In this document: positions 1 to 64,000 of the stretch, piece by piece
Layout of the letters: each line of letters starts with the position of its first letter
Position numbering within the stretch: position 1 is the first letter of the stretch
NCBI GenBank assembly: GCA_963720265.1
Contig: CAVRET010000002.1
Coordinates: 456,704 to 520,703, forward strand
DNA length: 64,000 nt
Reading direction: 5' to 3'
Source of the DNA: an uncultured bacterium
GTDB lineage: Bacteria; Patescibacteriota; Saccharimonadia; UBA4664
Notes under the pieces: generated by a model
What the model saw: the letters and a program-made list of their open reading frames with translations, nothing else
Told to the model about the DNA's origin: nothing
Databases searched by the model: none
Translations under genes and position numbers: made by a program

Positions 1-354
1 TTCGTCCCATCCTTTACGAATTGCGCCGGGTCGAAAAGGGTCGGTAATCTTTATTTGCTCCGTCCCTTCCACCGGCCGCGATCGCGATAAGTATTCCTTA
101 CTAGCAGACTCAGCCCAACGCGATGCCACGTCTTGTTCGCTTGCCGCAGCAACCACTGCCATCCTATATGCTCGTTGCTCAAGATGCGTCATTTTGCCTA
201 CCGGCTGCCGTACAAAGTCAGGACTGAAGTCCTCAACAGGGTCAGCTTCCTGAGACTGCGGTAATGGCGCCTCAAGGGATGAGGCTGAGTTCTCGCCCGT
301 CAGGGGGTTGGTAAAAACGACCTCCGCAGGATTATGTCTATCCTCTTCTGGCAT
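1..354 (-). CDS. Partial hypothetical protein. The start codon is at 352-354 and the gene runs off the left edge of the window; it is divergent from ruvB.
   Basis: Manual reverse translation from the ATG at 354 gives about 118 codons with no stop before the window edge (MPEEDRHNPAEVVFTNPLTGENS...). No family recognised. Confidence 0.35.
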   Translation of the reverse strand, partial: MPEEDRHNPAEVVFTNPLTGENSASSLEAPLPQSQEADPVEDFSPDFVRQPVGKMTHLEQRAYRMAVVAAASEQDVASRWAESASKEYLSRSRPVEGTEQIKITDPFRPGAIRKGWDE

Positions 355-428
355 AGCCAGTCCTTTTCAACTAGCATAGCACCACGGTTCGAAGTCCTTT
401 GCGCATCTAGCCCTGATACAATAAGGTC

Positions 429-1472
429 ATGATCGAGCGCATCGTGGGCGCAGAGCCCGACCCCGAAACCACTGACCCGGCCGAAGCCGCCGCCGAGGCC
501 GCGCTTGGCGAGACGCTCCGTCCCACCAGTTTTGCCACCTACATCGGTCAGCCCCTGCTCAAGCAAAACCTCGAGCTCGCCATTGCTGCGGCTCGCGTTC
601 GCGCCGAATCGGTCGACCACATTTTGCTCTACGGCCCACCCGGCCTTGGCAAAACCACTATGGCCGGCGTTATCGCGCGTGAACTGGGCAAAGGCATCCG
701 CATCACCAGCGGCCCAGCCATCGAGCGAGCGGGGGATTTAGCCAGCCTCCTCACCAGCCTCGAAGACGGCGACGTGCTCTTTATCGACGAAATCCACCGC
801 CTGCCCAAAGTTGTGGAAGAAGTGTTGTATCCGGCTATGGAAGATTTCGGTCTCGACGTCATGCTCGGCCGTGGTCCCGCCGCCAAATCCATCCGCCTCG
901 ATCTGCCAAGGTTCACTATCATTGGTGCCACCACCAGGGCCGGCGCGCTTGGTGCGCCCCTGCGTGACCGCTTCGGCCACGTTCATCGGCTCGAGTTTTA
1001 CTCGCCCGAGGAAATGGTCCAAATCATTAATCGTGCCGCCGGTATCTTAAACATCAGCCTCGACTCCGAAGCTGCGGCCGAAATTGCGGCCCGCTCTCGC
1101 CTTACACCCCGCATCTCAAATCGTCTGCTCAAACGCGTTCGCGACTACGCACAGGTCAAAAACGTTGACACAATTACAAAACGCCACGCCCGCGAGGCCC
1201 TCCACCTCCTGGAAATCGACGACCGCGGCCTTGATTCCTCCGACCGTCGGCTGTTGTCGGCCATTATCGAACACTACAACGGGGGCCCCGTGGGCCTTAC
1301 AACACTGGCCGCCGCCCTAGCCGAAGAAGCCACCACCATCGAAGACGTCTACGAGCCCTACCTCATGCAAATCGGCTACCTCGAACGTACTGCCCGCGGC
1401 CGCCGCGCCACCGCCACCGCCTACTCACACCTCGGATTCAATCCACCGGAATCCCAAACCAGGTCATCATAA
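429..1472 (+). CDS. ruvB: Holliday junction branch migration helicase RuvB
   Basis: 347 aa. AAA+ Walker A '[12 protein letters not shown]', 'DEIHRL', a sensor region, and the RuvB-typical C-terminal winged helix ([10 protein letters not shown]...). Confidence 0.95.
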
Positions 1473-1487
1473 GTTACAATATCTGCC

Positions 1488-2111
1488 ATGGAACCCAGCG
1501 AAGGCGCGGACTCCGCAAAGCTCCGGCTCTGGCTGGAAGCTCTCGGAATCCCCCAAAGGATATTCCCGTACCTCATCAACATCCACCGGCTTGAGCCAAC
1601 AACGATCAGCCAGTACTTCGCCGACCTCACGTCCTACCAACGATGGCGCGAGGGCGGCCCCAACACCGTCCACGACAGCCTCGCGCTTTTGAGGCCGAGC
1701 ATCGATCGGGCTGCCTACATCGAGCCGGCCCTTGCTGCCCGGGCTGCTAACGCTAGGATCATTCGCATCTTCCTGCTACCGCGCGGGGCACTGGAGCCAA
1801 ACACGTGGGATTGGCGTCGGTACCTCTTGGAGGTGCAGTATGCGCATTTTGCCGATGCGGCTGATGAAGTGCTGATTATGTTTCCGCTCGAGGTATTCAC
1901 CGAGTACTTCCAGCCACCGCTCATCGATCTTATGCAGGTCGGCGAGGGCGTCGTCATAACCAGCTACGACAGCGTCGGCAATCCCAACGCCCGCACATTC
2001 CTGGGCCCCGGCACGCCTGAAGCGAAAACGCAACGCGAACACATCATGACGATTCTGGCGCTGGCCATCGCCCGCGGTGTGATCCTCCGGCAGGCCCGCT
2101 GGTTCACGTGA
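1488..2111 (+). CDS. hypothetical protein
   Basis: 207-aa ORF immediately after ruvB on the same strand. Balanced composition. The antisense ORFs here are short and R/S-rich. Confidence 0.5.
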   Translation: MEPSEGADSAKLRLWLEALGIPQRIFPYLINIHRLEPTTISQYFADLTSYQRWREGGPNTVHDSLALLRPSIDRAAYIEPALAARAANARIIRIFLLPRGALEPNTWDWRRYLLEVQYAHFADAADEVLIMFPLEVFTEYFQPPLIDLMQVGEGVVITSYDSVGNPNARTFLGPGTPEAKTQREHIMTILALAIARGVILRQARWFT

Positions 2112-2157
2112 GTTGGTAGGCCCGGGGCGGTTGGTAACGCCTCGGGCTTACCCCGAC

Positions 2158-2451
2158 CTAAAACGGACTGCTCTGACTCCCCAGCGTCCCCGTTGGTACA
2201 TTGCCCTGCACCACGCTTAAGTTCTTGAGTGAGGTAATCGTGGCCTTGTCAAAGCTAATCGACGGCCCAAGGGCTTGCGGCGCGGTCGCCGGCTGAGTAT
2301 TGAGCGCCGCATTCACTTCATAGGCTGTATAGGCAAAAACCGCGATTAAAGCTGCGCCCACCAGATAGGCTTGCACCCGCTTTAGTGCCGGCAACAGTTT
2401 TGCCAGGTCCTCCGGCTTCAGGCTCAGGTTGAGGTTCATATTCGTGTTCAT
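2158..2451 (-). CDS. Small membrane-anchored protein at the end of the pilMNO operon (PilP-like position)
   Basis: 97 aa with one TM segment (LVGAALIAVFAYTAY). Its start overlaps the pilO stop by 4 nt. Confidence 0.4.
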   Translation of the reverse strand: MNTNMNLNLSLKPEDLAKLLPALKRVQAYLVGAALIAVFAYTAYEVNAALNTQPATAPQALGPSISFDKATITSLKNLSVVQGNVPTGTLGSQSSPF

Positions 2452-3002
2452 GGGTTTATGTACGCATTAAGGCTAATAGAATAGACAATCGGCTTAGTTT
2501 TATCCACATGGCTGATGGCAAGATTCGTAATACTCGTAAATCGGTTCAAATTCTCCACGTCGGCGGTGAATGTCTGCAATTGTTGATAGGTCCCCGACAG
2601 CTGAAAACTAATCGGCAGCGCCAACACCTGGCCGGCTTTCACCGTCTGCGACACGCTGGTCGGCAGGCCCACCGGGCTCGGCATGCTCACACTCGTGATC
2701 GACAGCCCCACTTCGTTCGCAATTGTTTGCAACTGTGCTAGGATCTCGGTTTGGTTCTTTTGACTCGGCAGGGCATCATTCATGAGCGGTAAAATTGGCA
2801 CGATCTCCGTCTTGTACTCCGACTCCAGGTGGGTAAGCGAAGACACTTGCGCCCCCGCCGACGTTTGGCCGGCGAGATCAGAGGCCAAAGTCTGTGAGCG
2901 GGTATGCAATTGTTGAAGCGCCATATAATAAGCACCACCCCCGGCCACGAGCAAAACTACCATCACGCCCAGCAGTACAAAGAAGAACTGCTTCGGCTTC
3001 AT
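2448..3002 (-). CDS. pilO: Type IV pilus assembly protein PilO-like
   Basis: 184 aa. N-terminal TM helix, a coiled-coil stretch, then a periplasmic domain. Position after pilM/pilN, with a 4-nt overlap with pilN. Confidence 0.6.
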   Translation of the reverse strand: MKPKQFFFVLLGVMVVLLVAGGGAYYMALQQLHTRSQTLASDLAGQTSAGAQVSSLTHLESEYKTEIVPILPLMNDALPSQKNQTEILAQLQTIANEVGLSITSVSMPSPVGLPTSVSQTVKAGQVLALPISFQLSGTYQQLQTFTADVENLNRFTSITNLAISHVDKTKPIVYSISLNAYINP

Positions 3003-3532
3003 TGGGCCTCTCCCGGTTTGAATGCCACCACCACATTGGCCGTGTAGCCACTGCCACTCGTTGACGTAATCGTCTCAAGATCGGCGTTGGCAATCCGAGG
3101 CGATGTGGTGAGCGCGTCGCGGAACGCCAAGGCGTCATTATAGCTATCTGCAGTCACGGCGATGGTCACCGGTGTCTTGTCATCACCAGTCAACGTCATG
3201 CTGTCGATCGATACCCCGGCCGGAACCACCTTGGCAATGTCGGCAATCACGGCCGAAAATCGTGTCTGGGTGCCCTGCACGTACTTAATCGCATTCAGCC
3301 GTTCACTGGCCGCCTTGGCTTCCGGCAGCACGGTCTCGTCCAGCTTGGCAATTTGTTGATGATCGCCAGCTGCATTGGCATTGGCCGCCTGAGTTTGCTG
3401 ATTCAATAAGTAGAAAGCACCGCCAAATACGCCTCCCAGCACTATAAGCACAATTACCAGCCCCCAGACATAGTGAATTGCCACCCGATTCAGCTTAGCG
3501 TAGCGCATTTGCTCCTTGATATCCGGCGGCAT
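2999..3532 (-). CDS. pilN: Type IV pilus assembly protein PilN-like
   Basis: Conserved PilN N-terminus 'MPPDIKEQMRYAKLNRVAIHYVWGLVIVLIVLGG' followed by a TM helix. Start chosen at the internal Met (3532), 8 nt after the pilM stop. The 215-aa ORF-track version overlaps pilM. Confidence 0.65.
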   Translation of the reverse strand: MPPDIKEQMRYAKLNRVAIHYVWGLVIVLIVLGGVFGGAFYLLNQQTQAANANAAGDHQQIAKLDETVLPEAKAASERLNAIKYVQGTQTRFSAVIADIAKVVPAGVSIDSMTLTGDDKTPVTIAVTADSYNDALAFRDALTTSPRIANADLETITSTSGSGYTANVVVAFKPGEAQ

Positions 3533-3540
3533 GAGGTTGA

Positions 3541-4599
3541 TCACAGTTTGCCCTCCATCTGCGCCAAGCCGATTGCAGTCGCGTACATCGGCGCGTCGAA
3601 CCGCGACACGGCCTGCACATGCTTGAGAAGCTTGAGCCCCGTCCATGGATCGGCAATTGTCACCGGCAAGTTAATTTGCGCCTGCATATATTCCAAAAAT
3701 CCCGGCATACTGGCGCTTCCGCCGCCCACCACAATAGCTTGAATCCGCCGCTTCTCGCCGCCGCGCTCCTGATAGTACTTAATCACCCGCCGCATTTCAT
3801 CGCACATTTTTTTGAGTGGCTCACCCAAGCTTGCCACCACCTTCGGCTGCAGGCCCGACGGCCCAATGCCGAACTTGTGCTTGATCTCATTGGCTTGGTC
3901 AGCCTCGATGCCCAGATCCTTCACCAGCTGGTCGGTCAGAGTATCGCCGCCCATTGCTACTGTATCGGCCAGCCGGATCACCCGGTCGTACACCATAAGG
4001 TCAATGGAGCGCGAGCCAATGTCGGCCACCAAGGTGGTCTTACTCACCGGCTTGGCTGCCATAATGGCGCGCGTGGCCGCTGCCATACTCGAATCCAGCA
4101 GCCCAACTTCCAAATTCATAAGGTCAAACAATTTTATGTAGCTGTCGACGATTGCGCGCGGCGCCGCTACCATGAGCACCTGGTTGCGCTCCGGCCCTGC
4201 TTCAATCGTCTCGTAATCAATATAGAGATCGGGCAACGGCACCGGAATATATTGCTCGGCCTCCAACCGTACCGCCTGGCCTAGGTCAGTCGGATTCATC
4301 GGCGGCAGCTCCAGTACTCGCGTAAATATCTTGCCGAGCGGCAGCCCGGCTGCAATTCGTCGGGCTGTAATCTTGCCAAAGGTTATCTGCTTAATCATGG
4401 GAGCCAGCGCCGCGGCGATCTGCTCCGGGTCAACCACAATCCCTTCCACGATCGCATCAGCCGGAAAGTTCGCTACCCCGTAGCCCAGCACTTCAAAAAC
4501 CTTACCGTTGGCCCGCAACTGCAGCATTTTGGCCGTACGCGTTCCCAAGTCAAACCCAAACACAGGCGCCGATTTGTACACCAATGGTACGCGCATCAA
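3541..4599 (-). CDS. pilM: Type IV pilus assembly protein PilM (actin-like ATPase fold)
   Basis: 352 aa. N-terminal 'FGFDLGTRTAKMLQL' actin-fold phosphate-1 motif and a DIGSRSIDL-like motif. Sits upstream of pilN/pilO. Confidence 0.85.
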   Translation of the reverse strand: MMRVPLVYKSAPVFGFDLGTRTAKMLQLRANGKVFEVLGYGVANFPADAIVEGIVVDPEQIAAALAPMIKQITFGKITARRIAAGLPLGKIFTRVLELPPMNPTDLGQAVRLEAEQYIPVPLPDLYIDYETIEAGPERNQVLMVAAPRAIVDSYIKLFDLMNLEVGLLDSSMAAATRAIMAAKPVSKTTLVADIGSRSIDLMVYDRVIRLADTVAMGGDTLTDQLVKDLGIEADQANEIKHKFGIGPSGLQPKVVASLGEPLKKMCDEMRRVIKYYQERGGEKRRIQAIVVGGGSASMPGFLEYMQAQINLPVTIADPWTGLKLLKHVQAVSRFDAPMYATAIGLAQMEGKL

Positions 4600-4654
4600 G
4601 CTCGCCTACAAATAAACATAACCATTACGCTCATTGTATCATCACGCAGCGAGT

Positions 4655-6034
4655 TCATGGGCTGTACAATTGCTCGCGCCAATTCAGCACTGCGTAGGTG
4701 CCCGTCGTGGGGTAGCACGACGGCGGCCCGTAGGTGAGGTTGGTGTCAAATGTATTCGAGTCGGTTTTGTAGCCATAAACAACATTGCCGTTACCGTCCA
4801 CCCAGCTCCAGGTCCAAAAGTTGTAACTGTCAAGTGAACCGTAAAAGGTCAGCGCATTCTTGGCCGATCCCGATTCCTCCGCCAGAATACTGCCGTTTTG
4901 AGCCAGCAGTGCACCGTCAATCTCGATCGTACTCGCGGCATAGGGCGCTACCTGTACGTTATTTTGCGCAATCAGGCCAATGACGTCCGAACCGTTTTTA
5001 GACGCATAAGTCAGGTTGCCGATAATGGTGATATTAGTATTGGTCGACGAATTCGCCGGAAGCACTCCGCTGATAATGTCGAGCCGCCCGGGCCAACTCG
5101 TCCCCTGCACCCATACGTTATCAGCGACGTATAAGATGCCGTCACTCGGCGCCGACAGTGTCGCGACTGGGTTCACAGTGGTTGTAGTGATGCCGGTTGA
5201 GTTCTCGCTCTTTACAATGTATTCGTTAATCTTCCCGTTACTGAGGAGTTGCAGGTAATAGCCGAGTTTACCACTCGAGTTGAGATAAACACCGCTTGAC
5301 TTGGCCTGGGTGCCGCACGAGCTATAGTCGGCCGTTACACCGGAGAACGGGACGCTCGGAACTGGAAATTGCCACTGCGACGACGGCCCGCCGTTGCCCC
5401 ACACGCCATTGTGCACCTTGCCGTCGCCGCCGAATTCGGCCGACGGTGTATACGTGGCATTGGCCGAGTACACCGGCCCGTTGTTGGTGCCGTCCATGTG
5501 TACGCCCACGTCGCTCATGACCGGCCCATTCGAACTCTCGGTTGAGCCAAACCACACTTCAGTGCCGGTCAGCAGCGCATAATTGGCAAAGCTCGGTTGC
5601 CCTAGCTGGGCCAAAATCGTCCGCGTGCCGGGAAAATTCGGCACCTCGCCGATCGATTTCACGGTCGTAATGGTTGAGCCGTTCGTCGGCGGCGTAATCC
5701 ATAGCGTGTAGGTCCCGAGGAACTTGCCGTTCACATCATAGTAATTGTGAGTATAAGGCCCGTACGGCGTCGTCGGCGGTATGTTCGCATTACCGTCTGT
5801 ATAGTCAGTGGAGTTATGCGCCAGATGCCAGAGGTAATAATTCACTCCGGCCTCGGCAATATTGAGTGCCTCGGCGCTGCGGCTCTCATAGAGCCCGAAC
5901 CGCTCATTTGAGGTCAACACCTGTGCTCCAATCACGCCCAGCGCCGATAAAATTACCGCCATCACGAGTACCGTCAGCATAATGAACCCGCTCTCGGCCG
6001 TCTGCGTCTTTCGGTATTGGCTGTCTCGCCCCAT
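4655..6034 (-). CDS. Giant PilX-like minor pilin or pilus-tip protein
   Basis: A hydrophobic N-terminal segment 'GFIMLTVLVMAVILSALGVIGA' lacking Glu5 (PilX_N-like) precedes a large, S/T/N/G-rich ~440-aa extracellular region. It sits within the pilus operon. Confidence 0.6.
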   Translation of the reverse strand: MGRDSQYRKTQTAESGFIMLTVLVMAVILSALGVIGAQVLTSNERFGLYESRSAEALNIAEAGVNYYLWHLAHNSTDYTDGNANIPPTTPYGPYTHNYYDVNGKFLGTYTLWITPPTNGSTITTVKSIGEVPNFPGTRTILAQLGQPSFANYALLTGTEVWFGSTESSNGPVMSDVGVHMDGTNNGPVYSANATYTPSAEFGGDGKVHNGVWGNGGPSSQWQFPVPSVPFSGVTADYSSCGTQAKSSGVYLNSSGKLGYYLQLLSNGKINEYIVKSENSTGITTTTVNPVATLSAPSDGILYVADNVWVQGTSWPGRLDIISGVLPANSSTNTNITIIGNLTYASKNGSDVIGLIAQNNVQVAPYAASTIEIDGALLAQNGSILAEESGSAKNALTFYGSLDSYNFWTWSWVDGNGNVVYGYKTDSNTFDTNLTYGPPSCYPTTGTYAVLNWREQLYSP

Positions 6035-6042
6035 GTGTATCC

Positions 6043-6642
6043 TCATAAGTTGGTCTTAAAGTTCCTCAAGGTCACCCGTGTCGCAATCGAAATCGGCACA
6101 TTGAGCCGGGTCGTGTTCGGATTGGCGGCCACGGTGATGCCGATCTGGTAAATCTGACCGGTCGAAAAACCGCTTGCGAGGGCATTGCCTGAACTGTCGT
6201 AATAGGTAAATATCGGTGTTGCGCCCATCGCCAAATCATCGCGCAGTACCGTATTCTTTTGGTTGGCCACGTTATAGGTGTAATTGGGCGCTGTCCCGGT
6301 AGGCGTTATCACCCCCACTTCAAAATTTTTACCGCTCACGAAGTAGCTAATTTCATCCACCACGCTGTCGGCCGGCGAAAAATAGCCGTAAATCGTCAGG
6401 GTATTGTTTTGCGCCGTCACCACACCGGTCGTGCCGCGTACCACTTTAGCAATCCGCTCCGATAGCGTCGAAAGTTCAATCGAGGTATTTGACTCATCCT
6501 GCAGGTATTGGTACGAGGCCATGCCCTGGAACGTAAAAGTGGCCAGGGGAATACTCAAAATCCCCACCAGCACCACTACCACGAGCAGCTCAATCAGTGT
6601 GTAGCCGCCTTGAGCCGCGGGGATGCTACGGGGTAACATCAA
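6043..6642 (-). CDS. Prepilin-type N-terminal cleavage/methylation domain protein (minor pilin)
   Basis: 'GGYTLIELLVVVVLVGILS' is a canonical G|(F/Y)TLIE prepilin motif. 199 aa. Confidence 0.75.
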   Translation of the reverse strand: MMLPRSIPAAQGGYTLIELLVVVVLVGILSIPLATFTFQGMASYQYLQDESNTSIELSTLSERIAKVVRGTTGVVTAQNNTLTIYGYFSPADSVVDEISYFVSGKNFEVGVITPTGTAPNYTYNVANQKNTVLRDDLAMGATPIFTYYDSSGNALASGFSTGQIYQIGITVAANPNTTRLNVPISIATRVTLRNFKTNL

Positions 6643-7975
6643 ACCCTCCGCTCTCAGTGGCTGTACCGGTGCTGTTGGTTACATCGACATCCCAGTTACC
6701 TGTAGCCGCACTCGTTAAATTAAGCGTGCATGTTAGCTGGGTACCCGTGCCGGTTACACCGGTGCAGGGAATCGCGGTCTGGCCGGTCATCGCCAGCTGC
6801 ACCGTGGCTGAGCTCAAATTTGTTCCATTAACAGTGAGCGTCTGGCTTGATGTGCCGGTCGAGCTGCTAGCCGGTGAAATGCTCGTGATCGTAGGCCAAT
6901 TGGCCGACGTGCTCACGACCAGGTTAACCGTCAACTGCGAATTCGGTTCTAGAGCGGCCGGTGCCACCGGAGAACTTGACACTACATAATGCCCAGCTGG
7001 TACCGAAAAGCTGTATGAATCCCACTCCATGCCAGACAAAGTGATGTTGCCGCTCGAGTCTGTTGCAGTGGCCTGCGAGTACTTATAGGCCGTTGGGTCG
7101 GTGTAAATTTGTTTCGCGCCAGTCGTAGTGACGCTCAAATTTGATATCGGATTACCGCTTGTGTCCGTTACATGGAGATACAGTGTTGATACCTGGTCAA
7201 TCGACAGCGACACAGGCGTAATTTGCTGCGCGATCACATTCGGGTTGAGCTCCACCGCCTTTTGTCCGCCGCCAGGATTTGGCTTCGTGCCGTCAGTCGA
7301 ATACCCTGGCAAGCTCGCAATCACCTGATAATTATTACCCGAATCCGGTGGCAGCTTCGGTATCACCACTACCCCGTCATTGTCCGTCGTGGTCTGAATA
7401 TTCACGGCCGGATTTTGGTTCGTATTTGTAATGCTTACATTGGCCTGCGGCACCGGCTGGCCGTTGGCATCAAGTACCGTGATGTCCAGAATCCCGGTGT
7501 CCGAAGCCGTTTCCGCTGCCTTGCCGGCAATATCAGTGGTAAGGGTCGCTACCAGCTGGCCGCTCGTTACGAGATACACGTCGACCTGAGCCCGCTTGTA
7601 ATCGTACGGATACAAATCCTTTGGTTTACCCGGAATCGTGCCGGCCGCATTACCGTCATACGGATCATCGATATACACAATTGTTGTGTGGACACGGAAT
7701 TTATAGTTGTCCTGGGTCTGCGTTTGGTTGTCAGCGATCGTGCCGGGTGGATAAATCGTACCGAATTGCGTCGCCAGCGAATCGTATGGCAGGTCGCGCA
7801 AGTACTCCATCTGCTGATTGGCCAGGCCCAAGCCGATCGCGCGGGCCTTGTCGAGCACCACTTCGTTCAAGTTTGACACAAACAAGCTGCCCACGGCCGC
7901 CACCATAAGCGTCATGATGACCGCGGCCACCACGATTTCGATCAACGTAAACCCAGCCTCGTCCCGGCCCTTCAT
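6626..7975 (-). CDS. Large prepilin-type protein with a C-terminal Ig/IPT-like domain (minor pilin or adhesin)
   Basis: 'GFTLIEIVVAAVIMTLMVAAVG' prepilin motif. 449 aa. The C-terminus has an IPT/TIG-like beta-sandwich pattern (PTITSISPASSSTGTSSQTLTVNGTNL...). Confidence 0.7.
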   Translation of the reverse strand: MKGRDEAGFTLIEIVVAAVIMTLMVAAVGSLFVSNLNEVVLDKARAIGLGLANQQMEYLRDLPYDSLATQFGTIYPPGTIADNQTQTQDNYKFRVHTTIVYIDDPYDGNAAGTIPGKPKDLYPYDYKRAQVDVYLVTSGQLVATLTTDIAGKAAETASDTGILDITVLDANGQPVPQANVSITNTNQNPAVNIQTTTDNDGVVVIPKLPPDSGNNYQVIASLPGYSTDGTKPNPGGGQKAVELNPNVIAQQITPVSLSIDQVSTLYLHVTDTSGNPISNLSVTTTGAKQIYTDPTAYKYSQATATDSSGNITLSGMEWDSYSFSVPAGHYVVSSSPVAPAALEPNSQLTVNLVVSTSANWPTITSISPASSSTGTSSQTLTVNGTNLSSATVQLAMTGQTAIPCTGVTGTGTQLTCTLNLTSAATGNWDVDVTNSTGTATESGGFDVTP

Positions 7976-8080
7976 GTCCGTATTATACTGCTTGTGCTTG
8001 ATATCCCAAACCTAACCGAACCGGGGCACCAAAAAGCCGCCCGTAGGCGGCCTTCGGTCAAGCTAAGTTGATGACGTGAA

Positions 8081-8512
8081 CTAGTTGCTGTTTACCAGCT
8101 CAAACGTCTTGGTGGTGCACGGCGACACCGGCGCAATCACATCTGTACCAGCATCTTGGTCGTTCTCCAAGCAGGCGGTTAGCGTGTATGTGGTGTTGGA
8201 GTTAGCCGGGGTGTAGGTGTAAACGTACGCACCGGTGTTCTTCGGGTCGGTCGGAATTGTCTTCATGATTGGCGCCGAGCCGACTTGCAATGCGCTCAGG
8301 GAAGTCGGGTACGCGTTGTTATCAACGAAGTACTCTTCCAGACCCTTTTGCATTGCGGTCAGGTCGGTCTTACGCTTGGTATCCCGGGCCTTCTTGGGCG
8401 CGCTGGTAATGTTCGGCAGAATCAACAGCGCCAAAATACCGATGATCACGATTACGATCAACAGCTCAAGGAGCGTGAAACCGCCTTCTTTTTTAATGAT
8501 TTTGTTAAGCAC
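8081..8512 (-). CDS. pilA: Type IV major pilin (PilA-like)
   Basis: 143 aa. 'KEGGFTLLELLIVIVIIGILALLILPN' prepilin leader and alpha-1 helix. GTG start with GGAGGTGA Shine-Dalgarno 7 nt upstream. C-terminal Cys pair. Confidence 0.8.
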   Translation of the reverse strand: MLNKIIKKEGGFTLLELLIVIVIIGILALLILPNITSAPKKARDTKRKTDLTAMQKGLEEYFVDNNAYPTSLSALQVGSAPIMKTIPTDPKNTGAYVYTYTPANSNTTYTLTACLENDQDAGTDVIAPVSPCTTKTFELVNSN

Positions 8513-8758
8513 GAGTGCTCACCTCCTTAAATTGGTTGAACGATAGAGCCGCTGAGGCTCTACTTAGCCTCAGCATAAAGCGCTTACGTTTATGTGTCAA
8601 CCAAAATTCAGGAAGCAATCATGATCACGTGGGTTTTGGGTCCAACTTGAGCTTTCAAATCGCTTTCAAAGTTCAAGTCGGACCCGCGACTCCGGCGCTC
8701 AGTGGCACCGGGGCCGCGGGATTCGACATGGAGAGTCCGGTCAGGCTATTCGGTTCTG

Positions 8759-9346
8759 CTAGTTATGCTCGCAGAACCAGTCCACGCGCCCTCGGGCCGC
8801 GATGGCACGGGGGTCAGCGGTGTCCTCATTTCTGGGGGTCTCGCTGAGTGCGGTACCGGTGACCACGCACACGCGGCGCAGCAGCCGATTCCGGTGGGGC
8901 CGTCCGTAAAGGTCGGATAGGGCGCCGTTGCAAAGCACCGGGCCGAGGTAGACCATGCCGGTTGGCGGAACCACGCCCGCGTGCACCGGCCGGTCCAGCA
9001 GCTGTTGCTGCCATGCGGCCACGATGACATCGGCCGCGTCATGCGCGAGCCGCACCTGCGAATCAGCGATGGACGGCCGCTCGGAGCAGTCCCACACCGT
9101 CTGAGGGTCGACGTTGGCGTGGGCGCCTGCGGCGATGATCCACTTGAGCACCTGCGGTGAGCAGCCGGGGGCATCCGAACCATCCAGGTTCAGGAGCTCG
9201 TTGACTACTCGCTCGCGCAGGCCGGTTGGCGCGTACGTATCGGCGAGGGTCGGTGCCCATATCGCGATGAGCGCCATCCAAGCGTCCAACAGGCTGGGCG
9301 CACCGTGCGTTGCGGTGGTCCTACCGGTGGTGTCTACGATCGTCAT
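8759..9346 (-). CDS. Hypothetical protein, visibly GC-richer than flanking pil genes, inserted between pilC and pilA
   Basis: Start chosen at the internal Met after an AAGGAG Shine-Dalgarno. Protein composition is balanced (W/Y/K present), while the overlapping alternative-frame ORFs are R/P/G-rich junk. Confidence 0.5.
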   Translation of the reverse strand: MTIVDTTGRTTATHGAPSLLDAWMALIAIWAPTLADTYAPTGLRERVVNELLNLDGSDAPGCSPQVLKWIIAAGAHANVDPQTVWDCSERPSIADSQVRLAHDAADVIVAAWQQQLLDRPVHAGVVPPTGMVYLGPVLCNGALSDLYGRPHRNRLLRRVCVVTGTALSETPRNEDTADPRAIAARGRVDWFCEHN

Positions 9347-9490
9347 GAGCATCTCCTTCTCAGGCGTCGCGTCCGGGAATCCTATCCCGGCTCTCCATGT
9401 CATTCATTCATTCAATCAAGTTACGATCGAACCTAAGAATTATAGCATAAAAACGATGAAATTGCAAACAAGTCCGGACCAAACTGAGTG

Positions 9491-10711
9491 CTATCCGTTG
9501 CCCACCTGGCTGTCAATATTAGACAGCGGCCCAAACACTGAAATCACCACAAATCCTACCATTGTACCGAGTACCAAAATCAAGATCGGCTCAATGATGC
9601 TCGTCAGGCCCGCCACCGTCGTGTCCACCTCTTTCTCGTAAAACTCCGCCAGCTTGAGCAAAATCACGTCCATTTGGCCGGTCTCTTCACCTACCGCCAG
9701 CATTTGGCCCACGATAGCCGGGAAATTCTTTGAGTCCCGCAGTTGCTCACTCATGGTGCGGCCGTTTTTGACCTTTTGTGCCACGGCCGCCAATTCTTCT
9801 TGGTAGACCACGTTGTTCATGGCCAGCCTGGTGGAGTTGATCGCTTCCAGCACCGAAATGCCGGAGGCGAGCAGCGAGCCAAACGTGCGCGCAAACCGCG
9901 CCACGCTCATCTTCACCAGAATCGGCCCAAAGATTGGCGACTTGAGCAAAAACGCATCCACCGCGTGCCGCCCCTTAGGAGTCTTGCGCCAGCGGATGAA
10001 TATCGCCACCGCTGCCACGGCGCCGCCGATGAGCACGTACCACTCGTGCGTCATAAAGTTCGAAATCTTCAGCATCACCACGGTGTATACCGGCAATGTG
10101 CCGCCGACTTGAGCAAAAATGGAACCAAGCTTCGGCACGATTACGGTCATGAGAAAGAAGAATGCTGCGATCGTGGCCGTGGTCACTACTCCGGGATAAA
10201 TCATCGCGCTCTTCACCTTAGAAATAATTTCTGCATCTTTCTCCTGCTGGGTCGCCAGCCTGTCCAGTACTTGGTCCAAAATGCCGCCTTGCTCACCGGC
10301 CTTCACCATGTTGATATAAATCGGCGAAAACACATCCGGATGCTCGGCCAGCGCCGCGGCCAACGTTCCGCCGCCTTCCACTTGCTTGGCAACCTCCGCC
10401 ACCACCGTTTGCAAACGCTTCGATGCCGACTGCTGCCGCAAGATATTGAGCGACTGAGCGATCGGCACGCCGGCATTAATCATGGTGGCAAACTGCCGGC
10501 TAAAAATGACTTTGTCTTGCAGTGATACTTTGCCGACAAACTTGCTCAGGAAGCCACCGCTCTGTCGACTTGCTGCCATCTCTTTCACCAGAATCGGCGT
10601 TAGGTTCTTCTCCACCAGTGCTGCCGAGGCCGCCGCCCGGTCACCGGCAAATATGGTGCCTTTCTCAATCACGCCGGCTTTGGTGCGCGCGCTGTAGCTA
10701 AATTGACCCAT
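9491..10711 (-). CDS. pilC: Type IV pilus inner-membrane platform protein PilC (GspF family)
   Basis: 406 aa. Two GspF-type repeats with TM helices (VFSRQFATMINAGVPI... / ...GEETGQMD). Confidence 0.9.
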   Translation of the reverse strand: MGQFSYSARTKAGVIEKGTIFAGDRAAASAALVEKNLTPILVKEMAASRQSGGFLSKFVGKVSLQDKVIFSRQFATMINAGVPIAQSLNILRQQSASKRLQTVVAEVAKQVEGGGTLAAALAEHPDVFSPIYINMVKAGEQGGILDQVLDRLATQQEKDAEIISKVKSAMIYPGVVTTATIAAFFFLMTVIVPKLGSIFAQVGGTLPVYTVVMLKISNFMTHEWYVLIGGAVAAVAIFIRWRKTPKGRHAVDAFLLKSPIFGPILVKMSVARFARTFGSLLASGISVLEAINSTRLAMNNVVYQEELAAVAQKVKNGRTMSEQLRDSKNFPAIVGQMLAVGEETGQMDVILLKLAEFYEKEVDTTVAGLTSIIEPILILVLGTMVGFVVISVFGPLSNIDSQVGNG

Positions 10712-10723
10712 GGCTCACCTGTG

Positions 10724-12739
10724 TCATTCGCGTGTCACTCGCAAGATTTCCTCAATTGTGGTTTTACCCATGAGCGCTTTCACAAAGCCGTCCTGCTGCA
10801 TCGTGAGCATGCCGTTGCGTATCGCTGTCGCCTGAATATCATCAGCCGTCGACCGCCCTACCAGCATCTTTTGCATGGTTTCATCTACCTCAAGCACCTC
10901 ATAAATGCCCATGCGGCCGATATAGCCGACACCGCCGCAGTTTTCGCACCCCGGACCGGGCCGGTACAAAATAAACTGGCCGGCCTTCAGTTTGTCTGGA
11001 TTTGGCATCGGCGCCCTTGGTGCCCGGACTGTGTCCGCTATCACTGACGGAAGTACAGGGGTAGGTGCTCCCCCGGCTGCCTTCTTAGCATCGTCTGCGC
11101 TGCGATTGATGATGTTGGGGTCGGTCGCGATCTTATCCAAAATACTCTTGGTGTTTTCAATATCATGCTCCGGCTTCAGAACCAGGCCCTTCTTATGTTC
11201 GCCCGAACCGGGCTCGGCAGCCGGGGCCGGTGCTTCTGCCGGCGGTGCCACGACTGTGGCTTCAGGCGTCCCTTTCAGTTGGTTAAATCGCTTCAGCGCC
11301 GCCTCAAGCTGGAAATCACGCTTAATGTTGGTTAGCTCTACGCCCTCAGGCACGTATCCGATCCGGCAGACCTGGCAAAGCCTTCGCACGAGCCGTTGCC
11401 CGATCACCGTGTTCACCGTTGTCGCAATCAAGAACGGCTCAATGCCCATGTCGAGCAAGCGGGGAAGGGTAGTAGCTGCGTTATTAGTGTGGAGTGTACT
11501 GAGCACAATGTGACCGGTCAGCGCTGCCTGCACGGCCAGATCGGCTGTCTCACCGTCGCGAATCTCACCGACCATAATAATGTTGGGGTCTTGGCGCAGC
11601 AATGCACGTAAGCCGCTGGCAAACGTCATGCCGGCCTTTGGATTCACCTGGGTCTGATTCACGCCCTGCACGCGGTACTCCACTGGGTCTTCAATAGTTG
11701 AAATGTTTACCCCCGGCGTGTTCAGCATGGATAACACCGAATACAGCGTGGTCGACTTACCCGAGCCGGTTGGCCCGGTCACCAGTGTCATTCCGTGTGG
11801 TTTATGCAGATTACGCACAATTGTTTCAAGCGCATGTCCGGTAAAGCCGAGCTCCTCAAGCGTCAGCGCGCGCGTAGATTCATCCAAAATCCGCATCACC
11901 ACCTTCTCACCGTCCATGATCGGCAACGTGCTAACGCGCAGCGCCACGGTCTTCGACCCAATGGTGAACCGGAATCGCCCATCCTGGGGCACACGATGTT
12001 CGTCGATTTTGAGGTTGGACAAAATCTTAATACGGCTCACCACCGCGGCTAAGATTGCCTTCGGCAAGGTCATGGTTTCGCGTAGCACACCGTCCACCCG
12101 GTATCGTACCTGCACCATGCTCTCGCGCGGCTCAATATGGATGTCGGAAGCGCGGCTCTTTACCGCGTATTCCAGGATCACGTTCACGGTCTTGGCAATC
12201 GGCGCATCTTCAGCCAAATCCTTGGCTGACACCTGTTTTTGTTCCTCTTCAGTATCGGCATTCGAATCCTTGATCGCTTGCGTAATTTCGCTCGAAATCT
12301 CGCCTTTGTACTGGTCCAGCGCGCCCAAAATATCCGGCGCTGTTGCCATGGAAACCTTAAGCTTACCGCCGACTTGCTTAGATATAAAATCGATAGCCTG
12401 AAAGTCTTCTGGGTCAGCTACGGCTAGTTGTAGCTGGTCGTCGGCCGCACCAAACAGCACCGCCTGGTACTTACGCGCAATCCGTTCTGGAATCTTGAGC
12501 AGGATCTCGCGCGGAATCTTGGTTTCGCCGAGCTCCACAAACGGCACGTCAATACTCGAGGCATAGAGCTTAGTCAGCTCCTTTTCGCTGATGAGCTTTT
12601 TCTTGAGTACGCTGGAAAGTAGTGTATCTTTGTCGCCGTCTTTTGGCATGACGGCGTCAACTTCCTCGGCCTTAACCTTACCGGCCTCCACCAGCAGCTT
12701 CTTCAGCTCAGTATCAGATATGCGCATTACTATGCTCAT
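10724..12739 (-). CDS. pilB: Type IV pilus assembly ATPase PilB (GspE family), with N-terminal GSPII_E_N-like domains
   Basis: 671 aa. Walker A 'GPTGSGKSTTLYS', Asp box, Walker B, His box, and the tetra-Cys motif (CQVCR...CENCGG). Confidence 0.95.
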   Translation of the reverse strand: MSIVMRISDTELKKLLVEAGKVKAEEVDAVMPKDGDKDTLLSSVLKKKLISEKELTKLYASSIDVPFVELGETKIPREILLKIPERIARKYQAVLFGAADDQLQLAVADPEDFQAIDFISKQVGGKLKVSMATAPDILGALDQYKGEISSEITQAIKDSNADTEEEQKQVSAKDLAEDAPIAKTVNVILEYAVKSRASDIHIEPRESMVQVRYRVDGVLRETMTLPKAILAAVVSRIKILSNLKIDEHRVPQDGRFRFTIGSKTVALRVSTLPIMDGEKVVMRILDESTRALTLEELGFTGHALETIVRNLHKPHGMTLVTGPTGSGKSTTLYSVLSMLNTPGVNISTIEDPVEYRVQGVNQTQVNPKAGMTFASGLRALLRQDPNIIMVGEIRDGETADLAVQAALTGHIVLSTLHTNNAATTLPRLLDMGIEPFLIATTVNTVIGQRLVRRLCQVCRIGYVPEGVELTNIKRDFQLEAALKRFNQLKGTPEATVVAPPAEAPAPAAEPGSGEHKKGLVLKPEHDIENTKSILDKIATDPNIINRSADDAKKAAGGAPTPVLPSVIADTVRAPRAPMPNPDKLKAGQFILYRPGPGCENCGGVGYIGRMGIYEVLEVDETMQKMLVGRSTADDIQATAIRNGMLTMQQDGFVKALMGKTTIEEILRVTRE

Positions 12740-12779
12740 TGTAGCATAAGCGTCTTCTCGGCTTTGCTATCATGAGTGC

Positions 12780-13472
12780 ATGGCGCAAAAAGTCATTGAT
12801 CTCATTAAGGACGACGACGTCCGGCAGCTCACGGACAAAGCCACGATTGTAGCCGGCCACCAGCTCTGGGGCGGCCGAGAATTCATGCGCACCTTTCGCG
12901 ATGACAAAATCGACGCCCAGGTGCCGAGCCCAAACGGCTCCGTCTGCCACACTGTCATTGAACTCACTCCCCAGGGCCTACGCTGGTCGTGCTCATGCCG
13001 GCCCGGCTCAAACGACTTCTGCGAGCACCTGGTGGCAACCGCCCTCGACGCACAGCGTCAAGGTCACGGCGACATTTACAAGGCCGCCGGTATTATCATC
13101 AAAGATCGCAAAATGCTGGTCGAACGCTCACAAGGCAAGCCGGCTTTTATTGGGCCCGGCGGCCGCATTGATAACGGCGAAACCGCCAAGCAGGCCCTGG
13201 TGCGCGAGCTGAACGAAGAATTCCAAATTGATGTTGCCGAGCCCGACCTTGAGCCGTTCGGCCGCTTTTCCGCCGAGGCCGCCAATCATCCGGGCCAGCA
13301 GGTCCATATGGATGTCTTTTTGGTTAACCACTGGGCAGGCGATATTAGCCCGGCCGCCGAAATCGAAGAAATCATGTGGCTGACCTCAGATCTGCCCACC
13401 AATGTTACACTCGGGAGCATCTTTGCCCACGACATCATGCCCAAGCTCAAGGCTCAGGACCTCATCGACTAA
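12780..13472 (+). CDS. NUDIX hydrolase with an N-terminal SWIM-type zinc-finger-like segment
   Basis: Nudix box 'GGRIDNGETAKQALVRELNEEFQI'. Upstream 'WSCSCRPGSNDFCEHLV' has a CxCxnCxH arrangement. Confidence 0.8.
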   Translation: MAQKVIDLIKDDDVRQLTDKATIVAGHQLWGGREFMRTFRDDKIDAQVPSPNGSVCHTVIELTPQGLRWSCSCRPGSNDFCEHLVATALDAQRQGHGDIYKAAGIIIKDRKMLVERSQGKPAFIGPGGRIDNGETAKQALVRELNEEFQIDVAEPDLEPFGRFSAEAANHPGQQVHMDVFLVNHWAGDISPAAEIEEIMWLTSDLPTNVTLGSIFAHDIMPKLKAQDLID

Positions 13473-13533
13473 GCACATTCCGCCAAACGGCAAAGTGCGC
13501 TAGGCTTAAGGGGAAACAAGGCCTTGAACCATC

Positions 13534-14832
13534 GAACCGCAAGATCTCAAAACCCGCGCCGCAGTAGTACTTGAAGGCAACGACCTTGGCGGCTGGACCC
13601 GCCCGGCTCCGGGGCTGTATCCGCATCAATGGCTGTGGGATTCATGCTTTATTGCCATTGGTCTAGCGCGCATAAACCCAACCCGCGCCGCCGCCGAACT
13701 CTGGCGCCTTACCGAAGGCCAGTGGCCGGACGGCATGTTACCGCACATGATTTACGCCCCCGGCCTTCGCTCGCAGGTAGAGTCGCGCGTACTATGGAAC
13801 GCTGCCTCCAATGGGCCGCCCCGCTTACGCACCTCAGCCATTACCCAGCCTCCGCTTATCGCCGTTGCCGTCGAACGGGTAGCGCACGCGCTACCGCGCG
13901 TGGCCGCTGCCAGGTTTGTCGCCACTATGTTACCGTCACTCCTTGCCTACCACGACTGGCTCTACCGCGAACGCGACCCGCACGACACCGGCCTTGTCGC
14001 CTGCGTGCATCCGTGGGAATCCGGTATGGACGACGCACCGTATTGGACCACAGCTATGAACTACTTGCCGCGCCCGCCCCTGCACTGGCGCTGGATTCGC
14101 GAGCTGCGGGCTGTTAATCCAGCCCAGCGCGCCCGGGCCTCCGACCTCCAGCACATGTTTGCCCTGGCCCAAGTCTTAAAAGAACACCGCTACGATTCGC
14201 GCGCTATTCTCGAGCATTCAAGCGTGGTTGTGGTTGATGTGGGGTTCAATACCGTGCTGGCAGCCGCCAATGAGGCACTGGAACGATTGGCCGAGCACTA
14301 CAATCACCCACTGCCGGCTGCTCTGCATCGCCACTTCAGCCTCACTCGCACCGCACTCGAAGCTCTCTGGGACGACGAGAGCGGTGGCTACCAGTCCCAA
14401 AATTATCACACCGGCCGGCCCTTACCCGAAGTGACGGCCGCCGAGTTTCTGCCACTGTTTGCCGGCACTGCCACGGCCGCCCATGCCGAGAGCTTGCGCC
14501 ACCGCCTCACCAGGCGCGACTACAACACGGCCTTTCCCGTGCCTTCAGTACCCACTACCAGCTCACAGTTTGACGCCGACCGCTACTGGCGCGGACCAAC
14601 CTGGGTTAATCTCAACTGGTTCATTATCGGCGGCCTTGAACGGTACGGCTTTACTGATGAGGCAAATTGGCTGCGTCTGCATACCTTAGGCCTGATTGCA
14701 AAGTCTGGATTTCGCGAATACTACAATCCGCTCACCGGTGACGGCCTCGGCGCCGAGCATTTCTCCTGGACAGCCGCGCTAGCGCTTGATCTTCTGGCAG
14801 CAACAGAGTCCGCATCGACCGAATTTGAGTAG
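13534..14832 (+). CDS. Six-hairpin glycoside hydrolase (GDE_C / GH63-like, e.g. debranching or mannosylglycerate-hydrolase type). 5' end unresolved.
   Basis: 'CVHPWESGMDDAPYW' catalytic motif. An in-frame conserved N-terminal stretch 'WTRPAPGLYPHQWLWDSCFIAIGL' extends upstream of the first ATG (13735), back to a TGA at 13531-13533, with no ATG/GTG/TTG in between. Confidence 0.7.
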   Translation, partial: EPQDLKTRAAVVLEGNDLGGWTRPAPGLYPHQWLWDSCFIAIGLARINPTRAAAELWRLTEGQWPDGMLPHMIYAPGLRSQVESRVLWNAASNGPPRLRTSAITQPPLIAVAVERVAHALPRVAAARFVATMLPSLLAYHDWLYRERDPHDTGLVACVHPWESGMDDAPYWTTAMNYLPRPPLHWRWIRELRAVNPAQRARASDLQHMFALAQVLKEHRYDSRAILEHSSVVVVDVGFNTVLAAANEALERLAEHYNHPLPAALHRHFSLTRTALEALWDDESGGYQSQNYHTGRPLPEVTAAEFLPLFAGTATAAHAESLRHRLTRRDYNTAFPVPSVPTTSSQFDADRYWRGPTWVNLNWFIIGGLERYGFTDEANWLRLHTLGLIAKSGFREYYNPLTGDGLGAEHFSWTAALALDLLAATESASTEFE

Positions 14833-14854
14833 TGCTCGTGCTTGAATTCGACTT

Positions 14855-15232
14855 TTGTTCCAACTAATAGCGTTACTTATCATGCCCTCGCCGGTATTGG
14901 CCGATGGGAGTGGTGTACTAATTTCGGAACTCCAAACCGCTTCAAGCGCCAAAACCACCAAGAGTAGCTCTACCAAGGCCAAAGCCACGAACACACTCAA
15001 GGCCGCCAAGTCGATCGTCGTTGACACAACCGCACCAGCGCTGGCTGCCGTCACTCCACCGGACGGTAGGTGGTTGCTCTTTACCCTGGTCGGCCTTACC
15101 ATTGCGTATGTCATTTATGAGTTTCGCTATGACGTTCGAGATTTCTACTTCAAACTCTTCAGACACCGGCAAACTAGCAACGCAGCTGGCACCCGCCCTA
15201 ACCGGCGGCGACGTGCTCGAGCTAGTGAGTGA
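14855..15232 (+). CDS. Small hypothetical membrane protein (uncertain)
   Basis: 125-aa ORF with one TM segment. Its 3' third overlaps the tsaE start out of frame. Confidence 0.3.
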   Translation: MFQLIALLIMPSPVLADGSGVLISELQTASSAKTTKSSSTKAKATNTLKAAKSIVVDTTAPALAAVTPPDGRWLLFTLVGLTIAYVIYEFRYDVRDFYFKLFRHRQTSNAAGTRPNRRRRARASE

Positions 15233-15623
15233 CCTCGGCGGCGGCAAAACCACGTTTGTCCAAGGCCTCGCTAAAGGGTTAGGCTATAGCGGCCCGGTAA
15301 CGAGCCCAACCTTTGCCCTCAGCCAAATCTACCGCCTTGGCCCCGAGCTCGAACTCCACCATTATGATCTCTACCGGCTCGTCTCCACAGGCGCTCTCGG
15401 CGATGAGCTGGCCGAGGATCTGAACGACTCACACGTTATAACGGTGATCGAATGGCCGGGGCTGGCTGAGGCAGATCTGCCGCCCGACCGTCTACGAGTT
15501 GAATTTAATGTTACCGGCGAAACCGATCGGCGGCTGAAATTTACATCAGCCGGGCCCCATTCAGATCGGATAATTGCCGGTCTGCAGCAATCCGAAATAA
15601 AGAGCCCAGGAGCAAACACATGA
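15108..15623 (+). CDS. tsaE: tRNA t6A37 threonylcarbamoyladenosine biosynthesis protein TsaE
   Basis: 'GDVLELVSDLGGGKTTFVQGLAKGLG...VTSPTFAL...ELHHYDLYRL' P-loop and YjeE signature. Start set at the internal Met; the ORF-track N-terminal extension is not TsaE-like. Confidence 0.8.
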   Translation: MSFMSFAMTFEISTSNSSDTGKLATQLAPALTGGDVLELVSDLGGGKTTFVQGLAKGLGYSGPVTSPTFALSQIYRLGPELELHHYDLYRLVSTGALGDELAEDLNDSHVITVIEWPGLAEADLPPDRLRVEFNVTGETDRRLKFTSAGPHSDRIIAGLQQSEIKSPGANT

Positions 15624-16027
15624 TTCTTGCACTCAAGACCGCCGGAGCAACCACCGAAATACACCTCGTCGCGTCGAACGGAAAAATTTCCACCTACACC
15701 TGGGATTCCGGACGCACCCTGGCCGACCAGCTCCTTGGCCGCATCAAGGACAGATTGGCTGATCATAAAGCCGATCTTTCTGATCTCACCGGAATCGTGA
15801 TCTTGAGTGGCCCGGGTTCGTTTACGTCTCTGCGCATTGGGCATACTGTCGCAAACGCTCTGGCCGATAGTTTGGGTATTCCAGTCGTCAGCGCCGACAA
15901 CGAAAAATGGCTCAATCGAGGTATAAAAGTGCTGCATACTGCGAAACCGGGCCACCCGGTCTTGCCGCAATATGGCGCCGATGCCCACATTACACGCCAG
16001 CAGCCGCCCCAAACTTCCAAAGCTTGA
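15620..16027 (+). CDS. tsaB: tRNA t6A protein TsaB (short form)
   Basis: 'MILALKTAGATTEIHL...GPGSFTSLRIGHTVANALA' YeaZ N-terminal fold. Only 135 aa. 4-nt overlap with tsaE. Confidence 0.75.
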   Translation: MILALKTAGATTEIHLVASNGKISTYTWDSGRTLADQLLGRIKDRLADHKADLSDLTGIVILSGPGSFTSLRIGHTVANALADSLGIPVVSADNEKWLNRGIKVLHTAKPGHPVLPQYGADAHITRQQPPQTSKA

Positions 16028-16172
16028 CCCAAGACAATTTCTGACGTTTAATAAGACTGTCTCTTCCTAATTTCCATAACCGATTTCAATTCAGCCGTCG
16101 CGTCGGCCCCTGTCAAAACTGTTTGAATCCCTGATCAAGTTCCGCCGACTGACGCTAGAAGGTCACCCTTTC

Positions 16173-17687
16173 ATGTTTTTCCCCGTGATCGTTGCCCTCC
16201 TCGCAGGTGGAGCGGCGGGCTTCTCATACAACATTGTCATGACTAAACGCCGCGGCCGGGCCGCGTCGGATGAAGCCGCCAAAATCATTGAGGCGGCTAA
16301 ATCTGAGGCCAAAAAACTCACCCTTGATGCTAAATCTGATGCTTTAAAGGTCGCGGAAGAGGCCAAGCGTGAAGAAAAAGATCGCCGCCGCGCGCTTGAC
16401 CAAACCGAGCAGCAGTTGCTCGGCCGCCAGTCTAACCTAGATCAAAAACTCGAAGAGCTTGACAAGCGCTCGGAAAAGCTACGCAAGCATGAGGCCGATC
16501 TCGACATGCTTAAAGATGATTTACGTGCCATCCGCGCCAAACAACAGGAAAATCTTGAAAAAATTGCTGGCCTCTCCAAAGACGAAGCCAAAGACAAGCT
16601 TCTCAAAATGACCGAGCGTGACATTAAAGCCGACCTGGTTAAATTAGTTGAAAAACTCCAAACAAACGCCGCTGAGGACGCCGAAGAGCGCGCCCAACTT
16701 GTAATCGTTTCGGCCATGGAGCGCATCGCCTCTGATCAAACCGCCGAGCGCACCATTACAGCCGTACCGTTGCCCAACGACGAGCTCAAAGGCCGCGTTA
16801 TTGGCAAAGAGGGCCGCAATATTCAAGCCCTCGAGCGCGCTACCGGCGTCGACGTTATCATTGACGAAACCCCGGGCGCCATCGTCTTGTCATCCTTTGA
16901 CCCCATGCGACGCCAGGTTGCCCGTGTGGCGCTCGAAAAATTGCTATCCGATGGCCGCATCCACCCGGCCCGCATCGAAGAAGTGGTGGCCAAGGCCCAA
17001 GGCGAAGTCGACAAAATGGTTAAAGATGCCGGCGAGCAGGCACTCAAGGAAACGGGAGTGGTCGGCGTTCCACCGGAGCTCATTCGTTTGCTCGGCCAGC
17101 TCAAATTCCGTACCAGCTACTCGCAAAATGTGCTCAAGCATTCGGTCGAAATGGCCAACCTTGCCGGCATGATCGCCTCCGACATCGGCGCCGACGTCCG
17201 CATTGCCAAAACTGCCACGCTGCTCCATGACATCGGCAAGGCTGTCACCCACGAAATCGAAGGCGGCCACCACCACATCGGCGCCGAGCTTGCCCAGAAG
17301 TATGGTATGGAGGAAGCAATTGTACACGCCATCGACGCCCACCACGACGACACCGAAGCCACTACGCCTGAGGCCCTGATCGTACGCGTGTGCGATGCGC
17401 TCTCAGCCGGACGTCCAGGCGCTCGCGGCGACACTCTCGAGAATTATGCCAAACGCATGACCGAGCTCGAGAACCTCGCCAATGCCTTCCCCGGCGTCGA
17501 AAAGAGCTACGCTATCTCAGCTGGCCGCGAAATTCGCATCATCGTCGAACCCGAGCGGATCGACGACCTCCAGGCCATCAAAATGGCCCGCGACATTGCT
17601 ACCAAAGTCGAAGCCACACTGAAGTATCCCGGCGTAATCAAAGTTAACGTTATTCGCGAAACCCGGGCCGTCGAATTCGCCAAATAA
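16173..17687 (+). CDS. rny: Ribonuclease Y
   Basis: 504 aa. N-terminal TM, long K/E-rich coiled coil, KH domain (GRVIGKEGRNIQALE), and HD domain (LLHDIGKA...). Confidence 0.95.
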   Translation: MFFPVIVALLAGGAAGFSYNIVMTKRRGRAASDEAAKIIEAAKSEAKKLTLDAKSDALKVAEEAKREEKDRRRALDQTEQQLLGRQSNLDQKLEELDKRSEKLRKHEADLDMLKDDLRAIRAKQQENLEKIAGLSKDEAKDKLLKMTERDIKADLVKLVEKLQTNAAEDAEERAQLVIVSAMERIASDQTAERTITAVPLPNDELKGRVIGKEGRNIQALERATGVDVIIDETPGAIVLSSFDPMRRQVARVALEKLLSDGRIHPARIEEVVAKAQGEVDKMVKDAGEQALKETGVVGVPPELIRLLGQLKFRTSYSQNVLKHSVEMANLAGMIASDIGADVRIAKTATLLHDIGKAVTHEIEGGHHHIGAELAQKYGMEEAIVHAIDAHHDDTEATTPEALIVRVCDALSAGRPGARGDTLENYAKRMTELENLANAFPGVEKSYAISAGREIRIIVEPERIDDLQAIKMARDIATKVEATLKYPGVIKVNVIRETRAVEFAK

Positions 17688-17709
17688 ATAAGTTCTTAAA
17701 ATCAAAACC

Positions 17710-17750
17710 GGGGTGGGTCGCGCAGCTGTGAAAGCCTGCGGACCCACCCC
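17710..17750. terminator. Bidirectional stem-loop between convergent rny (+) and a secreted-protein gene (-)
   Basis: Perfect 10-bp stem, ggggtgggtc ... gacccacccc. Confidence 0.6.
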
Positions 17751-17762
17751 ATCGGGTGCTTC

Positions 17763-18299
17763 TTATGGACGGCAGAACGGCACCACCCGGCCGCCCCGGG
17801 TCATGGTTGTGACGGCGGGCAGCGGGCTTGTGGCCAGGAGCTTGGCCGAACCGCTGGTGTGCACCAGCTTGTAGAAGTTGCTGGTCGTGACGGATGGGCC
17901 GCCAGGCGCGAGACAGCCCTTCGGCTCATACTTGTTGATGTCCTCGTTTACTACCGCCGCCTGTGCGACGATCGTAACGGTCGCGACACCACCCGCCGTG
18001 TGCAGCCGAACCTCAATGATAACCACCCGGCAGGTCGTGTTCTGGGACTGTTTGACGCAGCCCAGGCGGACCTCGATGACCCGCTCCGAGGAGTGGGGGA
18101 GCAGACCCATGACGACGTTGCCGCCATGCCACGTCGTCATGGCCCAGTTACTTGAAGCGGTCGACCGGATGGACGCCGGGCTGGCGGTCGTAGTCGTGTG
18201 CGTCGTGGACGCCACAGCGGCAGCGGCGCTCACACTCGTTGCCAGAACGCCAAACACGACGACAGCAGCCGCCGCCAATACCCGAGGTGAAGGCTTCAT
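17763..18299 (-). CDS. Secreted hypothetical protein (signal peptide, Thr-rich linker), GC-rich
   Basis: N-terminus 'MKPSPRVLAAAAVVVFGVLATSVSAAAA'. The plus-strand alternatives are R/V/G-rich antisense-type ORFs. Confidence 0.5.
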   Translation of the reverse strand: MKPSPRVLAAAAVVVFGVLATSVSAAAAVASTTHTTTTASPASIRSTASSNWAMTTWHGGNVVMGLLPHSSERVIEVRLGCVKQSQNTTCRVVIIEVRLHTAGGVATVTIVAQAAVVNEDINKYEPKGCLAPGGPSVTTSNFYKLVHTSGSAKLLATSPLPAVTTMTRGGRVVPFCRP

Positions 18300-18495
18300 G
18301 GTTCCTCCCGAATTGTCAGAACGATCAACTTTACTAGTTAGGCGAAGCTAGCCCTAACTTAGTTGTATAATACCACAAAACATATAAAAAAGCAATTATA
18401 TCCTCGAGTCTCACCATCACAGTTCAATAGATCACTTGCATTTACATACATATAATGGTTATGTTTAAAATAATATCTATTAATCATGGTAAAAA

Positions 18496-19671
18496 ATGGC
18501 AGCCAAGAGTAAACGCAAAACAACTAAAGCAACCAAAACTAATACTGGTTCGGGACGACGCATCCTCGGAATGACCAGATCCCCTAACCAATGGGCCCTA
18601 TATGGCTTCCTGGTGGTGGTTGTCGCACTCGGCGGTTATTTAATTTACAACGCCACCCGCGCCGCCTCTCAACCTGAACTCAAGTCCGACCTAGCGGGGG
18701 GCTACTGCCTCACCGACGATAACAATGGTGGCGCAGGCTCACTTGTTTCAGCCTATTTGTGTAACGGAGGAGCTGACCAGTACTTCAGCACCCGCAGCGC
18801 CGCGAACGGCCCCGAACTCGCCGTCGGCGCGGGCTGCCTGGTACCCCAAGGCAGTTCCTCCACCAGACTTGGTGGCCCTGATGTCGCCATTGGCTCGTGC
18901 GGAAGCTCCACTGCCGACGCTGCTTGGGGTGGTCTCTGGACGACAGGGACCTCCGGTGACGGCAATAGGTACTACAGGAACAATCGCACCGGAGAGTGTC
19001 TGCATGCTACTGCCGGTAGCTCAGTCACCGTCGCCGCCTGTGACACTGGCGCTGCCAGCATGCAGTGGATTCCCTCTACCTACAGTAGTAGTGGCGGGGG
19101 TGGCGGGTCCACGCCCAAGCCGCCAGTTGGAGGGGGCACCGGCTACAACGACCCGCTCCGGGCTGTACAGGCCAATGGCTCGTTAAAACGGGAAAGAGTC
19201 GACCAGGGCGTTGATTATGACGGAAATGGACCGGTCTACGCCGTTGGCCCGGGCATCATTACGAACACCAACAACTCCGGTTGGCCAGAGGGTAATTTCA
19301 TCAGCGAAGAGCTCACCCAAGCGCCGGCCAGTACTTACCATGTATATGTATACGTAGCCGAGACCTGCACGCCAACTGTCTCTGTCGGAGAACACGTCAC
19401 CTCGAACACGGTAATCTGCGATATGCATACCGGTGGGACTGGCATCGAAACCGGATTCGCGGTACCCGGAGAGCCTGAAGCAATGCCGCTAATAGGTCAT
19501 GGCTGTTTTACCGACGGCACTGTGCCCCCGACCATCTTTGGATTAGCGTACGATGCAGTGCTTCAGGCACTCGGTGCTCCTGGCGGCACAATCACACCTG
19601 GCACAACCCAATGCCAGGGCACGTGGCCGAGCAATTGGCCTTCACAGAGCTCAATTTCCAACCTGTTCTAG
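18496..19671 (+). CDS. Membrane-anchored protein: ricin-B-like lectin domain, Gly/Ser linker, and a C-terminal M23/LytM-like (degenerate) peptidase-like domain
   Basis: K-rich N-terminus with a TM helix (ALYGFLVVVVALGGYLIYNATRAAS). QxW-type beta-trefoil motifs (CLHATAG...CDTGAASMQWI). SSSGGGGGS linker. C-terminal 'DQGVDYDGNGPVYAVGPGII...GNFI...HVYVYV...GEHV...ICDMHTGGTGIETGF' resembles the M23 topology. An AT-rich promoter region lies upstream. Confidence 0.6.
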   Translation: MAAKSKRKTTKATKTNTGSGRRILGMTRSPNQWALYGFLVVVVALGGYLIYNATRAASQPELKSDLAGGYCLTDDNNGGAGSLVSAYLCNGGADQYFSTRSAANGPELAVGAGCLVPQGSSSTRLGGPDVAIGSCGSSTADAAWGGLWTTGTSGDGNRYYRNNRTGECLHATAGSSVTVAACDTGAASMQWIPSTYSSSGGGGGSTPKPPVGGGTGYNDPLRAVQANGSLKRERVDQGVDYDGNGPVYAVGPGIITNTNNSGWPEGNFISEELTQAPASTYHVYVYVAETCTPTVSVGEHVTSNTVICDMHTGGTGIETGFAVPGEPEAMPLIGHGCFTDGTVPPTIFGLAYDAVLQALGAPGGTITPGTTQCQGTWPSNWPSQSSISNLF

Positions 19672-19698
19672 GCCAGCAGTAGAGTAGAATAGAAGCCC

Positions 19699-19740
19699 CC
19701 GGAAAAAGGAAGCGCCACAGCTTCCTTTTCCCGTAGCAGA
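19699..19740 (+). terminator. Rho-independent terminator after 18496..19671
   Basis: ggaaaaaggaagc-gccaca-gcttccttttcc stem-loop followed by a T-rich tract. Confidence 0.6.
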
Positions 19741-19805
19741 AATCCTTTACTTTTTCTAAGCACAAGCAGTATCATAAAAACCAAAGCTAAATTTAAGGGC
19801 ACTCT

Positions 19806-20825
19806 ATGCCATCCCAAAAAACAAAAAAGTCCAAGAGCAAAAGCTCAAGATCCCAAGCAAAAACGATAACATTTGGTCGTTCCTGGCTCGTCTTGAGCCG
19901 TCGTCCATTCCTATCACTAATGACTCTGGCCTTCGCCGTGCTATTCGTGGCCGTCGGAGGCTACCTTATCTACAACGCCACCCGCGCAGCGTCTTCCTAC
20001 GTCGAGCTCCGTGCCGGCAATCTTAATGGCTATTGCGTTGATAGTTCTAACATTGAGAACTGCGATTCCTCGAATCCGAACCGGGTTTGGCTCTATATGT
20101 CTGGGAACTTCGCCATCAAGAGTGAGGCCGGGCTTTGCCTTGATGACTGGAACCATGGCGTCCAAACGCAAAACGGCACCAAGTACAGGGTGCCTGTTCA
20201 CTACACCACATGCTACGGTGACACCGACCAGGAGTGGCACTGGAGCGGCAGTCGGCTTCAGAGCAATGCGAGTGGCGGTTGCCTTAATGGCCTGGGCGGG
20301 ACGACCACCCCGGGCACGCCACTTGGTGTCTACACATGCAATTCCGGATCAAACGAGCTCTTCTATGAGACCTCGGTCAACGTCAGTAGTAGCGGCGGCG
20401 GCGGTAGTGGTGGTGGCTACAGCTGCGCTGGTTATAGCCGCCTTGCTAACAGCGTTCCTGGCCCGCTCGTAACCGACGCTTCTTCCTCCGAGTGTGCGAG
20501 TGCCAACAAATATATGGCTCAGTACGGCATGGACACCGCTTCTCAAATGCAATGCCTCAGCAGCGTCTGGATCTGGGAAAGCGGTTGGAGATGGAATGCC
20601 CAATATCCTGATACCACGCCGTATACTGGGGCTTACGGTATTCCTCAGTCCGACCCGGGCAGCAAAATGGCATCAGCCGGCTCCGATTGGCTCACCAACC
20701 CCGACACGCAAATTAAATGGGGCGTTGGATACGTCGCCGGTGCCTATGACCATGACGCCTGCAGCGCTTGGTACTCTGAGACCCACAACGGCGGCTACGT
20801 CCTAATCGGTGGTAAATACTTCTAG
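19806..20825 (+). CDS. Paralogous membrane-anchored protein: ricin-B-like lectin domain, Gly-rich linker, and a C-terminal lysozyme-like or peptidoglycan-hydrolase-like domain
   Basis: Shares the N-terminal 'GGYLIYNATRAAS' anchor with the previous gene. QxW motifs (DQEWHW). C-terminal 'WIWESGWRWNAQYP...GAYGIPQSDPGSKMASAGSDWLTNPDTQIKWGVGYVAGAY...CSAWY' matches a motif I recall from Gram-positive and phage cell-wall lysins. Confidence 0.6.
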   Translation: MPSQKTKKSKSKSSRSQAKTITFGRSWLVLSRRPFLSLMTLAFAVLFVAVGGYLIYNATRAASSYVELRAGNLNGYCVDSSNIENCDSSNPNRVWLYMSGNFAIKSEAGLCLDDWNHGVQTQNGTKYRVPVHYTTCYGDTDQEWHWSGSRLQSNASGGCLNGLGGTTTPGTPLGVYTCNSGSNELFYETSVNVSSSGGGGSGGGYSCAGYSRLANSVPGPLVTDASSSECASANKYMAQYGMDTASQMQCLSSVWIWESGWRWNAQYPDTTPYTGAYGIPQSDPGSKMASAGSDWLTNPDTQIKWGVGYVAGAYDHDACSAWYSETHNGGYVLIGGKYF

Positions 20826-20874
20826 AACATGCATTAGCTAAGGCACCTTGAGCCAAAGCAATTAATTGCAAAAA

Positions 20875-20920
20875 GAACAGTAAAGGCGCCAAAAACAAAG
20901 GCCCTTTACTGTTCTTTGTT
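20875..20920 (+). terminator. Rho-independent terminator after 19806..20825
   Basis: 12-bp stem gaacagtaaagg ... cctttactgttc followed by tttgtt. Confidence 0.7.
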
Positions 20921-21086
20921 CAATCAAGCTGAACGAAACACAAAGCTTAACACAAAGCTTAACCGTTATTGACTTTTATATACTTATATGGTAAAATCTT
21001 CTTAAGATAGAAGGCTGTAACATAGTTTCAGCTCCTCGTCTTGGACATGGAAATTTGGACCTCGAGCCGAGGAGGCATCAGGCATC

Positions 21087-21617
21087 ATGAGGATTTTCGA
21101 ACCAGTTGTCGGATTTCTGGCGGCCACCGCGGCCGTCGCGGCCCTTGTAACCGTGGCCGCCGGCCCGGCTGGAGCGCAGACGCGCTACCCGTCGCCGACC
21201 GGCACGGTCTACGGCGTTGAACACGACCTCTCGCGCGGTGAGATCACCGCGTTGAGGAAGGGAGCGATCCACCCGGCCGCGTACCCCATCATGATCAGCG
21301 TGAACGGCCATCCGCGCCAGTTTGGTGCCGAGCTGACCTTCGGCGAATACGTCGGCTTCTGGCTGGTCGAGCGCGGTCAGCCCGCTCAGGTGGAGTACAA
21401 CCAGTATGTCAGGCTGGGCCCGCCGATCTCGAGATGGAACGGCATGCCCGTATACCGCTACCGAGGGACCGGCGAGTTGCAGGGCTGGACGTACTTCGTC
21501 TACGACCACCACCAGGGCGTCAACGCCCTGCTGGTACTACAGGGCAGGTCGGCCTTCCTGACCTACTGCACCCTCTGGCGGCTCTTCGACCAGGCCAATA
21601 TGGGGCAAGCTCCCTAA
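21087..21617 (+). CDS. Secreted hypothetical protein, GC-rich
   Basis: Signal peptide 'MRIFEPVVGFLAATAAVAALVTVAAGPAGAQ'. Aromatic-rich mature part. The antisense ORF is junk-like. Confidence 0.5.
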   Translation: MRIFEPVVGFLAATAAVAALVTVAAGPAGAQTRYPSPTGTVYGVEHDLSRGEITALRKGAIHPAAYPIMISVNGHPRQFGAELTFGEYVGFWLVERGQPAQVEYNQYVRLGPPISRWNGMPVYRYRGTGELQGWTYFVYDHHQGVNALLVLQGRSAFLTYCTLWRLFDQANMGQAP

Positions 21618-21761
21618 CGGCACCGACCGACACCATGTCCCAGGCCCCGGTTGCGCTATGCGCGCCCGGGGCCTCGGCATGTCTGTACCGTCTACATACT
21701 CCGGAACTGCGCCGCCGGCACCATTGACCGCATGTCATACATCACCCATACTGGGCGCATC

Positions 21762-22565
21762 ATGAAACTTCTTTACCTTGGCGACATTATGGGACGGCCC
21801 GGCCGCGATACGGTCAAGCAACTCCTGCCGGATATCATTCACAAACACGGCGTCGATTTCGTGGTCGCGCAGGGCGAGAACCTGTCCTCGGGTAAGGGCA
21901 TGCAAATCAAAACCACCGAAGACATGTTGGACGCCGGCATCAATTTCTTCACCGGCGGCGATTGGACGCTCCACCGCGAAGAAATCTACCCCTGGCTCGA
22001 GGACCCGGCGCGTCCTGTTATCCGCCCAGCCAATTATCCCGACGGTACGCCCGGCCGTGGCTACAAGCTTGTAGATACGCCTCACGGACGCCTGCTCATC
22101 GTAAGCCTCTTGGGCCAAACCGTCGGCTACCGCGCGCCCGAAGATTTGCAAAACCCGCTCACCACCATTGATCGCATCCTGGAAGAAACGAAGCGCGAAA
22201 AACTCATCGGCCGCATCGTTAACTTCCACGGCGACTTCTCCAGCGAAAAACTGGTTATCGGCCACTACCTCGACGGCCGTGTCACGGCCGTTATCGGCGA
22301 CCACTGGCACGTGCCCACGGCCGACGCCCTTATCTTGCCTGGCGGCACCGTCCACATCACCGACGTCGGCATGGTTGGCAGCCGCGATTCCTCTCTGGGC
22401 ATCAAAACCGATGTTATTATCCGGCGCTGGCTCACCGGCGAACATTCCAGAAACGAACTCGAAACCGATGGCACAATGCAGTTTTGTGGCTTGTTAATAG
22501 GCATTAATACAGCCACCGGCCTCGCAACCGAGGTCAGCCAACTGATTGACTTTGTAAAAACCTAG
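21762..22565 (+). CDS. ymdB: YmdB-family metallophosphoesterase (2',3'-cyclic-nucleotide phosphodiesterase)
   Basis: 'MKLLYLGDIMGRPGRDTVKQLLPDI...VVAQGENLSSGKG...GDHWHVPTAD'. Start set at the internal Met. Conserved rny-ymdB neighbourhood. Confidence 0.85.
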   Translation: MKLLYLGDIMGRPGRDTVKQLLPDIIHKHGVDFVVAQGENLSSGKGMQIKTTEDMLDAGINFFTGGDWTLHREEIYPWLEDPARPVIRPANYPDGTPGRGYKLVDTPHGRLLIVSLLGQTVGYRAPEDLQNPLTTIDRILEETKREKLIGRIVNFHGDFSSEKLVIGHYLDGRVTAVIGDHWHVPTADALILPGGTVHITDVGMVGSRDSSLGIKTDVIIRRWLTGEHSRNELETDGTMQFCGLLIGINTATGLATEVSQLIDFVKT

Positions 22566-22622
22566 ACTTTACCCTGAGAAAGTATATCGGTACAGTAAGG
22601 GATAGTTAAGTTCGGAGCATCC

Positions 22623-22895
22623 ATGACCAAACAACAGTTAATCGAGACCCTGGCTGCCGAAACCAATATGACCAAGCGCCAGGTAGAGAAGACCCTCAGT
22701 ACATTTGTTAATATCGTGGAACGCACCGTAGCTAGAGGTGAAAAAGTCTCAATCACCGGCTTCGGCACGTTCGACCTCGGCAAGCGCGCCGCCCGCCGCG
22801 GCGTCAACCCGCAAACCGGCGCCGAGATCCAGATCCCGGAGATGGCCATGCCGCGCTTCCGTGCCGGCAAACGCCTCAAAGAAGCCCTGCGCTAG
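22623..22895 (+). CDS. hup: DNA-binding protein HU
   Basis: 90 aa. 'MTKQQLIETLAAETNMTKRQVEKTL...GFGTFDLGKRAARRGVNPQTGAEIQIP'. Confidence 0.9.
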   Translation: MTKQQLIETLAAETNMTKRQVEKTLSTFVNIVERTVARGEKVSITGFGTFDLGKRAARRGVNPQTGAEIQIPEMAMPRFRAGKRLKEALR

Positions 22896-22960
22896 TCAGT
22901 TTCTAACCTCATTTTGAGTCTGATATACTTTCTTTGTCCTGCTAGTGAGCTGGAGGAAGT

Positions 22961-23980
22961 ATGTATGTATTCGTGCACGAGCGGCGCGCTGAGCTTGTCT
23001 TCGGCACGCTCTTGGAGGCCCTCGCGGCCAATCGTTACCCGTACAGCCGTGATGACGTCCGGGTGACACAAGACCACCGGCACCTCCCGGACAATTTGCC
23101 GCTCGGTGGAATCGAGCACGCCTCGTTTTTGTTTGTACTGTGCTACTGGATGCGCGGCGGCATTGATTCAATCGCCGCCGCCAAGGAGCTCGCAGGGCTT
23201 TACCAAGATTGCCCGCGCCTGTTCGATTTCAACTACGCGGCTAGGCTCGATCCCGAAGACACAGCTTTCTGGTTGAGCCAGATCCTCATCGTGCATGGGC
23301 TTGGCTTTAACGCCAAGCTCATCGCGGGCTATTGGATCGAAAATGCCAAGCGAATAGTCGAATGCTACGGTGGAGACCCGCGCCGCATCTTCGACGGCGT
23401 CGGCACCTACAATGAAGCGCTGGCCCGCGTTTGCAACCGCGGCCAAACGGGCTTCAAGGGGTTTCAGGAGAAAATGACCAGCATGCTCCTGTATTTTTAC
23501 CGGTCCGAGCAGATGATCGACGACTTCATGTATGCCATTGCGGTCGACTTTCACGTCCTCCGCCTGCTCGTGGCCACTGGGGCGCTGCGGGTCGAAAACC
23601 CGCCAACCAACGGTAATCTGCTCAGCCCGGAGCTTAAGGAAGCAGCCCGCTCTCTCTCAATGCGCTATACCGAGGCTCACGATTGCACGCCGCTCCAACT
23701 GAGCGACGCGCTCTGGCTGTTCTCCGGCGCGATGTGCTCGGTGCAACCGGGCAACACCATGCTCGCACCCAACGGCCGACAGCCCGGCCAGGACCGAGCC
23801 ACACGCTTGGTTCCGCTGGCCGTCAGCTTCGGAAACCGGACCCAGCGCCGTGCCTACGAGCGATCCTGCGGGCTATGCCCAATCGAGCGGCATTGCGAGC
23901 TCAACGTGCCGGCAGCTCCCTACTACAACTGGGGACAGCTGCTGGTCAGTCAGCGCCTGCGGTTTCCGCTGCTGTTCTAA
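22961..23980 (+). CDS. HhH-GPD-superfamily DNA-glycosylase-like protein (diverged)
   Basis: 'VDFHVLRLL' resembles the EndoIII 'VDTHIFRV' region. C-terminal 'CGLCPIERHC' is a C-x2-C-x5-C partial Fe-S loop; the first Cys of the canonical four is absent. A stem-loop follows the gene at about 24016-24043. Confidence 0.4.
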   Translation: MYVFVHERRAELVFGTLLEALAANRYPYSRDDVRVTQDHRHLPDNLPLGGIEHASFLFVLCYWMRGGIDSIAAAKELAGLYQDCPRLFDFNYAARLDPEDTAFWLSQILIVHGLGFNAKLIAGYWIENAKRIVECYGGDPRRIFDGVGTYNEALARVCNRGQTGFKGFQEKMTSMLLYFYRSEQMIDDFMYAIAVDFHVLRLLVATGALRVENPPTNGNLLSPELKEAARSLSMRYTEAHDCTPLQLSDALWLFSGAMCSVQPGNTMLAPNGRQPGQDRATRLVPLAVSFGNRTQRRAYERSCGLCPIERHCELNVPAAPYYNWGQLLVSQRLRFPLLF

Positions 23981-24177
23981 CCGGCGGCCGGGGCGACGAC
24001 GACCCCGACCGCCCAAGACTGGAGGCTGCTTCCAGTCTTAATTAATGTATGAACTTCAGACGGCCGTGATATACTGGGTGCCGGGCACCCAGCCCTTCAC
24101 GCATAAATCTAATTAATAATTCCTGGTACCCCTTAGCGGACACGTTACGAACTCTAAGCCCGTAGTGATTGTTAATA

Positions 24178-24945
24178 CTAAAGCTCAAACACCGTCACAA
24201 TTGGCAAATGGTCGGACGCCTTGCTTAGGGGCAAATCAGTCTCAAGAACTTTCATATCACGAGTTGCGAACATGTAATCAAGCCGCCAAGTGAAGGGGTC
24301 CGCCTTATGATTAGTGTCGTGGTATTGAAAGGGCATCGTTGGGAAAGATGGCTGACTATCAACCGGATCCGCCTGCATCAGTGACCTCCTGAGGGACTGG
24401 ATAATGTAAGAATCAGGATCCGCGTTGAAGTCCCCAGCAAGTACAAATCTCTCTGTTCGATTGCCTATTGCCTCAACAAGTCGGTCAGACTCAGCCTTCC
24501 GGTGTTCAGTCATTTCAAAATAGGGTGAGTACGACAGCTGAGTCGTTCCAACTGTCAATTCGCCTGAGGGCGTAACAAACGTGCCCTCTATATATACCCG
24601 GTCATAATTCGAAGCATCATGTTTGTCGGAATCGCCGCGGTTAATGAGTGTATGGCTAAAGCTCTTCACCCCATGCCTACCGAACAAGCCGACACCCTCT
24701 ATCTTATGACGCTCACCGGCGCGCTGAATAGTGGGCACGAAGCTGTATGCGTAACCCAAATCGGCCACGAGCTCCGGAACGTTGATATCAGGATTAGCCT
24801 CAGAATCCTTTGTCATTTCCTGCAGGCATAAAATGTCAGCGTTAACAGATTTAATAAATTCTAGGGTTGGACCGACTGGGCTTTTCCAATATAGATTCCA
24901 GTTCAGAATTTTTAACTTCATGGAACAATTATAGGTTGCTCTCAA
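24178..24945 (-). CDS. Endonuclease/exonuclease/phosphatase (EEP) family protein
   Basis: 'LKILNWNLYWKSPVGP...ADILCLQEM...' N-terminal EEP motifs and 'SDHLPIVTVFEL' at the C-terminus. Confidence 0.85.
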   Translation of the reverse strand: MRATYNCSMKLKILNWNLYWKSPVGPTLEFIKSVNADILCLQEMTKDSEANPDINVPELVADLGYAYSFVPTIQRAGERHKIEGVGLFGRHGVKSFSHTLINRGDSDKHDASNYDRVYIEGTFVTPSGELTVGTTQLSYSPYFEMTEHRKAESDRLVEAIGNRTERFVLAGDFNADPDSYIIQSLRRSLMQADPVDSQPSFPTMPFQYHDTNHKADPFTWRLDYMFATRDMKVLETDLPLSKASDHLPIVTVFEL

Positions 24946-24979
24946 GGACCGACGTAGCCAAAAATAAGCATAACAACTT

Positions 24980-25056
24980 TGGTACCCCCGGCAGGACTCG
25001 AACCTGCGACCATTGGCTTAGAAGTCCACTGCTCTATCCAGCTGAGCTACGGGGGC
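24980..25056 (-). tRNA. tRNA-Arg (anticodon TCT), CCA encoded
   Basis: Reverse complement gives GCCCCCG-TA-GCTCAGCTGGATAGAGC...CTTCTAA...GCAGGTTCGAGTCCTGC-CGGGGGT-A-CCA. Acceptor, D arm and T arm are perfect. The anticodon stem has only 3 of 5 pairs. Confidence 0.65.
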
Positions 25057-25081
25057 TCATGTCGTCATAATACAAAAATGG

Positions 25082-25152
25082 TGCGGGTGGAGGGAGTCGA
25101 ACCCTCGTAACCTGCTTGGAAGGCAGGCGCACTGCCGTTATGCTACACCCGC
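25082..25152 (-). tRNA. tRNA-Gly (anticodon TCC)
   Basis: GCGGGTG-TA-GCAT-AACGGCA-GTGC-G-CCTGC-CTTCCAA-GCAGG-TTAC-GAGGG-TTCGACT-CCCTC-CACCCGC-A. All stems pair. CCA is not encoded. Confidence 0.85.
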
Positions 25153-25259
25153 GCAGCAAGCACACCTACTATACCAGCGAGCGACCATAAGCACAAATAA
25201 ATCCCGGGCGCATGCTTCCCGGGATTTATCGCGGACTTGGACTTAAAACAACGAGCGGC

Positions 25260-25730
25260 CTACAGGCAGCCCTGGCTAACCCATTGGTTCCAATCATTCT
25301 GGCACCAATTCGAACTATAGCAACACCACTTGCCGTTGCTCCAATAGCCCATTTGGCTGTAGTTGTACCACTTGCCGTTGTACATCATGCCGCCATTGTT
25401 GCCGTAGTTGTTACCACTGTTCGCGTAGTAAATGCTACCGCCACCGTAGTTATTGTTGCCGTAGTTGCTACCACCGCCATTGCTGTAGTAAATGCTACCG
25501 CCACCGTAGTTATTGTTGTTGTAGTTGCCACCTTGGTTGCCATAGCTATTGCCATAGCGGTTGCTACTATTGTAGTTGCTGTACAACGCCGGCTTCTGGT
25601 TGTTGCAGTTGCAATTGTTGCCGCGGTTCATGTCGCCCGAATTGCCAGCCAGAGCGCTTGCTCCGCCGAGCGCCACGATCCCTGCTGCAACGGCCAAGCC
25701 GCCACCATACCTAATTAATAATGTTTTCAC
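25260..25730 (-). CDS. Secreted Gly/Asn/Tyr-rich low-complexity repeat protein with a Cys/Trp-rich C-terminus
   Basis: Signal peptide 'MKTLLIRYGGGLAVAAGIVALGGASALA'. Internal tandem repeat NYGGGSIYYxNxG(x)NYGNN, with a matching ~60-bp DNA repeat at about 25430-25530. The plus-strand ORF 25212..25718 is its antisense. Confidence 0.5.
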   Translation of the reverse strand: MKTLLIRYGGGLAVAAGIVALGGASALAGNSGDMNRGNNCNCNNQKPALYSNYNSSNRYGNSYGNQGGNYNNNNYGGGSIYYSNGGGSNYGNNNYGGGSIYYANSGNNYGNNGGMMYNGKWYNYSQMGYWSNGKWCCYSSNWCQNDWNQWVSQGCL

Positions 25731-25890
25731 GCACCCTCCTTATTGGATTTATTAGTTGTTACAACTGTTCAGAATAGCGCACTAACGGTATATAAGTACA
25801 AAAAAAGTTACAAAAATCCGGCACCAAATCGCTCAAAATTTGGGAATATTGTCAGTCACACGAAATGTCGGGTAAAATGAATTAGTCCTG

Positions 25891-25965
25891 GTCGGGGTGA
25901 AAGGACTCGAACCTTCGACCTCCTGCTCCCAAAGCAGGCGCGCTAGCCAACTGCGCCACACCCCG
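25891..25965 (-). tRNA. tRNA-Pro (anticodon TGG), CCA encoded
   Basis: CGGGGTG-TG-GCGC-AGTTGGCTA-GCGC-G-CCTGC-TTTGGGA-GCAGG-AGGTC-GAAGG-TTCGAGT-CCTTT-CACCCCG-A-CC(A). Confidence 0.85.
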
Positions 25966-26037
25966 ATAACCTTGCCATTATACTAGATTTTCAGGCTAGA
26001 ATACGGTAAAGTACCTAAGTTAAAAACCATTTCCCAT

Positions 26038-26115
26038 GGCGGGAGTAGCTCAGTTGGTTAGAGCGACGGGTTGTGGTCCCGTAGGTCGTGGGTTCGAGCC
26101 CCATCTCTCGCCCCA
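26038..26115 (+). tRNA. tRNA-His (anticodon GTG) with genomically encoded G-1 and CCA
   Basis: G(-1)-GCGGGAG-TA-GCTC-AGTTGGTTA-GAGC-G-ACGGG-TTGTGGT-CCCGT-AGGTC-GTGGG-TTCGAGC-CCCAT-CTCTCGC-C-CCA. The extra 5' G pairs with C73. Confidence 0.9.
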
Positions 26116-27687
26116 AGCATTCATTTTCTTCGCGTCTGCGATTGCAGAAAACGCACTGTTAAGCTCAAAAACCAACGTTGAGCCTTCCAGTTGGGTGTTC
26201 GAAAGTACGAACTGGATGAGCCGCCTCTTTGTGCTGACAGGAGTTCTCTCGTTCAGGAAAATCTCGCTGGCTCGGCTAGCGACTTCTAAGACCTTGGACG
26301 CGGATACCACAAAGCGCTCGTTGCCCTGGCTGTGGTCTTTTATTTGCTCTAGCACATCAGCTTGGCGCTGCGCCTTTTCGCCAATCAGCTCTTCGAACAA
26401 CTCAGGCTTAATCTTGAATTTTGAGCGGTCTCGAAACATATCTTTAATCTCTTCATCCAGGCGCTTGTATTCTTTCTGCAGCGAGTCCACTTGGCGCTTG
26501 TAGTAATCTTGCTCGCCGTTAAACTCTCTCTCCAGGTCTTCGACCAGCTTTGGCAGCATGTCTCCTGGTATTCTGAACGACTCCAGTATTGCTACTATCT
26601 GGGCGTTGATTACCTTCTCGTTCACCCACTTCGCCCCGTGTTTACCCCCGTACTCTGTGCACTTTAGGTAGTAGTTGCCACCGTTCTTCGGCCCGTCGGT
26701 CGATACAGTGTAGCCGCATGTTCCGCACCTGAGCATATCTTTGAACAGGTATTCTTTTCCCACCAACTTGGTTCTCTGCTTTGAGCGCTTCGCATCTACT
26801 GCTTTCACCTTTTGCCACATCCACGGGTCAATCAGCGGCTCGTATTTGTGAGGGTATTGTTTGCCCTCGTAAACCATCGTGCCAGAGTAAAACGGGTTCA
26901 TCAGGAAATGCTGGACCTGGGTTTTCGGAATCGGCTTCTTCTTAATACTGGAGACCATGCCCTTTTTTCGCAGCTCTTTGGTGATTGCACCATACGACAA
27001 CCCTGCGGCCCGCATCTCGAAAGCCTCTCTTACGAACTGCCTCTTCTCAGGGTCTGCCTCAATATCTTTGATTGGGTCTCCCTTGGTAGTGTAGCCAACG
27101 ATAATGTTCCGGTAGCCAATTGGCGCTTTCCCTGGCCACTCCTGGTCGGCCAGCTTTTGCTCAAATTTGCGGCGTACATTGTCTCTTATTGCGGAACTAT
27201 AATAACTGGCCAGTGCTACGCCAATGTCTAAGCGGAATAGGTCGGCTGCTGGCGAATCTTTGTGTACAAACAAATTGTCCGCTGGAAAATGAAGCTCAAT
27301 TTTCCCCGCCCGCATCAACTTTGTCATGATGCTCTTTTCTTCACTTGAGCTATCGCGAGTGTAGCGGTCAATTTTGTCGAAAGTGACTATGACTAGGCCT
27401 TCCGCCTGCTTGAGCGGCTGAAGCACCAGCTCGCTGAAGGTTTTCCTGGCCTTGCCGTAATATGCCGACTCATCAAATTCCGCGTACGCGTAACGTTCCG
27501 GTCTTTTCTCCACATATTCGACCAGCCGTTTGCGCTGTGCTGGCAGCGCCGGCCTTTGGCTGGCATCAGAGACCCGTGCCACAGCTAAGATAAAACTGTC
27601 GCCGGATTCTGCGAGACGTTCCACCTTCTCTGCTTTCTCGGGCATGAAGCTGTCGCCTTCAAACATCGCCATTGCCTGTGTTTTCAT
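26050..27687 (-). CDS. Large serine recombinase (integrase)
   Basis: 545 aa. N-terminal resolvase catalytic domain '...ILAVARVSDASQRPALPAQ' (catalytic Ser), a recombinase domain, a zinc ribbon 'CGTCGY...C', and a coiled coil. The C-terminal 22 codons overlap the tRNA-His 3' end. Confidence 0.9.
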   Translation of the reverse strand: MKTQAMAMFEGDSFMPEKAEKVERLAESGDSFILAVARVSDASQRPALPAQRKRLVEYVEKRPERYAYAEFDESAYYGKARKTFSELVLQPLKQAEGLVIVTFDKIDRYTRDSSSEEKSIMTKLMRAGKIELHFPADNLFVHKDSPAADLFRLDIGVALASYYSSAIRDNVRRKFEQKLADQEWPGKAPIGYRNIIVGYTTKGDPIKDIEADPEKRQFVREAFEMRAAGLSYGAITKELRKKGMVSSIKKKPIPKTQVQHFLMNPFYSGTMVYEGKQYPHKYEPLIDPWMWQKVKAVDAKRSKQRTKLVGKEYLFKDMLRCGTCGYTVSTDGPKNGGNYYLKCTEYGGKHGAKWVNEKVINAQIVAILESFRIPGDMLPKLVEDLEREFNGEQDYYKRQVDSLQKEYKRLDEEIKDMFRDRSKFKIKPELFEELIGEKAQRQADVLEQIKDHSQGNERFVVSASKVLEVASRASEIFLNERTPVSTKRRLIQFVLSNTQLEGSTLVFELNSAFSAIADAKKMNAWGERWGSNPRPTGPQPVALTN

Positions 27688-27896
27688 TTGTTGCCTCCTT
27701 TATTCTTTTCAATGTCCGCAGCCTTCAGGCTTGCGTACTTTTCATCCAGCTCGTTTTGCCTATCTTGCTCAATCAGCAATTTCAGATAGCCAATCAACCC
27801 GTCTTGTTGCTGCGGCCCGTCAGGTCGCAACGCTTGTTTTGCTAGTTTTTCAAATCGCTTTTTTCTGCGGCTCATTTTGCCTCCGTTCGCACCCAA
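27684..27896 (-). CDS. Small basic/acidic helical protein upstream of and overlapping the integrase (possible recombination directionality factor)
   Basis: 70 aa. 4-nt overlap with the integrase start. No motif recognised. Confidence 0.35.
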   Translation of the reverse strand: MGANGGKMSRRKKRFEKLAKQALRPDGPQQQDGLIGYLKLLIEQDRQNELDEKYASLKAADIEKNKGGNK

Positions 27897-28136
27897 AAGG
27901 GGCGACTCCGGTTGACCCAGCTAGGCTCAAGAAGAGCTGTTACCGGCGGAGCCGCCCCTAAGGAGCGGTAAAGCCACTAAAAAACTTCTTGGGCAAAATC
28001 TAGCTTGGGTCAACGAATTAATTATAATCCGGTGAATCATAGATATCTAATAGACTTATCCACTTAGAAGAGGGAATCTAATTGGATATCCAATAGTATT
28101 TAGGTATCCATATAGACATCTATATAGCTATATAGA

Positions 28137-28529
28137 TTAGGGTGGTTTATTCGAGTCTTTTTCTAGCTCTTCAAAGGCTTTATCCATAAGTTCGTCCAGG
28201 TTCTCGATATCCTCATCGGTAGGGAGAATATCAGGAGTTTTCAGGGCCTCAACAGCTTCGAGTACAAGGCTCTCAATTTTCTTCCTCAGCACTGATTCTT
28301 TTGTCAGCTCAATCGGCTTGATGTAACCATTACCGCGCTTAAACGCCGGCATCTGGACCCACAAGTCCCCGTAGCGAGGCGAGCGGCGAACACTAATGCT
28401 GTTAATGAACAGCTCAATGTCCGGAAAGTTGACTTTAACGAGGTAATATTCAGCCTTGTCATCGCGGTAGTACACCTCTGCCGTAGCAAGGTCAAGGCTG
28501 AGGAAAATTTTAGTTGGCTGGTCGCTCAT
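28137..28529 (-). CDS. SpoVG-like protein (phage or plasmid-borne)
   Basis: 'VKVNFPDIELFINSISVRRSPRYGDLWVQMPAFKRGNGYIKPIEL' resembles the SpoVG core (hhhDIRVh..G.LFVAMPSKR..G...DIAHPI). Start uncertain. Confidence 0.4.
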   Translation of the reverse strand: MSDQPTKIFLSLDLATAEVYYRDDKAEYYLVKVNFPDIELFINSISVRRSPRYGDLWVQMPAFKRGNGYIKPIELTKESVLRKKIESLVLEAVEALKTPDILPTDEDIENLDELMDKAFEELEKDSNKPP

Positions 28530-28815
28530 TCGTACCATCCTCATGCTCATTTTTAACTTCAGAATGTTGCCCGCCGTACAGCCACGATTTCAACCTACGA
28601 GTTGCGTCGTGATACAGCCTGGGGTTCAATTCGATGCCGTCATCCCAATACAGTTCCACTACAGAGCGCAGTTCCGGCGAGTCCCAAAAAACAAAACCAA
28701 CCCGCCGCTGATTACTCCGGTCCAGGCCAATCGCTTTGAAGCCTTTGGCAGCCAGGACCGCAGCTAGCGGCAGGTCGGATGTAGTGAATTGTTTTTCAGC
28801 CAGTGCCATTCTCAT
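28510..28815 (-). CDS. DUF5659-like phage-associated protein
   Basis: 'FTTSDLPLAAVLAAKGFKAIGLDRSNQRRVGFVFWDSPEL' matches my recollection of DUF5659. Confidence 0.4.
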   Translation of the reverse strand: MRMALAEKQFTTSDLPLAAVLAAKGFKAIGLDRSNQRRVGFVFWDSPELRSVVELYWDDGIELNPRLYHDATRRLKSWLYGGQHSEVKNEHEDGTNERPAN

Positions 28816-28878
28816 CCTGCGTGATTACAGGTGTGAGCTTAGCCTAGTAATTTTCCGTGGTATAACCCCTAAATGAGT

Positions 28879-29571
28879 TCACTTACGTTTTGACTGGCGT
28901 TCAAATGTGCGAATAAGGCCAGGAATTTGTGTATAGTCGTAGATTCCTCCAAGCTCTTCCTCAATGCGGGCAGCAATCTCGCGGTTTGTAAGGTTGGGGT
29001 CTTCTTGCTTCAATTCTGCTGCTCGCCGTCCGTCTTCCAACCTTTCATCATCTAACGCTCTTATTTGGTGTACTCTTTTATGCTTCAGCGATGCCAGGTG
29101 CCAGCTCACGTCCTTCCACGCCGCTTTCCACTCACGGCTGTTAATGTTGGCATCAACATGCACTATTAGATAATCAAGTGGTTTACCCATATGGTCGCTT
29201 GAGCGGACGCCCACATTAGTTGTGGGCCGCAGTTTACTGCGGTCACCGTAGGTAATGAAATCCGTAATGAAAGAGTCCCAGAAAGGAGAACAGCGATGTT
29301 TGGCAACAAGCTTGGCAGTTGCGTTCTCAAGTAGAGTTGATGGCATACGGGCTAGTATTTTGTCGCCGTCCCAGTCTTTGCCAGCAGCAACGTATGCTTC
29401 TCTGTTGTGCGATAAAAAATAATCGTGGTCGAGGTCAACTCTTTCCTTATACCCGCCTGTCGGATAGCCGAGCCTTCTGCGCACTCGGTCCGCATCTTTG
29501 CGAAACTCTATGTTTTGCAAAAACGCCTCATACGCTTTCTCAGCGGAACTTTTTACTTTGGTGTCAGCCAT
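28879..29571 (-). CDS. hypothetical protein
   Basis: Start chosen at 'MADTKVK', which has a GGAG Shine-Dalgarno 6 nt upstream. 230 aa. No family recognised. Confidence 0.5.
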   Translation of the reverse strand: MADTKVKSSAEKAYEAFLQNIEFRKDADRVRRRLGYPTGGYKERVDLDHDYFLSHNREAYVAAGKDWDGDKILARMPSTLLENATAKLVAKHRCSPFWDSFITDFITYGDRSKLRPTTNVGVRSSDHMGKPLDYLIVHVDANINSREWKAAWKDVSWHLASLKHKRVHQIRALDDERLEDGRRAAELKQEDPNLTNREIAARIEEELGGIYDYTQIPGLIRTFERQSKRK

Positions 29572-29684
29572 TTTCATCTCCATCCTCATCTGGGCATATT
29601 CTCTCACGCCTGGTTGCCAACAGGGGTATCCGGAAGAATTCCTAGTCAATTCACGGCTTGCGGTTTACCTGTCAAAATAAAAAT

Positions 29685-30134
29685 ATGGGGGAGAAGTCAA
29701 CAAAAGTCGGCCGGCCAGCCGCGATAACAACGGCTTGTGTCCAAAAACTGGAACAGGCGTTTCGTGAGGGTTCGGACACGGCAACGGCCTGCCATCTATC
29801 TGGAATTTCGCGGTCTACATACTACCAACGTCTTGCCGACGACTCCGAGTTTTCGGACAAAATGCGGCTTGCGCAAGAGTGGCCAACTGCACTCGCAAGA
29901 AAAACGGTTGTCAGCGAAATTAACAAAGGCAACTTTACTGCCGCGCGCTGGTGGCTTGAGCGCAAGGCATCTGCCGAATTTGGCCAAACTCCGGCTACAG
30001 GTAAGCATCCCGAACCGGCTATCAACCTAACTCAGGCTCAGTGGGATGCAATGCAGCAAGCTTCAGAAGCTGCAATTCGGTTACTGCAGGGTGAGCCGGA
30101 CACAGGCTCGGGGGCTGGCAATCTCGTTGACTGA
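29685..30134 (+). CDS. HTH DNA-binding protein resembling a phage terminase small subunit
   Basis: 'VGRPAAITTACVQKLEQAFREGSDTATACHLSGISRSTYYQRLADDSEFSDKMRLAQE' is a typical TerS-like N-terminal HTH. Confidence 0.5.
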   Translation: MGEKSTKVGRPAAITTACVQKLEQAFREGSDTATACHLSGISRSTYYQRLADDSEFSDKMRLAQEWPTALARKTVVSEINKGNFTAARWWLERKASAEFGQTPATGKHPEPAINLTQAQWDAMQQASEAAIRLLQGEPDTGSGAGNLVD

Positions 30135-30336
30135 GGCAAAAATGACGCGCATACTTTTTGCGTTGACGTTAGACAGTAGTTTTTAGTTTCCGCGCGTTTT
30201 CGCGTGGTTGCGATTTGAGCCTGAATAGGCCGCAATCACCGAAAAATAGTAGGCTCAAACCTGCTGTCTGGCGTCAACAACCTAGGTGGTTGTGGCCTTT
30301 TTAATTGGCCCTCCCCGTTAATAAAGGAGGCGCGTC

Positions 30337-30723
30337 ATGGACATTCAGCCAGCCACAAAACCTAAACAAGTAGAGATGCCGCCCGACCAGGCTACGGGCA
30401 AAAAGGTGGCCAAAGGGGTGGCCGGAGGCGCTGCTGGGATTATTATGGGGGTCATCATCGGTATAGTAATGTTCATTGCCGGCCTCTTGCTCACGTTCAC
30501 CATCATTGGGGCAATTATTGGAATCCCGCTCATGATTGCAGCTTTTGTAACGCCGTTTGCGTTTGGCGGAGCGATGGCCAAACACGCAGCCACTGCAATT
30601 GAACTGACATGCCCGTACTGCGACAACAAGGTGTCATGGACAAAACGGAAAAAGGCTGGCGTTTGTAGGGTCTGCCAAAAGCGACTGATAATGAAGGGTA
30701 ACAAGCTTCAGGTTGTTGAGTGA
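30337..30723 (+). CDS. Membrane protein with a C-terminal zinc ribbon
   Basis: Strong Shine-Dalgarno (aaggagg). Two TM helices, then 'CPYCDNK...CRVCQK'. Confidence 0.65.
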   Translation: MDIQPATKPKQVEMPPDQATGKKVAKGVAGGAAGIIMGVIIGIVMFIAGLLLTFTIIGAIIGIPLMIAAFVTPFAFGGAMAKHAATAIELTCPYCDNKVSWTKRKKAGVCRVCQKRLIMKGNKLQVVE

Positions 30724-30870
30724 TGCCGGAGGAGAGTAAGAAATCGGCTGAGCGGTTTGTCTGGCACGAGGGGGATTACGAGCTTGTGCCCACGGAAGAA
30801 TTGGGACGTAGCAGGCAAAACAGACTCAACACGCAAAACCCAAAGGCGCGCGGTGAGAGAGAAAGCCCCG

Positions 30871-31965
30871 CTAGGCCTCCACTTTCCCCTCCAGGCCCTG
30901 GAAGCGCATCGCCCGCCTGAACCCTAATTTTTCCGCCTCTGCGACTGTTGAACAATATTTTTCGCCCAGCCTAGGCTTAATTTTTACTCGGTCATATTGC
31001 TGGTCAAACGGAAGGTGATAAATCTTCTCGCCAGTTGCCGGAGCAATATTGCACTTAATGCAGGCATACGGCTGGGGCAGCTTCTCCTGCTCCTTCATTT
31101 CAATCCCAAGTTCGTTGCCGAACCGCCGCGCCAGGTCCGAGACATTGGTTGTTGTGTAGAAGAGAGCACGCACATTCTCGGACCTGTGCTCATCGCGGTA
31201 TTTAAAAACGGTGCCGAAAAACTGAAAAATGTGCTTTTCGTGGAGTAATTTGAACCTTGACCAGTTCTTACATTGAACTACGACAGTCTCTTGGCCCTTC
31301 TTGGCTATCAGGTCACGCCCCAAGTCTTGGCGGCCCTTAATTATGCCCTCATAGCTCACGTCGTACCCCTGCTGCTCGTACACCGACCCAACGTAACGCT
31401 CGTACATTATGCCGATGTGCCATTTTGACTTACGCTTCTTCCAATAGTTATCCAATGCCACCTGGTTGCGCTCACTTGGGGAGAGCGTCTCGTACTGCTC
31501 TTTTGAGAGAAATAATGCGGCATTGTCTTTGGCCTCATCAACCTCAGGCGGCTCATCCGCTTCAACCAAATAACCCTCATCCGCACCAGTGCCATCAAAG
31601 TCCTCTCGTAGCTCGGCCAGCTCTGGCATGAGGGTTTCGTAGTCCTCAACCAGGTAGCGGTACATTCTGCGCTCGGCATCAGCTTCGCGCCGTTGCTTGG
31701 CTATCACCTGCAGTATGTCGCTGGCTTTTGGCGCAGGGTGGGCCTTGTATTTCAGCAGGTCAACGAGCTGCTTGTCCTGCAGTGCCAGATACTCTTCATA
31801 CGCCTTTGCCAGTGTCGGATACCCCTTGGCGTACTCATTCGCCATCTGAGCAATCTCGCGCCTCTGCTGGGCCAGTCTGGGGTAAGTGGCATCAATAAAC
31901 TTTTGTGCCTTTTCGTAGTCGGCCATGAGGCGGCGGAGTTGGTTTAAGAGCTGCTGTGGGTCCAC
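30871..31965 (-). CDS. Coiled-coil protein with an Mrr-type restriction-endonuclease catalytic domain (Mrr_cat) and a C-terminal Zn-finger
   Basis: 'WHIGIMYERYVGSVYEQQGYDVSYEGIIKGRQDLGRDLIAKKGQETVVVQCKNW' is the PD-(D/E)xK Mrr_cat pattern (D...D/E..QCK). C-terminal 'CIKCN...'. GTG start overlapping the stop of the upstream gene by 1 nt (TAGTG). Confidence 0.65.
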   Translation of the reverse strand: MDPQQLLNQLRRLMADYEKAQKFIDATYPRLAQQRREIAQMANEYAKGYPTLAKAYEEYLALQDKQLVDLLKYKAHPAPKASDILQVIAKQRREADAERRMYRYLVEDYETLMPELAELREDFDGTGADEGYLVEADEPPEVDEAKDNAALFLSKEQYETLSPSERNQVALDNYWKKRKSKWHIGIMYERYVGSVYEQQGYDVSYEGIIKGRQDLGRDLIAKKGQETVVVQCKNWSRFKLLHEKHIFQFFGTVFKYRDEHRSENVRALFYTTTNVSDLARRFGNELGIEMKEQEKLPQPYACIKCNIAPATGEKIYHLPFDQQYDRVKIKPRLGEKYCSTVAEAEKLGFRRAMRFQGLEGKVEA

Positions 31966-32489
31966 TAGCGATAGGCCTCATCAAGCTCCTGGAAAAACTG
32001 TCCAAGATAAAGTTCGTCCAGTCTTGGCGAGCCTGCTGGGCCAGTAAAGCCAAAGTCGCAAACGGGGTTTGTGCACCTGTAGCTGTAAATTCCAGCAGCA
32101 CCATTTTGGTATGACCTTTCAACTGTACCCTCCTGGCACTTCGGGCAGTGAATAACTTTCGACTCCCCGAAGTAGCTTTGCCGCTCAACAAACTTACCCA
32201 TTCCATAGCTTGAGAGATAGCGTAACTTGCGCTCAAGTTTCTCAACCGAAGTTGTGCTGAGCTTGTTCTCGCTTACTAGCTGTTGGATCTCAGCAAGTGT
32301 CGCCATGCGGTCAACCGGCTCCGGATTGGGAAGCTCCAGTGGTCGCGCCCCAGCCACACTAGGCTGGCTCCGACGCTGAGCCTTGTACCGGTTGGTTCTA
32401 TGCTCATCATAGCGCTCCCACAGCCAGCCTAGCCCGATTAGTAAGCCAATAATGATAATTACAGTCATGGTTCTGATGTTAAGATACAT
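31965..32489 (-). CDS. Membrane-anchored protein with a C-terminal double zinc ribbon
   Basis: N-terminal TM 'MTVIIIIGLLIGLGWLW'. 'HCPKCQEG...YRCTNPVCDFGF'. Translationally coupled to the downstream nuclease gene. Confidence 0.6.
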   Translation of the reverse strand: MYLNIRTMTVIIIIGLLIGLGWLWERYDEHRTNRYKAQRRSQPSVAGARPLELPNPEPVDRMATLAEIQQLVSENKLSTTSVEKLERKLRYLSSYGMGKFVERQSYFGESKVIHCPKCQEGTVERSYQNGAAGIYSYRCTNPVCDFGFTGPAGSPRLDELYLGQFFQELDEAYR

Positions 32490-32519
32490 CAGTCCACTTG
32501 CTTTGCTAAGGCTCCAATA

Positions 32520-33266
32520 TTACCAGGTGATTACGCTCACCCCCATCTCCTTTAGTTTCTTTTCTTCTTCGGCACTGAGGCCCAGCTCTCGGTTCTCCAT
32601 GTCAAAGCCGTAAGTAATGCCATAAATATTGTGCTTGAAAAAGAATGATTGCCGGCCATTGAGTTGCCTGGGCAAGCCTGAAAATTCGCATTTGTTCTCA
32701 GGGGTCCCAGGCACCACTACCCAGAAACCCTTAAAGTCCCGTACACCCATAATGATTTGGCGTGCTTCATCAAAGCGCGGCTGCAATACATATTCTGCCC
32801 CACGGTCCAGGCACATGAACTCATATGCAATTTTGTAAAGTGCCCTGGCGAAGTTCTTCGCATAATTGGTGGTCATTTTGTCGCCTCGAAGGTGAAGCCT
32901 AAAGTTTACCGACCCGTCAGGTTGCCTAGGCCCTTCTTCGTAATGTTTCGGCGTTGTTTTCGCCATCTCCATGTAAAGACCGCTGCGGTCCGGCTTAACC
33001 TGCATATTTAGGTTGGTCATTCGAACCTCAGGCATCTTACCTTCTTTGTTGGGAACCATAAAATAGGTCCGAAGGTAGGCAATAATCTTGTCTTTCACCA
33101 AAATGGAATCCAGGCCAGCCAGAACCGTATTGTTGCAGTTGTCGCAAACCGTACCCCGTGGCAGCACGTATTTGGTGTTACCAAGGCTCTCTGGCACAAT
33201 ATGCTCTTCCGATGTGAAGCTTCCGTGTTTGGTGAGGCAAAAAACGCACTGCATACCCCCGACCAT
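32520..33266 (-). CDS. HNH endonuclease domain protein with an uncharacterised C-terminal domain
   Basis: 'CVFCLTKHGSFTSEEHIVPESLGN...TVCDNCNN' is a classic HNH (CxxC...H...N...CxxC). Start set at the internal Met; the upstream ORF extension is low-complexity. Confidence 0.7.
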   Translation of the reverse strand: MVGGMQCVFCLTKHGSFTSEEHIVPESLGNTKYVLPRGTVCDNCNNTVLAGLDSILVKDKIIAYLRTYFMVPNKEGKMPEVRMTNLNMQVKPDRSGLYMEMAKTTPKHYEEGPRQPDGSVNFRLHLRGDKMTTNYAKNFARALYKIAYEFMCLDRGAEYVLQPRFDEARQIIMGVRDFKGFWVVVPGTPENKCEFSGLPRQLNGRQSFFFKHNIYGITYGFDMENRELGLSAEEEKKLKEMGVSVITW

Positions 33267-33326
33267 AATGTAATTCGTGGCAAATCTGCAATAAGATAGG
33301 GCTACGTTTGAAAGTTTTAGGGAGAA

Positions 33327-34187
33327 ATGCCGAGAATTAATCCGAAAAAAAGCGATAAACAGGCTGAGTTGGAGAAAGAACTCGATGCGCTGATTGAAAG
33401 CGGGGCTTCCAAGATTGATGGGTATAAGCTGCCCGCTGGAAAGCAAAATCGAAAAACACTTTTTACTCTCGCCACATATGCTGCGGTCAGTGACAGGGCC
33501 GAGGGGATTCTTCTTATGGCGCAAAATTACAAGCCCGACCCAGCTTTTATTATTTTGCGGTCAGCTCAAGAGGGCTATCTTAACCTATGCTACGTTCTAC
33601 AAACCGATAATGATGCGAGACTGCTGGCAATGTTCCATTCTTTGGCAGAGCAGGACGTTCGCCGAGTGAGGTTGCTAGATACGTACCTAAAAACACTAAC
33701 GACCAAATCGGGCGTGCCTGAAGGTCTAAGCAGTGATGCTCACGACGCAATTGCTCGCCTTGAAAAACAGCGCGACCAGGCCCAGCAAGAATTAGCGAAG
33801 CTCGAAGACTCTGAGTTTGCGGCCAAGAGCCTCCCTGACCTTGTCGAGCGCTTACGGCGCTATGATGCAGGGAGTAAAGCCGAGGGCAATGACACTCACC
33901 TGGAGCTGGATTATCGCATGATTTATTTTTTTCTATCTCAGCACACTCACCTTGGGCTTTCGGCTCTAGCGAATAATCTTGGTGAAACCGGCGAGACTGT
34001 TGATTTGAACCCAAAAGACCCTGTCTCCGATTGCGAAATTGTGCTCCACTCCGCATATGCAATTTTAGGCGACACTTTAATGCTGACACTGGCACAAATT
34101 GGCGCTTCAACTGATGGCGTGCTTGAGCAGATGAAGGAAGTTGCCAAGAGACTAAAGCCTGATACAAAAAGTAGCGCTAGCTCATGA
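33327..34187 (+). CDS. Hypothetical protein, first gene of a translationally coupled pair (lower-GC block)
   Basis: 286 aa. The stop overlaps the next start (ATGA). Helical, with no motif confidently recognised. Confidence 0.6.
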   Translation: MPRINPKKSDKQAELEKELDALIESGASKIDGYKLPAGKQNRKTLFTLATYAAVSDRAEGILLMAQNYKPDPAFIILRSAQEGYLNLCYVLQTDNDARLLAMFHSLAEQDVRRVRLLDTYLKTLTTKSGVPEGLSSDAHDAIARLEKQRDQAQQELAKLEDSEFAAKSLPDLVERLRRYDAGSKAEGNDTHLELDYRMIYFFLSQHTHLGLSALANNLGETGETVDLNPKDPVSDCEIVLHSAYAILGDTLMLTLAQIGASTDGVLEQMKEVAKRLKPDTKSSASS

Positions 34188-35152
34188 AGCGTTCAGCCTC
34201 GCAGAAGGTCCAGCTCATTACTAAGTCGCGTGAGGCAACTCTGGCTGCCGTTCAGCTATTCAATAATCCTCTAGCCAGTTTCAAAACAGAGTCCTTCATC
34301 GTTCTCAGTATGATTGCCTGGACTTACATGCTGCACGCGTACTATCGCGCAAAGGGCGTCGAGAACCGCTACTTTGAGCAAGGCCCAGTGCGAAGACGCT
34401 TTGTTCGCAACTCAGACAATAGTTACCGATATTGGGACTTAACAGAGTGCATAAAATCGGAACACTGCCCTCTTGACAGCAACACATCCAACAACCTGCT
34501 GTTCCTTATCGGACTACGCAACCAAATAGAGCACAACAGGCCCGAGGGTTTGGACTCTTACTTGTCTGCTCGCTACCAGGCGTGTATGTTGAACTTCAAT
34601 TTTTACATTAAGAAGCTGCACGGTGAAAAATATGGTCTAGATGACAACCTTACGCTCAGTCTGCAATTCGGCGAGCTTACCTACAACCAAGCGAATGTCA
34701 TAAAAAATAAGGAGAAGCTTATACCTGCCGGCATCAATTCATACATTGCCAGCTTTGACAGCAAATTAAGTGAAAACGAACGCAATAATGAGCGCTATGC
34801 GTACAGGTTGCTGTTTACCAAAACTTCAGCCAAACGCGAAGGTCAAGCTGACAGGGTTGTCGAGTTCCTTGACCCGAATTCCGAGCTAGCTAAGAACATT
34901 GATAAAGAGTATTGGGTAAAAGAGGAAAGAGAAAAGCCCAAATTTCGCCCAACTGACGTGGTCAGGGAAGTCCAAAAAGCAGGCTTCAGAGCGTTCAACA
35001 TCACAAAACACACAGATATGTGGAAGGCCCATGACGCAAAGAGTCTGGCAAAGGGGTACGGCGTTGAAGTGGCAAAGACTTGGTATTGGTACCAAAATTG
35101 GGTGGACTTGGTAATTCAGGAGTTATCCGAGGCGGGCAGAACTCAAATTTGA
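34184..35152 (+). CDS. DUF3644-like protein (a family I recall from abortive-infection and defence-island contexts)
   Basis: 'REATLAAVQLFNNPLASFKTESFIVLSMIAWTYMLHAYYRAKGVE...RYWDLTECI' matches my recollection of the DUF3644 N-terminal signature. 322 aa. Confidence 0.5.
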   Translation: MKRSASQKVQLITKSREATLAAVQLFNNPLASFKTESFIVLSMIAWTYMLHAYYRAKGVENRYFEQGPVRRRFVRNSDNSYRYWDLTECIKSEHCPLDSNTSNNLLFLIGLRNQIEHNRPEGLDSYLSARYQACMLNFNFYIKKLHGEKYGLDDNLTLSLQFGELTYNQANVIKNKEKLIPAGINSYIASFDSKLSENERNNERYAYRLLFTKTSAKREGQADRVVEFLDPNSELAKNIDKEYWVKEEREKPKFRPTDVVREVQKAGFRAFNITKHTDMWKAHDAKSLAKGYGVEVAKTWYWYQNWVDLVIQELSEAGRTQI

Positions 35153-35340
35153 CTATGACAGCACAGTTTTAAACCGAATATCGGCTCCAGGAAGCCGTTA
35201 TTTTGTTGTTTACATCTTTAACCCGTATAGGGCTTCGAACACCAGAATAAGTTCTTTTCGAGCCGAAGGCGAAAGCACACTCTTGAGAGGGGTTATTTCA
35301 AAGTTTTTAACAACAGATAGGGAAAGATTACAATAACGTC

Positions 35341-36132
35341 ATGAAATTACCCATCATGGCCAATGTAACCTTTAAAACTCCTCACGGCTTATTGCAGCTT
35401 CAAGGCGCACCGGATATAGGCCACTTTAACCAGCGATTGAAGGCCTATTTTGAAGATGAATTCAAGAATCCAGACGCGCTGTCCTCTTACTCAAATTTTC
35501 AAAAGATTTTAAACAAAAAGGCAAAAGAGGTATCTCATTTAAGGATTTACGATTTTGAAGCTGAACAAAGGGTAGGCGAGTTAGTGGTTGTATCTGCAAT
35601 AGCAGCTACGTTAAACCACATTCACGGCATGGCACTTATACCAGGATGGCAGAGGTCAGGGCAGCAAGTGATCATGGAGCAAGAGTTCGGCAAAAAGAGC
35701 TGGGATGGATTTGTGTATGAGACCCCTACGGATGGTACCGATAAGGCTTTTCCAAATTTCGTAGAGGTAAAATCAACTATGGTAAACCCAAGTGAAGACG
35801 TAATGAGCCCGAATGAATTGATGAACAGCAGACTCGAACAGTACAGAAAACACTTTCAATCTTCTGACACAATCTGTGCAATATTCATCATGCCCTATAC
35901 TGCCCCTGGAGAGCGGCTTCGATTCGACCTTAAAGACGCTACGGAAAAACTTAACAATGTGGTTGCGGATGGCGCTATGGGTAGTATCTGTCTGCTCAGC
36001 TTTCCGACCAATGAGAGCGGACAGACGGTAATGACCATTCATTGCTATCTAGTAAACAAAAACCCAAAGCTTGGTAAGAATGGAAAAATTGATAACGTCA
36101 GTTTAGGAAAACTTGAGTTAGCGGACTTTTAA
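35341..36132 (+). CDS. hypothetical protein (AT-rich gene)
   Basis: 263 aa. Clean ORF. No family recognised. Confidence 0.55.
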   Translation: MKLPIMANVTFKTPHGLLQLQGAPDIGHFNQRLKAYFEDEFKNPDALSSYSNFQKILNKKAKEVSHLRIYDFEAEQRVGELVVVSAIAATLNHIHGMALIPGWQRSGQQVIMEQEFGKKSWDGFVYETPTDGTDKAFPNFVEVKSTMVNPSEDVMSPNELMNSRLEQYRKHFQSSDTICAIFIMPYTAPGERLRFDLKDATEKLNNVVADGAMGSICLLSFPTNESGQTVMTIHCYLVNKNPKLGKNGKIDNVSLGKLELADF

Positions 36133-36168
36133 GATTATAGCGATGGTGCGTTAGGAGAGGCGATTACT

Positions 36169-36245
36169 GACCGAAACCTAATATCATTCACCATCCGTGC
36201 AATCTCTCCGTTCGCTGTTCGAAACTTGAACCATAGCTCGCCCCA
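36169..36245 (+). repeat. Repeat A: att-like imperfect direct repeat ending in the tRNA-His 3' core
   Basis: gaccgaaacctaatatcattcaccatc...aatctc...gttcgaaacttgaaccatagctcgcccca. Shares 'ctcgcccca' with tRNA-His 26107-26115. Confidence 0.7.
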
Positions 36246-36350
36246 AAGAACTTATGCTTAAAAAGGTGTTAACTCGCCTTTTTTGTTGCCAAAAGCAAGG
36301 ACGCCCTGGTTGGGCGTCCCGCTAATGCAGGAGCCCAACCAGGGCGTAGT

Positions 36351-37481
36351 TCAGGCGGCCTCGAGGACGAGGTTCGCCAGTTCGGACAGGTCGTGCCGGT
36401 TGCCCTGCCGCCAGCCGAGGTGGTAGGCCTCGTAGACCGGCGGGTCGTTCGGCCGGCCCAGGGTGTTGGGCACAGCGACCCGGTCGCTGGCAACGATCGC
36501 GCCCTCGTAACCGTAGAAGTACTTCAGCGCGCCGGGCAGGCCCAGGGCGAGGTCTTCGGGCGACGAGCACTGGTCGTTGTTGCAGCAGGGCAACGGCTGG
36601 CCAAGCACCACCACCGAGGTGTCGGGGTGCTGCTGGTACAACTCGATCGCCGCGTCCGAGTTCAGCGCCGGCAGGAGCTGGATGGTCGGCAGGTCGGGGA
36701 AGGCGGCCAGGATGGCTGTCTGCCACACTGGGTCCGCCTCGGCCACGATGACCTTGGTGACGTTCACCCAGGCCCGGTCGGGCTCGACCTGCACGAAACC
36801 GAGCAGGTCGCGGAGGTACTCCTCGAGCAAGCCGCCCTTGAAGGGCTGCCCGTCGAATTCGTCCTCCACCGGCCCTCGCAACGCCTTGAGCAGTCGCCGC
36901 CGCAGGCCCCGGATGAGGCCGTAGTGCGCCAGCAGCTCGTAGACGGCGGTGTTGTAAAGCCGGTGGTTCTTGTGGTACCACTTCAGGCTCGGCACGCGGC
37001 CGTAGAGGTCCTCGTCCATGTCGCACGTGCAGTTGCCGTCCCGGTCGGGGGCGAGGCCGCTGGCGAAGGCGTTGTGGACCTCGGAGGGCCGACGGGTCGC
37101 GGCGAACTTCTCGAACGTCGCCAGCCAGCCCAGCACTTCCGTGAGGGCCTCCTGCTCGCGCAGAAGATCGATCATCCGGTAGAGATACCACGCGCCGCCG
37201 CTGGGGTCCTCGGGCCGAGGCTTGAGCTGACGTACAGCGAGTGCCGCCTTGACGTCGCCCTGCTCCCTGGCGGCCTTGAATGCACGGGCGTGCTCTTTGG
37301 CCTCCTCGGTCCAGGGGTACTGGTCATCGAACGGCAGGGGCTCAGTGTTGATCGCCAGCGTCAGGCTGATGCTGTAGCGCCGCATCACCCTCCGCAGCAT
37401 GGCGAGCATCCGGTCGACGGACGCGAGCCGGCGCCGCATGTGATCGAGCGTCGGGGTGGACGTGACGAGGGTCTCGCTCAT
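36351..37481 (-). CDS. Hypothetical protein, strongly GC-rich single-gene cassette between repeats A and B
   Basis: 376 aa with normal composition. The overlapping ORFs in other frames (36393..37487 +, 36322..37191 -) are R/G/V/P-rich artefacts of high GC. Confidence 0.55.
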   Translation of the reverse strand: MSETLVTSTPTLDHMRRRLASVDRMLAMLRRVMRRYSISLTLAINTEPLPFDDQYPWTEEAKEHARAFKAAREQGDVKAALAVRQLKPRPEDPSGGAWYLYRMIDLLREQEALTEVLGWLATFEKFAATRRPSEVHNAFASGLAPDRDGNCTCDMDEDLYGRVPSLKWYHKNHRLYNTAVYELLAHYGLIRGLRRRLLKALRGPVEDEFDGQPFKGGLLEEYLRDLLGFVQVEPDRAWVNVTKVIVAEADPVWQTAILAAFPDLPTIQLLPALNSDAAIELYQQHPDTSVVVLGQPLPCCNNDQCSSPEDLALGLPGALKYFYGYEGAIVASDRVAVPNTLGRPNDPPVYEAYHLGWRQGNRHDLSELANLVLEAA

Positions 37482-37616
37482 AGCTAAGCGTCACCTCCCT
37501 TTCTGGATAGGAACGGAACAACATTACTGTAGAACTAGGAAATATCATAACACATAATGACAAAAATTACAAGTATAAGCGCTGGCAGTACTTCACTTTC
37601 GGCTCAACTCAGCACT

Positions 37617-37696
37617 GAGCGGAACCGAATATCATTCACCATCGCCAAAATCTCGCTCAAACACTGGGTTCGAAACGTGAACCATACCTCGCCCCA
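37617..37696 (+). repeat. Repeat B (same family as A)
   Basis: gagcggaaccgaatatcattcaccatcgccaaaatctcgctcaaacactgggttcgaaacgtgaaccatacctcgcccca. Confidence 0.7.
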
Positions 37697-37958
37697 TTGC
37701 AATTATAGAAATAATAACTTCACAGAGCCATTAGTTTGTTTAATCGGGCTCAACCCCAAAAGCTACTTTCGAGCCAACTTTCGAGCCAACAATACTTGCA
37801 ATTTTGATAAAAACATGCTAATGTAATAAGCATTCGATCGTGAGATTGGATAATTTTGACATGGATTTGGGCCGGATTATTGCTCCACACCCGTGTGGCA
37901 ATAACCCGGCCCAGGATAATAGGATATCCAGGCCAGCGCTCTAGAAAGGATTCGCACC

Positions 37959-38495
37959 ATGAGCGCATCACACCTAACCCGCCCCGCCCGTCAGGATATG
38001 GTGGATCGGACGATCGACGACCTCTACCGGCTCCTGGGCATCGGCCGAGCGGACATCTTCGAAACGGAGACCTTGCTCCAGAGGGCATACGAGGGCTTGC
38101 CTAAGTACCCCGACGACAAATACTTCCAAATCTCGGTTGCGTGGCCGTACGTCAGCCGCGATGTCACCGAACTGCTACGGCACTTCAACGAGCCCGAGAA
38201 CATGTGGGACCGACACCGGCAGCTTGCTGCCATTTGCCTGGTTCTACGCATGCAGGCCCGGGCTCTGGAGCGGCCGCTCTTCGAGCCGATCGACCACTCA
38301 CAGTGGATCTACCTGGGTTCGATGCGTACCGATGGGGGCCTCGTCGACCTGTGGGGCGCCCGCGACTGGGAGACTGTCGACGTCCGTTGGGCGCAAGGAA
38401 CCCTCAGGCGCACTGGTGCGACGACTTCCCCGGACCTTCGGATCCGCGAGGCGTACCGTCGGCTCCAGCGCGCCTACCACGGCCCCGATATCTGA
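37959..38495 (+). CDS. Hypothetical protein, single-gene cassette between repeats B and C
   Basis: 178 aa. GC-rich. No family recognised. Confidence 0.5.
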   Translation: MSASHLTRPARQDMVDRTIDDLYRLLGIGRADIFETETLLQRAYEGLPKYPDDKYFQISVAWPYVSRDVTELLRHFNEPENMWDRHRQLAAICLVLRMQARALERPLFEPIDHSQWIYLGSMRTDGGLVDLWGARDWETVDVRWAQGTLRRTGATTSPDLRIREAYRRLQRAYHGPDI

Positions 38496-38589
38496 TCCAT
38501 GTCATGCCCGCGCCCCGGTGCTCGTTGCCGGGCCGGGCCTGGCCTGAACTTTGAATCAAACATTCAAATTTCAGGGCAGGCTCAACACC

Positions 38590-38669
38590 GACCGAAACCG
38601 AATATCGTTCACCATCTTCAAAATCTCGCCAGCAAATCGGGTTCGAGACGCGCACATTAGCTCGCCCCA
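38590..38669 (+). repeat. Repeat C (same family)
   Basis: gaccgaaaccgaatatcgttcaccatcttcaaaatctcgccagcaaatcgggttcgagacgcgcacattagctcgcccca. Confidence 0.7.
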
Positions 38670-38881
38670 TTTAGCATTTATTGCGGCAATAGCCGCATTT
38701 TTCTCCTCTAGCTACATGGAACTATCATTGTTTTAGGGCAAGTCCAAGACCGTATCACTGAAACCCTCAATTTGCGCGCAATTAGTGCGCGACTTATTGA
38801 AAAGCAAACCCGTTAGTTCTATAGTTTCGCGTACGCCCCCGGATGAGAGGATCGTTTGGTGTTCGTAGACATGAGATCAAG

Positions 38882-39349
38882 ATGACCTGGCTGTCCAGGG
38901 AATCGGGCCTGTCCCGCCTCGTACTGTTCATAATCGCGGTGCACATGACAGCTACTTGGCTGATTGTGCATTGGCTCGCTACGGGCCAGCAGTCAGCCGC
39001 GCTCACGTTGCTTCTGCCCGAGTTCGGCTGCGCGCTGTTCGTTGGGGTGATGGACGTCGCGGGCTTGGGTTCGGTCAAGGACATCGCTACCGAGGATGCC
39101 CACGGCCGTGCAGCCAGAATACTCGCGATCGTAGGGCCCGGTGTACTGGCTGTGCTCGTCTGTGTCATCGCTACCACGGCCATTCTGGATGCGGAGCATT
39201 ACCACGCCCTCGGTGGCATCCAGTGGGTCTTCGCCACCGTGTTCCTCATTGGAACTATCACTATGATCGGCTGGGCCTGCTTCACCCTTATAGCCTGGCT
39301 GATCTGGATCGCGATTCCGCCGCCGGATGAAGACATGCGGCGTACGTGA
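38882..39349 (+). CDS. Hypothetical polytopic membrane protein
   Basis: 4-5 predicted TM helices. Start uncertain (ORF-track start is 38843). Confidence 0.45.
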   Translation: MTWLSRESGLSRLVLFIIAVHMTATWLIVHWLATGQQSAALTLLLPEFGCALFVGVMDVAGLGSVKDIATEDAHGRAARILAIVGPGVLAVLVCVIATTAILDAEHYHALGGIQWVFATVFLIGTITMIGWACFTLIAWLIWIAIPPPDEDMRRT

Positions 39350-39584
39350 GACCCAGATGGTACTCGTGAGTACACTGTAGCCCGGTAACAACAACCTACC
39401 CCGCAAGACGCCAAAGAGCGAACAAACCGTTCGGCCTGGTGGTCGGCGGGGCGTTCGCTGCCAGCCCGGCAACACTGATCCCAACTACACATTGGCCAAC
39501 GTCGGCAACAACAAGCAGATAAATCCATCTATTTGTGATCATTAATTTGGCCTTAGTACAGTGCGAATACCTTCCACGGTGCGG

Positions 39585-39599
39585 CCCCAAAGAACTTAT
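39585..39599 (+). repeat. Partial copy D of the junction sequence 'ccccaaagaacttat' seen at the end of repeat A
   Basis: 15-bp identity with 36241-36255. A possible distal att remnant or original attB flank. Confidence 0.4.
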
Positions 39600-39603
39600 A
39601 TTT

Positions 39604-40257
39604 CTAACGGCCGTCAACAAGTCGGCCGCATAGCATATAGAATCCGAACACAATCAACCAAATTGATTGCGGATAGGCCACCACCCGTTCTATTCCGCCG
39701 GCGCCAAGTCCCAGGTATAGGTGAGTTTCAGTCAGCAGCAGTGCGCACAGTGCGATCACGCCGGAGAAAATTGTGTAGTATTTCAGGGACACAGGTAATT
39801 TCAGGGACAATCCCAGAATTATCAGACTTACATTCCCGCTAATGAAAACCAGCGATGCGCCAAGCGTGTGCGATACGATGTTTACATTTTCCGGGTACAG
39901 TCCTACAAGCAACGTACCCACACCCGCGATTACCATAAGGCCAAACCCGACGGCCGCACCACGGTATGCTGTAAATGCACGGTATATCAGAACCGACCCC
40001 GCGATCATCGTAATCCCTAGCACAATAAAGGAGCCGTTCATCAACACATGCTGCGGCGAACAAACAAGTCGACCCGAATATCGCCCACAGTCGGAATTGC
40101 CCAGGTCGCTGATCAGGTTGTTAGACAGGCTGTAATGCCAAGGCCAGGCCTGTGCAACTAGAATCTGAACCACATAGTATTGAATACTCAGCAGCCATAG
40201 GACGGCCCCGATGCATGGATGGTGGCGCACAAATGTGTCTATATACTTTGATCTCAT
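39604..40257 (-). CDS. Hypothetical polytopic membrane protein
   Basis: 217 aa with about 6 TM helices. Confidence 0.55.
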   Translation of the reverse strand: MRSKYIDTFVRHHPCIGAVLWLLSIQYYVVQILVAQAWPWHYSLSNNLISDLGNSDCGRYSGRLVCSPQHVLMNGSFIVLGITMIAGSVLIYRAFTAYRGAAVGFGLMVIAGVGTLLVGLYPENVNIVSHTLGASLVFISGNVSLIILGLSLKLPVSLKYYTIFSGVIALCALLLTETHLYLGLGAGGIERVVAYPQSIWLIVFGFYMLCGRLVDGR

Positions 40258-40403
40258 AATCCAAGGCTAACATGCATGTTGCCGTCTAGAACACAAAACA
40301 TAAGTTCGAATACCCTCAACGCTGAGGGCGCATAATTCTTATACTTAAAGAGGCCTTGCTGAGCCTCTTTTTTAAGATGCGGTGAAAATATCAACAGTCG
40401 CCT

Positions 40404-40916
40404 TTACCCGAAGTGCTGCACAAACAAAAAGGGGTGGAAGCTGGCACTGAACGTGCCAGCTTCCACCACATCGGATAAATTTACCGCCCTAAGCGGAGGT
40501 GAGGGGCTCGCCGCGACCCCGAGCGCGCGCTCCACTATCGAGAGGAACTGCTCGGCGCATTGCAGATGGCGATCAGCCTCTTTTGCAGATGCCCCGCTCG
40601 GCAACCCAGCCTCTGTGGCTGCACGCTTGGGAGCACAGCCCGCAAAGTAGGCCGCCCACTGGGCGAGGTCGGGCCCCGCCTCGGCAAGCCTAGGTTCCAG
40701 CTCGGCGAGTTGCTCCCATACGTTGCGCATGCTCCTTCTGCGTCGTGGAGAAGGCACGCCCTTGGCTGCCACCACTGCTGCAACGGCACGAAGCGCCGCG
40801 AAATGCGCTGCCACATATCGGGCGCGGGGTGCTGAATCGCCGGCCGCATCGGCAAGGCTCATACGCGCCTTTCGTAGCAGGCTGGGCACAGCCGGCGACA
40901 CAATCTCATTTGTCAT
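40404..40916 (-). CDS. HEPN-domain protein, SAV_6107-like
   Basis: 'ARYVAAHFAALRAVAAVVAAKGVPSPRRRRSMRNVWEQLAELEPRLAEAGPDLAQWAAYFAG' resembles the actinobacterial SAV_6107 HEPN family as I recall it. GC-rich. Confidence 0.45.
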   Translation of the reverse strand: MTNEIVSPAVPSLLRKARMSLADAAGDSAPRARYVAAHFAALRAVAAVVAAKGVPSPRRRRSMRNVWEQLAELEPRLAEAGPDLAQWAAYFAGCAPKRAATEAGLPSGASAKEADRHLQCAEQFLSIVERALGVAASPSPPLRAVNLSDVVEAGTFSASFHPFLFVQHFG

Positions 40917-41060
40917 ATCCCCTCCTCGGAGGCAACATCATTCCACTACACATAGAACACGTCAACCCTATTGTAAAAGATTTACAATAAACAGTCAATC
41001 TTGAGCGAGCGCACCAAAGACCAAATCGATCTGGCCAGAGACCAACGGCATGCTAAGCAC

Positions 41061-42146
41061 TCACGCCTCGTTAAAGGCGCGCATCTCATCTCTAAAGCCA
41101 TTTTTTATACGGCCAAAATACGCTCGCACCGCCGCATCGTGCTGCGTGCACCCAAGCACGGCAATACCGAGCAGCACTAGCAACGGCCCAGTGCTCGGGT
41201 CAGTTGCAAGGCCTGTATAGTACCCCCCCAGACTTTGCCCAACCACCCAAAAAACGATCGAGAGCACGCTACCTATACCAACCGCGAGTACCCGCATAAA
41301 CCCAGGAATGATAACCGCAAAGGCAATTACCAGCTGTAACAGTGCGACAAGGAGCAAGAACCAAAATCCAGACACTTTTTGGGCGTGCGGGCCTAATGTA
41401 GCAGTATCTGTTTGTGGCGCCGACATTGCCATGCCCGGCATACCGGCCATCGAATCCGGCTCCACCGTGGTTGTCCCAAAAGCACCCAAAATGTGAGCCG
41501 CTCGGTTATCAGCTTGAGCGAGCCACTTTGGCGCCCCCTCGGCATTAGCGGAGATCATCGTGCTCATATCGGCAACCGTATTTTGTCCGGGCAAAACTTG
41601 GTAAATCGAGCCGAGCGTCCATATGCCGGCCCAGGCCCACACCAACCAATAGGCCGGCCGCCGGTCCGCGCCGCCGGCCTCCGGGACCCGTCGTGGTAAT
41701 ACTCCTAGGGCGAGAAAAACATAAATCAGAGCAGCTCCCGGTAGGCCCATCAGCATCACGGCATGCCAGCTGGCCAGCCCGCCGAATGCTTCACCAATGT
41801 ACCAAACAAACAGGCCCCAACCCACTGATGCCCAAAGGCCGAACATCGCCGTCCGTTTCCACAAGATGAGTACGCCGAGACCCAGTTGAACGAGTGCAAT
41901 GCCGGTATTCGCCAAAGCCGGATGCCACACAAATATGCTTATAAAAAAATGCATCGGTCCACTTATGAATGCCGGCTGCCCCTGTGCCGCTTGAAATATA
42001 ACAACGTCGGCAAACTGAGTAGTAAACATATGCGGCTGCAGCTGCAGCAGACCATCGAGTAGCCATAAAACACTTAAGGCAATTTGTATGCCCCGCCCCG
42101 TGATCTTCAGCGCAAACAGCGAACCAGACCATCGCTCCATGCTCAT
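41061..42146 (-). CDS. Hypothetical polytopic membrane protein (DoxX-like?)
   Basis: 361 aa with about 9 TM helices. Confidence 0.55.
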   Translation of the reverse strand: MSMERWSGSLFALKITGRGIQIALSVLWLLDGLLQLQPHMFTTQFADVVIFQAAQGQPAFISGPMHFFISIFVWHPALANTGIALVQLGLGVLILWKRTAMFGLWASVGWGLFVWYIGEAFGGLASWHAVMLMGLPGAALIYVFLALGVLPRRVPEAGGADRRPAYWLVWAWAGIWTLGSIYQVLPGQNTVADMSTMISANAEGAPKWLAQADNRAAHILGAFGTTTVEPDSMAGMPGMAMSAPQTDTATLGPHAQKVSGFWFLLLVALLQLVIAFAVIIPGFMRVLAVGIGSVLSIVFWVVGQSLGGYYTGLATDPSTGPLLVLLGIAVLGCTQHDAAVRAYFGRIKNGFRDEMRAFNEA

Positions 42147-42160
42147 ATGGTATATCTTCT

Positions 42161-42895
42161 ATGGTTATGCCGCCAACCCTGACTCACCCAGGGGTGCTCC
42201 GAATCAGCAACTATGACGTAGAACCATTGGCCGCACGGTCATACACTCTGGCCATGGACCTCGCAACAATCGCATCATTGGCAACGGCTTTCGGCACGCT
42301 GGTGCTGGCCGTGGCGACGTTCGCGTCGGTGCGCTCTTCCAGCCGCAGCGCCAAAGTTACGGAACGCGCCTTTTTGGTCGCGAGCCGGCCCTTATTGGTG
42401 CCGTCGAACATTGTGGATCCACCGGAAAAAATTCGCTTTCAGGACGGGCGCTGGATCAAAATCGCCGGCGGCCACGCGTACGCCGAAGCAGGCGACCAGG
42501 CAGTAATTTTTGCCATCGCCCTGCGCAATGCCGGACAGGGCTTGGCCTTACTCGACCGCTGGCGAGCGGACACTGCCACTACTCCCGAGGATTTCAGCGC
42601 CATACCGCCTGAGCTCGGGAACTACCGCCGCCTGAGCCGCGATATCTATGTAACGGCCAGCCTAACCGGCTTCTGGCAGGGTGCTATCCGCGACCCTCTC
42701 GACCCCCAGTTTGACGACCTCGTCGCAGCGATTCGGGAACAGCACGTAATTATGATCGACATTGAATACGCCGACCAAGACGGTGGCCAGCGCACCATCA
42801 GTCGCTTTGCCCTGTCGCACCACGGTGACGACGACCAGGAGTGGCTAGCCTCAGTTGCCCGTCATTGGCGCCTTGACGGCCACAATCCGCGCTAG
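42161..42895 (+). CDS. Hypothetical membrane-anchored protein
   Basis: TM 'MDLATIASLATAFGTLVLAVATFASV', then a soluble domain. Confidence 0.5.
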   Translation: MVMPPTLTHPGVLRISNYDVEPLAARSYTLAMDLATIASLATAFGTLVLAVATFASVRSSSRSAKVTERAFLVASRPLLVPSNIVDPPEKIRFQDGRWIKIAGGHAYAEAGDQAVIFAIALRNAGQGLALLDRWRADTATTPEDFSAIPPELGNYRRLSRDIYVTASLTGFWQGAIRDPLDPQFDDLVAAIREQHVIMIDIEYADQDGGQRTISRFALSHHGDDDQEWLASVARHWRLDGHNPR

Positions 42896-42916
42896 CGGCT
42901 CAGGTATAATCGCCCC

Positions 42917-43399
42917 ATGGCTAGTCTTGCCGACCACTTTCACCATCCCGGTGTTCAACTCGCCCGAATCAGTAACGCTGACATTGATGCCACCGCCGCG
43001 CTCATCAACGCCGCTTACGCCTATCAGGATACGCACAAGGGTGAGCCGCGCACCAATTCTGCACATTTGCGCAAAAGCGTGGCGGAAAATGAATTCTATG
43101 TCGCCAAACAGGAGGCCGAAATCGTTGGCTGCGTGTATGTGAAATCCGGGCCGAAGCTCGTTCATTTTGGCCTGCTAACGGTCGCGGACAAACTCAGAGG
43201 AAAGGGCCTCGGATCCGCTCTCATCGCAGCCGTAGCGGCGTACGCCAAGAGCATTGACGCCGAAACGGTCGAGCTCGACTACATGTCGGCCGCACCCTGG
43301 CTCAAAAACTACTATGAGCAACACGGCTATACCGAAACCGGCTTGGTCAGAAATTGGGGAACGATCGAGCTTATTCGCATGTCTAAAGCGCTTCGTTAA
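42917..43399 (+). CDS. GNAT family N-acetyltransferase
   Basis: 'IVGCVYVKSG...LLTVADKLRGKGLGSALIAAV' acetyl-CoA binding motif A. Confidence 0.8.
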   Translation: MASLADHFHHPGVQLARISNADIDATAALINAAYAYQDTHKGEPRTNSAHLRKSVAENEFYVAKQEAEIVGCVYVKSGPKLVHFGLLTVADKLRGKGLGSALIAAVAAYAKSIDAETVELDYMSAAPWLKNYYEQHGYTETGLVRNWGTIELIRMSKALR

Positions 43400-43850
43400 T
43401 GTGTTTGCGTTCGGCCTCAAACATCGCAGCCGACCTGCGGAAGTAGTCTGACAACACCTCGAGCTCTTGACGAGAGTAGCTATCGAGCAGCTGATTCTGG
43501 GCTACGCGAACCGAAGTAAAAAGTGGCCTGAACCGGTGAGCCGCCTGCGTATCGAGCGCAACCAAGGTACCGCGCCGGTCGTCTGGGTTAACCCGGCGCT
43601 GAACTAGGCCGCTCTTTTCCAGCCGGTCGATCATAGCCGTAGTTGAGCCGGAGCTCAGGCTCGTATATCTGGCCAGTTCCGAAGGCGTGGCGGTACCCCG
43701 GAAAAAGATCAGGTCAAGTCCCTCAAAGTCTGTTGAGTGAAGACCCAGCTTCTTACCGATGGCGTTGCGAAATAACGTGTAGCTAATGCCGCTTTCGCGG
43801 CTGTCCACCACAACCTGCTGCTTTAGTTCGCTGGTGTTCTCTAAGGGCAT
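43383..43850 (-). CDS. MarR family transcriptional regulator
   Basis: 'LHSTDFEGLDLIFFRGTATPSELARYTSLSSGSTTAMIDRLEKSGLVQRRVNPDDRRGTLVALD' winged HTH. Start set at the internal Met (the ORF-track extension is a TM-like artefact). The exact start coordinate is ±3 nt uncertain. Confidence 0.7.
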   Translation of the reverse strand: MPLENTSELKQQVVVDSRESGISYTLFRNAIGKKLGLHSTDFEGLDLIFFRGTATPSELARYTSLSSGSTTAMIDRLEKSGLVQRRVNPDDRRGTLVALDTQAAHRFRPLFTSVRVAQNQLLDSYSRQELEVLSDYFRRSAAMFEAERKHINEAL

Positions 43851-43932
43851 ATCGTTGCCTTTGACATTATCTCGATAGTAAAGTATCTTGATTATATAGA
43901 TTAATGCTATGCAATACAAGAGGAGATAGAGT

Positions 43933-44259
43933 ATGGCCAACAATATTAAACTCATTGCGTTTCCAGCCAAGGATTTGGAAAAAGCCAAAAAGTTTTACAA
44001 CACGTTTTTAGGAACCGAACCGTACGTAGATGGTTCGTGGTACGTCGGATACAAGGTCGGTGATACCGAAGTTGGGTTGGACCCCAATGGCACAGCGATC
44101 ATCAGCTACATTGATGTCGACGATATTGAAGCCAGTCTAAGAACCCTCAAGGAAGCCGGCGCCAAAGTCGTAAAAGGCAGCACCAACGTCGGCGGCGGTC
44201 TGCTGATCGCTCAAGTCGAGATCGACGCCAATGTCATGGGCCTAAGGCAGCAACCGTAA
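43933..44259 (+). CDS. VOC/glyoxalase-family protein
   Basis: 108 aa, betaalphabetabetabeta-type (KLIAFPAKDLEKAKKFY...). Confidence 0.65.
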   Translation: MANNIKLIAFPAKDLEKAKKFYNTFLGTEPYVDGSWYVGYKVGDTEVGLDPNGTAIISYIDVDDIEASLRTLKEAGAKVVKGSTNVGGGLLIAQVEIDANVMGLRQQP

Positions 44260-44277
44260 CCAGAAAGGGACTCGCAG

Positions 44278-44646
44278 ATGCCAAGTAAGAAAAACGACGA
44301 CGAAGTAGCCGTGCTCGCGGCCATCGCTGTCATGCCGGAATCCGACCGTGCCATAGGCGAACGGCTGCATGCCATCATTACGGCCAGCGCTCCGGCTCTC
44401 ATGCCAAGGACGTGGTACGGAATGCCCGCCTATGCCAACCGGGACGGCAAGATTGTTTGCTTCTTCCGGAGTAAAGAAAAATTTGGCGAGCGCTATATGA
44501 CGCTTGGCTTCAACGACGTGGCAAACCTGGACGACGGAGTCATGTGGCCGATCTACTACGCGCTAACGGACGTAACCGAGCCCGTTGAGGAAAAAATTGC
44601 CGCACTCATAAAAAAAGCGGTGAATACCCGGGCACAACCAGCATGA
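44278..44646 (+). CDS. DUF1801 (YdhG-like) domain protein
   Basis: '[11 protein letters not shown]...DGKIVCFF' pattern. Confidence 0.55.
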
Positions 44647-45020
44647 ATTGGACCGATACCGAGCTCAAAGGTATCGCCGCTGCCGACGAGCTGCAGATTG
44701 AGACCATGAGGGCTGATGGCACCTTCCGAAACCCGGTTACCATCTGGGTTGTTAGAGTAAACAACGGCATCTATGTGCGGGCAGTGGGCGGACCCACTGG
44801 CACCTGGTTCCGCCACGCGAGTGAGCGCCATCAGGCCCGCATTAGTGCGGTTGGTGTTAGTAAAGTGGTTACCCTGGCGGTAGTAACCGATGCAGACCTG
44901 AACCACGCTGTGGATACCTCCTACCGGGCCAAATATGCACATTACGGTGAACGCATTGTCGGCTCAACACTCACGGAGCAAGCGCATGCCGCCACGCTCA
45001 AGCTGGAACCGGCAGTATAA
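44643..45020 (+). CDS. DUF2255-like protein
   Basis: '[45 protein letters not shown]'. 4-nt overlap with the upstream gene. Confidence 0.55.
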
Positions 45021-45046
45021 TAGAAGTTATAACCGCAAGGGGAATA

Positions 45047-45961
45047 ATGCATTCAGCCATTCGCACCCAGGGCCTCACCAAGCACTATGGGTCGTTTGTG
45101 GCCTTGGCCCCACTTGATCTCGAGGTAAAACCCGGCGAAGTGCTCGGCTATCTCGGTCCGAACGGCGCTGGCAAAACCACCACTATCCGCTCGATTCTTG
45201 GCCTTATCAGGCCCACAGCCGGCCGAGCCGAGATCTTTGGCATCGATGCCTGGAGTAACAAAATTAAAGCTCACGAGCGCCTGGCCTATGTTCCGGGCGA
45301 ATCCGTGTTTTGGCCTAACCTCACCGGCGCTGAAACCATCCACCTGCTCGGCCAGCTGCATGGCAAAATCGATCCGCACTACCGAGACGAGCTCATCAAG
45401 CGCTTTGAATTCGACCCCAACAAGAAAGTCCGTACCTATTCCAAGGGTAATCGCCAAAAAATCAGCCTTATCGCCGCTTTCATGACCCGCGCCGAGTTGC
45501 TCATCATGGACGAGCCCACGAGCGGCCTCGATCCCATCATGGAGCAAGCCTTCCGCCAGACCGTGCTTGAGGCCAAGGCCGCCGGCCAAACCGTCTTTTT
45601 GTCGTCGCATATCCTGGAAGAGGTGGAAGCGCTATGCGATCGCGTTGGTATTCTGCGCGCCGGCCGCTTGGTTGAGCTGGGCACACTTGCCAAAATGCGC
45701 CACCTCTCGGCCATGACCATCGAAGCCACCTTTGCCGGCCACGCGCCGAGCATCGCCGATGTTCCAGGCGTGACTAATGTTGAGCTCACGGGCCACGTCT
45801 TGCGCTGCCAAGTGCACGGCTCGATCGAGCCACTGCTGCGCCGCCTCAGTGCGACCGATATCAAAAAATTTGTCAGCCGTGAACCATCGCTCGAAGAACT
45901 GTTCCTCGGCCTCTATGGCGACCAGGAGGTAACCAACCACGAACCGGCCCGTGAGCGCTAA
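45047..45961 (+). CDS. ABC transporter ATP-binding protein
   Basis: Walker A 'GPNGAGKTT', signature 'YSKGNRQK', Walker B 'LIMDEPTSGLD'. Confidence 0.9.
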   Translation: MHSAIRTQGLTKHYGSFVALAPLDLEVKPGEVLGYLGPNGAGKTTTIRSILGLIRPTAGRAEIFGIDAWSNKIKAHERLAYVPGESVFWPNLTGAETIHLLGQLHGKIDPHYRDELIKRFEFDPNKKVRTYSKGNRQKISLIAAFMTRAELLIMDEPTSGLDPIMEQAFRQTVLEAKAAGQTVFLSSHILEEVEALCDRVGILRAGRLVELGTLAKMRHLSAMTIEATFAGHAPSIADVPGVTNVELTGHVLRCQVHGSIEPLLRRLSATDIKKFVSREPSLEELFLGLYGDQEVTNHEPARER

Positions 45962-47609
45962 AGCCGCTACGGCATCGGCGCCACACCTGCAGCTGCAGCG
46001 CTGGCCCCGCACCGTTATCGCCCGCTTTGTGGCCAGACGCACGATCCGCAGCGCTACGTTTGTGGCCCTGGCCTTCGGCCTGTTTTGCGCCTCCAAGATT
46101 ATCGGGTATATCAAAGTTTATCCCACTGCTGCCGAGCGCATATCGGCCGCTGCCCTGCTCACGAGCAACATTGGCTTCAAGGCCCTGTTTGGCACTCCAC
46201 ACCAAGTCGAGACTGCGGCCGGCTACGGCTCCTGGTACGGTGTCACCTTGGGTGTAGTGCTCGGGGGCATCTGGGCCTACCTCGTCGCTACCCGCACCTT
46301 TCGCGGTGAAGAGGCCGCCGGCCGCTGGGAGCTAATGCTCGCCGGACTTACCACGCCCCGCCGCGCCGCCGCCAATGTCCTTGCCGGCTTGGGAGTCGGC
46401 TTGGCGCTGTTCTATGTTTTGGTTGCGCTCGCCCTCATCGCCATTGGTAAGGCCCATGGCGTCGGCTACTCGGCCGGCGCAGCACTCTATTTTGCCTTGG
46501 CAGCCACTGCATCGGCTATCATGTTCACAGCCGTGGGTGCATTTGTCAGTCAACTTATGCCTACCCGCGCCCTCGCCGCCGGACTCGCCACCGCCATTTT
46601 TGGCATCAGTTACCTCGTGCGCGCGGCCGGCGATATTACCTCGGCTCATTGGCTCGTCAATATTTCGCCGCTGGGCTGGGTTGAACTGCTCCGGCCGCTC
46701 GTAGGACCACAGCCCATCTGGCTTATACCAATAGCACTGTTCACACTAGCTCTTGTTAGCGCAACCATCTGGCTCGCCGGCCGCCACGACCTCGGTGCAT
46801 CCATTGTGGCCGACCGTGATTCTGCCCCGCCCCGCCTGTTCCTCCTGCGCGGGCCGCTTACCTCCGCCGTCCGTTTTACTCGTGGCGCCACGCTCAGCTG
46901 GCTCGCCGGCATGGCTGCCTATTTGGCATTTTTCGGTGCACTCACGGGATCCGCCGCCCAACTCCTGGGTACAGCCAGCGCCTCAACCCGCGAGATACTA
47001 GACAAGCTATCCAAAACGCAAGAAGTTGGTGCGCGGTCATTTTTGGGCATCGCCTTCTTCATTTTCATGCTTATCATCATGGCCTATGTCGCAAGCGCCG
47101 TTGCTTCAATGCGCAGCGACGAAGCCAACGGCTATCTCGACAATTTCTTGGTCCGGCCCGTGAGCCGGCAGTACTGGCTCTGGAGCCGTCTCAGCCTTAT
47201 TGTGACCACGTTGCTCGCTGCCGCCATTCTGGCAGCCACCGCCATTTGGCTCGTCTTAGGCAGTAATCACTATGGCATCACATTCCACGATCTTGTATCA
47301 GCCGGCCTCAATGCCCTGCCGGCCGCCGTTTTCACGCTTGGTGTCGCGGTCCTGGCCTTTGGTGTGCTGCCGCGCTTCACGTCGGTCATCGCCTATGGCG
47401 TGATTGTGTGGTCATTCATCGTCCAATTACTCAGCTCCGGTACGAACCTCAGCCACTGGCTGCTCGACACCTCGATTTTCACCCACGTTGCCTTTGCTCC
47501 GGCCACCGATCCCAAGTGGTCCGCCGGCTGGATATTAATACTATTGGGCGTGCTCATAGCATCAATCGGCGCCTTTGTCTTCAACCGCCGCGACCTCGCC
47601 AGCGAATAG
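45951..47609 (+). CDS. ABC-2 type transporter permease
   Basis: 552 aa with at least 10 TM helices. Overlaps the ATPase gene end. Confidence 0.8.
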   Translation: MSAKAATASAPHLQLQRWPRTVIARFVARRTIRSATFVALAFGLFCASKIIGYIKVYPTAAERISAAALLTSNIGFKALFGTPHQVETAAGYGSWYGVTLGVVLGGIWAYLVATRTFRGEEAAGRWELMLAGLTTPRRAAANVLAGLGVGLALFYVLVALALIAIGKAHGVGYSAGAALYFALAATASAIMFTAVGAFVSQLMPTRALAAGLATAIFGISYLVRAAGDITSAHWLVNISPLGWVELLRPLVGPQPIWLIPIALFTLALVSATIWLAGRHDLGASIVADRDSAPPRLFLLRGPLTSAVRFTRGATLSWLAGMAAYLAFFGALTGSAAQLLGTASASTREILDKLSKTQEVGARSFLGIAFFIFMLIIMAYVASAVASMRSDEANGYLDNFLVRPVSRQYWLWSRLSLIVTTLLAAAILAATAIWLVLGSNHYGITFHDLVSAGLNALPAAVFTLGVAVLAFGVLPRFTSVIAYGVIVWSFIVQLLSSGTNLSHWLLDTSIFTHVAFAPATDPKWSAGWILILLGVLIASIGAFVFNRRDLASE

Positions 47610-47618
47610 CCGATCCTA

Positions 47619-48887
47619 CTATTTCTTAAAGTGCAGGCCCTTAAGTCGGAGCGTTAGGATTTGGTCAGACGAAAACAGCTTGGCCGCGATCGCCATAAAC
47701 ACGATAAAGCATAAGAGCTCGTAGGCACCTCCTAGCAGTACCAGGCCATAATTGTGCACGTACAAATTCGGCATCGCCTGAAACGTATAGGTAAACGGGA
47801 TGACGTACAGTATGACCTTGAACGCCGTCGGCAGCGACGGCACATCTGTCACCAGTGTGGCCAAATAGGGAATAAGCAAGAGCACCATCAGTGGCATAAT
47901 GAGCGACTGTACGCTTTTGATGTTGTCGGCAAACGCTCCCAGCACCAATGCAATGGCGAGCGCAACCGAAATGCCCAAAAATAATACCACGCCCAGCAGT
48001 GCATAACTGCTGACCGACAAATTGAGCCCAAGCTGGCTAATCGCCGCCTTGGCGGCGACACTCAGCGATTGGCTGCCGGTAAAACTCGACTGGATGCTAT
48101 GTATGCCGTACACGTAGACGGCGGCTGTCACGCTGGCCACTGTAGCCGCCGCCAGCATCTTGGCCGCTACAATTGAGGACCTTGAGATCGGCACCGTCAG
48201 CAAGGTCTCAAGTGTCTTATTTTCTTTTTCATTGGCCATCGCCGTGGCCACCATTTGGCCGGCAAATACGATCACAATGAAGAGCACCACCGGCACAAAT
48301 GCCACCTGCGAGGCCAGGTATGAGCCAACATCGGACGGACTAACGGCCGCCACCTTGCCGCTCACTACCAAGTGTTCGTCATTTTGTACCGGCGCCAGTA
48401 CATGGGCTGGACTCATATGCGGCACAAGCCGGGCCAACCGCTCGGTAGCCACGGCAGCATTGAGTTGTGCCACCGCACCACTCACGAGGCCAGTATCGGC
48501 CAATCGCGCGATCGAAAAACCATTCTGAATCGTATACGTCTGTAAATTCGCCGGCTGGCCCGCATCAAGCGCCCGGCCAAACCCGGCCGGAATCACAATC
48601 ACGGCCTTCTCGTTGGTCGGCTTGCTAAAGTCAGGCAGCGGCGCCCGCTGCTCGAGCGTCACCGCCAGATCGTCGCTCTTGAGCTGCGCCACGACGTCCG
48701 CTGCAGTACTGGAGCCGTCATTGTCTATCACCAACACCGGCTGCGGCTTATTCTGCGTCTTGGTTTGCTGCGAGATCACTTTACCCAGGCCTATAAATAC
48801 GATCACAACCAAAATGATCGGAAGTAACGTCTGCGGCGTCACGAGTTCCCGCAGCTCTTTTACAAATAGCACCCAAAAGCGCTTCAT
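47619..48887 (-). CDS. ABC-2 type transporter permease
   Basis: 422 aa. N-terminal TM, a large periplasmic loop, and C-terminal TM bundle. 4-nt overlap with the upstream ATPase gene. Confidence 0.8.
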   Translation of the reverse strand: MKRFWVLFVKELRELVTPQTLLPIILVVIVFIGLGKVISQQTKTQNKPQPVLVIDNDGSSTAADVVAQLKSDDLAVTLEQRAPLPDFSKPTNEKAVIVIPAGFGRALDAGQPANLQTYTIQNGFSIARLADTGLVSGAVAQLNAAVATERLARLVPHMSPAHVLAPVQNDEHLVVSGKVAAVSPSDVGSYLASQVAFVPVVLFIVIVFAGQMVATAMANEKENKTLETLLTVPISRSSIVAAKMLAAATVASVTAAVYVYGIHSIQSSFTGSQSLSVAAKAAISQLGLNLSVSSYALLGVVLFLGISVALAIALVLGAFADNIKSVQSLIMPLMVLLLIPYLATLVTDVPSLPTAFKVILYVIPFTYTFQAMPNLYVHNYGLVLLGGAYELLCFIVFMAIAAKLFSSDQILTLRLKGLHFKK

Positions 48888-49606
48888 GCTTCAGCCACCC
48901 GCAAAAATACCTCCTCCAGGTTCTTGGCCTTATGCCTCTCCTTTAAAGCCTTAGCCGTTCCGACTTCTTTCAACTGGCCATGCACGATCAATCCAATCCG
49001 GTCCGACAAATACTCAACCTCAAGCATGTTATGGCTCGACAGTAGGACCGCCGTACCGCTTTTGGTTAGGTCCCGGACAATCCGCCGGATGTCGAGCGAA
49101 TTTAATACGTCGAGCCCGCTCGTCGGCTCATCCAAAATCGCCAGCCTCGGCTCGGTCATAATCGCCCGGGCAAGCAACAATTTGCGTGTCATACCCTTGC
49201 TATAGGTTCCTATTTTAGCTGTAATTTTATCGCCTAAGTCTGCAATTGCTTCCGCCCGCTGCACGTACTCAGCCCGCTTGCTAGCACTGGTCGTATACAA
49301 ACCCGCCATAAAATGCAGATAGTCCCGCCCGGTCAACGTCTTGTATGCACCCGACTCTTCCGGCAGGTAGGTAATGAGCTCCCGCACCTTGGGCGCCTCT
49401 TTCAAGACGTCAAGTTTCGCGATGGTAATATCCCCGGACGTCGGCCGCAGAATCGTCGCTATCATCCTCAGAGTCGTTGACTTACCGGCACCGTTCGGTC
49501 CCACCAAGGCAAAAATCTCGCCCGCATCAATCGAGAAGCTAACGTCTTGCACCGCCTCGGCCGAACCATAGCGCTTGCCGAGATGTTTAACCGTGAGCAC
49601 ATTCAT
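48884..49606 (-). CDS. ABC transporter ATP-binding protein
   Basis: Walker A 'GPNGAGKSTT', 'YSKGMTRK', 'ILDEPTSGLD'. Start set at the internal 'MNVLTVKHL' (cat at 49604-49606). Confidence 0.9.
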   Translation of the reverse strand: MNVLTVKHLGKRYGSAEAVQDVSFSIDAGEIFALVGPNGAGKSTTLRMIATILRPTSGDITIAKLDVLKEAPKVRELITYLPEESGAYKTLTGRDYLHFMAGLYTTSASKRAEYVQRAEAIADLGDKITAKIGTYSKGMTRKLLLARAIMTEPRLAILDEPTSGLDVLNSLDIRRIVRDLTKSGTAVLLSSHNMLEVEYLSDRIGLIVHGQLKEVGTAKALKERHKAKNLEEVFLRVAEA

Positions 49607-49625
49607 ATATCCATAGTACTCCAGA

Positions 49626-49994
49626 CTAGCGCTGGGCGAGCTGTTGCAGCGTCCAGCGGTTGCCGTCCGGGTCACTAAAGTCGGCGTGTGTCGCGCCCCA
49701 CGGCATGAGCTTGGGCTCGCCAACCTCTACCCCGCGTTCGTGCAATGAATCGCACACCGCCTTGATGTCTTTTACCACCAGCAATATGCCGTCAATAGTA
49801 CCCGGCGCCTGCTTTGAAATGCCCTCGCCTATCACAATTGAGCAAGCCGAACCCGGCGGCGTCAGCTGCACAAACCGCATCTCACCCAACCGGCTATCAA
49901 CGTCGGCGTGAAAGCCCACTTTCTCAACATAAAATGTCTTGGCCCGATCCACATCCGATACCGGTACCGGCACAAGTTCTAGTTTCATGTCCAT
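49626..49994 (-). CDS. VOC/glyoxalase-family protein
   Basis: 122 aa. 'VPVSDVDRAKTFYVEKVGF...PDGNRW'. Confidence 0.75.
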   Translation of the reverse strand: MDMKLELVPVPVSDVDRAKTFYVEKVGFHADVDSRLGEMRFVQLTPPGSACSIVIGEGISKQAPGTIDGILLVVKDIKAVCDSLHERGVEVGEPKLMPWGATHADFSDPDGNRWTLQQLAQR

Positions 49995-50007
49995 CGCAAA
50001 GCCCTCC

Positions 50008-50679
50008 TTAGCTCAAAATATTCACGGCCCGCGCCGCCACCAGCGCAATAGCGATGAGCGACACCAACGCCTGCACAAGCATAAGCATTTTCGCTCGACG
50101 CGTCAGCGGCATCGTGTCGGTCGGACTAAACGCGGTCGCATTAGTTGCCGACACATACAAGTAATCCAAAAAGGTTGGATGCCAACCGCCGTCAGTTCCG
50201 GGCATACCTGCCTGCGGAAACAAAAAGTCCTTCTGATGATGTGTTAGCGCGCGTCGCCTGCCCGGGCCTCCACCGTCCATTTCCCAGTACCACAGGCCAA
50301 ACGCGATCACATTGGTGAGATAAATGTTAATTGAAGCCAAAATCAGCGTCCGGCCGTCATCAATTTTGCCTCCGGCCAACAGCTCATTGGCTACCCGCGC
50401 CAGCGAGTAAATGTTGGCCGCACTCATGAGCGCAATCAACCCAATCGCGTTGACCCGCCTGGCCACCGACCGAAACTCCGGCAGCTTTGGTGTCGTTACG
50501 ACCAGGAGCAACAGGAGCACCGCTTCCAATGTGGACAGCAGATATTTCGGCCCCACCACCAGCCGGTCCGGCAGTGCCAGTTGCAATACCAGCGCCACCA
50601 CCACAGCCAGTTGCACATGCCACACCGGATCATAATCGTGGTGTCGGTTACCAAAAATCAGCCGTGCTGTAGCCGCCAT
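50008..50679 (-). CDS. DUF1345-like membrane protein
   Basis: 223 aa with 4-5 TM helices. Confidence 0.5.
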   Translation of the reverse strand: MAATARLIFGNRHHDYDPVWHVQLAVVVALVLQLALPDRLVVGPKYLLSTLEAVLLLLLVVTTPKLPEFRSVARRVNAIGLIALMSAANIYSLARVANELLAGGKIDDGRTLILASINIYLTNVIAFGLWYWEMDGGGPGRRRALTHHQKDFLFPQAGMPGTDGGWHPTFLDYLYVSATNATAFSPTDTMPLTRRAKMLMLVQALVSLIAIALVAARAVNILS

Positions 50680-50695
50680 ATGCTAAGCTTACAAT

Positions 50696-51310
50696 ATGTC
50701 AGCCAAGCCTGATACTCTCAAGCCAGCCGAACGCATCTACGCTTGGTTCCTCGCTCTTGCGGGGCTCATTGGGCTCATCGCCTCGTTCGTCATTACTTAT
50801 GACGAGCTTCAACTTGCCAAAAACCCCAATTACCACCCCAGCTGCTCGATCAATCCGGTAATCAGCTGCGGCAGTGTGATGCGCACGCCCCAAGCGCACG
50901 CCCTCTTCGGAATGCTCAATTCCTGGTGGGGGCTCATTGGATTTAGTGCTGTCATTGTTGCCGGTGTGAGCCTGCTTGCCGCCGGCAAACTAGCCAATTG
51001 GTATTGGCGGCTCTTCAATCTCGGCACACTGTTTGGCGTAATTTTCATCCACTGGCTCTTTTTTGAGACCGTCTATCGCATTCACGCGCTCTGTCCTTGG
51101 TGCATGGTGGTATGGGCTGTCACCATTCCGTTGTTCTTATACACTACCCTGCGCAACTTCAGAGAGGGCGTTTGGCCGACACCGGGGCCTTTGCGCGGGT
51201 TTATCACATTCCTGCAAAGCTACAAAAACCTGATTCTCGTCCTGTGGTATCTCACCATCATTCTGCTAATCTTGCATCACTTCTGGTACTACTTTAAGAC
51301 CGTTATCTAA
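50696..51310 (+). CDS. Vitamin K epoxide reductase (VKOR) family protein
   Basis: Loop Cys pair 'CSINPVISC' and active-site 'CPWC' within a 4-TM core. Confidence 0.8.
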   Translation: MSAKPDTLKPAERIYAWFLALAGLIGLIASFVITYDELQLAKNPNYHPSCSINPVISCGSVMRTPQAHALFGMLNSWWGLIGFSAVIVAGVSLLAAGKLANWYWRLFNLGTLFGVIFIHWLFFETVYRIHALCPWCMVVWAVTIPLFLYTTLRNFREGVWPTPGPLRGFITFLQSYKNLILVLWYLTIILLILHHFWYYFKTVI

Positions 51311-51389
51311 GGCAAAGACCCTCAAACACAACTCGAGCCCCTCCTCGTAACTCGAGTTGGGGCTCGTATGAACGAAGACAGTGCTTCAT

Positions 51390-51950
51390 TCATTGCTTAA
51401 TACAGGCAAAAACGGACGGGTTCGACCGATCGTTCTCCGGCTGCCAGGCGCTGCCATAACGATTCTGGCACCACCGCAGTAGATCGCTCATTGCCAGAAA
51501 GCCGTCGCCGGGTGCGCACTGCGCAACCGCGCTCGATCCAGAACTATCCGGTACTGCGGTCGTGCCGGGATAGACCCAAGCGCAAGCCGCATCCAGGTTG
51601 ATGCCGTGAGCAGACACCGGGGCGAGCGACGAGGCGCTGACAACCGGTGTCGGACTTGGCGTCACCTCGGTAGCGGTCGCTGTAGGCGTTGGCGATGCCA
51701 TCGCGGTGCTCGTGGTGGCTGCCGGTGTAAGCGTTGCAGCCGCCGTTGTCGTGCCCGCGCTTGGTGTTAGCGCCGGCGACGTTGTTGCCGTCGCCGAACT
51801 TGTAGCCTGCGAGCTGGCAGTGTTAGGGCTCGAAGGGTGAGGGACGAGTCTAAACACGGCGTAGGCGATTATCGCCAATACTACGACGAGCACTGCGCCC
51901 TGAATTATCCATCTGCGCCATCGCCGGAACCATCCGTGGTGGGTTGCCAC
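51390..51950 (-). CDS. Membrane-anchored or secreted Thr/Ala/Pro-rich hypothetical protein
   Basis: N-terminal TM, a long T/A/S low-complexity linker, and a Cys-containing C-terminal domain. Confidence 0.5.
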   Translation of the reverse strand: MATHHGWFRRWRRWIIQGAVLVVVLAIIAYAVFRLVPHPSSPNTASSQATSSATATTSPALTPSAGTTTAAATLTPAATTSTAMASPTPTATATEVTPSPTPVVSASSLAPVSAHGINLDAACAWVYPGTTAVPDSSGSSAVAQCAPGDGFLAMSDLLRWCQNRYGSAWQPENDRSNPSVFACIKQ

Positions 51951-52033
51951 CGGATCACCCCCACTCTCATGTCGAATACCAATCTATGATAGATCTACAA
52001 AATAATACAATGTAATACGAAAAAAAGCAAGAT

Positions 52034-52780
52034 TCAGTCTGAAAACGAAATATTGTCCCATAAAACCAAACTGAGCCCCAACCAGGGGCCCAGATTCGGG
52101 CGGCCCGGTTGAGGCTCGCAGGGGAGTAAGCTCCCCGATGGAACGCAGACGCTGCCGTTCCAGGTCCAGTTGTCGCCCTGAACCGTCGCGCAAGCTTGCG
52201 AATCCGGGTACGTATATTCGAATACGCCCCCAGTCGGGCACGGCACGATACAGGTAAACGTCTGCGCGCTGTCGTCGCTTTCCACCTTCGTCCATCCCGG
52301 CTGCAACTGATTACAGGCCGCGTAGACCTGCAGTGACGCACTCAGTACGGGTGCCGAGGTTGTCGGTTGCGCCTCAGGTGTCGGCTGCTGAACATACGAT
52401 GTTGACGACTGCGGTGCCGGCGCGGTCACAGGCGGCTGCGTGATCGTTTGCGTAGCAGTTGTGGTTGTCGTGATCGGCAAAATGATCGTGGTTGAACCAG
52501 TCGCAGGTTGCGCGATGTATGTCACGTTCGTGTGCGGCACCGAATCCGCCTTCACGATCGCCAATGCAACAAGGGCGAGAACAACCAAACCCGCAAGGGC
52601 CAGTAGTACGCCCAAAACCGTCGCCAGCCCGGAGGGGCCCCGGCGTACAATCCGGGTCTCCCGCGGCCGTGGCTCGCGTCCGCGACCATAGTAATCCCAG
52701 CCGGAGCCACCGGCCTCTTCCTCGGCAGGAAGCAGCGGTGCGTGGTGGCCCCCACCATGATGGGCAGTCATGACGACCAC
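52034..52780 (-). CDS. Membrane-anchored hypothetical protein with a T/Q/P-rich linker and Cys-rich C-terminal domain
   Basis: Similar architecture to the previous gene (possible paralog). Confidence 0.5.
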   Translation of the reverse strand: MVVMTAHHGGGHHAPLLPAEEEAGGSGWDYYGRGREPRPRETRIVRRGPSGLATVLGVLLALAGLVVLALVALAIVKADSVPHTNVTYIAQPATGSTTIILPITTTTTATQTITQPPVTAPAPQSSTSYVQQPTPEAQPTTSAPVLSASLQVYAACNQLQPGWTKVESDDSAQTFTCIVPCPTGGVFEYTYPDSQACATVQGDNWTWNGSVCVPSGSLLPCEPQPGRPNLGPWLGLSLVLWDNISFSD

Positions 52781-52936
52781 CTCGCTTTCAATCTAGTCAT
52801 ACACAACGATTATGTACGGCACCATAATATATCAATTTCGTCAATAGGTCAAGCAAAAGCACCGCCTAACTATTGACATAACGATATATCGGGATGTATA
52901 TTTAGATGTAATTAACGATATATCACGACCTATCGC

Positions 52937-53500
52937 ATGCGCTACTTTCACGCCAATCCAAAATTTGATTTCACCGACTGGGCCGACTTCGCCCGCGCGG
53001 GCTCCTGGCGGCACGGCTGGGGCGGCGGCTCGTTCCAGGCCAGGCGCGGGGATATTCGCCCGATCTTGCTGGGCGTATTAGCCGAGCGGCCCATGCACGG
53101 GTATGAGATTATTCGCTATCTTGAAGACCGAAGTCACGGCCTCTGGCGGCCCAGTCCCGGATCAGTTTACCCAACGCTCCAGTTGCTCGAAGAAGAGGAA
53201 CTGGTGCGCAGCCACGACGAAGGGGGGAAGAAAATCTACGAACTCACGGATCGCGGACGAGATGAGGCCAAAGCCGCTCAGTCCACCGACCACTTTGAGC
53301 GTGGGCGTGAGCACTTTGAACGCCTGGGCGAGATTTACGCTGTGATCGCCGGCGTCGTTGGTCCGTTTAAGCGGCTGGCTAGCCGCGGTCCCGGACCCGA
53401 GTTTGACCAGGCTATGCAGATTATGAACGATACCAGCGCCAAGCTCATCGCTTTGCTTGAGCAGAGGCCCGCCCACAAGCCGGACGGTGCCGATGCCTAA
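52937..53500 (+). CDS. PadR family transcriptional regulator
   Basis: 'ILLGVLAERPMHGYEIIRYLEDRSHGLWRPSPGSVYPTLQLLEEEELV'. Confidence 0.8.
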   Translation: MRYFHANPKFDFTDWADFARAGSWRHGWGGGSFQARRGDIRPILLGVLAERPMHGYEIIRYLEDRSHGLWRPSPGSVYPTLQLLEEEELVRSHDEGGKKIYELTDRGRDEAKAAQSTDHFERGREHFERLGEIYAVIAGVVGPFKRLASRGPGPEFDQAMQIMNDTSAKLIALLEQRPAHKPDGADA

Positions 53501-54317
53501 AACCTCCGGTTCAGCGGGGGTCGAGCCGATTATTCGCCTCGACCACGTCACCAAACGCTTTGGGAGCATTACGGCTGTGAACGACATCAGCTTCGAAGTT
53601 GCGCCCAGCGAACTATTCGCCTTTCTCGGCCCCAATGGCGCCGGCAAATCCACGACCATCAAGATGCTCACCGCGCTCCTGCGGCCGACCTCCGGCACAA
53701 TTACGCTGGCCGGCTACAACGTTGCCCGCGAGCCCGATAGCGCGCGCAAGAGTTTCGGTATCGTGTTCCAGGACCCAAGTGTCGATAGTGAACTCACCGC
53801 CTACGAGAATATGGAGCTCCACGCCGCGCTCTACGGCGTGCCAACCTCCCGTCGTCGCGCCCGCATTAATGAATTGCTAAAACTCATGGAGCTCGACGAC
53901 CGCGCTGGAAGCTATGTGAAGACCTTCTCCGGCGGCATGATCCGTCGCCTCGAAATCGCTCGCGGTCTGCTCCATCAGCCCAAAATCCTGTTCCTTGACG
54001 AGCCTACCCTTGGCCTGGATACCCAAACCCGCAACCTGCTCTGGGCCTATGTTAAAAAACTCAACCACGATACCGGTATGACCGTCTTCTTCACCACCCA
54101 TTATCTCGAAGAGGCCGAAGAAGTGGCGGGCCGCATTGCCATCATCGATCACGGCAAAATCATCGCCAATGGCACCGCCGCCGAGCTGACGGCCCAAACC
54201 CACACCGATACGCTCGAAAACGCCTACCTCGCCCTTACTGGCACTGGTATTCGCGATGAGCAAGCCGACTCCAATAGCCCTATGCAGATGCGCGCCATGC
54301 GAGGGCTGCGCCGATGA
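53493..54317 (+). CDS. ABC transporter ATP-binding protein
   Basis: 'GPNGAGKSTT', 'FSGGMIRRLEIA', 'LFLDEPTLGLD'. Start set at the internal Met, with an 8-nt overlap with PadR. Confidence 0.9.
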   Translation: MPKTSGSAGVEPIIRLDHVTKRFGSITAVNDISFEVAPSELFAFLGPNGAGKSTTIKMLTALLRPTSGTITLAGYNVAREPDSARKSFGIVFQDPSVDSELTAYENMELHAALYGVPTSRRRARINELLKLMELDDRAGSYVKTFSGGMIRRLEIARGLLHQPKILFLDEPTLGLDTQTRNLLWAYVKKLNHDTGMTVFFTTHYLEEAEEVAGRIAIIDHGKIIANGTAAELTAQTHTDTLENAYLALTGTGIRDEQADSNSPMQMRAMRGLRR

Positions 54318-55060
54318 ACATCATTTACATCCTCTGGTTGCGCCAGATTAAGCGCTACCTGCGTTCCCGCTCGCGCGTGCTTGGCGCCATCGGCCAGCCG
54401 CTCCTTTTTCTGCTTGCGCTCGGCTACGGCCTCGGCTCTGTTTTTAAGCGTGCCGGCCAGGGCAACTACCTGCAGTTTCTTGTGCCCGGCATTATTGCCC
54501 AGACCATTCTCTTCTCAGCTGTCTTCTGGGGCATTCAAATTATTTGGGACAAACAATTTGGCTTTCTTAAAGAAACCCTGGTCGCACCCGTGTCACGGCT
54601 CAAAATCATGATCGGCAGCGCGCTCGGCGGGGCCACCTTGGCTGCCTTCCAGGGTGTGCTCGTGCTCGTAATATCGTTTGTGCTCGGCTTTCGTCCCTCC
54701 AATTGGGCGCTCATCCCGGCCGCGCTCGTTATTATGGCTGTGCTGTCCATCGCTCTGGCTTGCTTCGGCGCCGGCATCGCTTCCATCGTGAACGACTTCC
54801 AAGGCTTCCAGGCGATTAACCAGTTCATCGTCTTTCCACTCTACTTCCTGTCCGGCGCCATTTATCCGCTCGTTGGCATTCCGCTCGTACTCAAAATAAT
54901 CTCCACCCTCAATCCGCTCAGCTACGCAATCGACGGCCTGCGCGCCGTGCTCATCGGCCAATCGCACTTCAACCTGGGCCTAGACCTGCTTGTGCTTGGT
55001 GGCACTGCGTTGTTGCTGATGGCTTTCGGTGCCATCGCCTTCCGCCGCATCGAGGCTTGA
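54314..55060 (+). CDS. ABC-2 type transporter permease
   Basis: 248 aa, 6 TM helices. 4-nt overlap with the ATPase gene. Confidence 0.85.
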   Translation: MNIIYILWLRQIKRYLRSRSRVLGAIGQPLLFLLALGYGLGSVFKRAGQGNYLQFLVPGIIAQTILFSAVFWGIQIIWDKQFGFLKETLVAPVSRLKIMIGSALGGATLAAFQGVLVLVISFVLGFRPSNWALIPAALVIMAVLSIALACFGAGIASIVNDFQGFQAINQFIVFPLYFLSGAIYPLVGIPLVLKIISTLNPLSYAIDGLRAVLIGQSHFNLGLDLLVLGGTALLLMAFGAIAFRRIEA

Positions 55061-55468
55061 ACCGGTATCTGGCCGTGAAGCTGGGGTTTCACGCGAGGCA
55101 ACAGCCTGGGCCGCCACCGTCTGATACTGCTCAATCTTGGCCGTCAAATAGCTCACGAGCGCGTGCACTGCCACTGCCAAAAGCATGTAGATAAGCGCCG
55201 CAAACAATGCCGTTACGTCTAAATAGCCGGTGTCCGAAACCTTGTGGGTTGGGAACATATTCGCAAACGGATGACCGAACGCCTGCGCGCCGTTATAAAT
55301 GAATTTCACAAACGGTGTTGCGTAGTTAGCTCCAAATAGCAATAAGAAGAATGCGAAACCAAGATACAGTGTAGCGATAATGGCGATCGCATAAGCAAAA
55401 TACGACACGCCGCGGGCAAGCTTAAGCAACATTAGTTGGGACGATGGCACAGCTTGTGATTGTTGCAT
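54980..55468 (-). CDS. Hypothetical small membrane protein (uncertain)
   Basis: 2-3 TM helices. The 3' end overlaps the convergent permease gene by about 80 nt. Confidence 0.35.
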   Translation of the reverse strand: MQQSQAVPSSQLMLLKLARGVSYFAYAIAIIATLYLGFAFFLLLFGANYATPFVKFIYNGAQAFGHPFANMFPTHKVSDTGYLDVTALFAALIYMLLAVAVHALVSYLTAKIEQYQTVAAQAVASRETPASRPDTGSSLDAAEGDGTESHQQQRSATKHKQV

Positions 55469-55552
55469 AATGGTTCCTTTTCAATGGCTTACTGCGGCCT
55501 ACGGCCAGCTTGGCTTTATCGTACCACCACCACCCCGCCGGCGCATCGCAAT

Positions 55553-56038
55553 TTAAGCCTCACCAAAGGCCTCTTTAAGTTTGGTTTCTTGTTCATTCGA
55601 CAGCGATGTGTGGATAATCTCACCGTTAAATTTCTTGAGGTGCTCAATCGCCTTGTCCGCTTGGGCCGATCGCACGAGCAAGAATATTGCCGAGTTACCC
55701 GGCTTCACCTTCTCACCCACCTCTTTAATGAATTCATCATCAATACCAAAATCGGCAGCTTTACCGGCCAGCGCCCCAGTCGCTGCTCCCACTGCCAGAC
55801 CCAGCACCGGCACGAGGAACAAAATTCCAAACAACATTCCCCAAAACGCGCCACCCAGCGCGCCCTCGCCAACCAGGCTGCGCGCCTGCCGGATTTTCAC
55901 TTTGCCGCTCTGCGATCGTACCACCGTGGCGGCGTCGTCCAGCTCCAACAGCCCTTCGCGCTGGAGCTTGCCGACCTCGCCCATAAAGCCCTCGGCACTA
56001 CTCTCGTCCTTAAAATTGACGACAATCAAATTACTCAT
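55553..56038 (-). CDS. DUF1269-family membrane protein
   Basis: 'LIVVNFKDESSAEGFMGEVGKLQREGLLELDDAATVVRSQSGKVKI' plus a Gly-zipper TM 'GALGGAFWGMLFGILF...GLAVGAATGALAGK'. Start set at the Met with a GAGGAG Shine-Dalgarno 6 nt upstream. Confidence 0.7.
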   Translation of the reverse strand: MSNLIVVNFKDESSAEGFMGEVGKLQREGLLELDDAATVVRSQSGKVKIRQARSLVGEGALGGAFWGMLFGILFLVPVLGLAVGAATGALAGKAADFGIDDEFIKEVGEKVKPGNSAIFLLVRSAQADKAIEHLKKFNGEIIHTSLSNEQETKLKEAFGEA

Positions 56039-56214
56039 AGTCATCTCCTCGTTACCGTCCAATTTTGCGGTCTCGCGTGAAGTTTGGCTGTAATAAACCT
56101 CACAGCATGTCGATTCCTCCAAGAATTATGCCGATCCAAACGGAAAAAATGGGTCATTCAGTATTGATCGGCAAGCTCGATACAGCAAAACTTAAGGTAA
56201 GCGAAGGGCATACT

Positions 56215-56877
56215 ATGGCGGCAATAATCCCAGAGATCACAGCATTCTTTCAAGAACAGAATTTTGTGCGCAAATTCCACAAGGGCCAACTCATTTTCGC
56301 CCACGGCGAACCGTTCGATTACGTCTTTTTGGTCAACTCCGGCATGGTCAAAAACTATGACATCGACGACACCGGTACTGAGCGGACGCTCGCAATTTTT
56401 GGCCCCGGCAGCGTTTTCCCGCTCACCTGGCTAATTCGGCCCTGTCCCACCGAGTACCTATTTTATTATGAGGCTTTCAGCGACACCACCTGCTACCTTG
56501 CAAACGTTCGGACCTGCCTCAAGTTTGTGGAGGAGCATCCCGAAGTGCTCATCGGCGTGGCATCTGGCGTCGCCAGGGCCTATATTAATCTCGCCAACCA
56601 GGTCCGCAGCCTCGAACGGTCGCACATTCACGAACGACTTGAGTTCGTGCTCGCCACCTTGGCAGCACAGCTTGGCAAGTTCAACGACGCGGGCACTATC
56701 GCCGCTATCGACGCACCGATTACTCAGGAGGACATCTCAAAATTGGCTGGTGTCACGCGTGAGTCGATCTCACTCGAGCTAAATCGTGCCCGTGCCAAAT
56801 CCATGATTTGGAAAGATGGCCACCGCACCTACATCGATGTCAGCCGTTTACACACTGCCGACCAGCCGGCAGTGTGA
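56215..56877 (+). CDS. Crp/Fnr family transcriptional regulator
   Basis: cNMP-binding beta-roll (FHKGQLIFAHGEP...) and a C-terminal HTH (QEDISKLAGVTRESISLELN). Start at the internal Met. Confidence 0.8.
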   Translation: MAAIIPEITAFFQEQNFVRKFHKGQLIFAHGEPFDYVFLVNSGMVKNYDIDDTGTERTLAIFGPGSVFPLTWLIRPCPTEYLFYYEAFSDTTCYLANVRTCLKFVEEHPEVLIGVASGVARAYINLANQVRSLERSHIHERLEFVLATLAAQLGKFNDAGTIAAIDAPITQEDISKLAGVTRESISLELNRARAKSMIWKDGHRTYIDVSRLHTADQPAV

Positions 56878-56945
56878 AATTTATTGCATGGTTGCAATCG
56901 AGAACGGCGCATAATAGAGACTAACGGGTTAACGCGGGGACAACC

Positions 56946-58238
56946 ATGGCGGCATCCGAACCAGCAACTGAGGGCGGGCGTATCGAGGCAATTGAGCGCG
57001 AGCTCGCCGAGCTGCGCCACGAGAACACTGAGCTCAAAGCCAAGCTCGGCAAACGGCGTGTAGGGGGGCGCCAAATCGCGGCCGGTGTGTTGCTGATATT
57101 TGCGCTACTAGCGGTCTTGCCGGCTGAGATCCTGTTGTGGGCTAACCGCACCTTCATGAACACCGATAATTACGTTCAGACCGTGGCGCCGGTTATCCAC
57201 CAGCCGGCGGTTCAACAAGCTATTACCAAATATGCCACCGACAATCTTTTCGCAACCGTAAATATCCAGCAGGAAGTTGAGCAGTTTCTCCCCGCTCAGG
57301 CCCAACCACTAGCCGCACCAGTCGCCAGCCAAGTACAAGGCTACATAACGAAAGCAGCGGCCCGGCTGGTGGCCACTGACAAGTTTGCACAGCTGTGGGC
57401 AAACGTAAACCAGCGGGTCCAAACCCGCTTTGTCGCCATTGCCCAAAATCCCAATGCTAGCCCAAGTATAAACATCAACGATATTTATTCGTTTATCTCG
57501 CAAAACCTGTCCGGCACCGGTCTCGGATTTCTGGCTGGTCACCAACTGCCGCCAAAAGTCAGCCAAATCACCATCATCACTATCCCCGCCCTGTCCAAAA
57601 TCCCGTATTATGTGGCAACGTTTGACGACCTGCGCTGGTTGTTCGTCGGTCTGGCGGTTGGGCTGTCTGTGCTGGCACTCGCGGTGGCGACTCGCCGCCG
57701 CCGCATGGCCCTGTGGATCGGCGTCGGCTGGATGGCGGTAACGGTCTTCGGGGTAATCACGGTACGGCTTATCCGTAATGCACTGCTGGTAAATATCCCC
57801 GACACCACCTATCGTGCTGCCGCTAGCGATATTTGGCAGGCCTTGCTCAGGCCACTGTACGAGCAGGCCGTGGTGCTATTTGCGGCCGGAGCCATCATTG
57901 CCGCCGCCGCTTGGTTACTCGGGCCGACGGAGATAGCCGTTCGCTCGCGCGTTGGGTTGCAAGGCCTGCTGGCCCATTGGCGCACATCATTGTTCCCACA
58001 ACTCGAGACTGCCGGTTGGAATGTCGGCCTCCGCCGTCATCACAACCAGGCCCTATGGGTACTGTTACTCCTCACGCTGGGCGTTTTGCTGCTGTTAATC
58101 CCGCTCACCCTGCCTGAGCTAGTGATGGTGGCAGTCGGCGCCGCACTCGTATGGGTGGTGCTTGAATTTCTGGTTGCTAGGGCCGATCCCGGCTCTAACG
58201 CCGGGCCGCCGGTGACAGAAGCTGCCCCGCCACCGTAG
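56946..58238 (+). CDS. Hypothetical membrane protein with an N-terminal coiled coil
   Basis: 430 aa with several TM helices. Confidence 0.55.
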   Translation: MAASEPATEGGRIEAIERELAELRHENTELKAKLGKRRVGGRQIAAGVLLIFALLAVLPAEILLWANRTFMNTDNYVQTVAPVIHQPAVQQAITKYATDNLFATVNIQQEVEQFLPAQAQPLAAPVASQVQGYITKAAARLVATDKFAQLWANVNQRVQTRFVAIAQNPNASPSININDIYSFISQNLSGTGLGFLAGHQLPPKVSQITIITIPALSKIPYYVATFDDLRWLFVGLAVGLSVLALAVATRRRRMALWIGVGWMAVTVFGVITVRLIRNALLVNIPDTTYRAAASDIWQALLRPLYEQAVVLFAAGAIIAAAAWLLGPTEIAVRSRVGLQGLLAHWRTSLFPQLETAGWNVGLRRHHNQALWVLLLLTLGVLLLLIPLTLPELVMVAVGAALVWVVLEFLVARADPGSNAGPPVTEAAPPP

Positions 58239-58722
58239 CAAGTGCCTCGGGGTTCACAAAATCTTGTGCCAGTAACAGGCCGCCGGAATTTTTCACCGCG
58301 TCCTTGAGTGGTAATACCCAGACGTGTTCCACCAGCAACGCTAGCATTCCACCGCGCCGCGGAATGTCCTCGAGCACCGTCTGCAGCTCGCTGGCATGAA
58401 TGCCGTATGCATACTCGCAGTCAACCAGCATTGCCGAACCCAAAGCCTGTGCACTCGCATCCGCCACACTGTTGCCTTCAAGACCCAATAATCGTCGAAT
58501 GATTCCGCCAAACGCGTTCGCCCTGCCGGCCGGCAGATCACTAACCTCGATCGCCACAAAATCGTCATCAAGCGTTCGTGCCACAGCCAAGGCGTCGAGC
58601 ACATGAACAACCTTTTTTCGCTCCAAATTCGAAACGGCATGCCACAGGCTGCGATCAAACTGCAAGTTATCAAACGCCACGGCTAAAAATTGAATGGGCG
58701 CTACCCGCGGCTCGCTCTTCAT
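58195..58722 (-). CDS. Hypothetical protein. The N-terminal domain resembles the DUF1269-type soluble domain.
   Basis: 'IQFLAVAFDNLQFDRSLWHAVSNLERKKVVHVLDALAVARTLDDDFVAI' follows the same pattern as the 55553 gene's N-terminus. Confidence 0.45.
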   Translation of the reverse strand: MKSEPRVAPIQFLAVAFDNLQFDRSLWHAVSNLERKKVVHVLDALAVARTLDDDFVAIEVSDLPAGRANAFGGIIRRLLGLEGNSVADASAQALGSAMLVDCEYAYGIHASELQTVLEDIPRRGGMLALLVEHVWVLPLKDAVKNSGGLLLAQDFVNPEALATVAGQLLSPAARR

Positions 58723-58904
58723 GATACTGATCCTTCTATTGTGCCCAATCGTATTGCGATGGGACCGTGGCATCAGTGAAATTTATCACACCTAACGCTA
58801 ACCTGCTCCTCAATCAACCAATCCAGGTTGCTTAATTAGGGAACAGGGGAGACGGCGGCGTGAACCGCCGGCTCCCACGCTCTTGTTACTTGTGTTGCTC
58901 GCCA

Positions 58905-59975
58905 TCAGCCCACAGCGCACGCGGCCTGGGCGTGGAGCATGGCACCGATTGCACCTGCCCCGGACAGGTTGAGCGGCTGCCTGGGCCGGTTCACCACGTA
59001 CAGCGGCACGCTGTCTGCGACCTCCACGACGTCGTGGCGGTCCACGATGAACGGCTTGATCCGCCAGCAGGCGGACGTCTCCGTAGGCTTGCCGAACAGC
59101 TCGACAAAGTCGTTCACGGCCGGCGCACCGGCCAGTACGACGGCGCCGCACGTGGTCGACAGCGCACTGATGAGGTACCCGAGCTGCTCGCGGAAATAAG
59201 CGAACGCCTGCGTGAAGACCGGGTTGCCCGGACCCAGCTTGGCACGCTGGGCAATGAACTTAGCGCGGTCATGCCGAGGGGCCATGTCCAGTTCTCGCTC
59301 CGCGTCTTGCCAGCCGGAGCATCGGGTGGCGATCAGGGCTCGAGCGATGTTCTCTAGTCCCAACCCGGACACGTAGTCCTCGGCCACCAGGGCGTTGCCG
59401 AACTTCTTCACCAGCTCCTCGTCGATGTCCGGACGACTCCCGCGCCGGGCCCAGATGTGGCCCTGCTCGGTCCGCCGCGCCTTCTTGCCGTCGGTGATCG
59501 TGCCGATGCCGAGGCCCGTCCCGATCACCACGACATTGATGAAGCCGTGGCTGAGCAAGGGAGCCGTGGCGCCGTTGGCCTGGACATACTCGTCGTCGGT
59601 CAGCATGATGACGCCGGCGGCAGCGGCGAAGCCGTCGTTCACGACCGTTGCCGGCGCCTGGCAGCCGCCCATCCTCAGGCCGTTCTCGACCTCATCGGCC
59701 GCCAGCACGAAGCCGTCGCGGTTAGTGAAGACGGCCTTATTGTTTTCGACCGGGCCCGCCGCACTGATTACAACATAGTGGGGGAACGCATCGGTCAGTG
59801 TGAGACCGAGCCTCTGGACGAACCTGGTCGTTGCGGCGGTGTGTCGGCTGTGGACGAGCGAAACGTCGCCCTTGGCCCACATGCCAGTTAGGCTGTTCGT
59901 GGCGCCGGCGTCGCCGACACCGATGCGAGCACTACTGGCCGCGACCACCTCGCGGTCAATGGGCATGCTTTTCAT
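58905..59975 (-). CDS. Glucokinase/ROK-like sugar kinase
   Basis: 356 aa. 'ARIGVGDAGATN' phosphate-1-like motif and 'VVIGTGLGIGT' phosphate-2-like motif. Confidence 0.6.
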   Translation of the reverse strand: MKSMPIDREVVAASSARIGVGDAGATNSLTGMWAKGDVSLVHSRHTAATTRFVQRLGLTLTDAFPHYVVISAAGPVENNKAVFTNRDGFVLAADEVENGLRMGGCQAPATVVNDGFAAAAGVIMLTDDEYVQANGATAPLLSHGFINVVVIGTGLGIGTITDGKKARRTEQGHIWARRGSRPDIDEELVKKFGNALVAEDYVSGLGLENIARALIATRCSGWQDAERELDMAPRHDRAKFIAQRAKLGPGNPVFTQAFAYFREQLGYLISALSTTCGAVVLAGAPAVNDFVELFGKPTETSACWRIKPFIVDRHDVVEVADSVPLYVVNRPRQPLNLSGAGAIGAMLHAQAACAVG

Positions 59976-60173
59976 GACGACCTCCGTCGCCTATCGTAGT
60001 TGGCTGATTACTTGCGCCCTGCAAACCAAGCGCTATATCTAAACAACGCTCGCTTTGCAGTTCACAATATAATCGGCTCCACAAAGCCATAAAACACAAG
60101 TGAATTTCAAGAGCATCTAATCGAGCTCAAACTCAATTATGGTTATATATTTTATACCATTTAAGCTTAAAAG

Positions 60174-60734
60174 TCAATAGTCGATCGCCTTACGTGCCAA
60201 AATCCCGGCGTCATACGGATGCTTTACTTTTACCATCTCAGTCACGAGGTCTGCTCGCTCAATCAGCGCTGGCAAATCCTTGCCGCGGTGGCCCGTCAGC
60301 ACGAGGTCAACCTCCGGCGGCTTCGAGTCAATCAATGCAAGCACTGGCTCCAGCGGTAGCAGCCCGCCCGTCACGGTCCCAATAATCTCGTCCAGCACCA
60401 CTACATCGTACGCACCCGAGCTCACCTTGGCCTGCGCCAGCTCAAATGCGTCCCGTGCCGCCTCTACATGCTCAGTCTCCGGCAGTTTGTCGCCCAAGAT
60501 TTTATAGAATCCTTTGCCGGCCTGGATAAATTCCACATTGGGCAGTTGCTCAAACCCACCCTTTTCGCCGGTAAACCAGGTCTTCACAAATTGAATCACA
60601 AGCACGCGCTTACCGTACCCAGCCGCCCGCAGCGCCAGGCCCATGGCTGCCGTGGTTTTGCCCTTGCCATTGCCGGTGTATACCACCACCAGCCCCCGGT
60701 CTGATTCGCGTAACTCTTGTTCTGGCATTGCCAT
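60174..60734 (-). CDS. cobO: Cob(I)yrinic acid a,c-diamide / cob(I)alamin adenosyltransferase (CobA/CobO/BtuR family)
   Basis: 'GLVVVYTGNGKGKTTAAMGLALRAAGYGKRVLVIQF...VVLDEI' P-loop. Start at the internal 'MAMPEQ', with AGGA upstream. The long ORF-track N-terminal extension is not protein-like. Confidence 0.85.
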   Translation of the reverse strand: MAMPEQELRESDRGLVVVYTGNGKGKTTAAMGLALRAAGYGKRVLVIQFVKTWFTGEKGGFEQLPNVEFIQAGKGFYKILGDKLPETEHVEAARDAFELAQAKVSSGAYDVVVLDEIIGTVTGGLLPLEPVLALIDSKPPEVDLVLTGHRGKDLPALIERADLVTEMVKVKHPYDAGILARKAIDY

Positions 60735-60788
60735 TCCTGATAAAACAGATACGTCCAGTATAATGCGCTTCCGACGAAAAGAGGAAAC

Positions 60789-61454
60789 GTGCCACCTGAG
60801 CCTGGAAGTATCGAACAGCTGCGCGACTTGTTGGCTGCTGCCAACCTCACGATCGAGTCGGCCGCGCCCGACTGCCCACCGGCTAACAACCAGTCGCCGA
60901 GAAGCTACCTTATCGTAACCGACGACTTCGCTAAGGCTCGGCTCGTAGAAACCCTGCTGGAAGAATACGGCTTCTCGTACCACGATTACACCCGGGACGA
61001 AACCAGCTTTGTTCTGATGTATCAGCGCCCCGACGGTGGCCAGTTCGCCGTCAAGTACACTGGCAGCGAGCCTGTACGCTGGCAGATCCAGGGCAGAACA
61101 CGGCCGGACTTCCCCTGGAAGCCGTACGACCGGACGCTGCTCGCGTTCGAGCCCGGAAATCCCGATCCAGGCGACGACGACTACCTGTGGCGGCTGGGCC
61201 AACGCGCCTATCCCGACGAGGGCTGCTTGCGAGCGCGGCCAATGCTCCGCTACTTATCGCAACGCAGCGCAAACCGGCCGCCATCCAAACCCGGTGCCGG
61301 CGGTAATTGCTACCGCCGGCACCGGGAAGGTTTGCCTTTTAGGACTTATTTAACACTTACTAAAGCCGCAAATCTCGCATTTTTGGCAACCTTCCATGAA
61401 CCGCAAACTGGCATTGCCGCAATCCGGGCAAATGTCAGCCAGGTCGAGCGATGA
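60789..61454 (+). CDS. Hypothetical protein (uncertain)
   Basis: The first ~150 aa are protein-like. The last ~100 nt run antisense through the nrdJ 3' end. Confidence 0.3.
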   Translation: MPPEPGSIEQLRDLLAAANLTIESAAPDCPPANNQSPRSYLIVTDDFAKARLVETLLEEYGFSYHDYTRDETSFVLMYQRPDGGQFAVKYTGSEPVRWQIQGRTRPDFPWKPYDRTLLAFEPGNPDPGDDDYLWRLGQRAYPDEGCLRARPMLRYLSQRSANRPPSKPGAGGNCYRRHREGLPFRTYLTLTKAANLAFLATFHEPQTGIAAIRANVSQVER

Positions 61455-64000
61455 GCTAGTCGGCGCCTCCATAGTTGCTACGGCCGCCGCTTGCGGGGCT
61501 GCCGCCGCGGCCGCGCCGCCGTCCGCCGACTGCGTGAACACGCTCGCCATCGCGGTGGCCGCCGAAGCGCCGTCACCGCCGCCGGCCAAACTGCCTGCCG
61601 CCGCCATGCTCGCCAGCTGCGCCGCCTGGGCACCGCGAGCTTCACGCTCGCCGTTCTTCGCCATCTCGTGCTCGCGAATCGCTTTTGCCACTGCATCAGC
61701 CAAGCTCCGCACTCTAGCCTGGCCAAACCCGGCCGAGCTCGATCCCCCGATACCTGCTAATTGATCAACCACATTTTGCGCAATCCTATCACTCGAAAAC
61801 GGCGTCGGAATCCTAAACGTGAGCGAAATCAACCGCCCAATCGCCTCAGCGTCGGCCATGATGTCCGACCCAGCCCGGCCCAGGTGGATAAACACCTCGA
61901 AGATATTCCCGGCCTCGTCCTCATTAATCGACACAAAGCAGGTGCCAATCGGTGTGCGCACCATATACGTCTTACCGCTCAAAGCTTCCGGCCGCGGCTT
62001 CATTTCCACCGGTACACCGGCCAGTGCCTTATCGGCCTCGGTAGGAGCAGCCGCTTCACCGGCGATCGCCGCCGCGGCCGCATCGGTCATACCCGTACCA
62101 AAGTTGCTTGTCGAGCCCTTAAGCTGGTCGTAGTAGCTGCCCTCTTTCTTAGTCTCAAGAATCTGCTTCTCTCGGCTGCCGTCGCGGTAGATCGTAATAC
62201 CCTTGCAGCCTGTCTCATGCACTAAGAGGTAGGCGTCGCGAACATCCTGCACCGTGGCCTCGTTACTAAAGTTAATGGTCTTTGAAATGGCATTATCGGT
62301 GTAGCGCTGGAACGCTGCCTGCATGCGCACGTGCCACTGCGGCGTAATGTCGCCCGCCACCACAAACGTCTGCCTAAGGTCTTCCGGTAGTTCGTCCATA
62401 TCCTGGATCGAGCCTTTATTCTGCTGGATTCTTTCTAATAGCTCGTCGGTGTACAGGCCGCGATCACGCAAGGCCTTTTCAAAGTAGCGGTTGGTGTAGA
62501 ACATGCGCTTGCCCTCGATCGTGTTCTTGGCATAGGTGAGCGCAAACACCGGTTCGCAGCCTGAGTTGCAGTCGGCCAACATAGCCGTGGTACCGGTCGG
62601 CGCGATCGTGGTGCGGGCACCGTTGCGCGGCCTGATATCACCCGGCTTGTCGTAGATTGAGCCCCTAAAGGCCGGAAACACACCCCGTACCCGGGCCAGC
62701 TCAACACTCGCGTTGTCAGCCTCGGCCTGCACAAATTTCATCACCTTTTCGGCCGTCTCAATGCCTTCCGGTGTGTTGTAACCCACGCCCAGCTGCATCA
62801 GTGCATCGGCAAAGCCCATAATGCCCAGCCCAATGCGCCGGATCGCACGTGTGGTTTGCCGCACCTCTTCGATCGGGTACTCGTTCATATCAAGTACGTC
62901 GTCGAGGAAACGGGTCACATTGTGCACCGTATATTTAAGCTTCTTCCAGTCAAAATCAGTGCCCTGGGCGTTCACGTGCTTACCCAGATTCACCTGACCG
63001 AGCGTGCAGGCGTCGTAGGGCAAGAGCGGCTGCTCGCCGCACGGATTAGTGGCCTCGATCATGCCGAGATGCGGAGTTGGGTTGGCGCGCGAGTTGTTAA
63101 TCCGATCGATCAAAATCATGCCCGGGTCGCCATACTGCCAGGCTAGGCGCGTAATGAGGTCAAACATCTTCTTGGCATTGAGCCGGCCCTCTTCCTTGCC
63201 CGTCCGCGGGTTGATCAACGGATAGCCGTGGCTCGGGTCCACCTCGTCTACCCATTCGTGTAATCTCTTTACCACCGCGTCGAGCCGTACCAGCTTCAGG
63301 TCCTGGTCGCGCGTCTTAAGCGCCGCTTTAGCGTCGGCAATCACGTTCTCAAAATCAAACTCATCTTCGTAATCCGCCGGCAGCGCCGCCTCATCGCGCG
63401 CCAGAGCCGTAAAGAATTCCTCCTCCACGGTCATCGAAATGTTAAAGTTGGTCAGCGAAAACTCATCCACCTTATACACCGCAAACAGCAAAATGTCCGG
63501 GTGGTTGTAGTGCATAATGCCCATGTTGGCACCGCGCCGCACCCCGCCCTGGCGCACGTTCGAGGTCACGTCGTTATACATCTGCATAAACGCCACCGGC
63601 CCGGTCGTGGTACCGCCGGAACTTTGAATCACATCACCCTTGGGCCGCAAGCGCGAAAAACTAAATCCCGTCCCTCCGCCGCTCTTGTGAATTTTAGCCA
63701 TGTCCGTGGCCGACTTCAAAATGCCGTCAAGATTGTCTTCCACCGGCAGTACAAAACAGGCCGATAGCTGCTGCTGCGGCTTGCCGGCGTTGAGCATAGT
63801 GGGAGTATTGGCCACATATTCCTGCCTGGCGATCAGGCCGTAAAACTTCCGAGCCATCTCAATGTGGTCCCGCACCGGGTTTTCGCTGTACAGCCGCTCT
63901 GCCGTTGCAATGTTATATGCAATCCGCCACACCATCTGCCGGGGCGTCTCGATCGGCACGCCGTCCTTGTCGCGAAACGCGTAGCGCGTACGGCCGATGT
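61350..64000 (-). CDS. nrdJ: Adenosylcobalamin-dependent class II ribonucleotide reductase NrdJ; 5' end beyond the window
   Basis: Over 869 aa. '...SACFVLPVEDNLDGI...' class II active-site region, C-terminal Cys-rich tail 'CPDCGN...CQKCEICG'. The reading frame is open upstream of the first Met to the window edge. Confidence 0.9.
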   Translation of the reverse strand, partial: IGRTRYAFRDKDGVPIETPRQMVWRIAYNIATAERLYSENPVRDHIEMARKFYGLIARQEYVANTPTMLNAGKPQQQLSACFVLPVEDNLDGILKSATDMAKIHKSGGGTGFSFSRLRPKGDVIQSSGGTTTGPVAFMQMYNDVTSNVRQGGVRRGANMGIMHYNHPDILLFAVYKVDEFSLTNFNISMTVEEEFFTALARDEAALPADYEDEFDFENVIADAKAALKTRDQDLKLVRLDAVVKRLHEWVDEVDPSHGYPLINPRTGKEEGRLNAKKMFDLITRLAWQYGDPGMILIDRINNSRANPTPHLGMIEATNPCGEQPLLPYDACTLGQVNLGKHVNAQGTDFDWKKLKYTVHNVTRFLDDVLDMNEYPIEEVRQTTRAIRRIGLGIMGFADALMQLGVGYNTPEGIETAEKVMKFVQAEADNASVELARVRGVFPAFRGSIYDKPGDIRPRNGARTTIAPTGTTAMLADCNSGCEPVFALTYAKNTIEGKRMFYTNRYFEKALRDRGLYTDELLERIQQNKGSIQDMDELPEDLRQTFVVAGDITPQWHVRMQAAFQRYTDNAISKTINFSNEATVQDVRDAYLLVHETGCKGITIYRDGSREKQILETKKEGSYYDQLKGSTSNFGTGMTDAAAAAIAGEAAAPTEADKALAGVPVEMKPRPEALSGKTYMVRTPIGTCFVSINEDEAGNIFEVFIHLGRAGSDIMADAEAIGRLISLTFRIPTPFSSDRIAQNVVDQLAGIGGSSSAGFGQARVRSLADAVAKAIREHEMAKNGEREARGAQAAQLASMAAAGSLAGGGDGASAATAMASVFTQSADGGAAAAAAPQAAAVATMEAPTSSSLDLADICPDCGNASLRFMEGCQKCEICGFSKC

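Follow-up and report, generated by a model that had tools for sequence, protein, structure and literature searches.

Tandem genes for wall-associated surface proteins are known from Lactobacillus, in which the extracellular Apf proteins, required for growth and cell shape, are the products of tandem monocistronic genes (PMC3666127). Equally, LytM domains without zinc motifs have, where studied, been identified as non-catalytic regulators of lytic transglycosylases, amidases or a muramidase (PMC11323569, PMC10336132), and the 'SLT' domain of PrgK was found to be a muramidase on testing (PMC11323569). Saccharibacteria recognise the wall glycans of their hosts and alter host walls (PMC11623550). 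All three lines of work touch upon two adjacent genes in the window, the whole stretch of 64,000 nucleotides that was analysed (Table 1). With a probability of roughly 55%, we read the two genes as encoding a Sec-exported, lectin-targeted, peptidoglycan-acting pair of proteins from a cassette-shuffled family of a small-genome, Saccharimonadia-like (CPR/Patescibacteria) bacterium.

A common chassis in front of different ends

Both open reading frames of the original prediction are present at exactly the coordinates it gave, and the K-rich N-terminus, hydrophobic helix, lectin module and Gly/Ser linker that it described were all found in both genes; this N-terminal chassis is common to the two, while their C-terminal domains differ. 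The strongly basic N-terminal region comprises 32 residues in gene 1 (K+R 9) and 34 residues in gene 2 (K+R 10), with D+E equal to 0 in both, and leads into an uncharged helix at aa 33-51 and aa 35-56, respectively, for which AF2 predicts helices at 32-56 and 34-60. The helix ends in both genes with the 13-residue GGYLIYNATRAAS, which within the window occurs in no other gene and is encoded by synonymously differing codons, from which it follows that selection on the peptide has kept it, and not recent gene conversion. To call the genes a paralogous pair is appropriate for the N-terminal segments (47% identity over 59 aa, E 4e-10) but not for the ricin modules, which have no detectable pairwise similarity and represent different subtypes that are shuffled among relatives.

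Table 1. Features of the gene pair and its flanks, in window coordinates.
Feature	Position	Strand	Remarks
AT-rich region upstream of gene 1	18340..18495	+	GC 0.295; putative promoter
Gene 1	18496..19671	+	391 aa; lectin chassis with Gly-rich linker, followed by the His-less M23/LytM-fold domain
Gene 1 hydrophobic helix (aa 33-51) and conserved NATRAAS tail (aa 52-58)	18592..18669	+	
Gene 1 ricin-type beta-trefoil lectin (aa 62-191)	18679..19068	+	Pfam PF00652
Gene 1 M23/LytM-fold domain (aa ~215-383)	19138..19644	+	AF2, Foldseek, profile vs PDB
Gene 1 carboxylates	D236 19201-19203; D240 19213-19215; E289 19360-19362; E318 19447-19449	+	
Hairpin after gene 1	19695..19737	+	-20.6 kcal/mol, z -4.7; without U-tract
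Promoter-like site before gene 2	19746..19775	+	TTTACT-18-TATCAT, 9/12 matches; site count not above shuffled sequence
Gene 2	19806..20825	+	339 aa; lectin chassis with Gly/Ser linker, followed by the SLT-like domain
Gene 2 hydrophobic helix (aa 35-56) and NATRAAS tail (aa 57-63)	19908..19994	+	
Gene 2 ricin-type (CBM13-like) beta-trefoil lectin (aa 71-183), 'CLDDW' subtype	20016..20354	+	PF00652, PF14200
Gene 2 SLT-like domain (aa 247-331)	20544..20798	+	Glu258-Ser259 at 20577-20582; AYGIPQ aa 276-281
Long hairpin after gene 2	20872..20917	+	110-nt region -39.2 kcal/mol, z -5.9; no clear U-tract
Conserved downstream gene	21087..21617	+	176-aa protein with signal peptide; putative partner, inhibitor or immunity protein

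Among 23 members of the chassis family, the n-region holds 8-13 K+R and 0-1 D+E and is followed by an uncharged run of 18-23 aa, which is long for a signal peptide; after the helix come a run of small residues (AAS, AAT or AAA) and then directly the lectin fold. Judged from these residues, the helix may serve as a signal-anchor or make up the h/c-region of a cleavable Sec signal peptide. Of the proposed membrane-anchored display, the hydrophobic helix is borne out; the AAS-type run right before the lectin would also suit a signal peptide that is cleaved.

The predicted beta-trefoil lectin-like module was recovered in both proteins, which score 31.6 bits (gene 1) and 33.3 bits (gene 2) against Ricin_B_lectin PF00652 at a gathering cut-off of 29; the lectin of gene 2 reaches 29 bits against PF14200 in addition. 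The gene 2 module, modelled by AF2 at a pLDDT of ~90, has a beta-trefoil fold according to its Foldseek match to the CBM13 structure 1knm_A (TMt 0.78), with further matches to ricin B chains (rmsd ~2.3 Å) and to the CBM13 modules of a Streptomyces xylanase and arabinopyranosidase (E ~1e-7). By reading, its repeats contain one canonical QEW, degenerate RVW and ELF, and CVD/CLDD motifs. In the gene 1 lectin, AF2 predicts strands at a pLDDT below 50, and the motifs MQW and DQYF can be read; this module is 64% identical to the lectin of gene 2 in the related locus L009.

Many adhesins and toxins contain ricin-type lectins, and Foldseek lists Cry/Tpp toxins and haemolysins, so that the proteins might be conceived as adhesins or toxins of the lectin type, with C-terminal domains that have lost their enzymatic function and act as binding or structural modules only. 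We consider this very improbable in view of the C-terminal domains described below, with catalytic Glu-Ser and GLMQ-like motifs invariant in the gene 2 family, phage homologues annotated as endolysin, transglycosylase or tape-measure protein, and strictly conserved acidic positions in a gene 1 family that is fused to peptidoglycan modules.

Each gene had also been assigned its own AT-rich promoter and a strong terminator. Low GC does occur upstream (0.433 between genes 1 and 2 compared to 0.55-0.58 within genes), and perfect TATAAT hexamers can be seen by eye upstream of gene 1 at 18366-18371 and 18451-18456, but a promoter consensus scan returned 3 sites against 2.6 expected from shuffled sequence, with no -35/-10 pair for gene 1. 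Stable hairpins are found 3' of both genes, but as no U-tract follows either of them, neither is a canonical intrinsic terminator.

The C-terminal domains

The end of gene 2 had been described as lysozyme- or lytic-transglycosylase-like, which the analysis bears out. This gene contains every one of the motifs quoted (ESGW, AYGIPQ, PGSKMASAG, C.AWY), and the domain matches NCBIfam NF052397 (Apf C-terminal-like) with 70.9 bits at a cut-off of 40 over profile positions 1-80 of 80. E258-S259 aligns with E478-S of Slt70 and AYGIPQ with SGLMQ, and both segments are invariant in two sets of gene 2-type sequences (n=45 and n=22). While the domain itself has no match to PF01464 at the Pfam threshold, weak matches occur in 19 of 22 close relatives (best E 4.1e-6). 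AF2 models a helical, lysozyme-like domain at aa 227-328 (pLDDT 75-88), with E258 at the end of helix 244-258, and Foldseek places it with phage SLT, LT_GEWL and endolysin models (TMt 0.44-0.56, rmsd 3.1-4.1 Å), including a Streptomyces phage endolysin (39% identity) and tape-measure lysin domains. By tblastn, homologues were detected in 113 phage genomes, among them 106 of Streptomyces phages and 6 of Lactobacillus phages, where they are labelled transglycosylase, endolysin or tape measure; identity to the Streptomyces phage proteins is at most 59%. Alignments and model together support assignment as an SLT-type lytic transglycosylase or muramidase domain with the predicted catalytic residue Glu258.

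The C-terminal domain of gene 1 is modelled with a pLDDT of 82-97 over most of its length and matches LytM, lysostaphin, EnpA and Csd in Foldseek with probability 1.0 and TMt 0.52-0.62 (LytM 2b13_A, TMt 0.62, rmsd 3.6 Å); an additional helical extension of ~60 residues is present at its C-terminus. A profile search against the PDB retrieves LytM (E 9.5e-4), with DQGVD opposite HYGVD and E289 at or beside the YxH histidine, and the Pfam M23 score of 17.4-18.9 bits stays under the threshold of 28.7. The M23 signatures are altered throughout. HxxxD is absent, reading D236-Q-G-V-D240 with Asp for His in 360/360 family members, and the histidines of HxH and YxH are missing from the segments G316-I-E318-T-G320 and Y-V-A288-E289, where we infer the residue-to-residue mapping of the HxH segment, as it lies outside the HMMER alignment. 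A His at one of the HxH/YxH positions occurs in only 4 of the 360 members. By contrast, D236, D240, E318, G238 and G320 are kept in all 360 sequences, a sample taken from 50%- or 90%-identity clusters, and E289 in 357. The family as a whole comprises 2,172 clusters at 50% identity, mostly from Actinomycetota; its fusion partners are Phage_lysozyme2 (12/96) and SLT/SLT_2 (6/96), besides Transglycosylas, GH3, LysM and PG_binding_1, and in a T4SS-like cluster a member adjoining a VirB4-type ATPase is the wall hydrolase.

The (near-)invariant carboxylates, combined with the repeated muramidase/SLT fusions, point to a conserved non-canonical site rather than a merely decayed one. The label 'degenerate M23/LytM-like' is right about the fold and the loss of the canonical histidines but says too little about the acidic positions, which are conserved in at least 357 of 360 members. 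The proposed check of both C-terminal domains by HMMER and structure prediction thus returned hydrolase-type folds for both and a catalytic Glu for gene 2, but no M23 histidines for gene 1. Judged by residue conservation, the gene 1-type family is a large, so far unstudied and enzyme-like one, in which the usual zinc-binding histidines have all been swapped for acidic residues.

A possible, though rather unlikely, alternative is that gene 1 encodes a non-catalytic 'LytM factor' that binds and regulates a glycan-cleaving enzyme, most simply the gene 2 product, the shared chassis bringing the two products together in a manner comparable to DipM, EnvC or the LytM domain of PrgK. The missing HxxxD and HxH motifs would agree with such a role, as would Foldseek matches to DipM, EnvC, SpoIIQ and PrgK-LytM, the regulatory function of the zinc-motif-less LytM domains studied so far (PMC11323569, PMC10336132), the adjoining SLT-type gene and the 'Rosetta-stone' fusions of the gene 1-type domain with Phage_lysozyme2/SLT. 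However, four carboxylates that sit at or next to the former metal/catalytic positions and are (near-)invariant among 360 sequences resemble a catalytic or metal site more than a protein-protein interface, many gene 1-type proteins stand alone without a hydrolase neighbour (loci L013 and L014), and the equivalent gene in L009 bears a CHAP-like enzyme, which suggests that this slot holds enzymes.

Module shuffling and the surrounding locus

The pair belongs to a cassette-shuffled family with a constant chassis and interchangeable ends. Among relatives, the ends joined to this chassis are M23-like, SLT-like, CHAP-like, NlpC/P60-like or PG-binding-like, or consist of a second ricin module. Two of these proteins (P0010 and P0015) share their first 180 aa without a single difference but have different ends, and another (P0122) from the same 1.1-Mb genome matches the lectin region of gene 1 at 99% identity and has a different end. 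In L009, a syntenic locus likewise situated between rny and ymdB, a chassis+CHAP gene precedes a chassis+SLT gene, CHAP replacing the M23-like domain, while adjacency of gene 1-type and gene 2-type genes was not seen in the relatives L002 and L003. Full-length relatives of the chassis number only ~25 among 5.8 billion proteins, the closest one among species-representative genomes being from a Candidatus Saccharimonadales MAG; the nearest named relatives of both C-terminal domains are from Actinomycetota and actinophages. The pair lies on a contig of 1.108 Mb and has PilB/T2SSE, RNase Y (rny) and YmdB (ymdB) as neighbours; contig size, neighbours and the Saccharimonadales chassis relative are the indirect grounds for the Saccharimonadia-like assignment.

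In both L002 and L009, the gene immediately 3' of the SLT-type gene encodes a homologue (49-54% identity) of the 176-aa downstream protein. With the window, this makes three loci in which the protein comes after the SLT-type gene, while in L003 it is not found behind the M23-type gene; a metagenome scan for this adjacency added only the same organism as that of L009. The protein has no Pfam match and no meaningful match in the PDB (best E 0.68).

With respect to function, the main reading would proceed as follows. The basic N-terminus and hydrophobic helix would export the protein, the helix being kept as an anchor or cut after AAS; the ricin module would dock onto a non-peptidoglycan wall glycan, and the flexible Gly-rich linker would let the C-terminal 'warhead' reach the peptidoglycan nearby. 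The gene 2 warhead is predicted to cleave glycan strands via Glu258, as a lytic transglycosylase or muramidase, and that of gene 1 would be a functional peptidoglycan-directed module cooperating with the glycan-cleaving partner, whether by endopeptidase action at a non-canonical metal or acid site (D236, D240, E289, E318) or by binding peptidoglycan, or the partner enzyme, in a groove. One and the same lectin-marked wall would be the target of both products.

Whose wall this may be is bound up with a competing explanation, quite plausible though given somewhat less than an even chance, according to which the two proteins are housekeeping autolysins that, like Apf, remodel the cell's own wall in growth and division while tethered in or near its own membrane, with no host wall involved and the ricin module bound to the cell's own secondary wall polymer. 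It draws on the surface location, growth- and shape-essential role and tandem monocistronic genes of the Apf proteins (PMC3666127), on the curated membership of the gene 2 domain in the Apf domain family, on the conservation of the locus between the housekeeping genes rny and ymdB, and on the need of every walled cell for a glycan cleaver together with a peptide-side activity. The helix of 19-22 aa is also long enough for a membrane anchor, and as the lectin follows it without a spacer, enzymes truly anchored in this way would be able to reach their own wall only. At odds with housekeeping autolysins are the rarity of the full chassis, the swapping of warheads and lectin subtypes even between close relatives, which is unusual for core autolysins, the ricin/CBM13 modules, which are not usual autolysin anchoring modules, and the actinophage lysins as close homologues of the gene 2 catalytic domain.

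Within the main reading of a lectin-targeted pair, a Gram-positive (actinobacterial) host or neighbour wall is marginally favoured as the target over the cell's own wall. Hints in this direction are the actinobacterial and actinophage relatives of the warheads, rapid shuffling with several paralogues in a 1.1-Mb genome, the conserved small secreted protein downstream of the SLT-type gene, and the recognition and alteration of host walls known from Saccharibacteria (PMC11623550). Against the main reading as a whole speak the absence of both M23 signature motifs from the gene 1 domain, given the regulatory role of the motif-less LytM domains studied (PMC11323569, PMC10336132), the lack of homologues of this domain in searches of phages and plasmids, the gene order in L002 and L003, the position of the locus between rny and ymdB, and the action of Apf proteins on the surface and shape of their own cell (PMC3666127).

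Two further readings, linked to each other and in our view unlikely, would extend the proposal to an all-carboxylate class of M23-fold hydrolases and to a lectin-addressed effector set against actinobacterial hosts. If true, the gene 1 motif D-x-G-x-D ... A-E ... G-I-E-T-G-W would define an unrecognised, catalytically active class of peptidoglycan hydrolases in which a carboxylate (metal or acid/base) site replaces the LAS zinc site, widespread with ~2,000 clusters in Actinomycetota and Patescibacteria and found in T4SS wall hydrolases and secreted enzymes. Equally, the ricin chassis family would represent polymorphic effectors that open actinobacterial host walls for Saccharimonadia episymbionts, with the 176-aa secreted protein as a self-protecting inhibitor of the SLT-type effector.

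Comparison with known systems

Modular endolysins and polymorphic effectors resemble the family described here in joining a constant targeting chassis to interchangeable enzymatic C-terminal ends, and a ricin-type chassis was found described for neither polymorphic effectors nor modular hydrolases in the literature searched. Polymorphic toxins carry an adjacent immunity gene, a place that the small secreted protein 3' of the SLT-type gene might take on grounds of position, whereas export in the chassis family appears to be of the ordinary Sec type, with no dedicated secretion system. Slt70 (PF01464) and phage SLT-type lysins have in common with gene 2 the Glu-Ser motif, a GLMQ-like segment corresponding to AYGIPQ and the helical lysozyme-like fold, but not the ricin lectin fusion. 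Apf1 and Apf2 of Lactobacillus share the NF052397 domain family with the end of gene 2, a family that also takes in actinobacterial 'lytic transglycosylase domain-containing' and G5/DUF348-linked proteins, and are likewise products of tandem genes, separately transcribed in their case. For the Apf domain itself, no enzymatic activity is known to us. The Apf proteins, however, have neither a ricin module nor a chassis of basic N-terminus and helix of this kind, and differing from the Apf pair, the partner gene in the pair here carries another, M23-fold domain.

The degenerate LytM regulators EnvC, NlpD, DipM and PrgK (LytM) share with gene 1 a LytM fold without zinc ligands and the fusion to, or vicinity of, glycan-cleaving enzymes; the gene 1 family, on the other hand, has (near-)invariant carboxylates across ~2,000 clusters and no sequence match to those regulators. 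The M23 endopeptidases LytM, lysostaphin, EnpA and ShyA are similar to gene 1 in fold (TM-score 0.56-0.62, target-normalised, rmsd 3.4-4 Å) and differ from it in their site, where HxxxD has become DQGVD and HxH has become G-I-E-T-G, with no conserved His anywhere, while the second residue of the motif, the Asp at D240, is still present, as are the framework of glycines and the strand pattern 'GPVYA.G.G.V'.

The shared chassis and its conserved locus

Both open reading frames of the original prediction exist where it had placed them, and its molecular interpretation proved largely right, with corrections falling on the gene 1 site, the anchor and the promoters and terminators. The common architecture that it had described, here called the chassis, is present in both proteins: a basic N-terminal region free of acidic residues (32 residues with nine Lys or Arg in gene 1, 34 residues with ten in gene 2), an uncharged helix (19 and 22 residues), a ricin-type beta-trefoil lectin (Pfam, 31.6 and 33.3 bits at a threshold of 29) and a Gly-rich linker, which precede the C-terminal domain or 'warhead'. 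In a pairwise comparison, significant similarity is confined to 59 N-terminal residues (47% identity, E 4e-10), and the lectin modules are of different subtypes. The string GGYLIYNATRAAS is identical in the two genes and found nowhere else within the 64-kb window; as the DNA coding for it shows several synonymous differences, such as GGCGGTTATTTAATT versus GGAGGCTACCTTATC, recent gene conversion as the source of the identical 13-residue stretch is ruled out in favour of selection at the peptide level.

The uncharged helix had been taken to anchor the proteins in the membrane. The helix is present, but the layout, constant in 23 family members, consists of a basic n-region, 18-23 uncharged residues with G-G/A-Y among them and a short polar stretch ending in AAS, AAT or AAA, upon which the first lectin strand follows at once. 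Judged from these sequences, a signal-anchor would fit no better than a long cleavable signal peptide of the Gram-positive type. The distinction matters, since an anchored protein would have only the wall of its own cell within reach, while a released protein could act on the wall of a host. Directly after the hydrophobic helix, many chassis proteins, P0003, P0004, P0011 and P0123 included, conserve an N-x-S/T sequon (NAT, NSS, NAS, NST), which may reflect glycosylation, a cleavage context or chance.

The same chassis carries a range of C-terminal ends in related proteins: M23-like (P0123, P0125, P0004), SLT-like (P0002, P0003, P0005 and others), CHAP-like (P0124), NlpC/P60-like (P0013, P0015), PG-binding-like (P0122) or a second ricin module (P0014). 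P0122, encoded on the window's own 1.108-Mb contig outside the window, aligns with 38% of gene 1 at 99% identity, over what upon inspection is the lectin region, and ends differently, while P0004 joins the lectin subtype of gene 2 to the warhead of gene 1. P0010 and P0015 are 100% identical over the first 180 residues, the chassis, before they diverge completely. The ends of this pair are SLT-like and NlpC/P60-like, respectively, and P0014 possesses a 91% identical chassis; the three proteins are either alleles of a single locus or the products of very recent cassette swaps.

Among the products encoded in the window are PilB/T2SSE, RNase Y, YmdB and HU. The related locus L009 is syntenic with the window and has the order PilC, PilB, NUDIX, GH, TsaE, RNase Y, chassis plus CHAP, chassis plus SLT-like, a 186-aa secreted protein, YmdB and HU. 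Because of this synteny, the tandem pair between rny and ymdB is considered a conserved slot in which lectin and enzymatic modules are exchanged. A rule that gene 1-type and gene 2-type proteins are always neighbours finds no support in two further loci, L002 and L003. In species-representative genomes, the chassis has its closest relative in a Candidatus Saccharimonadales MAG, and one family member is annotated from Saccharimonadales. By this indirect evidence, which includes the 1.108-Mb size of the source contig and the gene content of the window named above, a Saccharimonadia (CPR) origin of the gene pair is likely.

The two C-terminal domains

A lysozyme- or lytic-transglycosylase-like end had been proposed for gene 2, and this assignment is borne out. 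Residues 247-331 belong to the aggregation-promoting-factor C-terminal-like family NF052397 of NCBIfam (70.9 bits, cut-off 40), with E258, S259 and A276-YGIPQ281 invariant in alignments of 45 and of 22 relatives. In a weak profile match (E 0.13), E258/S259 and AYGIPQ align to E478-S and SGLMQ of Escherichia coli Slt70, the catalytic glutamate and the second signature motif of family-1 lytic transglycosylases. Pfam SLT weakly matches 19 of the 22 relatives, unlike gene 2's own domain, which gives no such match. Single-sequence searches of the C-terminal domains of both genes against the PDB gave nothing useful; at the sequence level, links to PDB entries required profiles. In the AF2 model, E258 ends a helix within a helical domain (pLDDT 75-88), the ricin module being modelled at about 90, and the best 50 Foldseek matches in the PDB are all ricin, that is CBM13/ricin domains such as 1knm_A (TM 0.78). 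A library of predicted viral structures was used to expose the catalytic domain behind these matches and, with ricin set aside, yielded a Streptomyces phage endolysin (39% identity), phage SLT and LT_GEWL proteins and tape-measure lysin domains. Equally, tblastn recovered homologues in 113 phage genomes, 106 of Streptomyces phages and 6 of Lactobacillus phages among them, labelled transglycosylase, endolysin or tape measure protein and up to 59% identical. On the grounds of family assignment, invariant motifs, Slt70 alignment and viral structure and phage matches, gene 2 very likely encodes an enzyme that cleaves glycan strands, be it as a lytic transglycosylase or as a muramidase; in PrgK, the 'SLT' domain turned out to be a muramidase (PMC11323569).

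The C-terminal ~175 residues of gene 1, predicted to be a degenerate M23/LytM-like domain, are modelled confidently (pLDDT mostly 82-97) and match LytM, lysostaphin, EnpA and Csd proteins as well as the non-catalytic LytM domains of DipM, EnvC, SpoIIQ and PrgK. The fold thus stands. The Pfam M23 score is 17-19 bits, below the threshold of 28.7, and the family profile reaches LytM at E 9.5e-4, whereby D-Q-G-V-D lies opposite H-Y-G-V-D of LytM and E289 at, or one residue off, the catalytic histidine of the Y-x-H motif. G-I-E-T-G-[WF] is the equivalent of the H-x-H segment, with E318 presumably in place of its first or second histidine. The term degenerate calls for correction. Conservation was counted over 360 family members, all of which possess D236, G238, D240, E318 and G320; E289 is found in 357, W263 in 355, R234 and A288 in 354 each and W321 in 352 (F in seven, gene 1 included), while only four have a histidine at any His-equivalent position. 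As the carboxylates are near-invariant, the site is non-canonical rather than merely degenerate.

This family is large, with 2,172 clusters at E<=1e-3 and 694 at E<=1e-30 in an exhaustive profile search, and its named members are nearly all uncharacterised proteins from Actinomycetota MAGs. Peptidoglycan partners among 96 multidomain members are Phage_lysozyme2 (12), SLT (3), SLT_2 (3) and Transglycosylas, GH3, LysM and PG_binding_1 (one each), next to ricin (3), B_lectin (1) and GDSL esterases (3). In a T4SS-like cluster, the gene of the family member P0128 directly follows that of a VirB4-type AAA_10 ATPase, a position that by analogy is that of a PrgK/VirB1-type wall hydrolase; other members are stand-alone chromosomal genes. 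The family is clearly peptidoglycan-associated, and its M23 scaffold contains a site of carboxylates only, which is strictly conserved. That the domain is a phage- or plasmid-borne lysin was rejected, as searches for phage and plasmid homologues gave no matches. The cluster of P0128 spans positions 1043-8164 of contig L015, with the 866-aa ATPase, several unknown proteins and then P0128, in which a glycosidase-like 'MQESS...GLFQQR' domain joined to a His-less M23-fold domain shows the layout of a PrgK/VirB1-type wall hydrolase; P0128, P0002 and P0004 all come from one sample.

Two readings of gene 1 present themselves, an active enzyme with non-canonical chemistry and a LytM-type regulator of a glycan cleaver, for which DipM, EnvC and the LytM domain of PrgK set the precedent (PMC10336132, PMC11323569). 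Strict conservation of the four acidic residues, and a CHAP enzyme in place of the gene 1-type domain at the corresponding locus of a relative, tilt the balance towards a functional catalytic or substrate-binding site. Whether new-chemistry enzyme or new type of hydrolase regulator, the answer would refine the 'degenerate LytM' annotation in thousands of genomes, as the domain represents a large unannotated M23/LytM branch with entirely different, strictly conserved site residues.

Genomic neighbourhood, promoter scan and hairpins

Features of the window surrounding the gene pair
Feature	Position	Strand	Remark
PilC	9491-10711	-	by synteny with L009
PilB-type T2SSE ATPase	10724-12739	-	with MshEN domain
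Hairpin after rny	17707-17757	+	very stable, GC-rich
178-aa ORF	17763-18299	-	between rny and gene 1
Gene 1	18496..19671	+	391 aa; ORF as originally placed
N-x-S/T sequon, gene 1	18649-18657
Gene 2	19806..20825	+	339 aa; ORF as originally placed
N-x-S/T sequon, gene 2	19974-19982
176-aa protein	21087..21617	+	signal peptide ending in AGA, before QT; no known family
Low-GC stretch	~24000-36200
tRNA cluster	24980-26115		Arg, Gly, Pro, His
Large serine recombinase	26050-27687	-	low-GC stretch
Mrr-type restriction endonuclease	30871-31965	-	low-GC stretch
HNH endonuclease	32520-33524	-	low-GC stretch
DUF3644	34184-35152	+	low-GC stretch

The 176-aa protein downstream of gene 2 belongs to no known family among the domain and structure matches searched. 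Homologues with 49-54% identity are encoded directly downstream of an SLT-type chassis gene in L002 and L009, and in L002 this order is kept although the outer flanks differ. A metagenome scan for further loci returned only the organism of L009 and no independent locus. The protein might serve the SLT-like enzyme as a partner, or act on it as an inhibitor or immunity protein, and an effector-plus-inhibitor organisation of the locus is possible.

Each gene had been credited with its own AT-rich promoter and a strong terminator. The upstream DNA is indeed AT-rich (GC 0.295 for gene 1 and 0.433 for gene 2 versus 0.55-0.58 inside the genes), but a consensus promoter scan gave three matches, none for gene 1, against 2.6 expected from shuffled sequence. 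Equally, stable hairpins lie 3' of gene 1 (-20.6 kcal/mol, z -4.7) and gene 2 (-39.2 kcal/mol, z -5.9), but the U-tract typical of a canonical intrinsic terminator follows neither. The hairpin directly after rny (75-nt region 17688-17762: -34.9 kcal/mol, z -4.1) is likewise without an obvious U-tract, a hint that 3' ends with a hairpin alone may be the rule in the source genome.

The type IV pilus genes lie ~6 kb upstream of the pair in a neighbourhood conserved in L009. The N-terminus of the 178-aa ORF resembles a signal peptide, and a Thr/Ala-rich segment is present; the ORF has no Pfam match, and L009 lacks a gene at the equivalent position. The low-GC stretch (0.45-0.52 versus about 0.56-0.59 elsewhere), which starts at the tRNA cluster, has the appearance of a mobile or defence island that has integrated.

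The target wall and known systems

The gene pair may bear on how ultrasmall CPR episymbionts get through or reshape the envelopes of their hosts in order to attach and feed, for which published work has so far pointed to type IV pili and unidentified lectins (PMC11623550). For the wall of a host or neighbour as the target of the gene pair speak the rarity and fast shuffling of the chassis, the several paralogues within a 1.1-Mb genome, the CBM13-type lectins, to our knowledge unusual in autolysins, and the nearest named relatives of both warheads, which are from Actinomycetota, the known hosts of cultivated Saccharibacteria, and actinophage lysins. Furthermore, changes to host walls and a lectin-like recognition of their glycans are implicated by the same published work (PMC11623550). 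A role in the bacterium's own wall is suggested by the location among housekeeping genes and by the Apf proteins of Lactobacillus, which have been studied best among the proteins with a domain of the gene 2 family, are needed for growth and cell shape and are encoded as tandem monocistronic pairs (PMC3666127). On balance, a host or neighbour wall is given a slight edge. If the proteins are ordinary autolysins, the finding is the annotation of a clade-specific wall-remodelling locus.

Ricin modules fused to or beside GH5 cellulase-type domains in related contigs (L011, 15976-17721; L015, 10700-13197) suggest that these organisms possess a wider set of surface proteins that are lectin-addressed and act on glycans; L011 also encodes giant PA14/RHS-repeat proteins. 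Besides the all-carboxylate M23-fold family and the possible effector-plus-inhibitor organisation as leads, the chassis family offers clonable candidates, exported proteins with a swappable lectin 'address' and swappable wall-cutting 'warheads'. Ricin-fused wall hydrolases were not found described in the literature searched on Saccharibacteria or CPR. The gene pair represents a variant within a known kind of system, modular lectin-addressed wall hydrolases.

Follow-up and report, generated by a model that had tools for sequence, protein, structure and literature searches.

The analysed window, a stretch of 64,000 nucleotides from an uncultured bacterium, contains at positions 26117-36246 a 10,130-bp segment that we interpret, with a probability of about 85%, as a mobile island put into the 3' end of a tRNA-His gene by its own large serine recombinase (LSR), the attP site lying inside the LSR gene. 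This interpretation is built on the anatomy of the segment, a coupling between tRNA ends and a Trp codon of the recombinase, empty sites in relatives, the insertion polymorphism seen for a sister element and the geometry of the attB/attP motifs. Judging from the sequence, the island may still be active at present. The original prediction of an integrative element at tRNA-His is upheld in its boundaries, recombinase and tRNA target by the empty sites and the L095/L091 polymorphism described below.

The tRNA-His locus, its empty sites and the recombinase

The tRNA-His(gtg) gene was called by both ARAGORN and Rfam at 26039-26115 on the plus strand, and the sequence confirms the earlier claim that G-1 (26038) and CCA (26113-26115) are genome-encoded, as is the discriminator C73. 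Including G-1, the tRNA represents the left arm (B) of attB (26038-26115, plus strand), with the T-loop GTTCGA at 26091-26096. Direct repeats of CTCGCCCCAA flank the element and the tRNA-His is left intact: the attL core at 26107-26116 corresponds to tRNA positions 68-76 plus 1 nt, and the attR core is found at 36237-36246. The right arm of attB (B', 36247-36292, plus strand) consists of AAGAACTTATGCTTAAA, after which come a hairpin and a stretch of T, and is homologous to the sequence directly 3' of tRNA-His in relatives without the element. The distal repeat CCATAGCTCGCCCCAA (36231-36246) matches CCATCTCTCGCCCCAA (26101-26116), with 10 nt being exact. Taken alone, this repeat is statistically unremarkable: three matches at up to 3 mismatches were counted versus 0.64 expected, 2 of 100 shuffles reach three such matches, and the direct repeat itself is short. 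It is meaningful because of its position at the end of the conserved, approximately 100-nt long repeat A, where the GC content steps from 43% to 67% and the empty-site homology resumes, which bears out the predicted right end marked by repeat A.

An uninterrupted tRNA-His, which the original prediction had proposed to look for in related genomes, is seen in five Saccharimonadia relatives (L091, L093, L083, L085 and L088), followed by a flank matching the sequence right of 36246; L088 is in addition syntenic with window positions 7233-26117. Position 36246 is a genuine junction, since what lies to its right has homology to the tRNA-His flank and terminator native to relatives without any LSR. 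The opposite situation, in which relatives would carry the same genes in a conserved, non-mobile context with no distal repeat, was also tested, and the outcome favours the element. Compared with L091, L095 carries a 9,151-bp insertion exactly at tRNA-His, with flanks that are 99.8-99.96% identical. The inserted element encodes an LSR of 63% identity and possesses the core CGCCCCAA and a repeat-A-like right end, whose tail ends with FKFRTECFAQIMAMVNDIRFKSLQI before the stop. As this sister element is polymorphic within one population, the family moves. Exact look-ups of the proteins of the window's element returned only the source contig, and neither a same-strain empty site nor a circular or excised form was found among them; within the protein collection, LSR and cargo proteins alike are singletons. 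Regarding the host, the closest named RNase Y relatives (86-87% identity) belong to Candidatus Saccharimonadia, and the LSR family as a whole is mostly hosted by Saccharibacteria (CPR).

The integrated form of the LSR gene (26050-27687, minus strand) encodes 545 aa; over the final 21 codons and the stop (26050-26115), the gene runs antisense to tRNA-His, in agreement with the predicted antisense end. Residues 528-545 are encoded by the antisense strand of the tRNA. The protein is a large serine recombinase by its catalytic, recombinase and zinc-ribbon domains, with the Pfam matches Resolvase (PF00239, E=3e-10), Recombinase (PF07508) and Zn_ribbon_recom (PF13408) all above their curated cut-offs. 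It carries the catalytic Ser40 motif ARVSDxxQ, the motif DKIDRxxR, zinc-ribbon cysteines and a long coiled-coil, for which the structural models show long helices at about 378-478. In LSR alignments of 22 and 56 sequences, S40, Q44, D107, R108 and R111 are invariant and R38 is nearly so. The cysteines C321, C324 and C343 are invariant as well, and the unbroken ORF of the window keeps every invariant catalytic and zinc residue. A Foldseek search with the model of a homologue returned the SPbeta, phiC31, Bxb1 and LI integrases as top hits, with E values down to 6e-16.

Displaced recombinase tail and coupling to tRNA genes

The 3' end that the LSR gene has lost is found at the far end of the element. 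This tail exon (36135-36245, minus strand) encodes WGELWFKFRTANGEIARMVNDIRFRSVIASPNAPSL followed by a stop, lies in the first copy of repeat A (36150-36262), which is also the P arm of attP, and is in frame with the LSR only through the reconstructed attP junction 36246|26117, where it lengthens the LSR ORF into the native tail. Tails of the native type occur in homologues with intact genes as well as at the distal ends of other elements; a 'VNDIRF' tail is even present at the distal end of L078, although the L078 LSR is only 35% identical. An ORF of 30-36 codons is kept in all eight repeat-A copies, and in the seven comparisons computed pS was about 0.45-0.5 versus a pN of about 0.2-0.3. The resulting pN/pS of about 0.5 indicates only moderate constraint on the tail, whose conservation is in part due to the DNA motif itself (FRT/QT/LT codons). 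AlphaFold2 predicted three short helices for a native tail with a pLDDT of ~90 and values below 50 for the integrated tail, a contrast that depends partly on the alignment depth available for each kind of tail. Repeat A is the displaced LSR 3' end together with the attP arm, and the tail swap may play a role in activity or directionality.

Of 80 genomic relatives, 59 have a convergent tRNA gene (Asn, Gly, Arg, Asp or Trp) that overlaps the 3' end of the LSR gene. In every readable case (58/58), an in-frame TGG begins at the tRNA base that comes first on the LSR strand. This TGG encodes the invariant Trp of the family and has the tRNA CCA as its antisense; attP therefore lies inside the LSR gene. 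Nine more LSR loci adjoin tRNA-like sequences or tRNA 3' fragments, while about ten relatives, three of them from Streptomyces/Kitasatospora, harbour intact LSR genes within large chromosomal contigs, which our model leaves unexplained. On the basis of these sequences, the overlap of LSR and tRNA is to be regarded as a family trait and not as incidental, and the family is apparently large, directed to tRNA genes and so far undescribed.

Both ends could be mapped for 12 elements, i.e. the one in the window and 11 relatives. By the same measure, the mapped spans amount to 6.6-9.9 kb in 10 of the 11 relatives, 8.2 kb in L078 and 10.1 kb in the window, and the tRNA terminator is present in the distal flank. 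The identity block comprises 8-11 nt, with TGG plus 3 nt being part of it in every element; as this is the sole block common to all 12 elements, the crossover must fall in CCA and the 3 nt upstream, within which the exact crossover dinucleotide would have to be placed. The T-loop motif N[CT][GAT]AAC starts at offset 16 in the B arm of all 12 elements; in nine of the 12 P arms it starts at offset 21, the remaining three having a 1-nt variant of it. In the window, TCGAAC is 5 bp further from the core in the P arm than in the tRNA. In the established LSR model, attP carries the ZD motif 5 bp further out from the centre than attB does (PMC3783163), and the observed offsets fit this shift. An obvious ZD motif common to the P' and B' arms was not seen in the 12 mapped elements, the motif being confined to one arm per site.

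The integration most likely proceeds as follows. Crossover occurs within the last six tRNA bases (positions 71-76, including CCA, which is antisense to the TGG codon of the invariant Trp525), with the acceptor/T-arm serving as left arm of attB, the universal T-loop GTTCGA as its likely zinc-ribbon-domain motif, and the downstream flank and terminator of the tRNA as right arm. Integration regenerates an intact tRNA and severs the LSR gene, the cut lying after codon 527. At the far end of the element, repeat A retains the native tail of about 33-35 aa, predicted to be helical, and the integrated LSR reads into the antisense strand of the tRNA, thereby gaining a new 18-aa peptide for which disorder is predicted. 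The complete LSR gene of 560 aa would be rebuilt by excision (attL x attR).

It is a tentative and rather doubtful extension that the clade generally recognises the T-loop GTTCRA, as zinc-ribbon motif, and the CCA end, mirrored by the invariant Trp codon of the LSR itself, as crossover, that the tail swap acts as a switch, and that the LSR mobilises LSR-less cassettes into arrays. If true, universal tRNA features (T-loop and CCA) would let the LSR clade retarget among tRNA species. Each integration would swap the C-terminal module because attP is inside the LSR gene, so that a folded module is traded for a tRNA-encoded disordered peptide, which could switch activity or directionality. The LSR would also mobilise single-gene cassettes that have no LSR and terminate in the repeat encoding the tail, giving rise to integron-like cassette arrays at tRNA-His in Saccharibacteria, and the high-GC genes of some cassettes might stem from actinobacterial hosts, in which this LSR family is present too.

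Cargo, downstream cassettes and alternative readings

The cargo of the element comprises a small conserved backbone (small basic ORF, SpoVG-like, DUF5659 and HTH genes) and variable genes of defence-like type, in a region whose mosaic GC content proved to be real when computed. The RDF-sized ORF expected from the original prediction is present as a small basic ORF of 70 aa (27684-27896, minus strand), which overlaps the LSR start; three tRNA-His elements, sister elements among them, conserve it at the same position immediately upstream of the LSR. It has no family match, RDFs share no common family, and no RDF was identified by homology among the element ORFs; this ORF might act as a regulator or RDF. 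The SpoVG-like ORF (137 aa, 28137-28550, minus strand) belongs to the backbone common to L095, L096, L009 and L020, and its predicted assignment stands as a weak match (E=0.008) that falls under the cut-off. The DUF5659 assignment was recovered clearly (28510-28815, minus strand, E=5.5e-12), and it is followed by a 256-aa ORF (28879-29649, minus strand) with no family match. The HTH protein (29658-30134, plus strand), predicted to be TerS-like, matches the small-terminase family phrog_4102 (E=3e-17), but the Pfam match is weak and under the cut-off; L010, L015 and other related elements carry homologues. Next to it, a membrane protein with a zinc ribbon is encoded (30337-30723, plus strand, phrog_10121). 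The Mrr_cat restriction-endonuclease-like protein (30871-31965, minus strand) and the zinc-ribbon/TM protein preceding it (31965-32489, minus strand) form a candidate defence module (30871-32489). Further genes encode an HNH_5 endonuclease-domain protein (32520-33524, minus strand, the true start probably being downstream of the mechanical one), DUF5677 (33327-34187, plus strand) and DUF3644 (34184-35152, plus strand; PADLOC PDC-S19, E=5e-128, a candidate defence system). The last gene is a 263-aa ORF (35341-36132, plus strand) with no family match.

The accessory region described in the original prediction includes the 10-kb element but extends beyond it, past 36246, via two repeat-A-bounded cassettes to 38669. 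Both cassettes lack an LSR. Cassette 2 (36247-37696) ends in repeat A copy 2 (37599-37713), encoding WGEVWFTFRTQCLSEILAMVNDIRFRSVLS and a stop, and contains a gene for 376 aa (36351-37481, minus strand, GC 67%) with a single homologue in a search of a 5.8-billion-protein database. Cassette 3 (37697-38669) ends in repeat A copy 3 (38570-38689), encoding WGELMCASRTRFAGEILKMVNDIRFRSVLSLP and a stop, contains a gene for 178 aa (37959-38495, plus strand, GC ~64%) and is followed by a hairpin terminator (38682-38697). All three copies of repeat A have one orientation, the core CTCGCCCCA and an intact tail ORF, and similar arrays of LSR-less cassettes are located 3' of tRNA-His in L088, L087 and L085. 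These layouts suggest that the cassettes may be mobilised through their repeats.

Any of the three repeat-A copies would restore a full-length LSR. Hence, a larger or composite unit (26117-37696 or 26117-38669) might move via attL and a more distal repeat A, with the 10.1-kb unit as the innermost option, and the arrays in the relatives are in line with it. We consider this rather improbable: homology to the native tRNA-His flank and terminator of LSR-less relatives is found right of 36246, and L095 and L096, the sister elements, each form a single unit (9.2 and ~7.7 kb). However, both readings are compatible and not exclusive. It is also conceivable, albeit doubtful, that repeat A is conserved purely as attP-arm DNA, the tail being functionless as protein and the tRNA overlap a by-product. 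The conserved RT/QT/LT residues coincide with the DNA motif NC[GAT]AAC, and the cassettes retain repeat A despite having no LSR gene to complete. Nevertheless, conservation spans about 90-110 nt, far more than the ~25-bp half-site of an LSR, synonymous changes (agg ttt cgg and cgg ttc cgc, both RFR) and a 3-nt indel that keeps the frame are found, tails of 30-40 aa are conserved at full length within subfamilies and in intact genes, and the native tail is predicted to be folded.

The loss of this confidently predicted helical tail could alternatively mean that the LSR is inactive and the element a fixed, immobile remnant; LSR-less cassettes indicate pieces left behind, and tyrosine integrases spanning attP, Mx8 IntP and those of SSV, offer a precedent (PMC4383910; PMC7253208). 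This appears unlikely in view of the intact LSR ORF with its catalytic and zinc residues, the intact att sites and tail exon, and the polymorphic sister element. It is quite unlikely that the element is a PICI-type phage satellite or the remnant of a cryptic prophage, spread by a helper phage that its TerS-like protein would hijack. The small-terminase match, the recurrence of TerS-like homologues in related elements, the size of ~10 kb and the order of integrase, regulators and cargo resemble such satellites, yet the terminase match covers mainly the HTH region, Pfam and PHROG searches of the element ORFs gave no capsid, portal, large terminase, primase/replicase or repressor-type matches, and the LSR family has no relative among 2.9 million IMG/VR viral contigs. 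Finally, 16-nt repeat pairs of 88% identity are numerous in the region by chance, so that a fortuitous repeat beside an ordinary chromosomal LSR gene next to a tRNA might be imagined; the empty sites, the L095/L091 polymorphism and the family-wide coupling of tRNA ends to the Trp codon effectively refute such a scenario.

Comparison with known recombination systems

The tRNA-His island shares with the large serine integrases of phages and ICEs (phiC31, Bxb1, A118/LI and SPbeta SprA) the domain order of resolvase, recombinase and zinc ribbon with coiled-coil insert, short att sites with a small identity core, the structural match, and an outer motif whose distance from the centre is 5 bp shorter in attB than in attP (PMC3783163). 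Unlike them, this LSR targets tRNA 3' ends via universal T-loop and CCA, and the hosts are mostly Saccharibacteria (CPR). In staphylococci, SCCmec is inserted by the Ccr LSRs at the 3' end of the housekeeping gene rlmH (orfX), and tandem arrays occur that include recombinase-less units bounded by repeated integration-site sequences. By description, LSR-driven insertion at a conserved gene 3' end and tandem recombinase-less units are similar. However, the Ccr target is protein-coding, the ccr genes are not known to span the att site, and the recombinase-less units found here are single-gene units of about 0.8-1.5 kb, each ending in the ~100-nt tail-encoding repeat.

The Mx8 integrase reportedly acquires a new C-terminus upon integration. 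Mx8 IntP and the SSV-type ('suicidal') archaeal integrases are tyrosine recombinases with attP within the integrase gene and a tRNA gene as target, and in SSV integration splits the integrase gene (PMC4383910; PMC7253208). The position of attP, the tRNA target and the alteration of the enzyme by integration are all shared with our island. Nonetheless, it uses the serine and not the tyrosine superfamily, chemistry and att architecture differ, and about 33 residues past the last conserved Trp are exchanged while catalytic and DNA-binding domains stay intact.

In layout only, the cassettes resemble integron arrays, with single genes, a terminal conserved repeat, a fixed chromosomal site and a content varying between relatives. 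The recombinase of integrons is of the tyrosine type and their attC sites are folded single strands, whereas gene orientation is mixed here and cassette insertion is putative; an integron is ruled out by the serine recombinase, a repeat A that is a protein-coding att arm, and an element in which no IntI was found. An inovirus-like element, considered for the size of 7-10 kb and the CPR hosts, was dismissed with no Pfam or PHROG match to a pI/Zot ATPase or rolling-circle replication in any element ORF. A PICI-like satellite was likewise rejected, as the TerS-like HTH protein stands without replication or capsid-related matches and the family is absent from IMG/VR. Tycheposons of Prochlorococcus, of which 27 of 937 encode large serine recombinases and nearly all use tyrosine recombinases according to the preprint (bioRxiv 10.1101/2020.12.28.424599), are by that description also small tRNA-associated islands with cargo or TerS-like genes that leave flanking material behind. 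With repeats that regenerate its target gene, empty sites in relatives and a sister insertion polymorphism, the element belongs to the site-specific integrative islands.

Recombinase gene and insertion at tRNA-His

The interval 24980-26115 holds four tRNA genes according to ARAGORN and Rfam, the last of which is tRNA-His(gtg) on the plus strand (26039-26115). With G-1 at 26038, the acceptor 3' strand CTCTCGC, the discriminator C and an encoded CCA at 26113-26115, it agrees with the original prediction, as does the large serine recombinase (LSR) antisense to its 3' end. The 545-aa LSR frame (26050-27687, minus strand) matches the Pfam families Resolvase, Recombinase and Zn_ribbon_recom, all above the curated cut-offs, and since its stop codon occupies 26050-26052, its last 21 codons are antisense to tRNA-His. 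The 16-mer at the tRNA end, CCATCTCTCGCCCCAA, returns at 36231-36246 as CCATAGCTCGCCCCAA, the two sharing 10 nt exactly, and the distal copy coincides with a rise in GC content from about 43% to 67%. The repeat as such is weak evidence: chance pairs of comparable quality are numerous, and 3 matches occur where 0.64 are expected.

The insertion could be evaluated from relatives. Six contigs were obtained when JGI metagenomes were scanned for the exact tRNA-His 3'-end pattern. Contigs L083 and L085 are syntenic with the window as far as tRNA-His, with one protein 96% identical, and there the tRNA gene is directly followed by AAGCACTTATGTTTAAA, a hairpin and a T run, to be compared with AAGAACTTATGCTTAAA, hairpin and T run at 36247 of the window. 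Contig L088, to which an RNase Y of 94% identity led, shows 71-81% nucleotide identity to window positions 7233-26117, with which it is colinear, and has no LSR after tRNA-His; the site is also uninterrupted in L091 and L093. The LSR of L095 (P0002) is 63% identical to the window LSR. L095 and L091 come from metagenome samples 3300059835 and 3300056832, apparently of one project, and their flanks are 99.8% and 99.96% identical, whereas L095 bears, precisely where tRNA-His ends, an insertion of 9,151 bp, with the core CGCCCCAA, a right end like the roughly 100-nt repeat A at the far end of the window element, and the reconstructed tail …WGGLGFKFRTECFAQIMAMVNDIRFKSLQI followed by a stop. As a sequence comparison, this pair is the strongest evidence for mobility, and it concerns a sister element, not the window's own, for which neither a circle nor an empty site from the same strain was found. 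L096 (LSR P0006) adds another element at tRNA-His, the third, about 7.7 kb in size. The original prediction had named conservation of the same genes in a non-mobile context as the contrary outcome; the empty sites together with the L095/L091 polymorphism decide this point in favour of mobility and support the reading of the locus as an integrative element. Collectively, we put at roughly 85% the probability that the window locus is an LSR island integrated at a specific site, its attP lying within the gene of the recombinase.

The surroundings of the tRNA cluster are variable as well. In L085 the uninterrupted tRNA-His is followed, at 1036-2856, by genes for a DDE_Tnp_1 transposase and for a protein with DUF397, a domain typical of Streptomyces; the tRNA-His site is a general hotspot. 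The 376-aa ORF of L085 was rejected as counterpart of the 376-aa ORF in the window, because only the length agrees and the former is the DDE transposase. To the left, between HU and the tRNA cluster (22961-24945), a 339-aa ORF with GC of 61-65% and no Pfam match is accompanied by a GC-48% gene of the endonuclease/exonuclease/phosphatase family; these genes have no DNA-level match in syntenic L088, hence the left side of the cluster also varies. Between tRNA-Gly and tRNA-Pro, an Asn/Gly/Tyr-rich 156-aa ORF with an N-terminal hydrophobic segment (25260-25730, minus strand) gave no family match and is overlapped by an antisense ORF of similar length.

The window's RNase Y shares 86-87% identity with proteins labelled 'Candidatus Saccharimonadia bacterium', and type IV pilus genes (PilB/GspE- and PilC/GspF-type) and NrdJ are encoded there too. 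The host is accordingly placed in Saccharibacteria (TM7, Patescibacteria), with an unusually high genomic GC of about 56%. In protein cluster look-ups the LSR, a 263-aa cargo ORF and the 376-aa flank protein were each singletons found in the 1.1-Mb source contig only, and no contig was matched when the LSR and the 376-aa protein were looked up exactly.

Cargo and LSR-less cassettes

A backbone beside the LSR is common to the window, L095 and L096, consisting of a SpoVG-like ORF and a small basic ORF that either overlaps the start of the LSR gene or abuts it. The SpoVG-like gene anticipated in the window does return a match, albeit a weak one, while DUF5659 was found as foreseen and the TerS-like HTH protein is backed by a PHROG match (E=3e-17); L095 and L096 have an XRE-type HTH gene nearby in place of the latter. 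The remaining cargo differs among the three elements and looks defensive. In the window, the expected candidate defence genes are Mrr_cat, HNH_5, DUF5677 and DUF3644, the last being PADLOC PDC-S19. The DUF3644 protein (34184-35152) matches this candidate system nearly end to end (E=5e-128) and is translationally coupled to the DUF5677 protein, suggesting a two-gene form of PDC-S19. L095 instead carries an Mrr_cat/NA-iREase1/zinc-ribbon protein beside an 860-aa protein without known family (2588-6383), and L096, at 4102-7402, a pair resembling Gabija in which a UvrD helicase accompanies an AAA_15/SMC-like ATPase. Cargo genes rarely recur among 80 family loci. Virion, replication or conjugation genes were not recognised in the elements, and a scan with the family alignment found no LSR relative in IMG/VR viral contigs, so a phage origin is unsupported. 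Readings as inovirus, integron or PICI were rejected, since the features defining membership were not found. The intervals 27684-27896, 28879-29649, 35341-36132, 36351-37481 and 37959-38495 gave no PHROG, PADLOC or Pfam match.

The accessory region predicted at 26038-36245 does bound the LSR element, but two LSR-less units extend past 36246. Further core copies lie at 37682-37697 and about 38660-38669, each ending a further repeat A (37599-37713 and 38570-38689). The first unit (36247-37696) contains one 376-aa gene with GC of 67%, whose single homologue in the protein collection is P0243 (82%) and for which an actinobacterial source is a mere conjecture; the second (37697-38669) contains one 178-aa gene with GC of about 64%. 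Both begin with a sequence like B', the native tRNA flank, plus hairpin, and end with repeat A; the cassette repeat A encodes an intact LSR tail peptide and the core CTCGCCCCA. Just past the stop of the 376-aa gene, and before the terminator of the tRNA flank is reached, a perfect 15-bp inverted repeat (ACGCCCTGGTTGGGC / GCCCAACCAGGGCGT) at 36301-36347 probably serves this gene as terminator. After tRNA-His, three cassettes of about 0.8-1.1 kb follow in L088, with an APH-family kinase encoded by one of them, and two in L087; compared with L085, L087 has about 1.6 kb inserted between duplicated core and B' segments, and a similar cassette array probably follows tRNA-His in L085.

Such units might arise by ordinary LSR chemistry, if excision between attL and a more distal attR took flank genes along and, after re-integration, excision at the proximal attR left them behind. 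A bolder alternative is that cassette circles would be inserted directly, as in integrons. That the cassettes form an actively built array appears rather unlikely to us.

A tRNA-coupled attP within the LSR gene

The coupling of LSR and tRNA gene is a property of the family. A protein search returned 407 LSR relatives, in whose alignment W525, near the C-terminus, is invariant. Three types of sequence follow it: a stop (WGE and stop codon), a tRNA-antisense-like end (…SGSNRRP, …DSNQRP), or the common motif W..L...FRTE.R.EI…FR.L. Scanning one genome per species gave 80 loci, almost all from Saccharibacteria/Patescibacteria MAGs and three from Streptomyces/Kitasatospora. An opposite-strand tRNA overlaps the LSR 3' end in 59 of the 80 (Gly-gcc 25, Asn-gtt 22, Arg 8, Asp 2, Gly-tcc 1, Trp 1), and its terminal CCA is the antisense of the in-frame TGG of the invariant Trp in all 58 readable cases. 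In three further loci the contig ends within about 55 nt, yet the sequence reads as tRNA-Gly antisense; six adjoin tRNA-Asn 3' fragments, and in about ten the LSR gene is uninterrupted and keeps a long native tail.

In the loci with tRNA-Asn fragments (L022, L023, L039, L060, L071, L008), the LSR 3' end adjoins just a 25-45-nt 3' fragment of the tRNA, with similarity ending near the anticodon arm, as though the LSR element and the 3' half of the tRNA had been displaced jointly, by a second element or by a rearrangement. A 33-nt tRNA-His 3' fragment identical to that of the window, preceded by non-tRNA sequence, occurs in L082 (680-712) and L084 (7288-7320), with a degenerate repeat A 3.1 kb downstream in L082; it is a displaced tRNA piece from another insertion type. 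The Kitasatospora and Streptomyces contigs L002, L014 and L017 carry the same LSR family at 45-52% identity, as uninterrupted genes with native tails and without an adjacent tRNA; the first bases past their Trp codon (TGGTACCCC) resemble a tRNA-Arg acceptor end. Actinomycetes are the kind of bacteria on which Saccharibacteria live, and the occurrence there suggests that the family has spread across phyla.

When 36246 is joined to 26117, as in an excised circle, the LSR frame of the window runs past WGE into LWFKFRTANGEIARMVNDIRFRSVIASPNAPSL and a stop, a tail with the motif of native tails in uninterrupted homologues. For 11 other loci the best TGG-anchored upstream match lies 6.6-9.9 kb from the LSR end and likewise continues in frame into a native-type tail; in L078, for example, whose LSR is just 35% identical, this tail contains VNDIRF. 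Contigs with the homologue P0011 were also considered as free circles, but ordinary genes come after the LSR. The identity block between the junctions measures 8-11 nt in all 12 mapped elements and always includes TGG and the next 3 nt (tRNA positions 71-76), hence the crossover must fall there. The distal chromosomal flank of the elements shows a hairpin and T run, the terminator of the tRNA.

Counted from the base after TGG, the motif N[CT][GAT]AAC, the antisense of GTTCRA at tRNA positions 53-58, begins at offset 16 in 12 of 12 tRNA arms and at offset 21 in nine of the 12 element arms, the other three having a 1-nt-longer variant at the same place; uninterrupted LSR genes also have …AAC, at offsets 24-26. 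In the LSR model of Rutherford et al. (PMC3783163) the outer motif is 5 bp closer to the centre in attB than in attP. By this rule the tRNA side resembles attB and the repeat-A side resembles attP, which is what the element model demands. The conserved tail residues RT/QT/LT are explained by their codons covering the T-loop DNA motif. The P' and B' arms of the 12 elements yielded no common motif. The enzyme may read the universal T-loop and cross over in or beside the universal CCA, which would explain the family's moves among six tRNA identities.

Repeat A could be retained merely as a DNA site or also as protein-coding sequence. It is conserved over about 90-110 nt, far longer than an LSR half-site, and all eight copies (three each in the window and L088, two in L087) keep an open frame of 30-36 codons, WGEL..FRT..EI..MVNDIRFRSV.., with the stop at a similar place. 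Among the differences between the copies are synonymous ones (RFR as agg ttt cgg or as cgg ttc cgc) and an indel of 3 nt that keeps the frame; pairwise and unpooled, copy 1 of the window shows pS of 0.39-0.53 and pN of 0.19-0.30 against the other seven. AlphaFold2 models the native tail of the homologue P0016 as three short helices after the invariant Trp with pLDDT of about 90 (56-sequence alignment), whereas residues 528-545 of the integrated window form remain below 50; the other domains of the models match the SPbeta, phiC31, Bxb1 and LI integrases. By the repeat-A comparisons and these models, integration probably swaps a folded C-terminal module for a disordered peptide, a view to be taken with some reserve because alignment depth accounts for part of the pLDDT contrast and the sequence constraint is no more than moderate. 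That the swap has functional consequences is a tentative proposal, at somewhat less than even odds.

Significance and relation to known systems

Taken singly, the locus looks like an ordinary island; the family rule that it reveals was not to be expected of these enzymes, can be tested directly and could be of use in Saccharibacteria genetics. Comparative evidence documents a large clade of tRNA-targeting serine integrases, whose site logic, T-loop plus CCA as the Trp codon, makes the target predictable from the recombinase gene alone. Moreover, the attP-spanning gene yields two natural isoforms, integrated and excised, whose activities are directly comparable and which bear on how LSR directionality is set. 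For the episymbiotic Saccharibacteria, mobile elements and genetic tools are scarce; the islands, with their defence genes, appear to be their commonest small mobile islands, and the short conserved natural attB sites in tRNA genes could serve genome integration in Saccharibacteria and perhaps other bacteria.

Targeting of tRNA genes by serine integrases is described as unknown in a standard reference, and a few tycheposons bear an LSR (bioRxiv 10.1101/2020.12.28.424599). Neither the LSR family nor Saccharibacteria islands that pair an LSR with a tRNA gene turned up in full-text literature searches, whose coverage was incomplete, so that serine integrases may have been reported at tRNA genes since. 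The window LSR belongs to the large serine integrases in its domains, its structure and the geometry of its att sites, but it differs from them in its target and in the position of attP. In the latter respect it is the serine-recombinase counterpart of the Mx8/SSV layout, in which the integrase gene spans attP. Hence, from the literature searches and this comparison, we regard it as a variant within a known kind of system, a serine-recombinase analogue of the Mx8/SSV arrangement with T-loop plus CCA as its site logic.

Follow-up and report, generated by a model that had tools for sequence, protein, structure and literature searches.

A zinc-ribbon membrane anchor and an Mrr-type nuclease form a candidate split, membrane-tethered nuclease module in a Saccharimonadia genomic island

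In the 64,000-nt stretch of DNA analyzed here (the window), a small zinc-ribbon anchor protein and an Mrr-type PD-(D/E)xK nuclease are encoded by two genes, and these two genes, not three, are the functional unit. A preliminary description of the same DNA had grouped them with an adjacent HNH endonuclease gene; neighborhood data largely refute that three-gene model, and the HNH gene is an unrelated neighbor rather than a conserved partner of the pair. The pair is best described as a probable split version of a widespread family, most other members of which appear to be single polypeptides comprising transmembrane segments, a helical stalk and the nuclease. On balance, we favor a role as a split membrane-tethered nuclease that defends the host and the resident element against incoming phage or foreign DNA. 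The correction of the three-gene model has a practical side, as that model would have misdirected cloning experiments.

Results

Gene cluster and genomic island

As described previously, three co-directional genes are tightly packed on the minus strand of the window (Table 1). The zinc-ribbon gene begins 30 nt after the HNH stop, and its own stop overlaps the GTG start of the nuclease gene by 1 nt (TAGTG; CGCTAGTGG), with a GAGG 10 nt 5' of the nuclease start. Homologs were found for all three ORFs, which are therefore real genes. Their reported location in a tRNA-His island also stands: the three genes lie in a low-GC region of approximately 10.1 kb that adjoins tRNA-His, carries a large serine recombinase and shows a degenerate repeat of the tRNA 3' end (26101-26116 and 36231-36246). 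The island shares orf101-like and small-terminase-like genes with serine-recombinase elements of Patescibacteria (CPR). A DUF5677 plus DUF3644 (PDC-S19) pair lies beyond the HNH gene, and both the HNH gene and this pair are separate cargo of the same small defense-type island. The HNH gene may be co-transcribed with the anchor and nuclease genes in this window; a promoter and terminator scan gave counts close to the shuffled expectation and is uninformative on this point.

Table 1. Genes and protein features of the cluster, with positions in the window
Feature	Position (nt)	Strand	Residues or length	Description
HNH gene	32520-33266	-	248 aa	ORF
Zinc-ribbon anchor gene	31965-32489	-	174 aa	ORF
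Anchor, predicted transmembrane helix	32415-32468	-	~8-25	Hydrophobic N-terminal segment MTVIIIIGLLIGLGWLW
Anchor, C4 zinc ribbon	32058-32147	-	C115, C118, C139, C144	Exactly four Cys
Anchor, C-terminal tail	31968-31997	-		FFQELDEAYR
Mrr-type nuclease gene	30871-31965	-	364 aa	ORF, GTG start
Nuclease, helical N-domain	31600-31965	-	1-122	Invariant columns and predicted helices
Nuclease, Mrr_cat core	31078-31425	-	181-296	Pfam Mrr_cat
Nuclease, catalytic residue	31399-31401	-	E189	
Nuclease, catalytic residue	31312-31314	-	D218	
Nuclease, catalytic residue	31273-31275	-	Q231	
Nuclease, catalytic residue	31267-31269	-	K233	
Nuclease, sunset-like C-terminal domain	30910-31068	-	300-352	YxCIKCN...KIYHLPFDQQYD...AEAEKxGFRRA

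The HNH gene does encode an HNH endonuclease, with residues 7-57 matching Pfam HNH_5 above the cut-off (E = 3e-7; C7, C10, H22, C41, C44, and N45) and a C-terminal domain without a solved relative. It was proposed to act with the membrane zinc-ribbon protein and the Mrr nuclease as a three-component defense with two nuclease effectors, a reading that is highly improbable. The trio is co-directional in the window, no terminator-like site lies between the HNH and anchor genes, and a 10.9-kb Logan contig carries the same three genes side by side; however, the proteins of that contig are identical to those of the window, so the contig represents the same element and adds no independent evidence. 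No HNH homolog is found within 6 kb of the nuclease in any of 80 genome loci, a negative tblastn result with the window HNH protein that stands, nor next to it in 50 viral contigs. The two relatives nearest to the window nuclease have the anchor and the nuclease without an HNH gene. The HNH family is also small (53 homologs vs. more than 4,300 nuclease matches) and differs in taxonomic spread. Its members pair with other genes, namely a ParB-methyltransferase with Ltp, a KAP NTPase, or SIR2 with GIY-YIG, and no Mrr or zinc-ribbon gene was seen among their neighbors. Lack of conserved co-occurrence, one of the grounds on which the preliminary description would give up its model, applies to the HNH gene and not to the zinc-ribbon and Mrr pair.

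Pairing of anchor and nuclease

In 31 of the 80 genome loci, the nuclease has a small coupled partner that combines an N-terminal transmembrane segment and one topoisomerase-type C4 ribbon. In 24 of these 31, the distance between the partner's end and the longest-ORF start of the nuclease is between -6 and +3 nt, and in the other seven that start lies upstream of the partner's stop. Both of the closest relatives of the window nuclease share the arrangement, one with the identical 1-nt overlap; the translational coupling noted in the window is therefore conserved elsewhere. In a further form of the family, the nuclease itself begins with one to three hydrophobic, transmembrane-like segments. 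Such N-terminal segments are present at 37 of the 80 loci, in all 49 complete viral-contig homologs and in 125 of 149 cluster representatives. Counting fused and partner-borne segments together, a membrane segment accompanies the nuclease in 84% of cluster representatives and 85% of genome loci, a frequency that chance does not explain. The N-terminal 35 or so residues of the nuclease co-vary with the presence of the C-terminal tail of the anchor (11/14 vs. 4/17, Fisher p = 0.004, a statistic that ignores phylogeny). Among the 150 nearest neighbor genes, scanned with Pfam and PADLOC, no conserved third component emerged.

Assignment of the window anchor to the partner family depended on the search method. 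The lack of a tblastn match to the window zinc-ribbon protein in the 80 nuclease loci proved to be a problem of sensitivity, and the partners were recovered by ORF clustering, HMM searches and hhalign. Aligned with 13 partner proteins, the window anchor scores a probability of 94.8% (E = 4.9e-8) over the ribbon and tail, and it matches an HMM of 31 partners with E = 3e-4; the match is confined to the C-terminal 60 residues. On these profile comparisons, it is classed as a diverged member of the nuclease-partner family. A word-index search for homologs of the window anchor returned nothing beyond the anchor itself.

The anchor protein

The anchor was previously described as a membrane-anchored double zinc-ribbon protein. 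The membrane assignment agrees with its hydrophobic N-terminal segment, directly followed by a basic stretch and then a linker. The ribbon is likewise present, but it is single and not double: the four cysteines make up one C4 ribbon of the topoisomerase type, and partner proteins at other loci match Pfam Zn_ribbon_Top1 (PF01396) above the cut-off. A hydropathy window and the positive-inside rule, the only basis for its topology, predict that the anchor is a single-pass membrane protein with a cytoplasmic C-terminal part. With regard to the membrane-bound state and cytoplasmic nuclease of Shield ShdA, the observation is a hydrophobic N-terminal segment followed by basic residues, both in the anchor and in fused homologs.

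The nuclease protein

The nuclease consists of three parts: a helical N-domain, an Mrr_cat PD-(D/E)xK core and a sunset-like C-terminal domain. All three are present in the window protein, as judged by the GFPxLAxAY N-domain motif, the Mrr_cat match and the C-terminal KCN...YHxPxDxxYD...FRRA signature. The window protein has no hydrophobic segment of its own, and aligns over its full length to more than 100 homologs at 50-59% identity. Across the family, length ranges from 277 to 728 aa and the C-terminus is the conserved part.

The N-terminal region, earlier taken for a coiled coil, is instead a conserved helical domain with motifs of its own. Its helices span residues 3-47, 50-72, and 81-122, and in the window it carries GFPxLAKAY, K74..A78, and Y109-E110..P114.L116 (family-wide GFPxLAxAY, KxxPA, and YYE..P.L). 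The domain is kept across phyla. The assignment of an Mrr-type catalytic domain was confirmed, residues 188-296 matching Pfam Mrr_cat (PF04471) with E = 8e-11 and 42.5 bits against a cut-off of 21 bits. The core fold matches restriction-endonuclease-like nucleases, and the four catalytic residues are intact and invariant among 120 sequences. Sequence searches against solved structures gave nothing meaningful. Pfam searches found neither Mrr_N nor any other modification-reading domain in the nuclease, and no domain telling foreign from host DNA was identified.

The C-terminal region had been called a zinc finger. Only C305 is invariant in it, with C338 conserved in approximately 90% of sequences, which does not fit a C4 zinc finger. 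The region resembles the NCBIfam model NF051437 "sunset" (E = 6e-5; 23 bits, under the 27-bit cut-off) and phrog_21287 (E = 5.5e-6), and it recurs as the C-terminus of proteins that rhizobial plasmids encode and that carry the annotation thermonuclease family. A nucleic-acid-binding or accessory role is probable for this module. A literature search for "sunset domain" returned no relevant paper.

Distribution and mobile elements

At 50% identity, the nuclease family falls into 845 clusters. Patescibacteria are especially rich in it, with recurrence in serine-recombinase elements, and it is also found in Clostridia prophages, on Bacteroidota plasmids and in Cyanobacteria, Proteobacteria, and Planctomycetota. 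At 27 of the 80 genome loci, an integrase is encoded no more than 6 kb from the nuclease. On viral contigs, 27 of 49 nuclease copies lie less than 4.2 kb from a contig end, and in 12 a tyrosine integrase follows 3' of the nuclease on the same strand at a distance of 42-140 nt. Clostridia loci have cI/cro-like and ImmA-like genes upstream of the nuclease. Prophages, in which it usually adjoins the integrase, and integrative elements carry the family as cargo. The link to phages comes from prophage-like metagenomic contigs (IMG/VR) only, because a tblastn search of 50,697 deposited phage genomes with the window nuclease gave no match; the same kind of search with a Bacillota homolog gave one weak, partial match. 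Neighborhoods of the family are heterogeneous, and some copies have housekeeping genes, for example uvrA and dnaK, around them. Defense genes near family members include DUF4238, SoFic, PDC-S04, and PD-Lambda-2_B, with PDC-S19 in the window. Overall, the earlier picture of an uncharacterized, mobile-element-borne nuclease module with a membrane component was borne out.

Discussion

Proposed role and alternatives

In the defensive role that we favor, the nuclease, tethered to the inner face of the membrane and thereby kept off the chromosome, would spare the cell's own DNA and cut DNA during its entry; alternatively, it may be released or activated once infection perturbs the membrane. The anchor's zinc ribbon may capture DNA, and its tail may bind the N-terminal helix of the nuclease, the N-domain being proposed to dock on the anchor. 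The likeness to membrane-tethered effectors drawn in the preliminary description is apt. Its further suggestion of an abortive-infection effector is possible, although the nuclease is no less likely to cut entering DNA directly.

The position of the family in mobile elements admits another interpretation, namely that the module serves the element itself, as an addiction system or toxin, in degrading host DNA on induction, or as a factor for excision, replication or packaging. Copies lie tight against integrases at prophage ends and within the lysogeny module; the family recurs in the Patescibacteria elements that have genes in common with the window island, and the examples of ShdA and SNIPE suggest that the nuclease would be toxic if untethered. 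However, many copies have no recognizable element around them and are flanked by housekeeping genes or, on plasmids, by DUF4238; no conserved antitoxin-like partner accompanies the nuclease, and nothing ties a membrane anchor to excision chemistry. Moreover, the interval between integrase and repressor classically holds lysogenic-conversion and superinfection-exclusion genes, for example, the lactococcal sie genes. We consider service to the element unlikely. Somewhat less probable still is an ordinary, solitary Type IV (modification-dependent) Mrr-like enzyme, with the small protein either incidental or a DNA-binding specificity subunit and the membrane playing no special part. The Mrr_cat domain, the database annotation "restriction endonuclease" and the absence of a linked methyltransferase, as is expected of Type IV enzymes, all agree with it; the lack of a modification-reading domain, the high frequency of membrane segments, and the conservation of the helical N-domain across phyla speak against it. 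It has also been suggested that epibionts may source nucleotides with restriction enzymes, and isolate nzgw410 (the source of L038) has restriction endonucleases in a genomic island (PMC12455944). The pair could accordingly process DNA taken up by Patescibacteria for nucleotide salvage, close to the membrane and downstream of the competence machinery, which would suit the abundance of the family in this group. We regard this as very unlikely, given that the family extends to the other phyla, prophages and plasmids listed above, is accessory and island-borne rather than core, and shows no com or pil linkage among the 150 nearest neighbors.

A more specific form of the defensive role can be put forward tentatively. 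The pair might act as a two-protein nuclease at the site of injection, the ribbon of the anchor seizing DNA as it crosses the inner membrane and the tail recruiting or unlocking the nuclease. The DNA would arrive from a phage tail, a conjugation pore or a competence pilus, and self would be told from non-self by location and not by sequence or modification. Such a system may be one of the main direct defenses of Patescibacteria. If correct, it would represent an independent PD-(D/E)xK invention of the SNIPE strategy, in which the sensor/anchor and the effector are exchangeable genes.

Comparison with known systems

The preliminary description had found no named defense system to fit the cluster, and PADLOC supports this: neither the nuclease nor the anchor matched any model (Septu, Gabija, Zorya, Kiwa, PD-T4/T7/Lambda, PDC, and others), and the HNH protein gave one marginal match, to DpdF (E = 3e-3, 14 bits). 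By analogy, the best reading is that the pair works like SNIPE or Shield ShdA while belonging to neither.

SNIPE is composed of a transmembrane helix, DUF4041, and a GIY-YIG nuclease, and cuts phage DNA as it is injected; loss of the transmembrane helix makes the protein toxic, and its N-terminal region is variable (10.1101/2025.11.03.685801). The present family resembles it in an elongated helical region, a highly variable N-terminal region, a C-terminal DNA nuclease that is the most conserved part, and a broad phyletic spread. In contrast to SNIPE, the nuclease here is of the PD-(D/E)xK (Mrr_cat) type and not GIY-YIG, DUF4041 is absent (Pfam scan, E <= 0.1), and there is an additional sunset-like C-terminal domain. 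The N-terminal transmembrane segment that SNIPE carries on its nuclease is present in fused homologs and absent from the window nuclease, for which the anchor would be supplied in trans; in the window and in the 31 partner loci, it is a separate protein with a Top1-type zinc ribbon.

ShdA of Shield, from Pseudomonas, is a membrane-bound RmuC-domain nuclease whose cloning failed when the anchor was left out, a result that its authors read as a sign of toxicity (PMC10270631). A membrane-bound, cytoplasmic nuclease of restriction-endonuclease fold is likewise predicted for the present family. Anchoring is thought to restrain a promiscuous DNase, and variable accessory genes are a further likeness. 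The two differ in catalytic domain (Mrr_cat here, not RmuC), in the helical N-domain and in host range, the present family occurring mainly in Patescibacteria and Firmicute prophages. RmuC was not matched in the nuclease by Pfam, nor by PADLOC at E <= 0.1 in a release that may or may not include Shield models. With E. coli Mrr, the nuclease shares the catalytic domain family and the D...QxK motif (D218, Q231, K233). It lacks the N-terminal winged-helix DNA-binding domain of Mrr and instead has the helical N-domain, the sunset-like C-domain and the putative membrane tether.

Defense by location, in which a promiscuous nuclease stationed at the membrane attacks only DNA in the act of entering, was demonstrated for SNIPE only recently (10.1101/2025.11.03.685801) and has been suggested for Shield (PMC10270631). 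If the proposed role is correct, the present family would contribute a third, unrelated nuclease fold with the same membrane-parked architecture, and its size and spread over many phyla, beside prophage integrases, would suggest a general strategy that has arisen repeatedly. Very few defense systems are known in Patescibacteria, among them LdgA and DdgA, described as without homology to known proteins (PMC12366544); a family so common in this group could fill part of the gap. The natural split also provides an experimental handle, as the halves are separable and the variable anchor and N-terminal region might be swapped for target range.

Two further candidates were set aside. The paper on PdpSau, a membrane-anchored prophage abortive-infection protein of S. 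aureus, describes neither a nuclease nor Mrr, and its gene lies in the lysis module. The Mrr_cat domains of Rousset 2022 are effectors in STAND NTPases only, and are not relevant to the pair.

Some NERD-domain proteins combine a nuclease of the PD-(D/E)xK clan with N-terminal transmembrane helices, Zn_ribbon_Top1, or both; to our knowledge, they are functionally uncharacterized. They differ from the present family, for which the best Pfam match is Mrr_cat and in which the ribbon resides on a separate, translationally coupled anchor. A weak match to Pfam NERD, under the cut-off, was seen for L023 (E = 1.3e-3).

Domain Organization of the Three Genes

The three co-directional genes proposed as one system in the preliminary description lie where it placed them, with 30 nt between the HNH stop and the start of the anchor gene and a 1-base overlap between the anchor stop and the GTG of the nuclease (junction CGCTAGTGG), which has GAGG 10 nt upstream. 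Two domain calls are upheld by Pfam matches exceeding the curated cut-offs (HNH_5, HNH residues 7-57, E=3e-7; Mrr_cat, nuclease residues 188-296, E=8e-11). The anchor, described as a double zinc ribbon, contains exactly four cysteines (C115, C118, C139, C144) and so has one C4 ribbon. Nor is the nuclease C-terminus a zinc finger, C305 being the sole invariant Cys among 120 homologues. This region weakly matches NCBIfam 'sunset' (E=6e-5, under cut-off), and proteins carrying a thermonuclease-family annotation have it at their C-terminus as well. The supposed N-terminal coiled coil is indeed helical, but is a domain with its own motifs (GFPxLAxAY, KxxPA, YYE..P.L), kept in distant fused homologues of other phyla. 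Full-length homologues of the nuclease, sharing 50-59% identity with it, number in the thousands; those named are for the most part Patescibacteria. The Mrr-type D...QxK motif (E189, D218, Q231, K233) is invariant across the 120 homologues. The family lacks the Mrr N-terminal DNA-binding domain and is therefore not a classical Type IV Mrr enzyme. PADLOC models match neither nuclease nor anchor.

Features of the window and of related loci (L-numbers: loci fetched from other genomes)
Feature	Coordinates	Strand	Remarks
ORF, 156 aa	25260-25730	-	low complexity, Asn/Gly/Tyr-rich
tRNA-His	26039-26115		one island boundary; other at about 36.25 kb
Large serine recombinase	26050-27687		545 aa, minus strand
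Degenerate 16-nt repeat of tRNA-His 3' end	26101-26116 and 36231-36246		
Small-terminase-like gene	29658-30134	+	phrog_4102 E=3e-17; Pfam Sf6_terminase weak
Second small membrane protein	30337-30723	+	128 aa; phrog_10121 E=3e-9; DUF2614, DUF8173 weak
Nuclease	30871-31965	-	364 aa, GTG start
Anchor	31965-32489	-	174 aa, zinc ribbon
HNH	32520-33266	-	248 aa
DUF5677 gene	33327-34187	+	overlaps DUF3644 gene by 4 nt
DUF3644 gene	34184-35152	+	PADLOC candidate PDC-S19, E=5e-128
ORF, 263 aa	35341-36132	+	no match in Pfam, NCBIfam, PHROGs, PADLOC
Small-terminase relative	L040 1492-1770		
Fused nuclease with SWIM zinc finger	L064 5323-7005		
Upstream TM-helix, Cys-rich proteins	L029 266-562; L080 5435-5776		
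DUF4238 recurrence	L036 10163-11092; L087 8198-9067; L081 7234-7304		

The Anchor and Nuclease Form a Unit

For neighborhood comparison, 80 genome loci encoding nuclease relatives were retrieved from Patescibacteria, Clostridia, Bacteroidota, Cyanobacteria, Proteobacteria, Planctomycetota, and one archaeal MAG. Clustering of all ORFs identified a small protein (86-168 aa) immediately upstream of the nuclease in 31 of the 80. Its N-terminal helix is hydrophobic, and its motif CPxC...G.YG.F.GC..YP.C.(F/Y)T matches Zn_ribbon_Top1 (PF01396, Pfam) above cut-off. In 24/31 loci this partner ends -6 to +3 nt from where the longest nuclease ORF starts; in the remaining seven that start lies upstream of the partner's stop. 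BLAST and word-index searches with the window anchor retrieve no member of the partner family, its sequence being too diverged. Aligned to a profile of 13 long-form partners, it scores 94.8% probability (E=4.9e-8) over the ribbon and C-terminal tail (F..D...AY), and it occupies the same coupled position.

A further 37 of the 80 loci have no separate partner and encode a longer, fused nuclease with one to three hydrophobic segments at its N-terminus and basic residues after them. The family comprises 845 clusters at E<=1e-30. Among the best 149 of the 845 representatives, 125 are fused, and the conserved part is always C-terminal, preceded by an extension of ~40 to 350 residues; every one of the 49 complete homologues from IMG/VR viral contigs is also fused. 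Anchor and nuclease are a unit. This pattern of fusion and fission is the main evidence for a joint function of the two and for membrane tethering as a trait of the family. The anchor module seems exchangeable, its membrane/zinc part varying across the family. In one fused nuclease the transmembrane helix is followed by a SWIM zinc finger, and two upstream Cys-rich proteins with a TM helix do not match the Top1-ribbon profile. Partners with the C-terminal tail accompany nucleases with window-like first ~35 residues more often than tailless ones do (11/14 vs 4/17; Fisher p=0.004, phylogenetic kinship ignored), a hint of contact between the tail and the N-terminal helix.

The HNH gene is independent of this pair. 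No homologue of it lies within 6 kb of the nuclease relatives in the 80 loci, and, of the relatives on long contigs, the two nearest to the window nuclease are preceded by the small gene and lack an HNH neighbor. The HNH family has just 53 members, drawn from other phyla, whose neighborhoods differ in each locus looked at: ParB-methyltransferase, Ltp, serine recombinase, and DUF4238 in one case, a KAP NTPase whose stop overlaps the HNH start in another, and SIR2 and GIY-YIG genes in a further one. The three genes are thus not a unit; the preliminary description was largely right in its observations and wrong in its three-gene interpretation.

Genomic Context

The nuclease family is mobile cargo. 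An integrase lies within 6 kb in 27 of the 80 loci. In Clostridia, the nuclease gene has cI/cro-like or ImmA-like regulators on one side and a tyrosine integrase on the other, which starts 13-72 nt downstream in five of the eight loci of this kind. On viral contigs, the distance to a contig end is under 4.2 kb for 27/49 copies, and 12 of these have a tyrosine integrase 42-140 nt downstream on the same strand. The window island shares a serine recombinase and an orf101-like gene with Patescibacteria loci L007, L034, and L040, and with L040 also the small-terminase-like gene. On Hymenobacter plasmids a full-length homologue adjoins a DUF4238 gene. The nearest neighbors are heterogeneous, with no conserved third gene; they include defense genes (SoFic, DUF4238, PDC-S04, PD-Lambda-2_B) and housekeeping genes, one close relative lying between uvrA and the dnaK operon. 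DUF4238 (Rst_DUF4238 defense family) recurs near nuclease family members and an HNH homologue.

Proposed Role

The window pair belongs, as a diverged and split member, to a large family of putatively membrane-tethered Mrr-type nucleases that is unnamed and borne by mobile elements. The best-supported reading is that the nuclease would be tethered to the membrane on its cytoplasmic side, in the window by a separate anchor, and would act there on foreign DNA; we infer defense function, topology, anchor-nuclease contact, and substrate alike. In predicted architecture and in conservation pattern, the family is like two published systems, Shield ShdA and SNIPE. ShdA is a membrane-bound RmuC nuclease that could not be cloned without its anchor, from which its authors inferred toxicity (PMC10270631). 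SNIPE, in which a GIY-YIG nuclease is joined to DUF4041 and a transmembrane helix, cuts phage DNA during injection and is toxic without the helix; its N-terminal 'adapter' region varies (10.1101/2025.11.03.685801). RmuC, DUF4041, and GIY-YIG are all absent from the present family, which lacks every sequence feature defining either system and so belongs to neither; at most, it may work like them.

A role in the life cycle of the mobile element itself is unlikely. A soluble Type IV enzyme is a little less probable again. Nucleotide scavenging in Patescibacteria is very improbable for a family found in several other phyla; PMC12455944 raises the idea and also reports that the isolate from which L038 comes has restriction endonucleases in an island. 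The original three-gene model, for which gene packing in the window speaks and the 80 loci do not, is the least probable.

The tRNA-His Island

The three genes lie within a low-GC stretch (0.44-0.52 vs about 0.56). This, the serine recombinase, and the degenerate repeat of the tRNA 3' end identify 26039-36246 as an element of about 10.1 kb integrated in the tRNA-His 3' end. Its genes are found again on a separate 10,894-nt Logan contig (ERR11523669_937265), perhaps the element in excised form or else the product of an assembly break. The small-terminase-like gene, related to one in L040, is present without other structural genes in the island, which suggests a phage-satellite-like (PICI-like) element in a genome that probably belongs to Patescibacteria. 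Besides the pair, this small island holds the independent HNH gene and the PDC-S19 candidate. The DUF5677 and DUF3644 genes are divergent from the HNH gene and probably form a separate two-gene candidate defense module. The gene of the second small membrane protein, whose C-terminal part holds a CxxC...CxxC ribbon, is convergent with the nuclease gene, and a 263-aa ORF occupies the far end. Between the tRNA-Gly/Arg and tRNA-Pro genes, the 156-aa ORF has a signal-like N-terminus and a long antisense ORF opposite.
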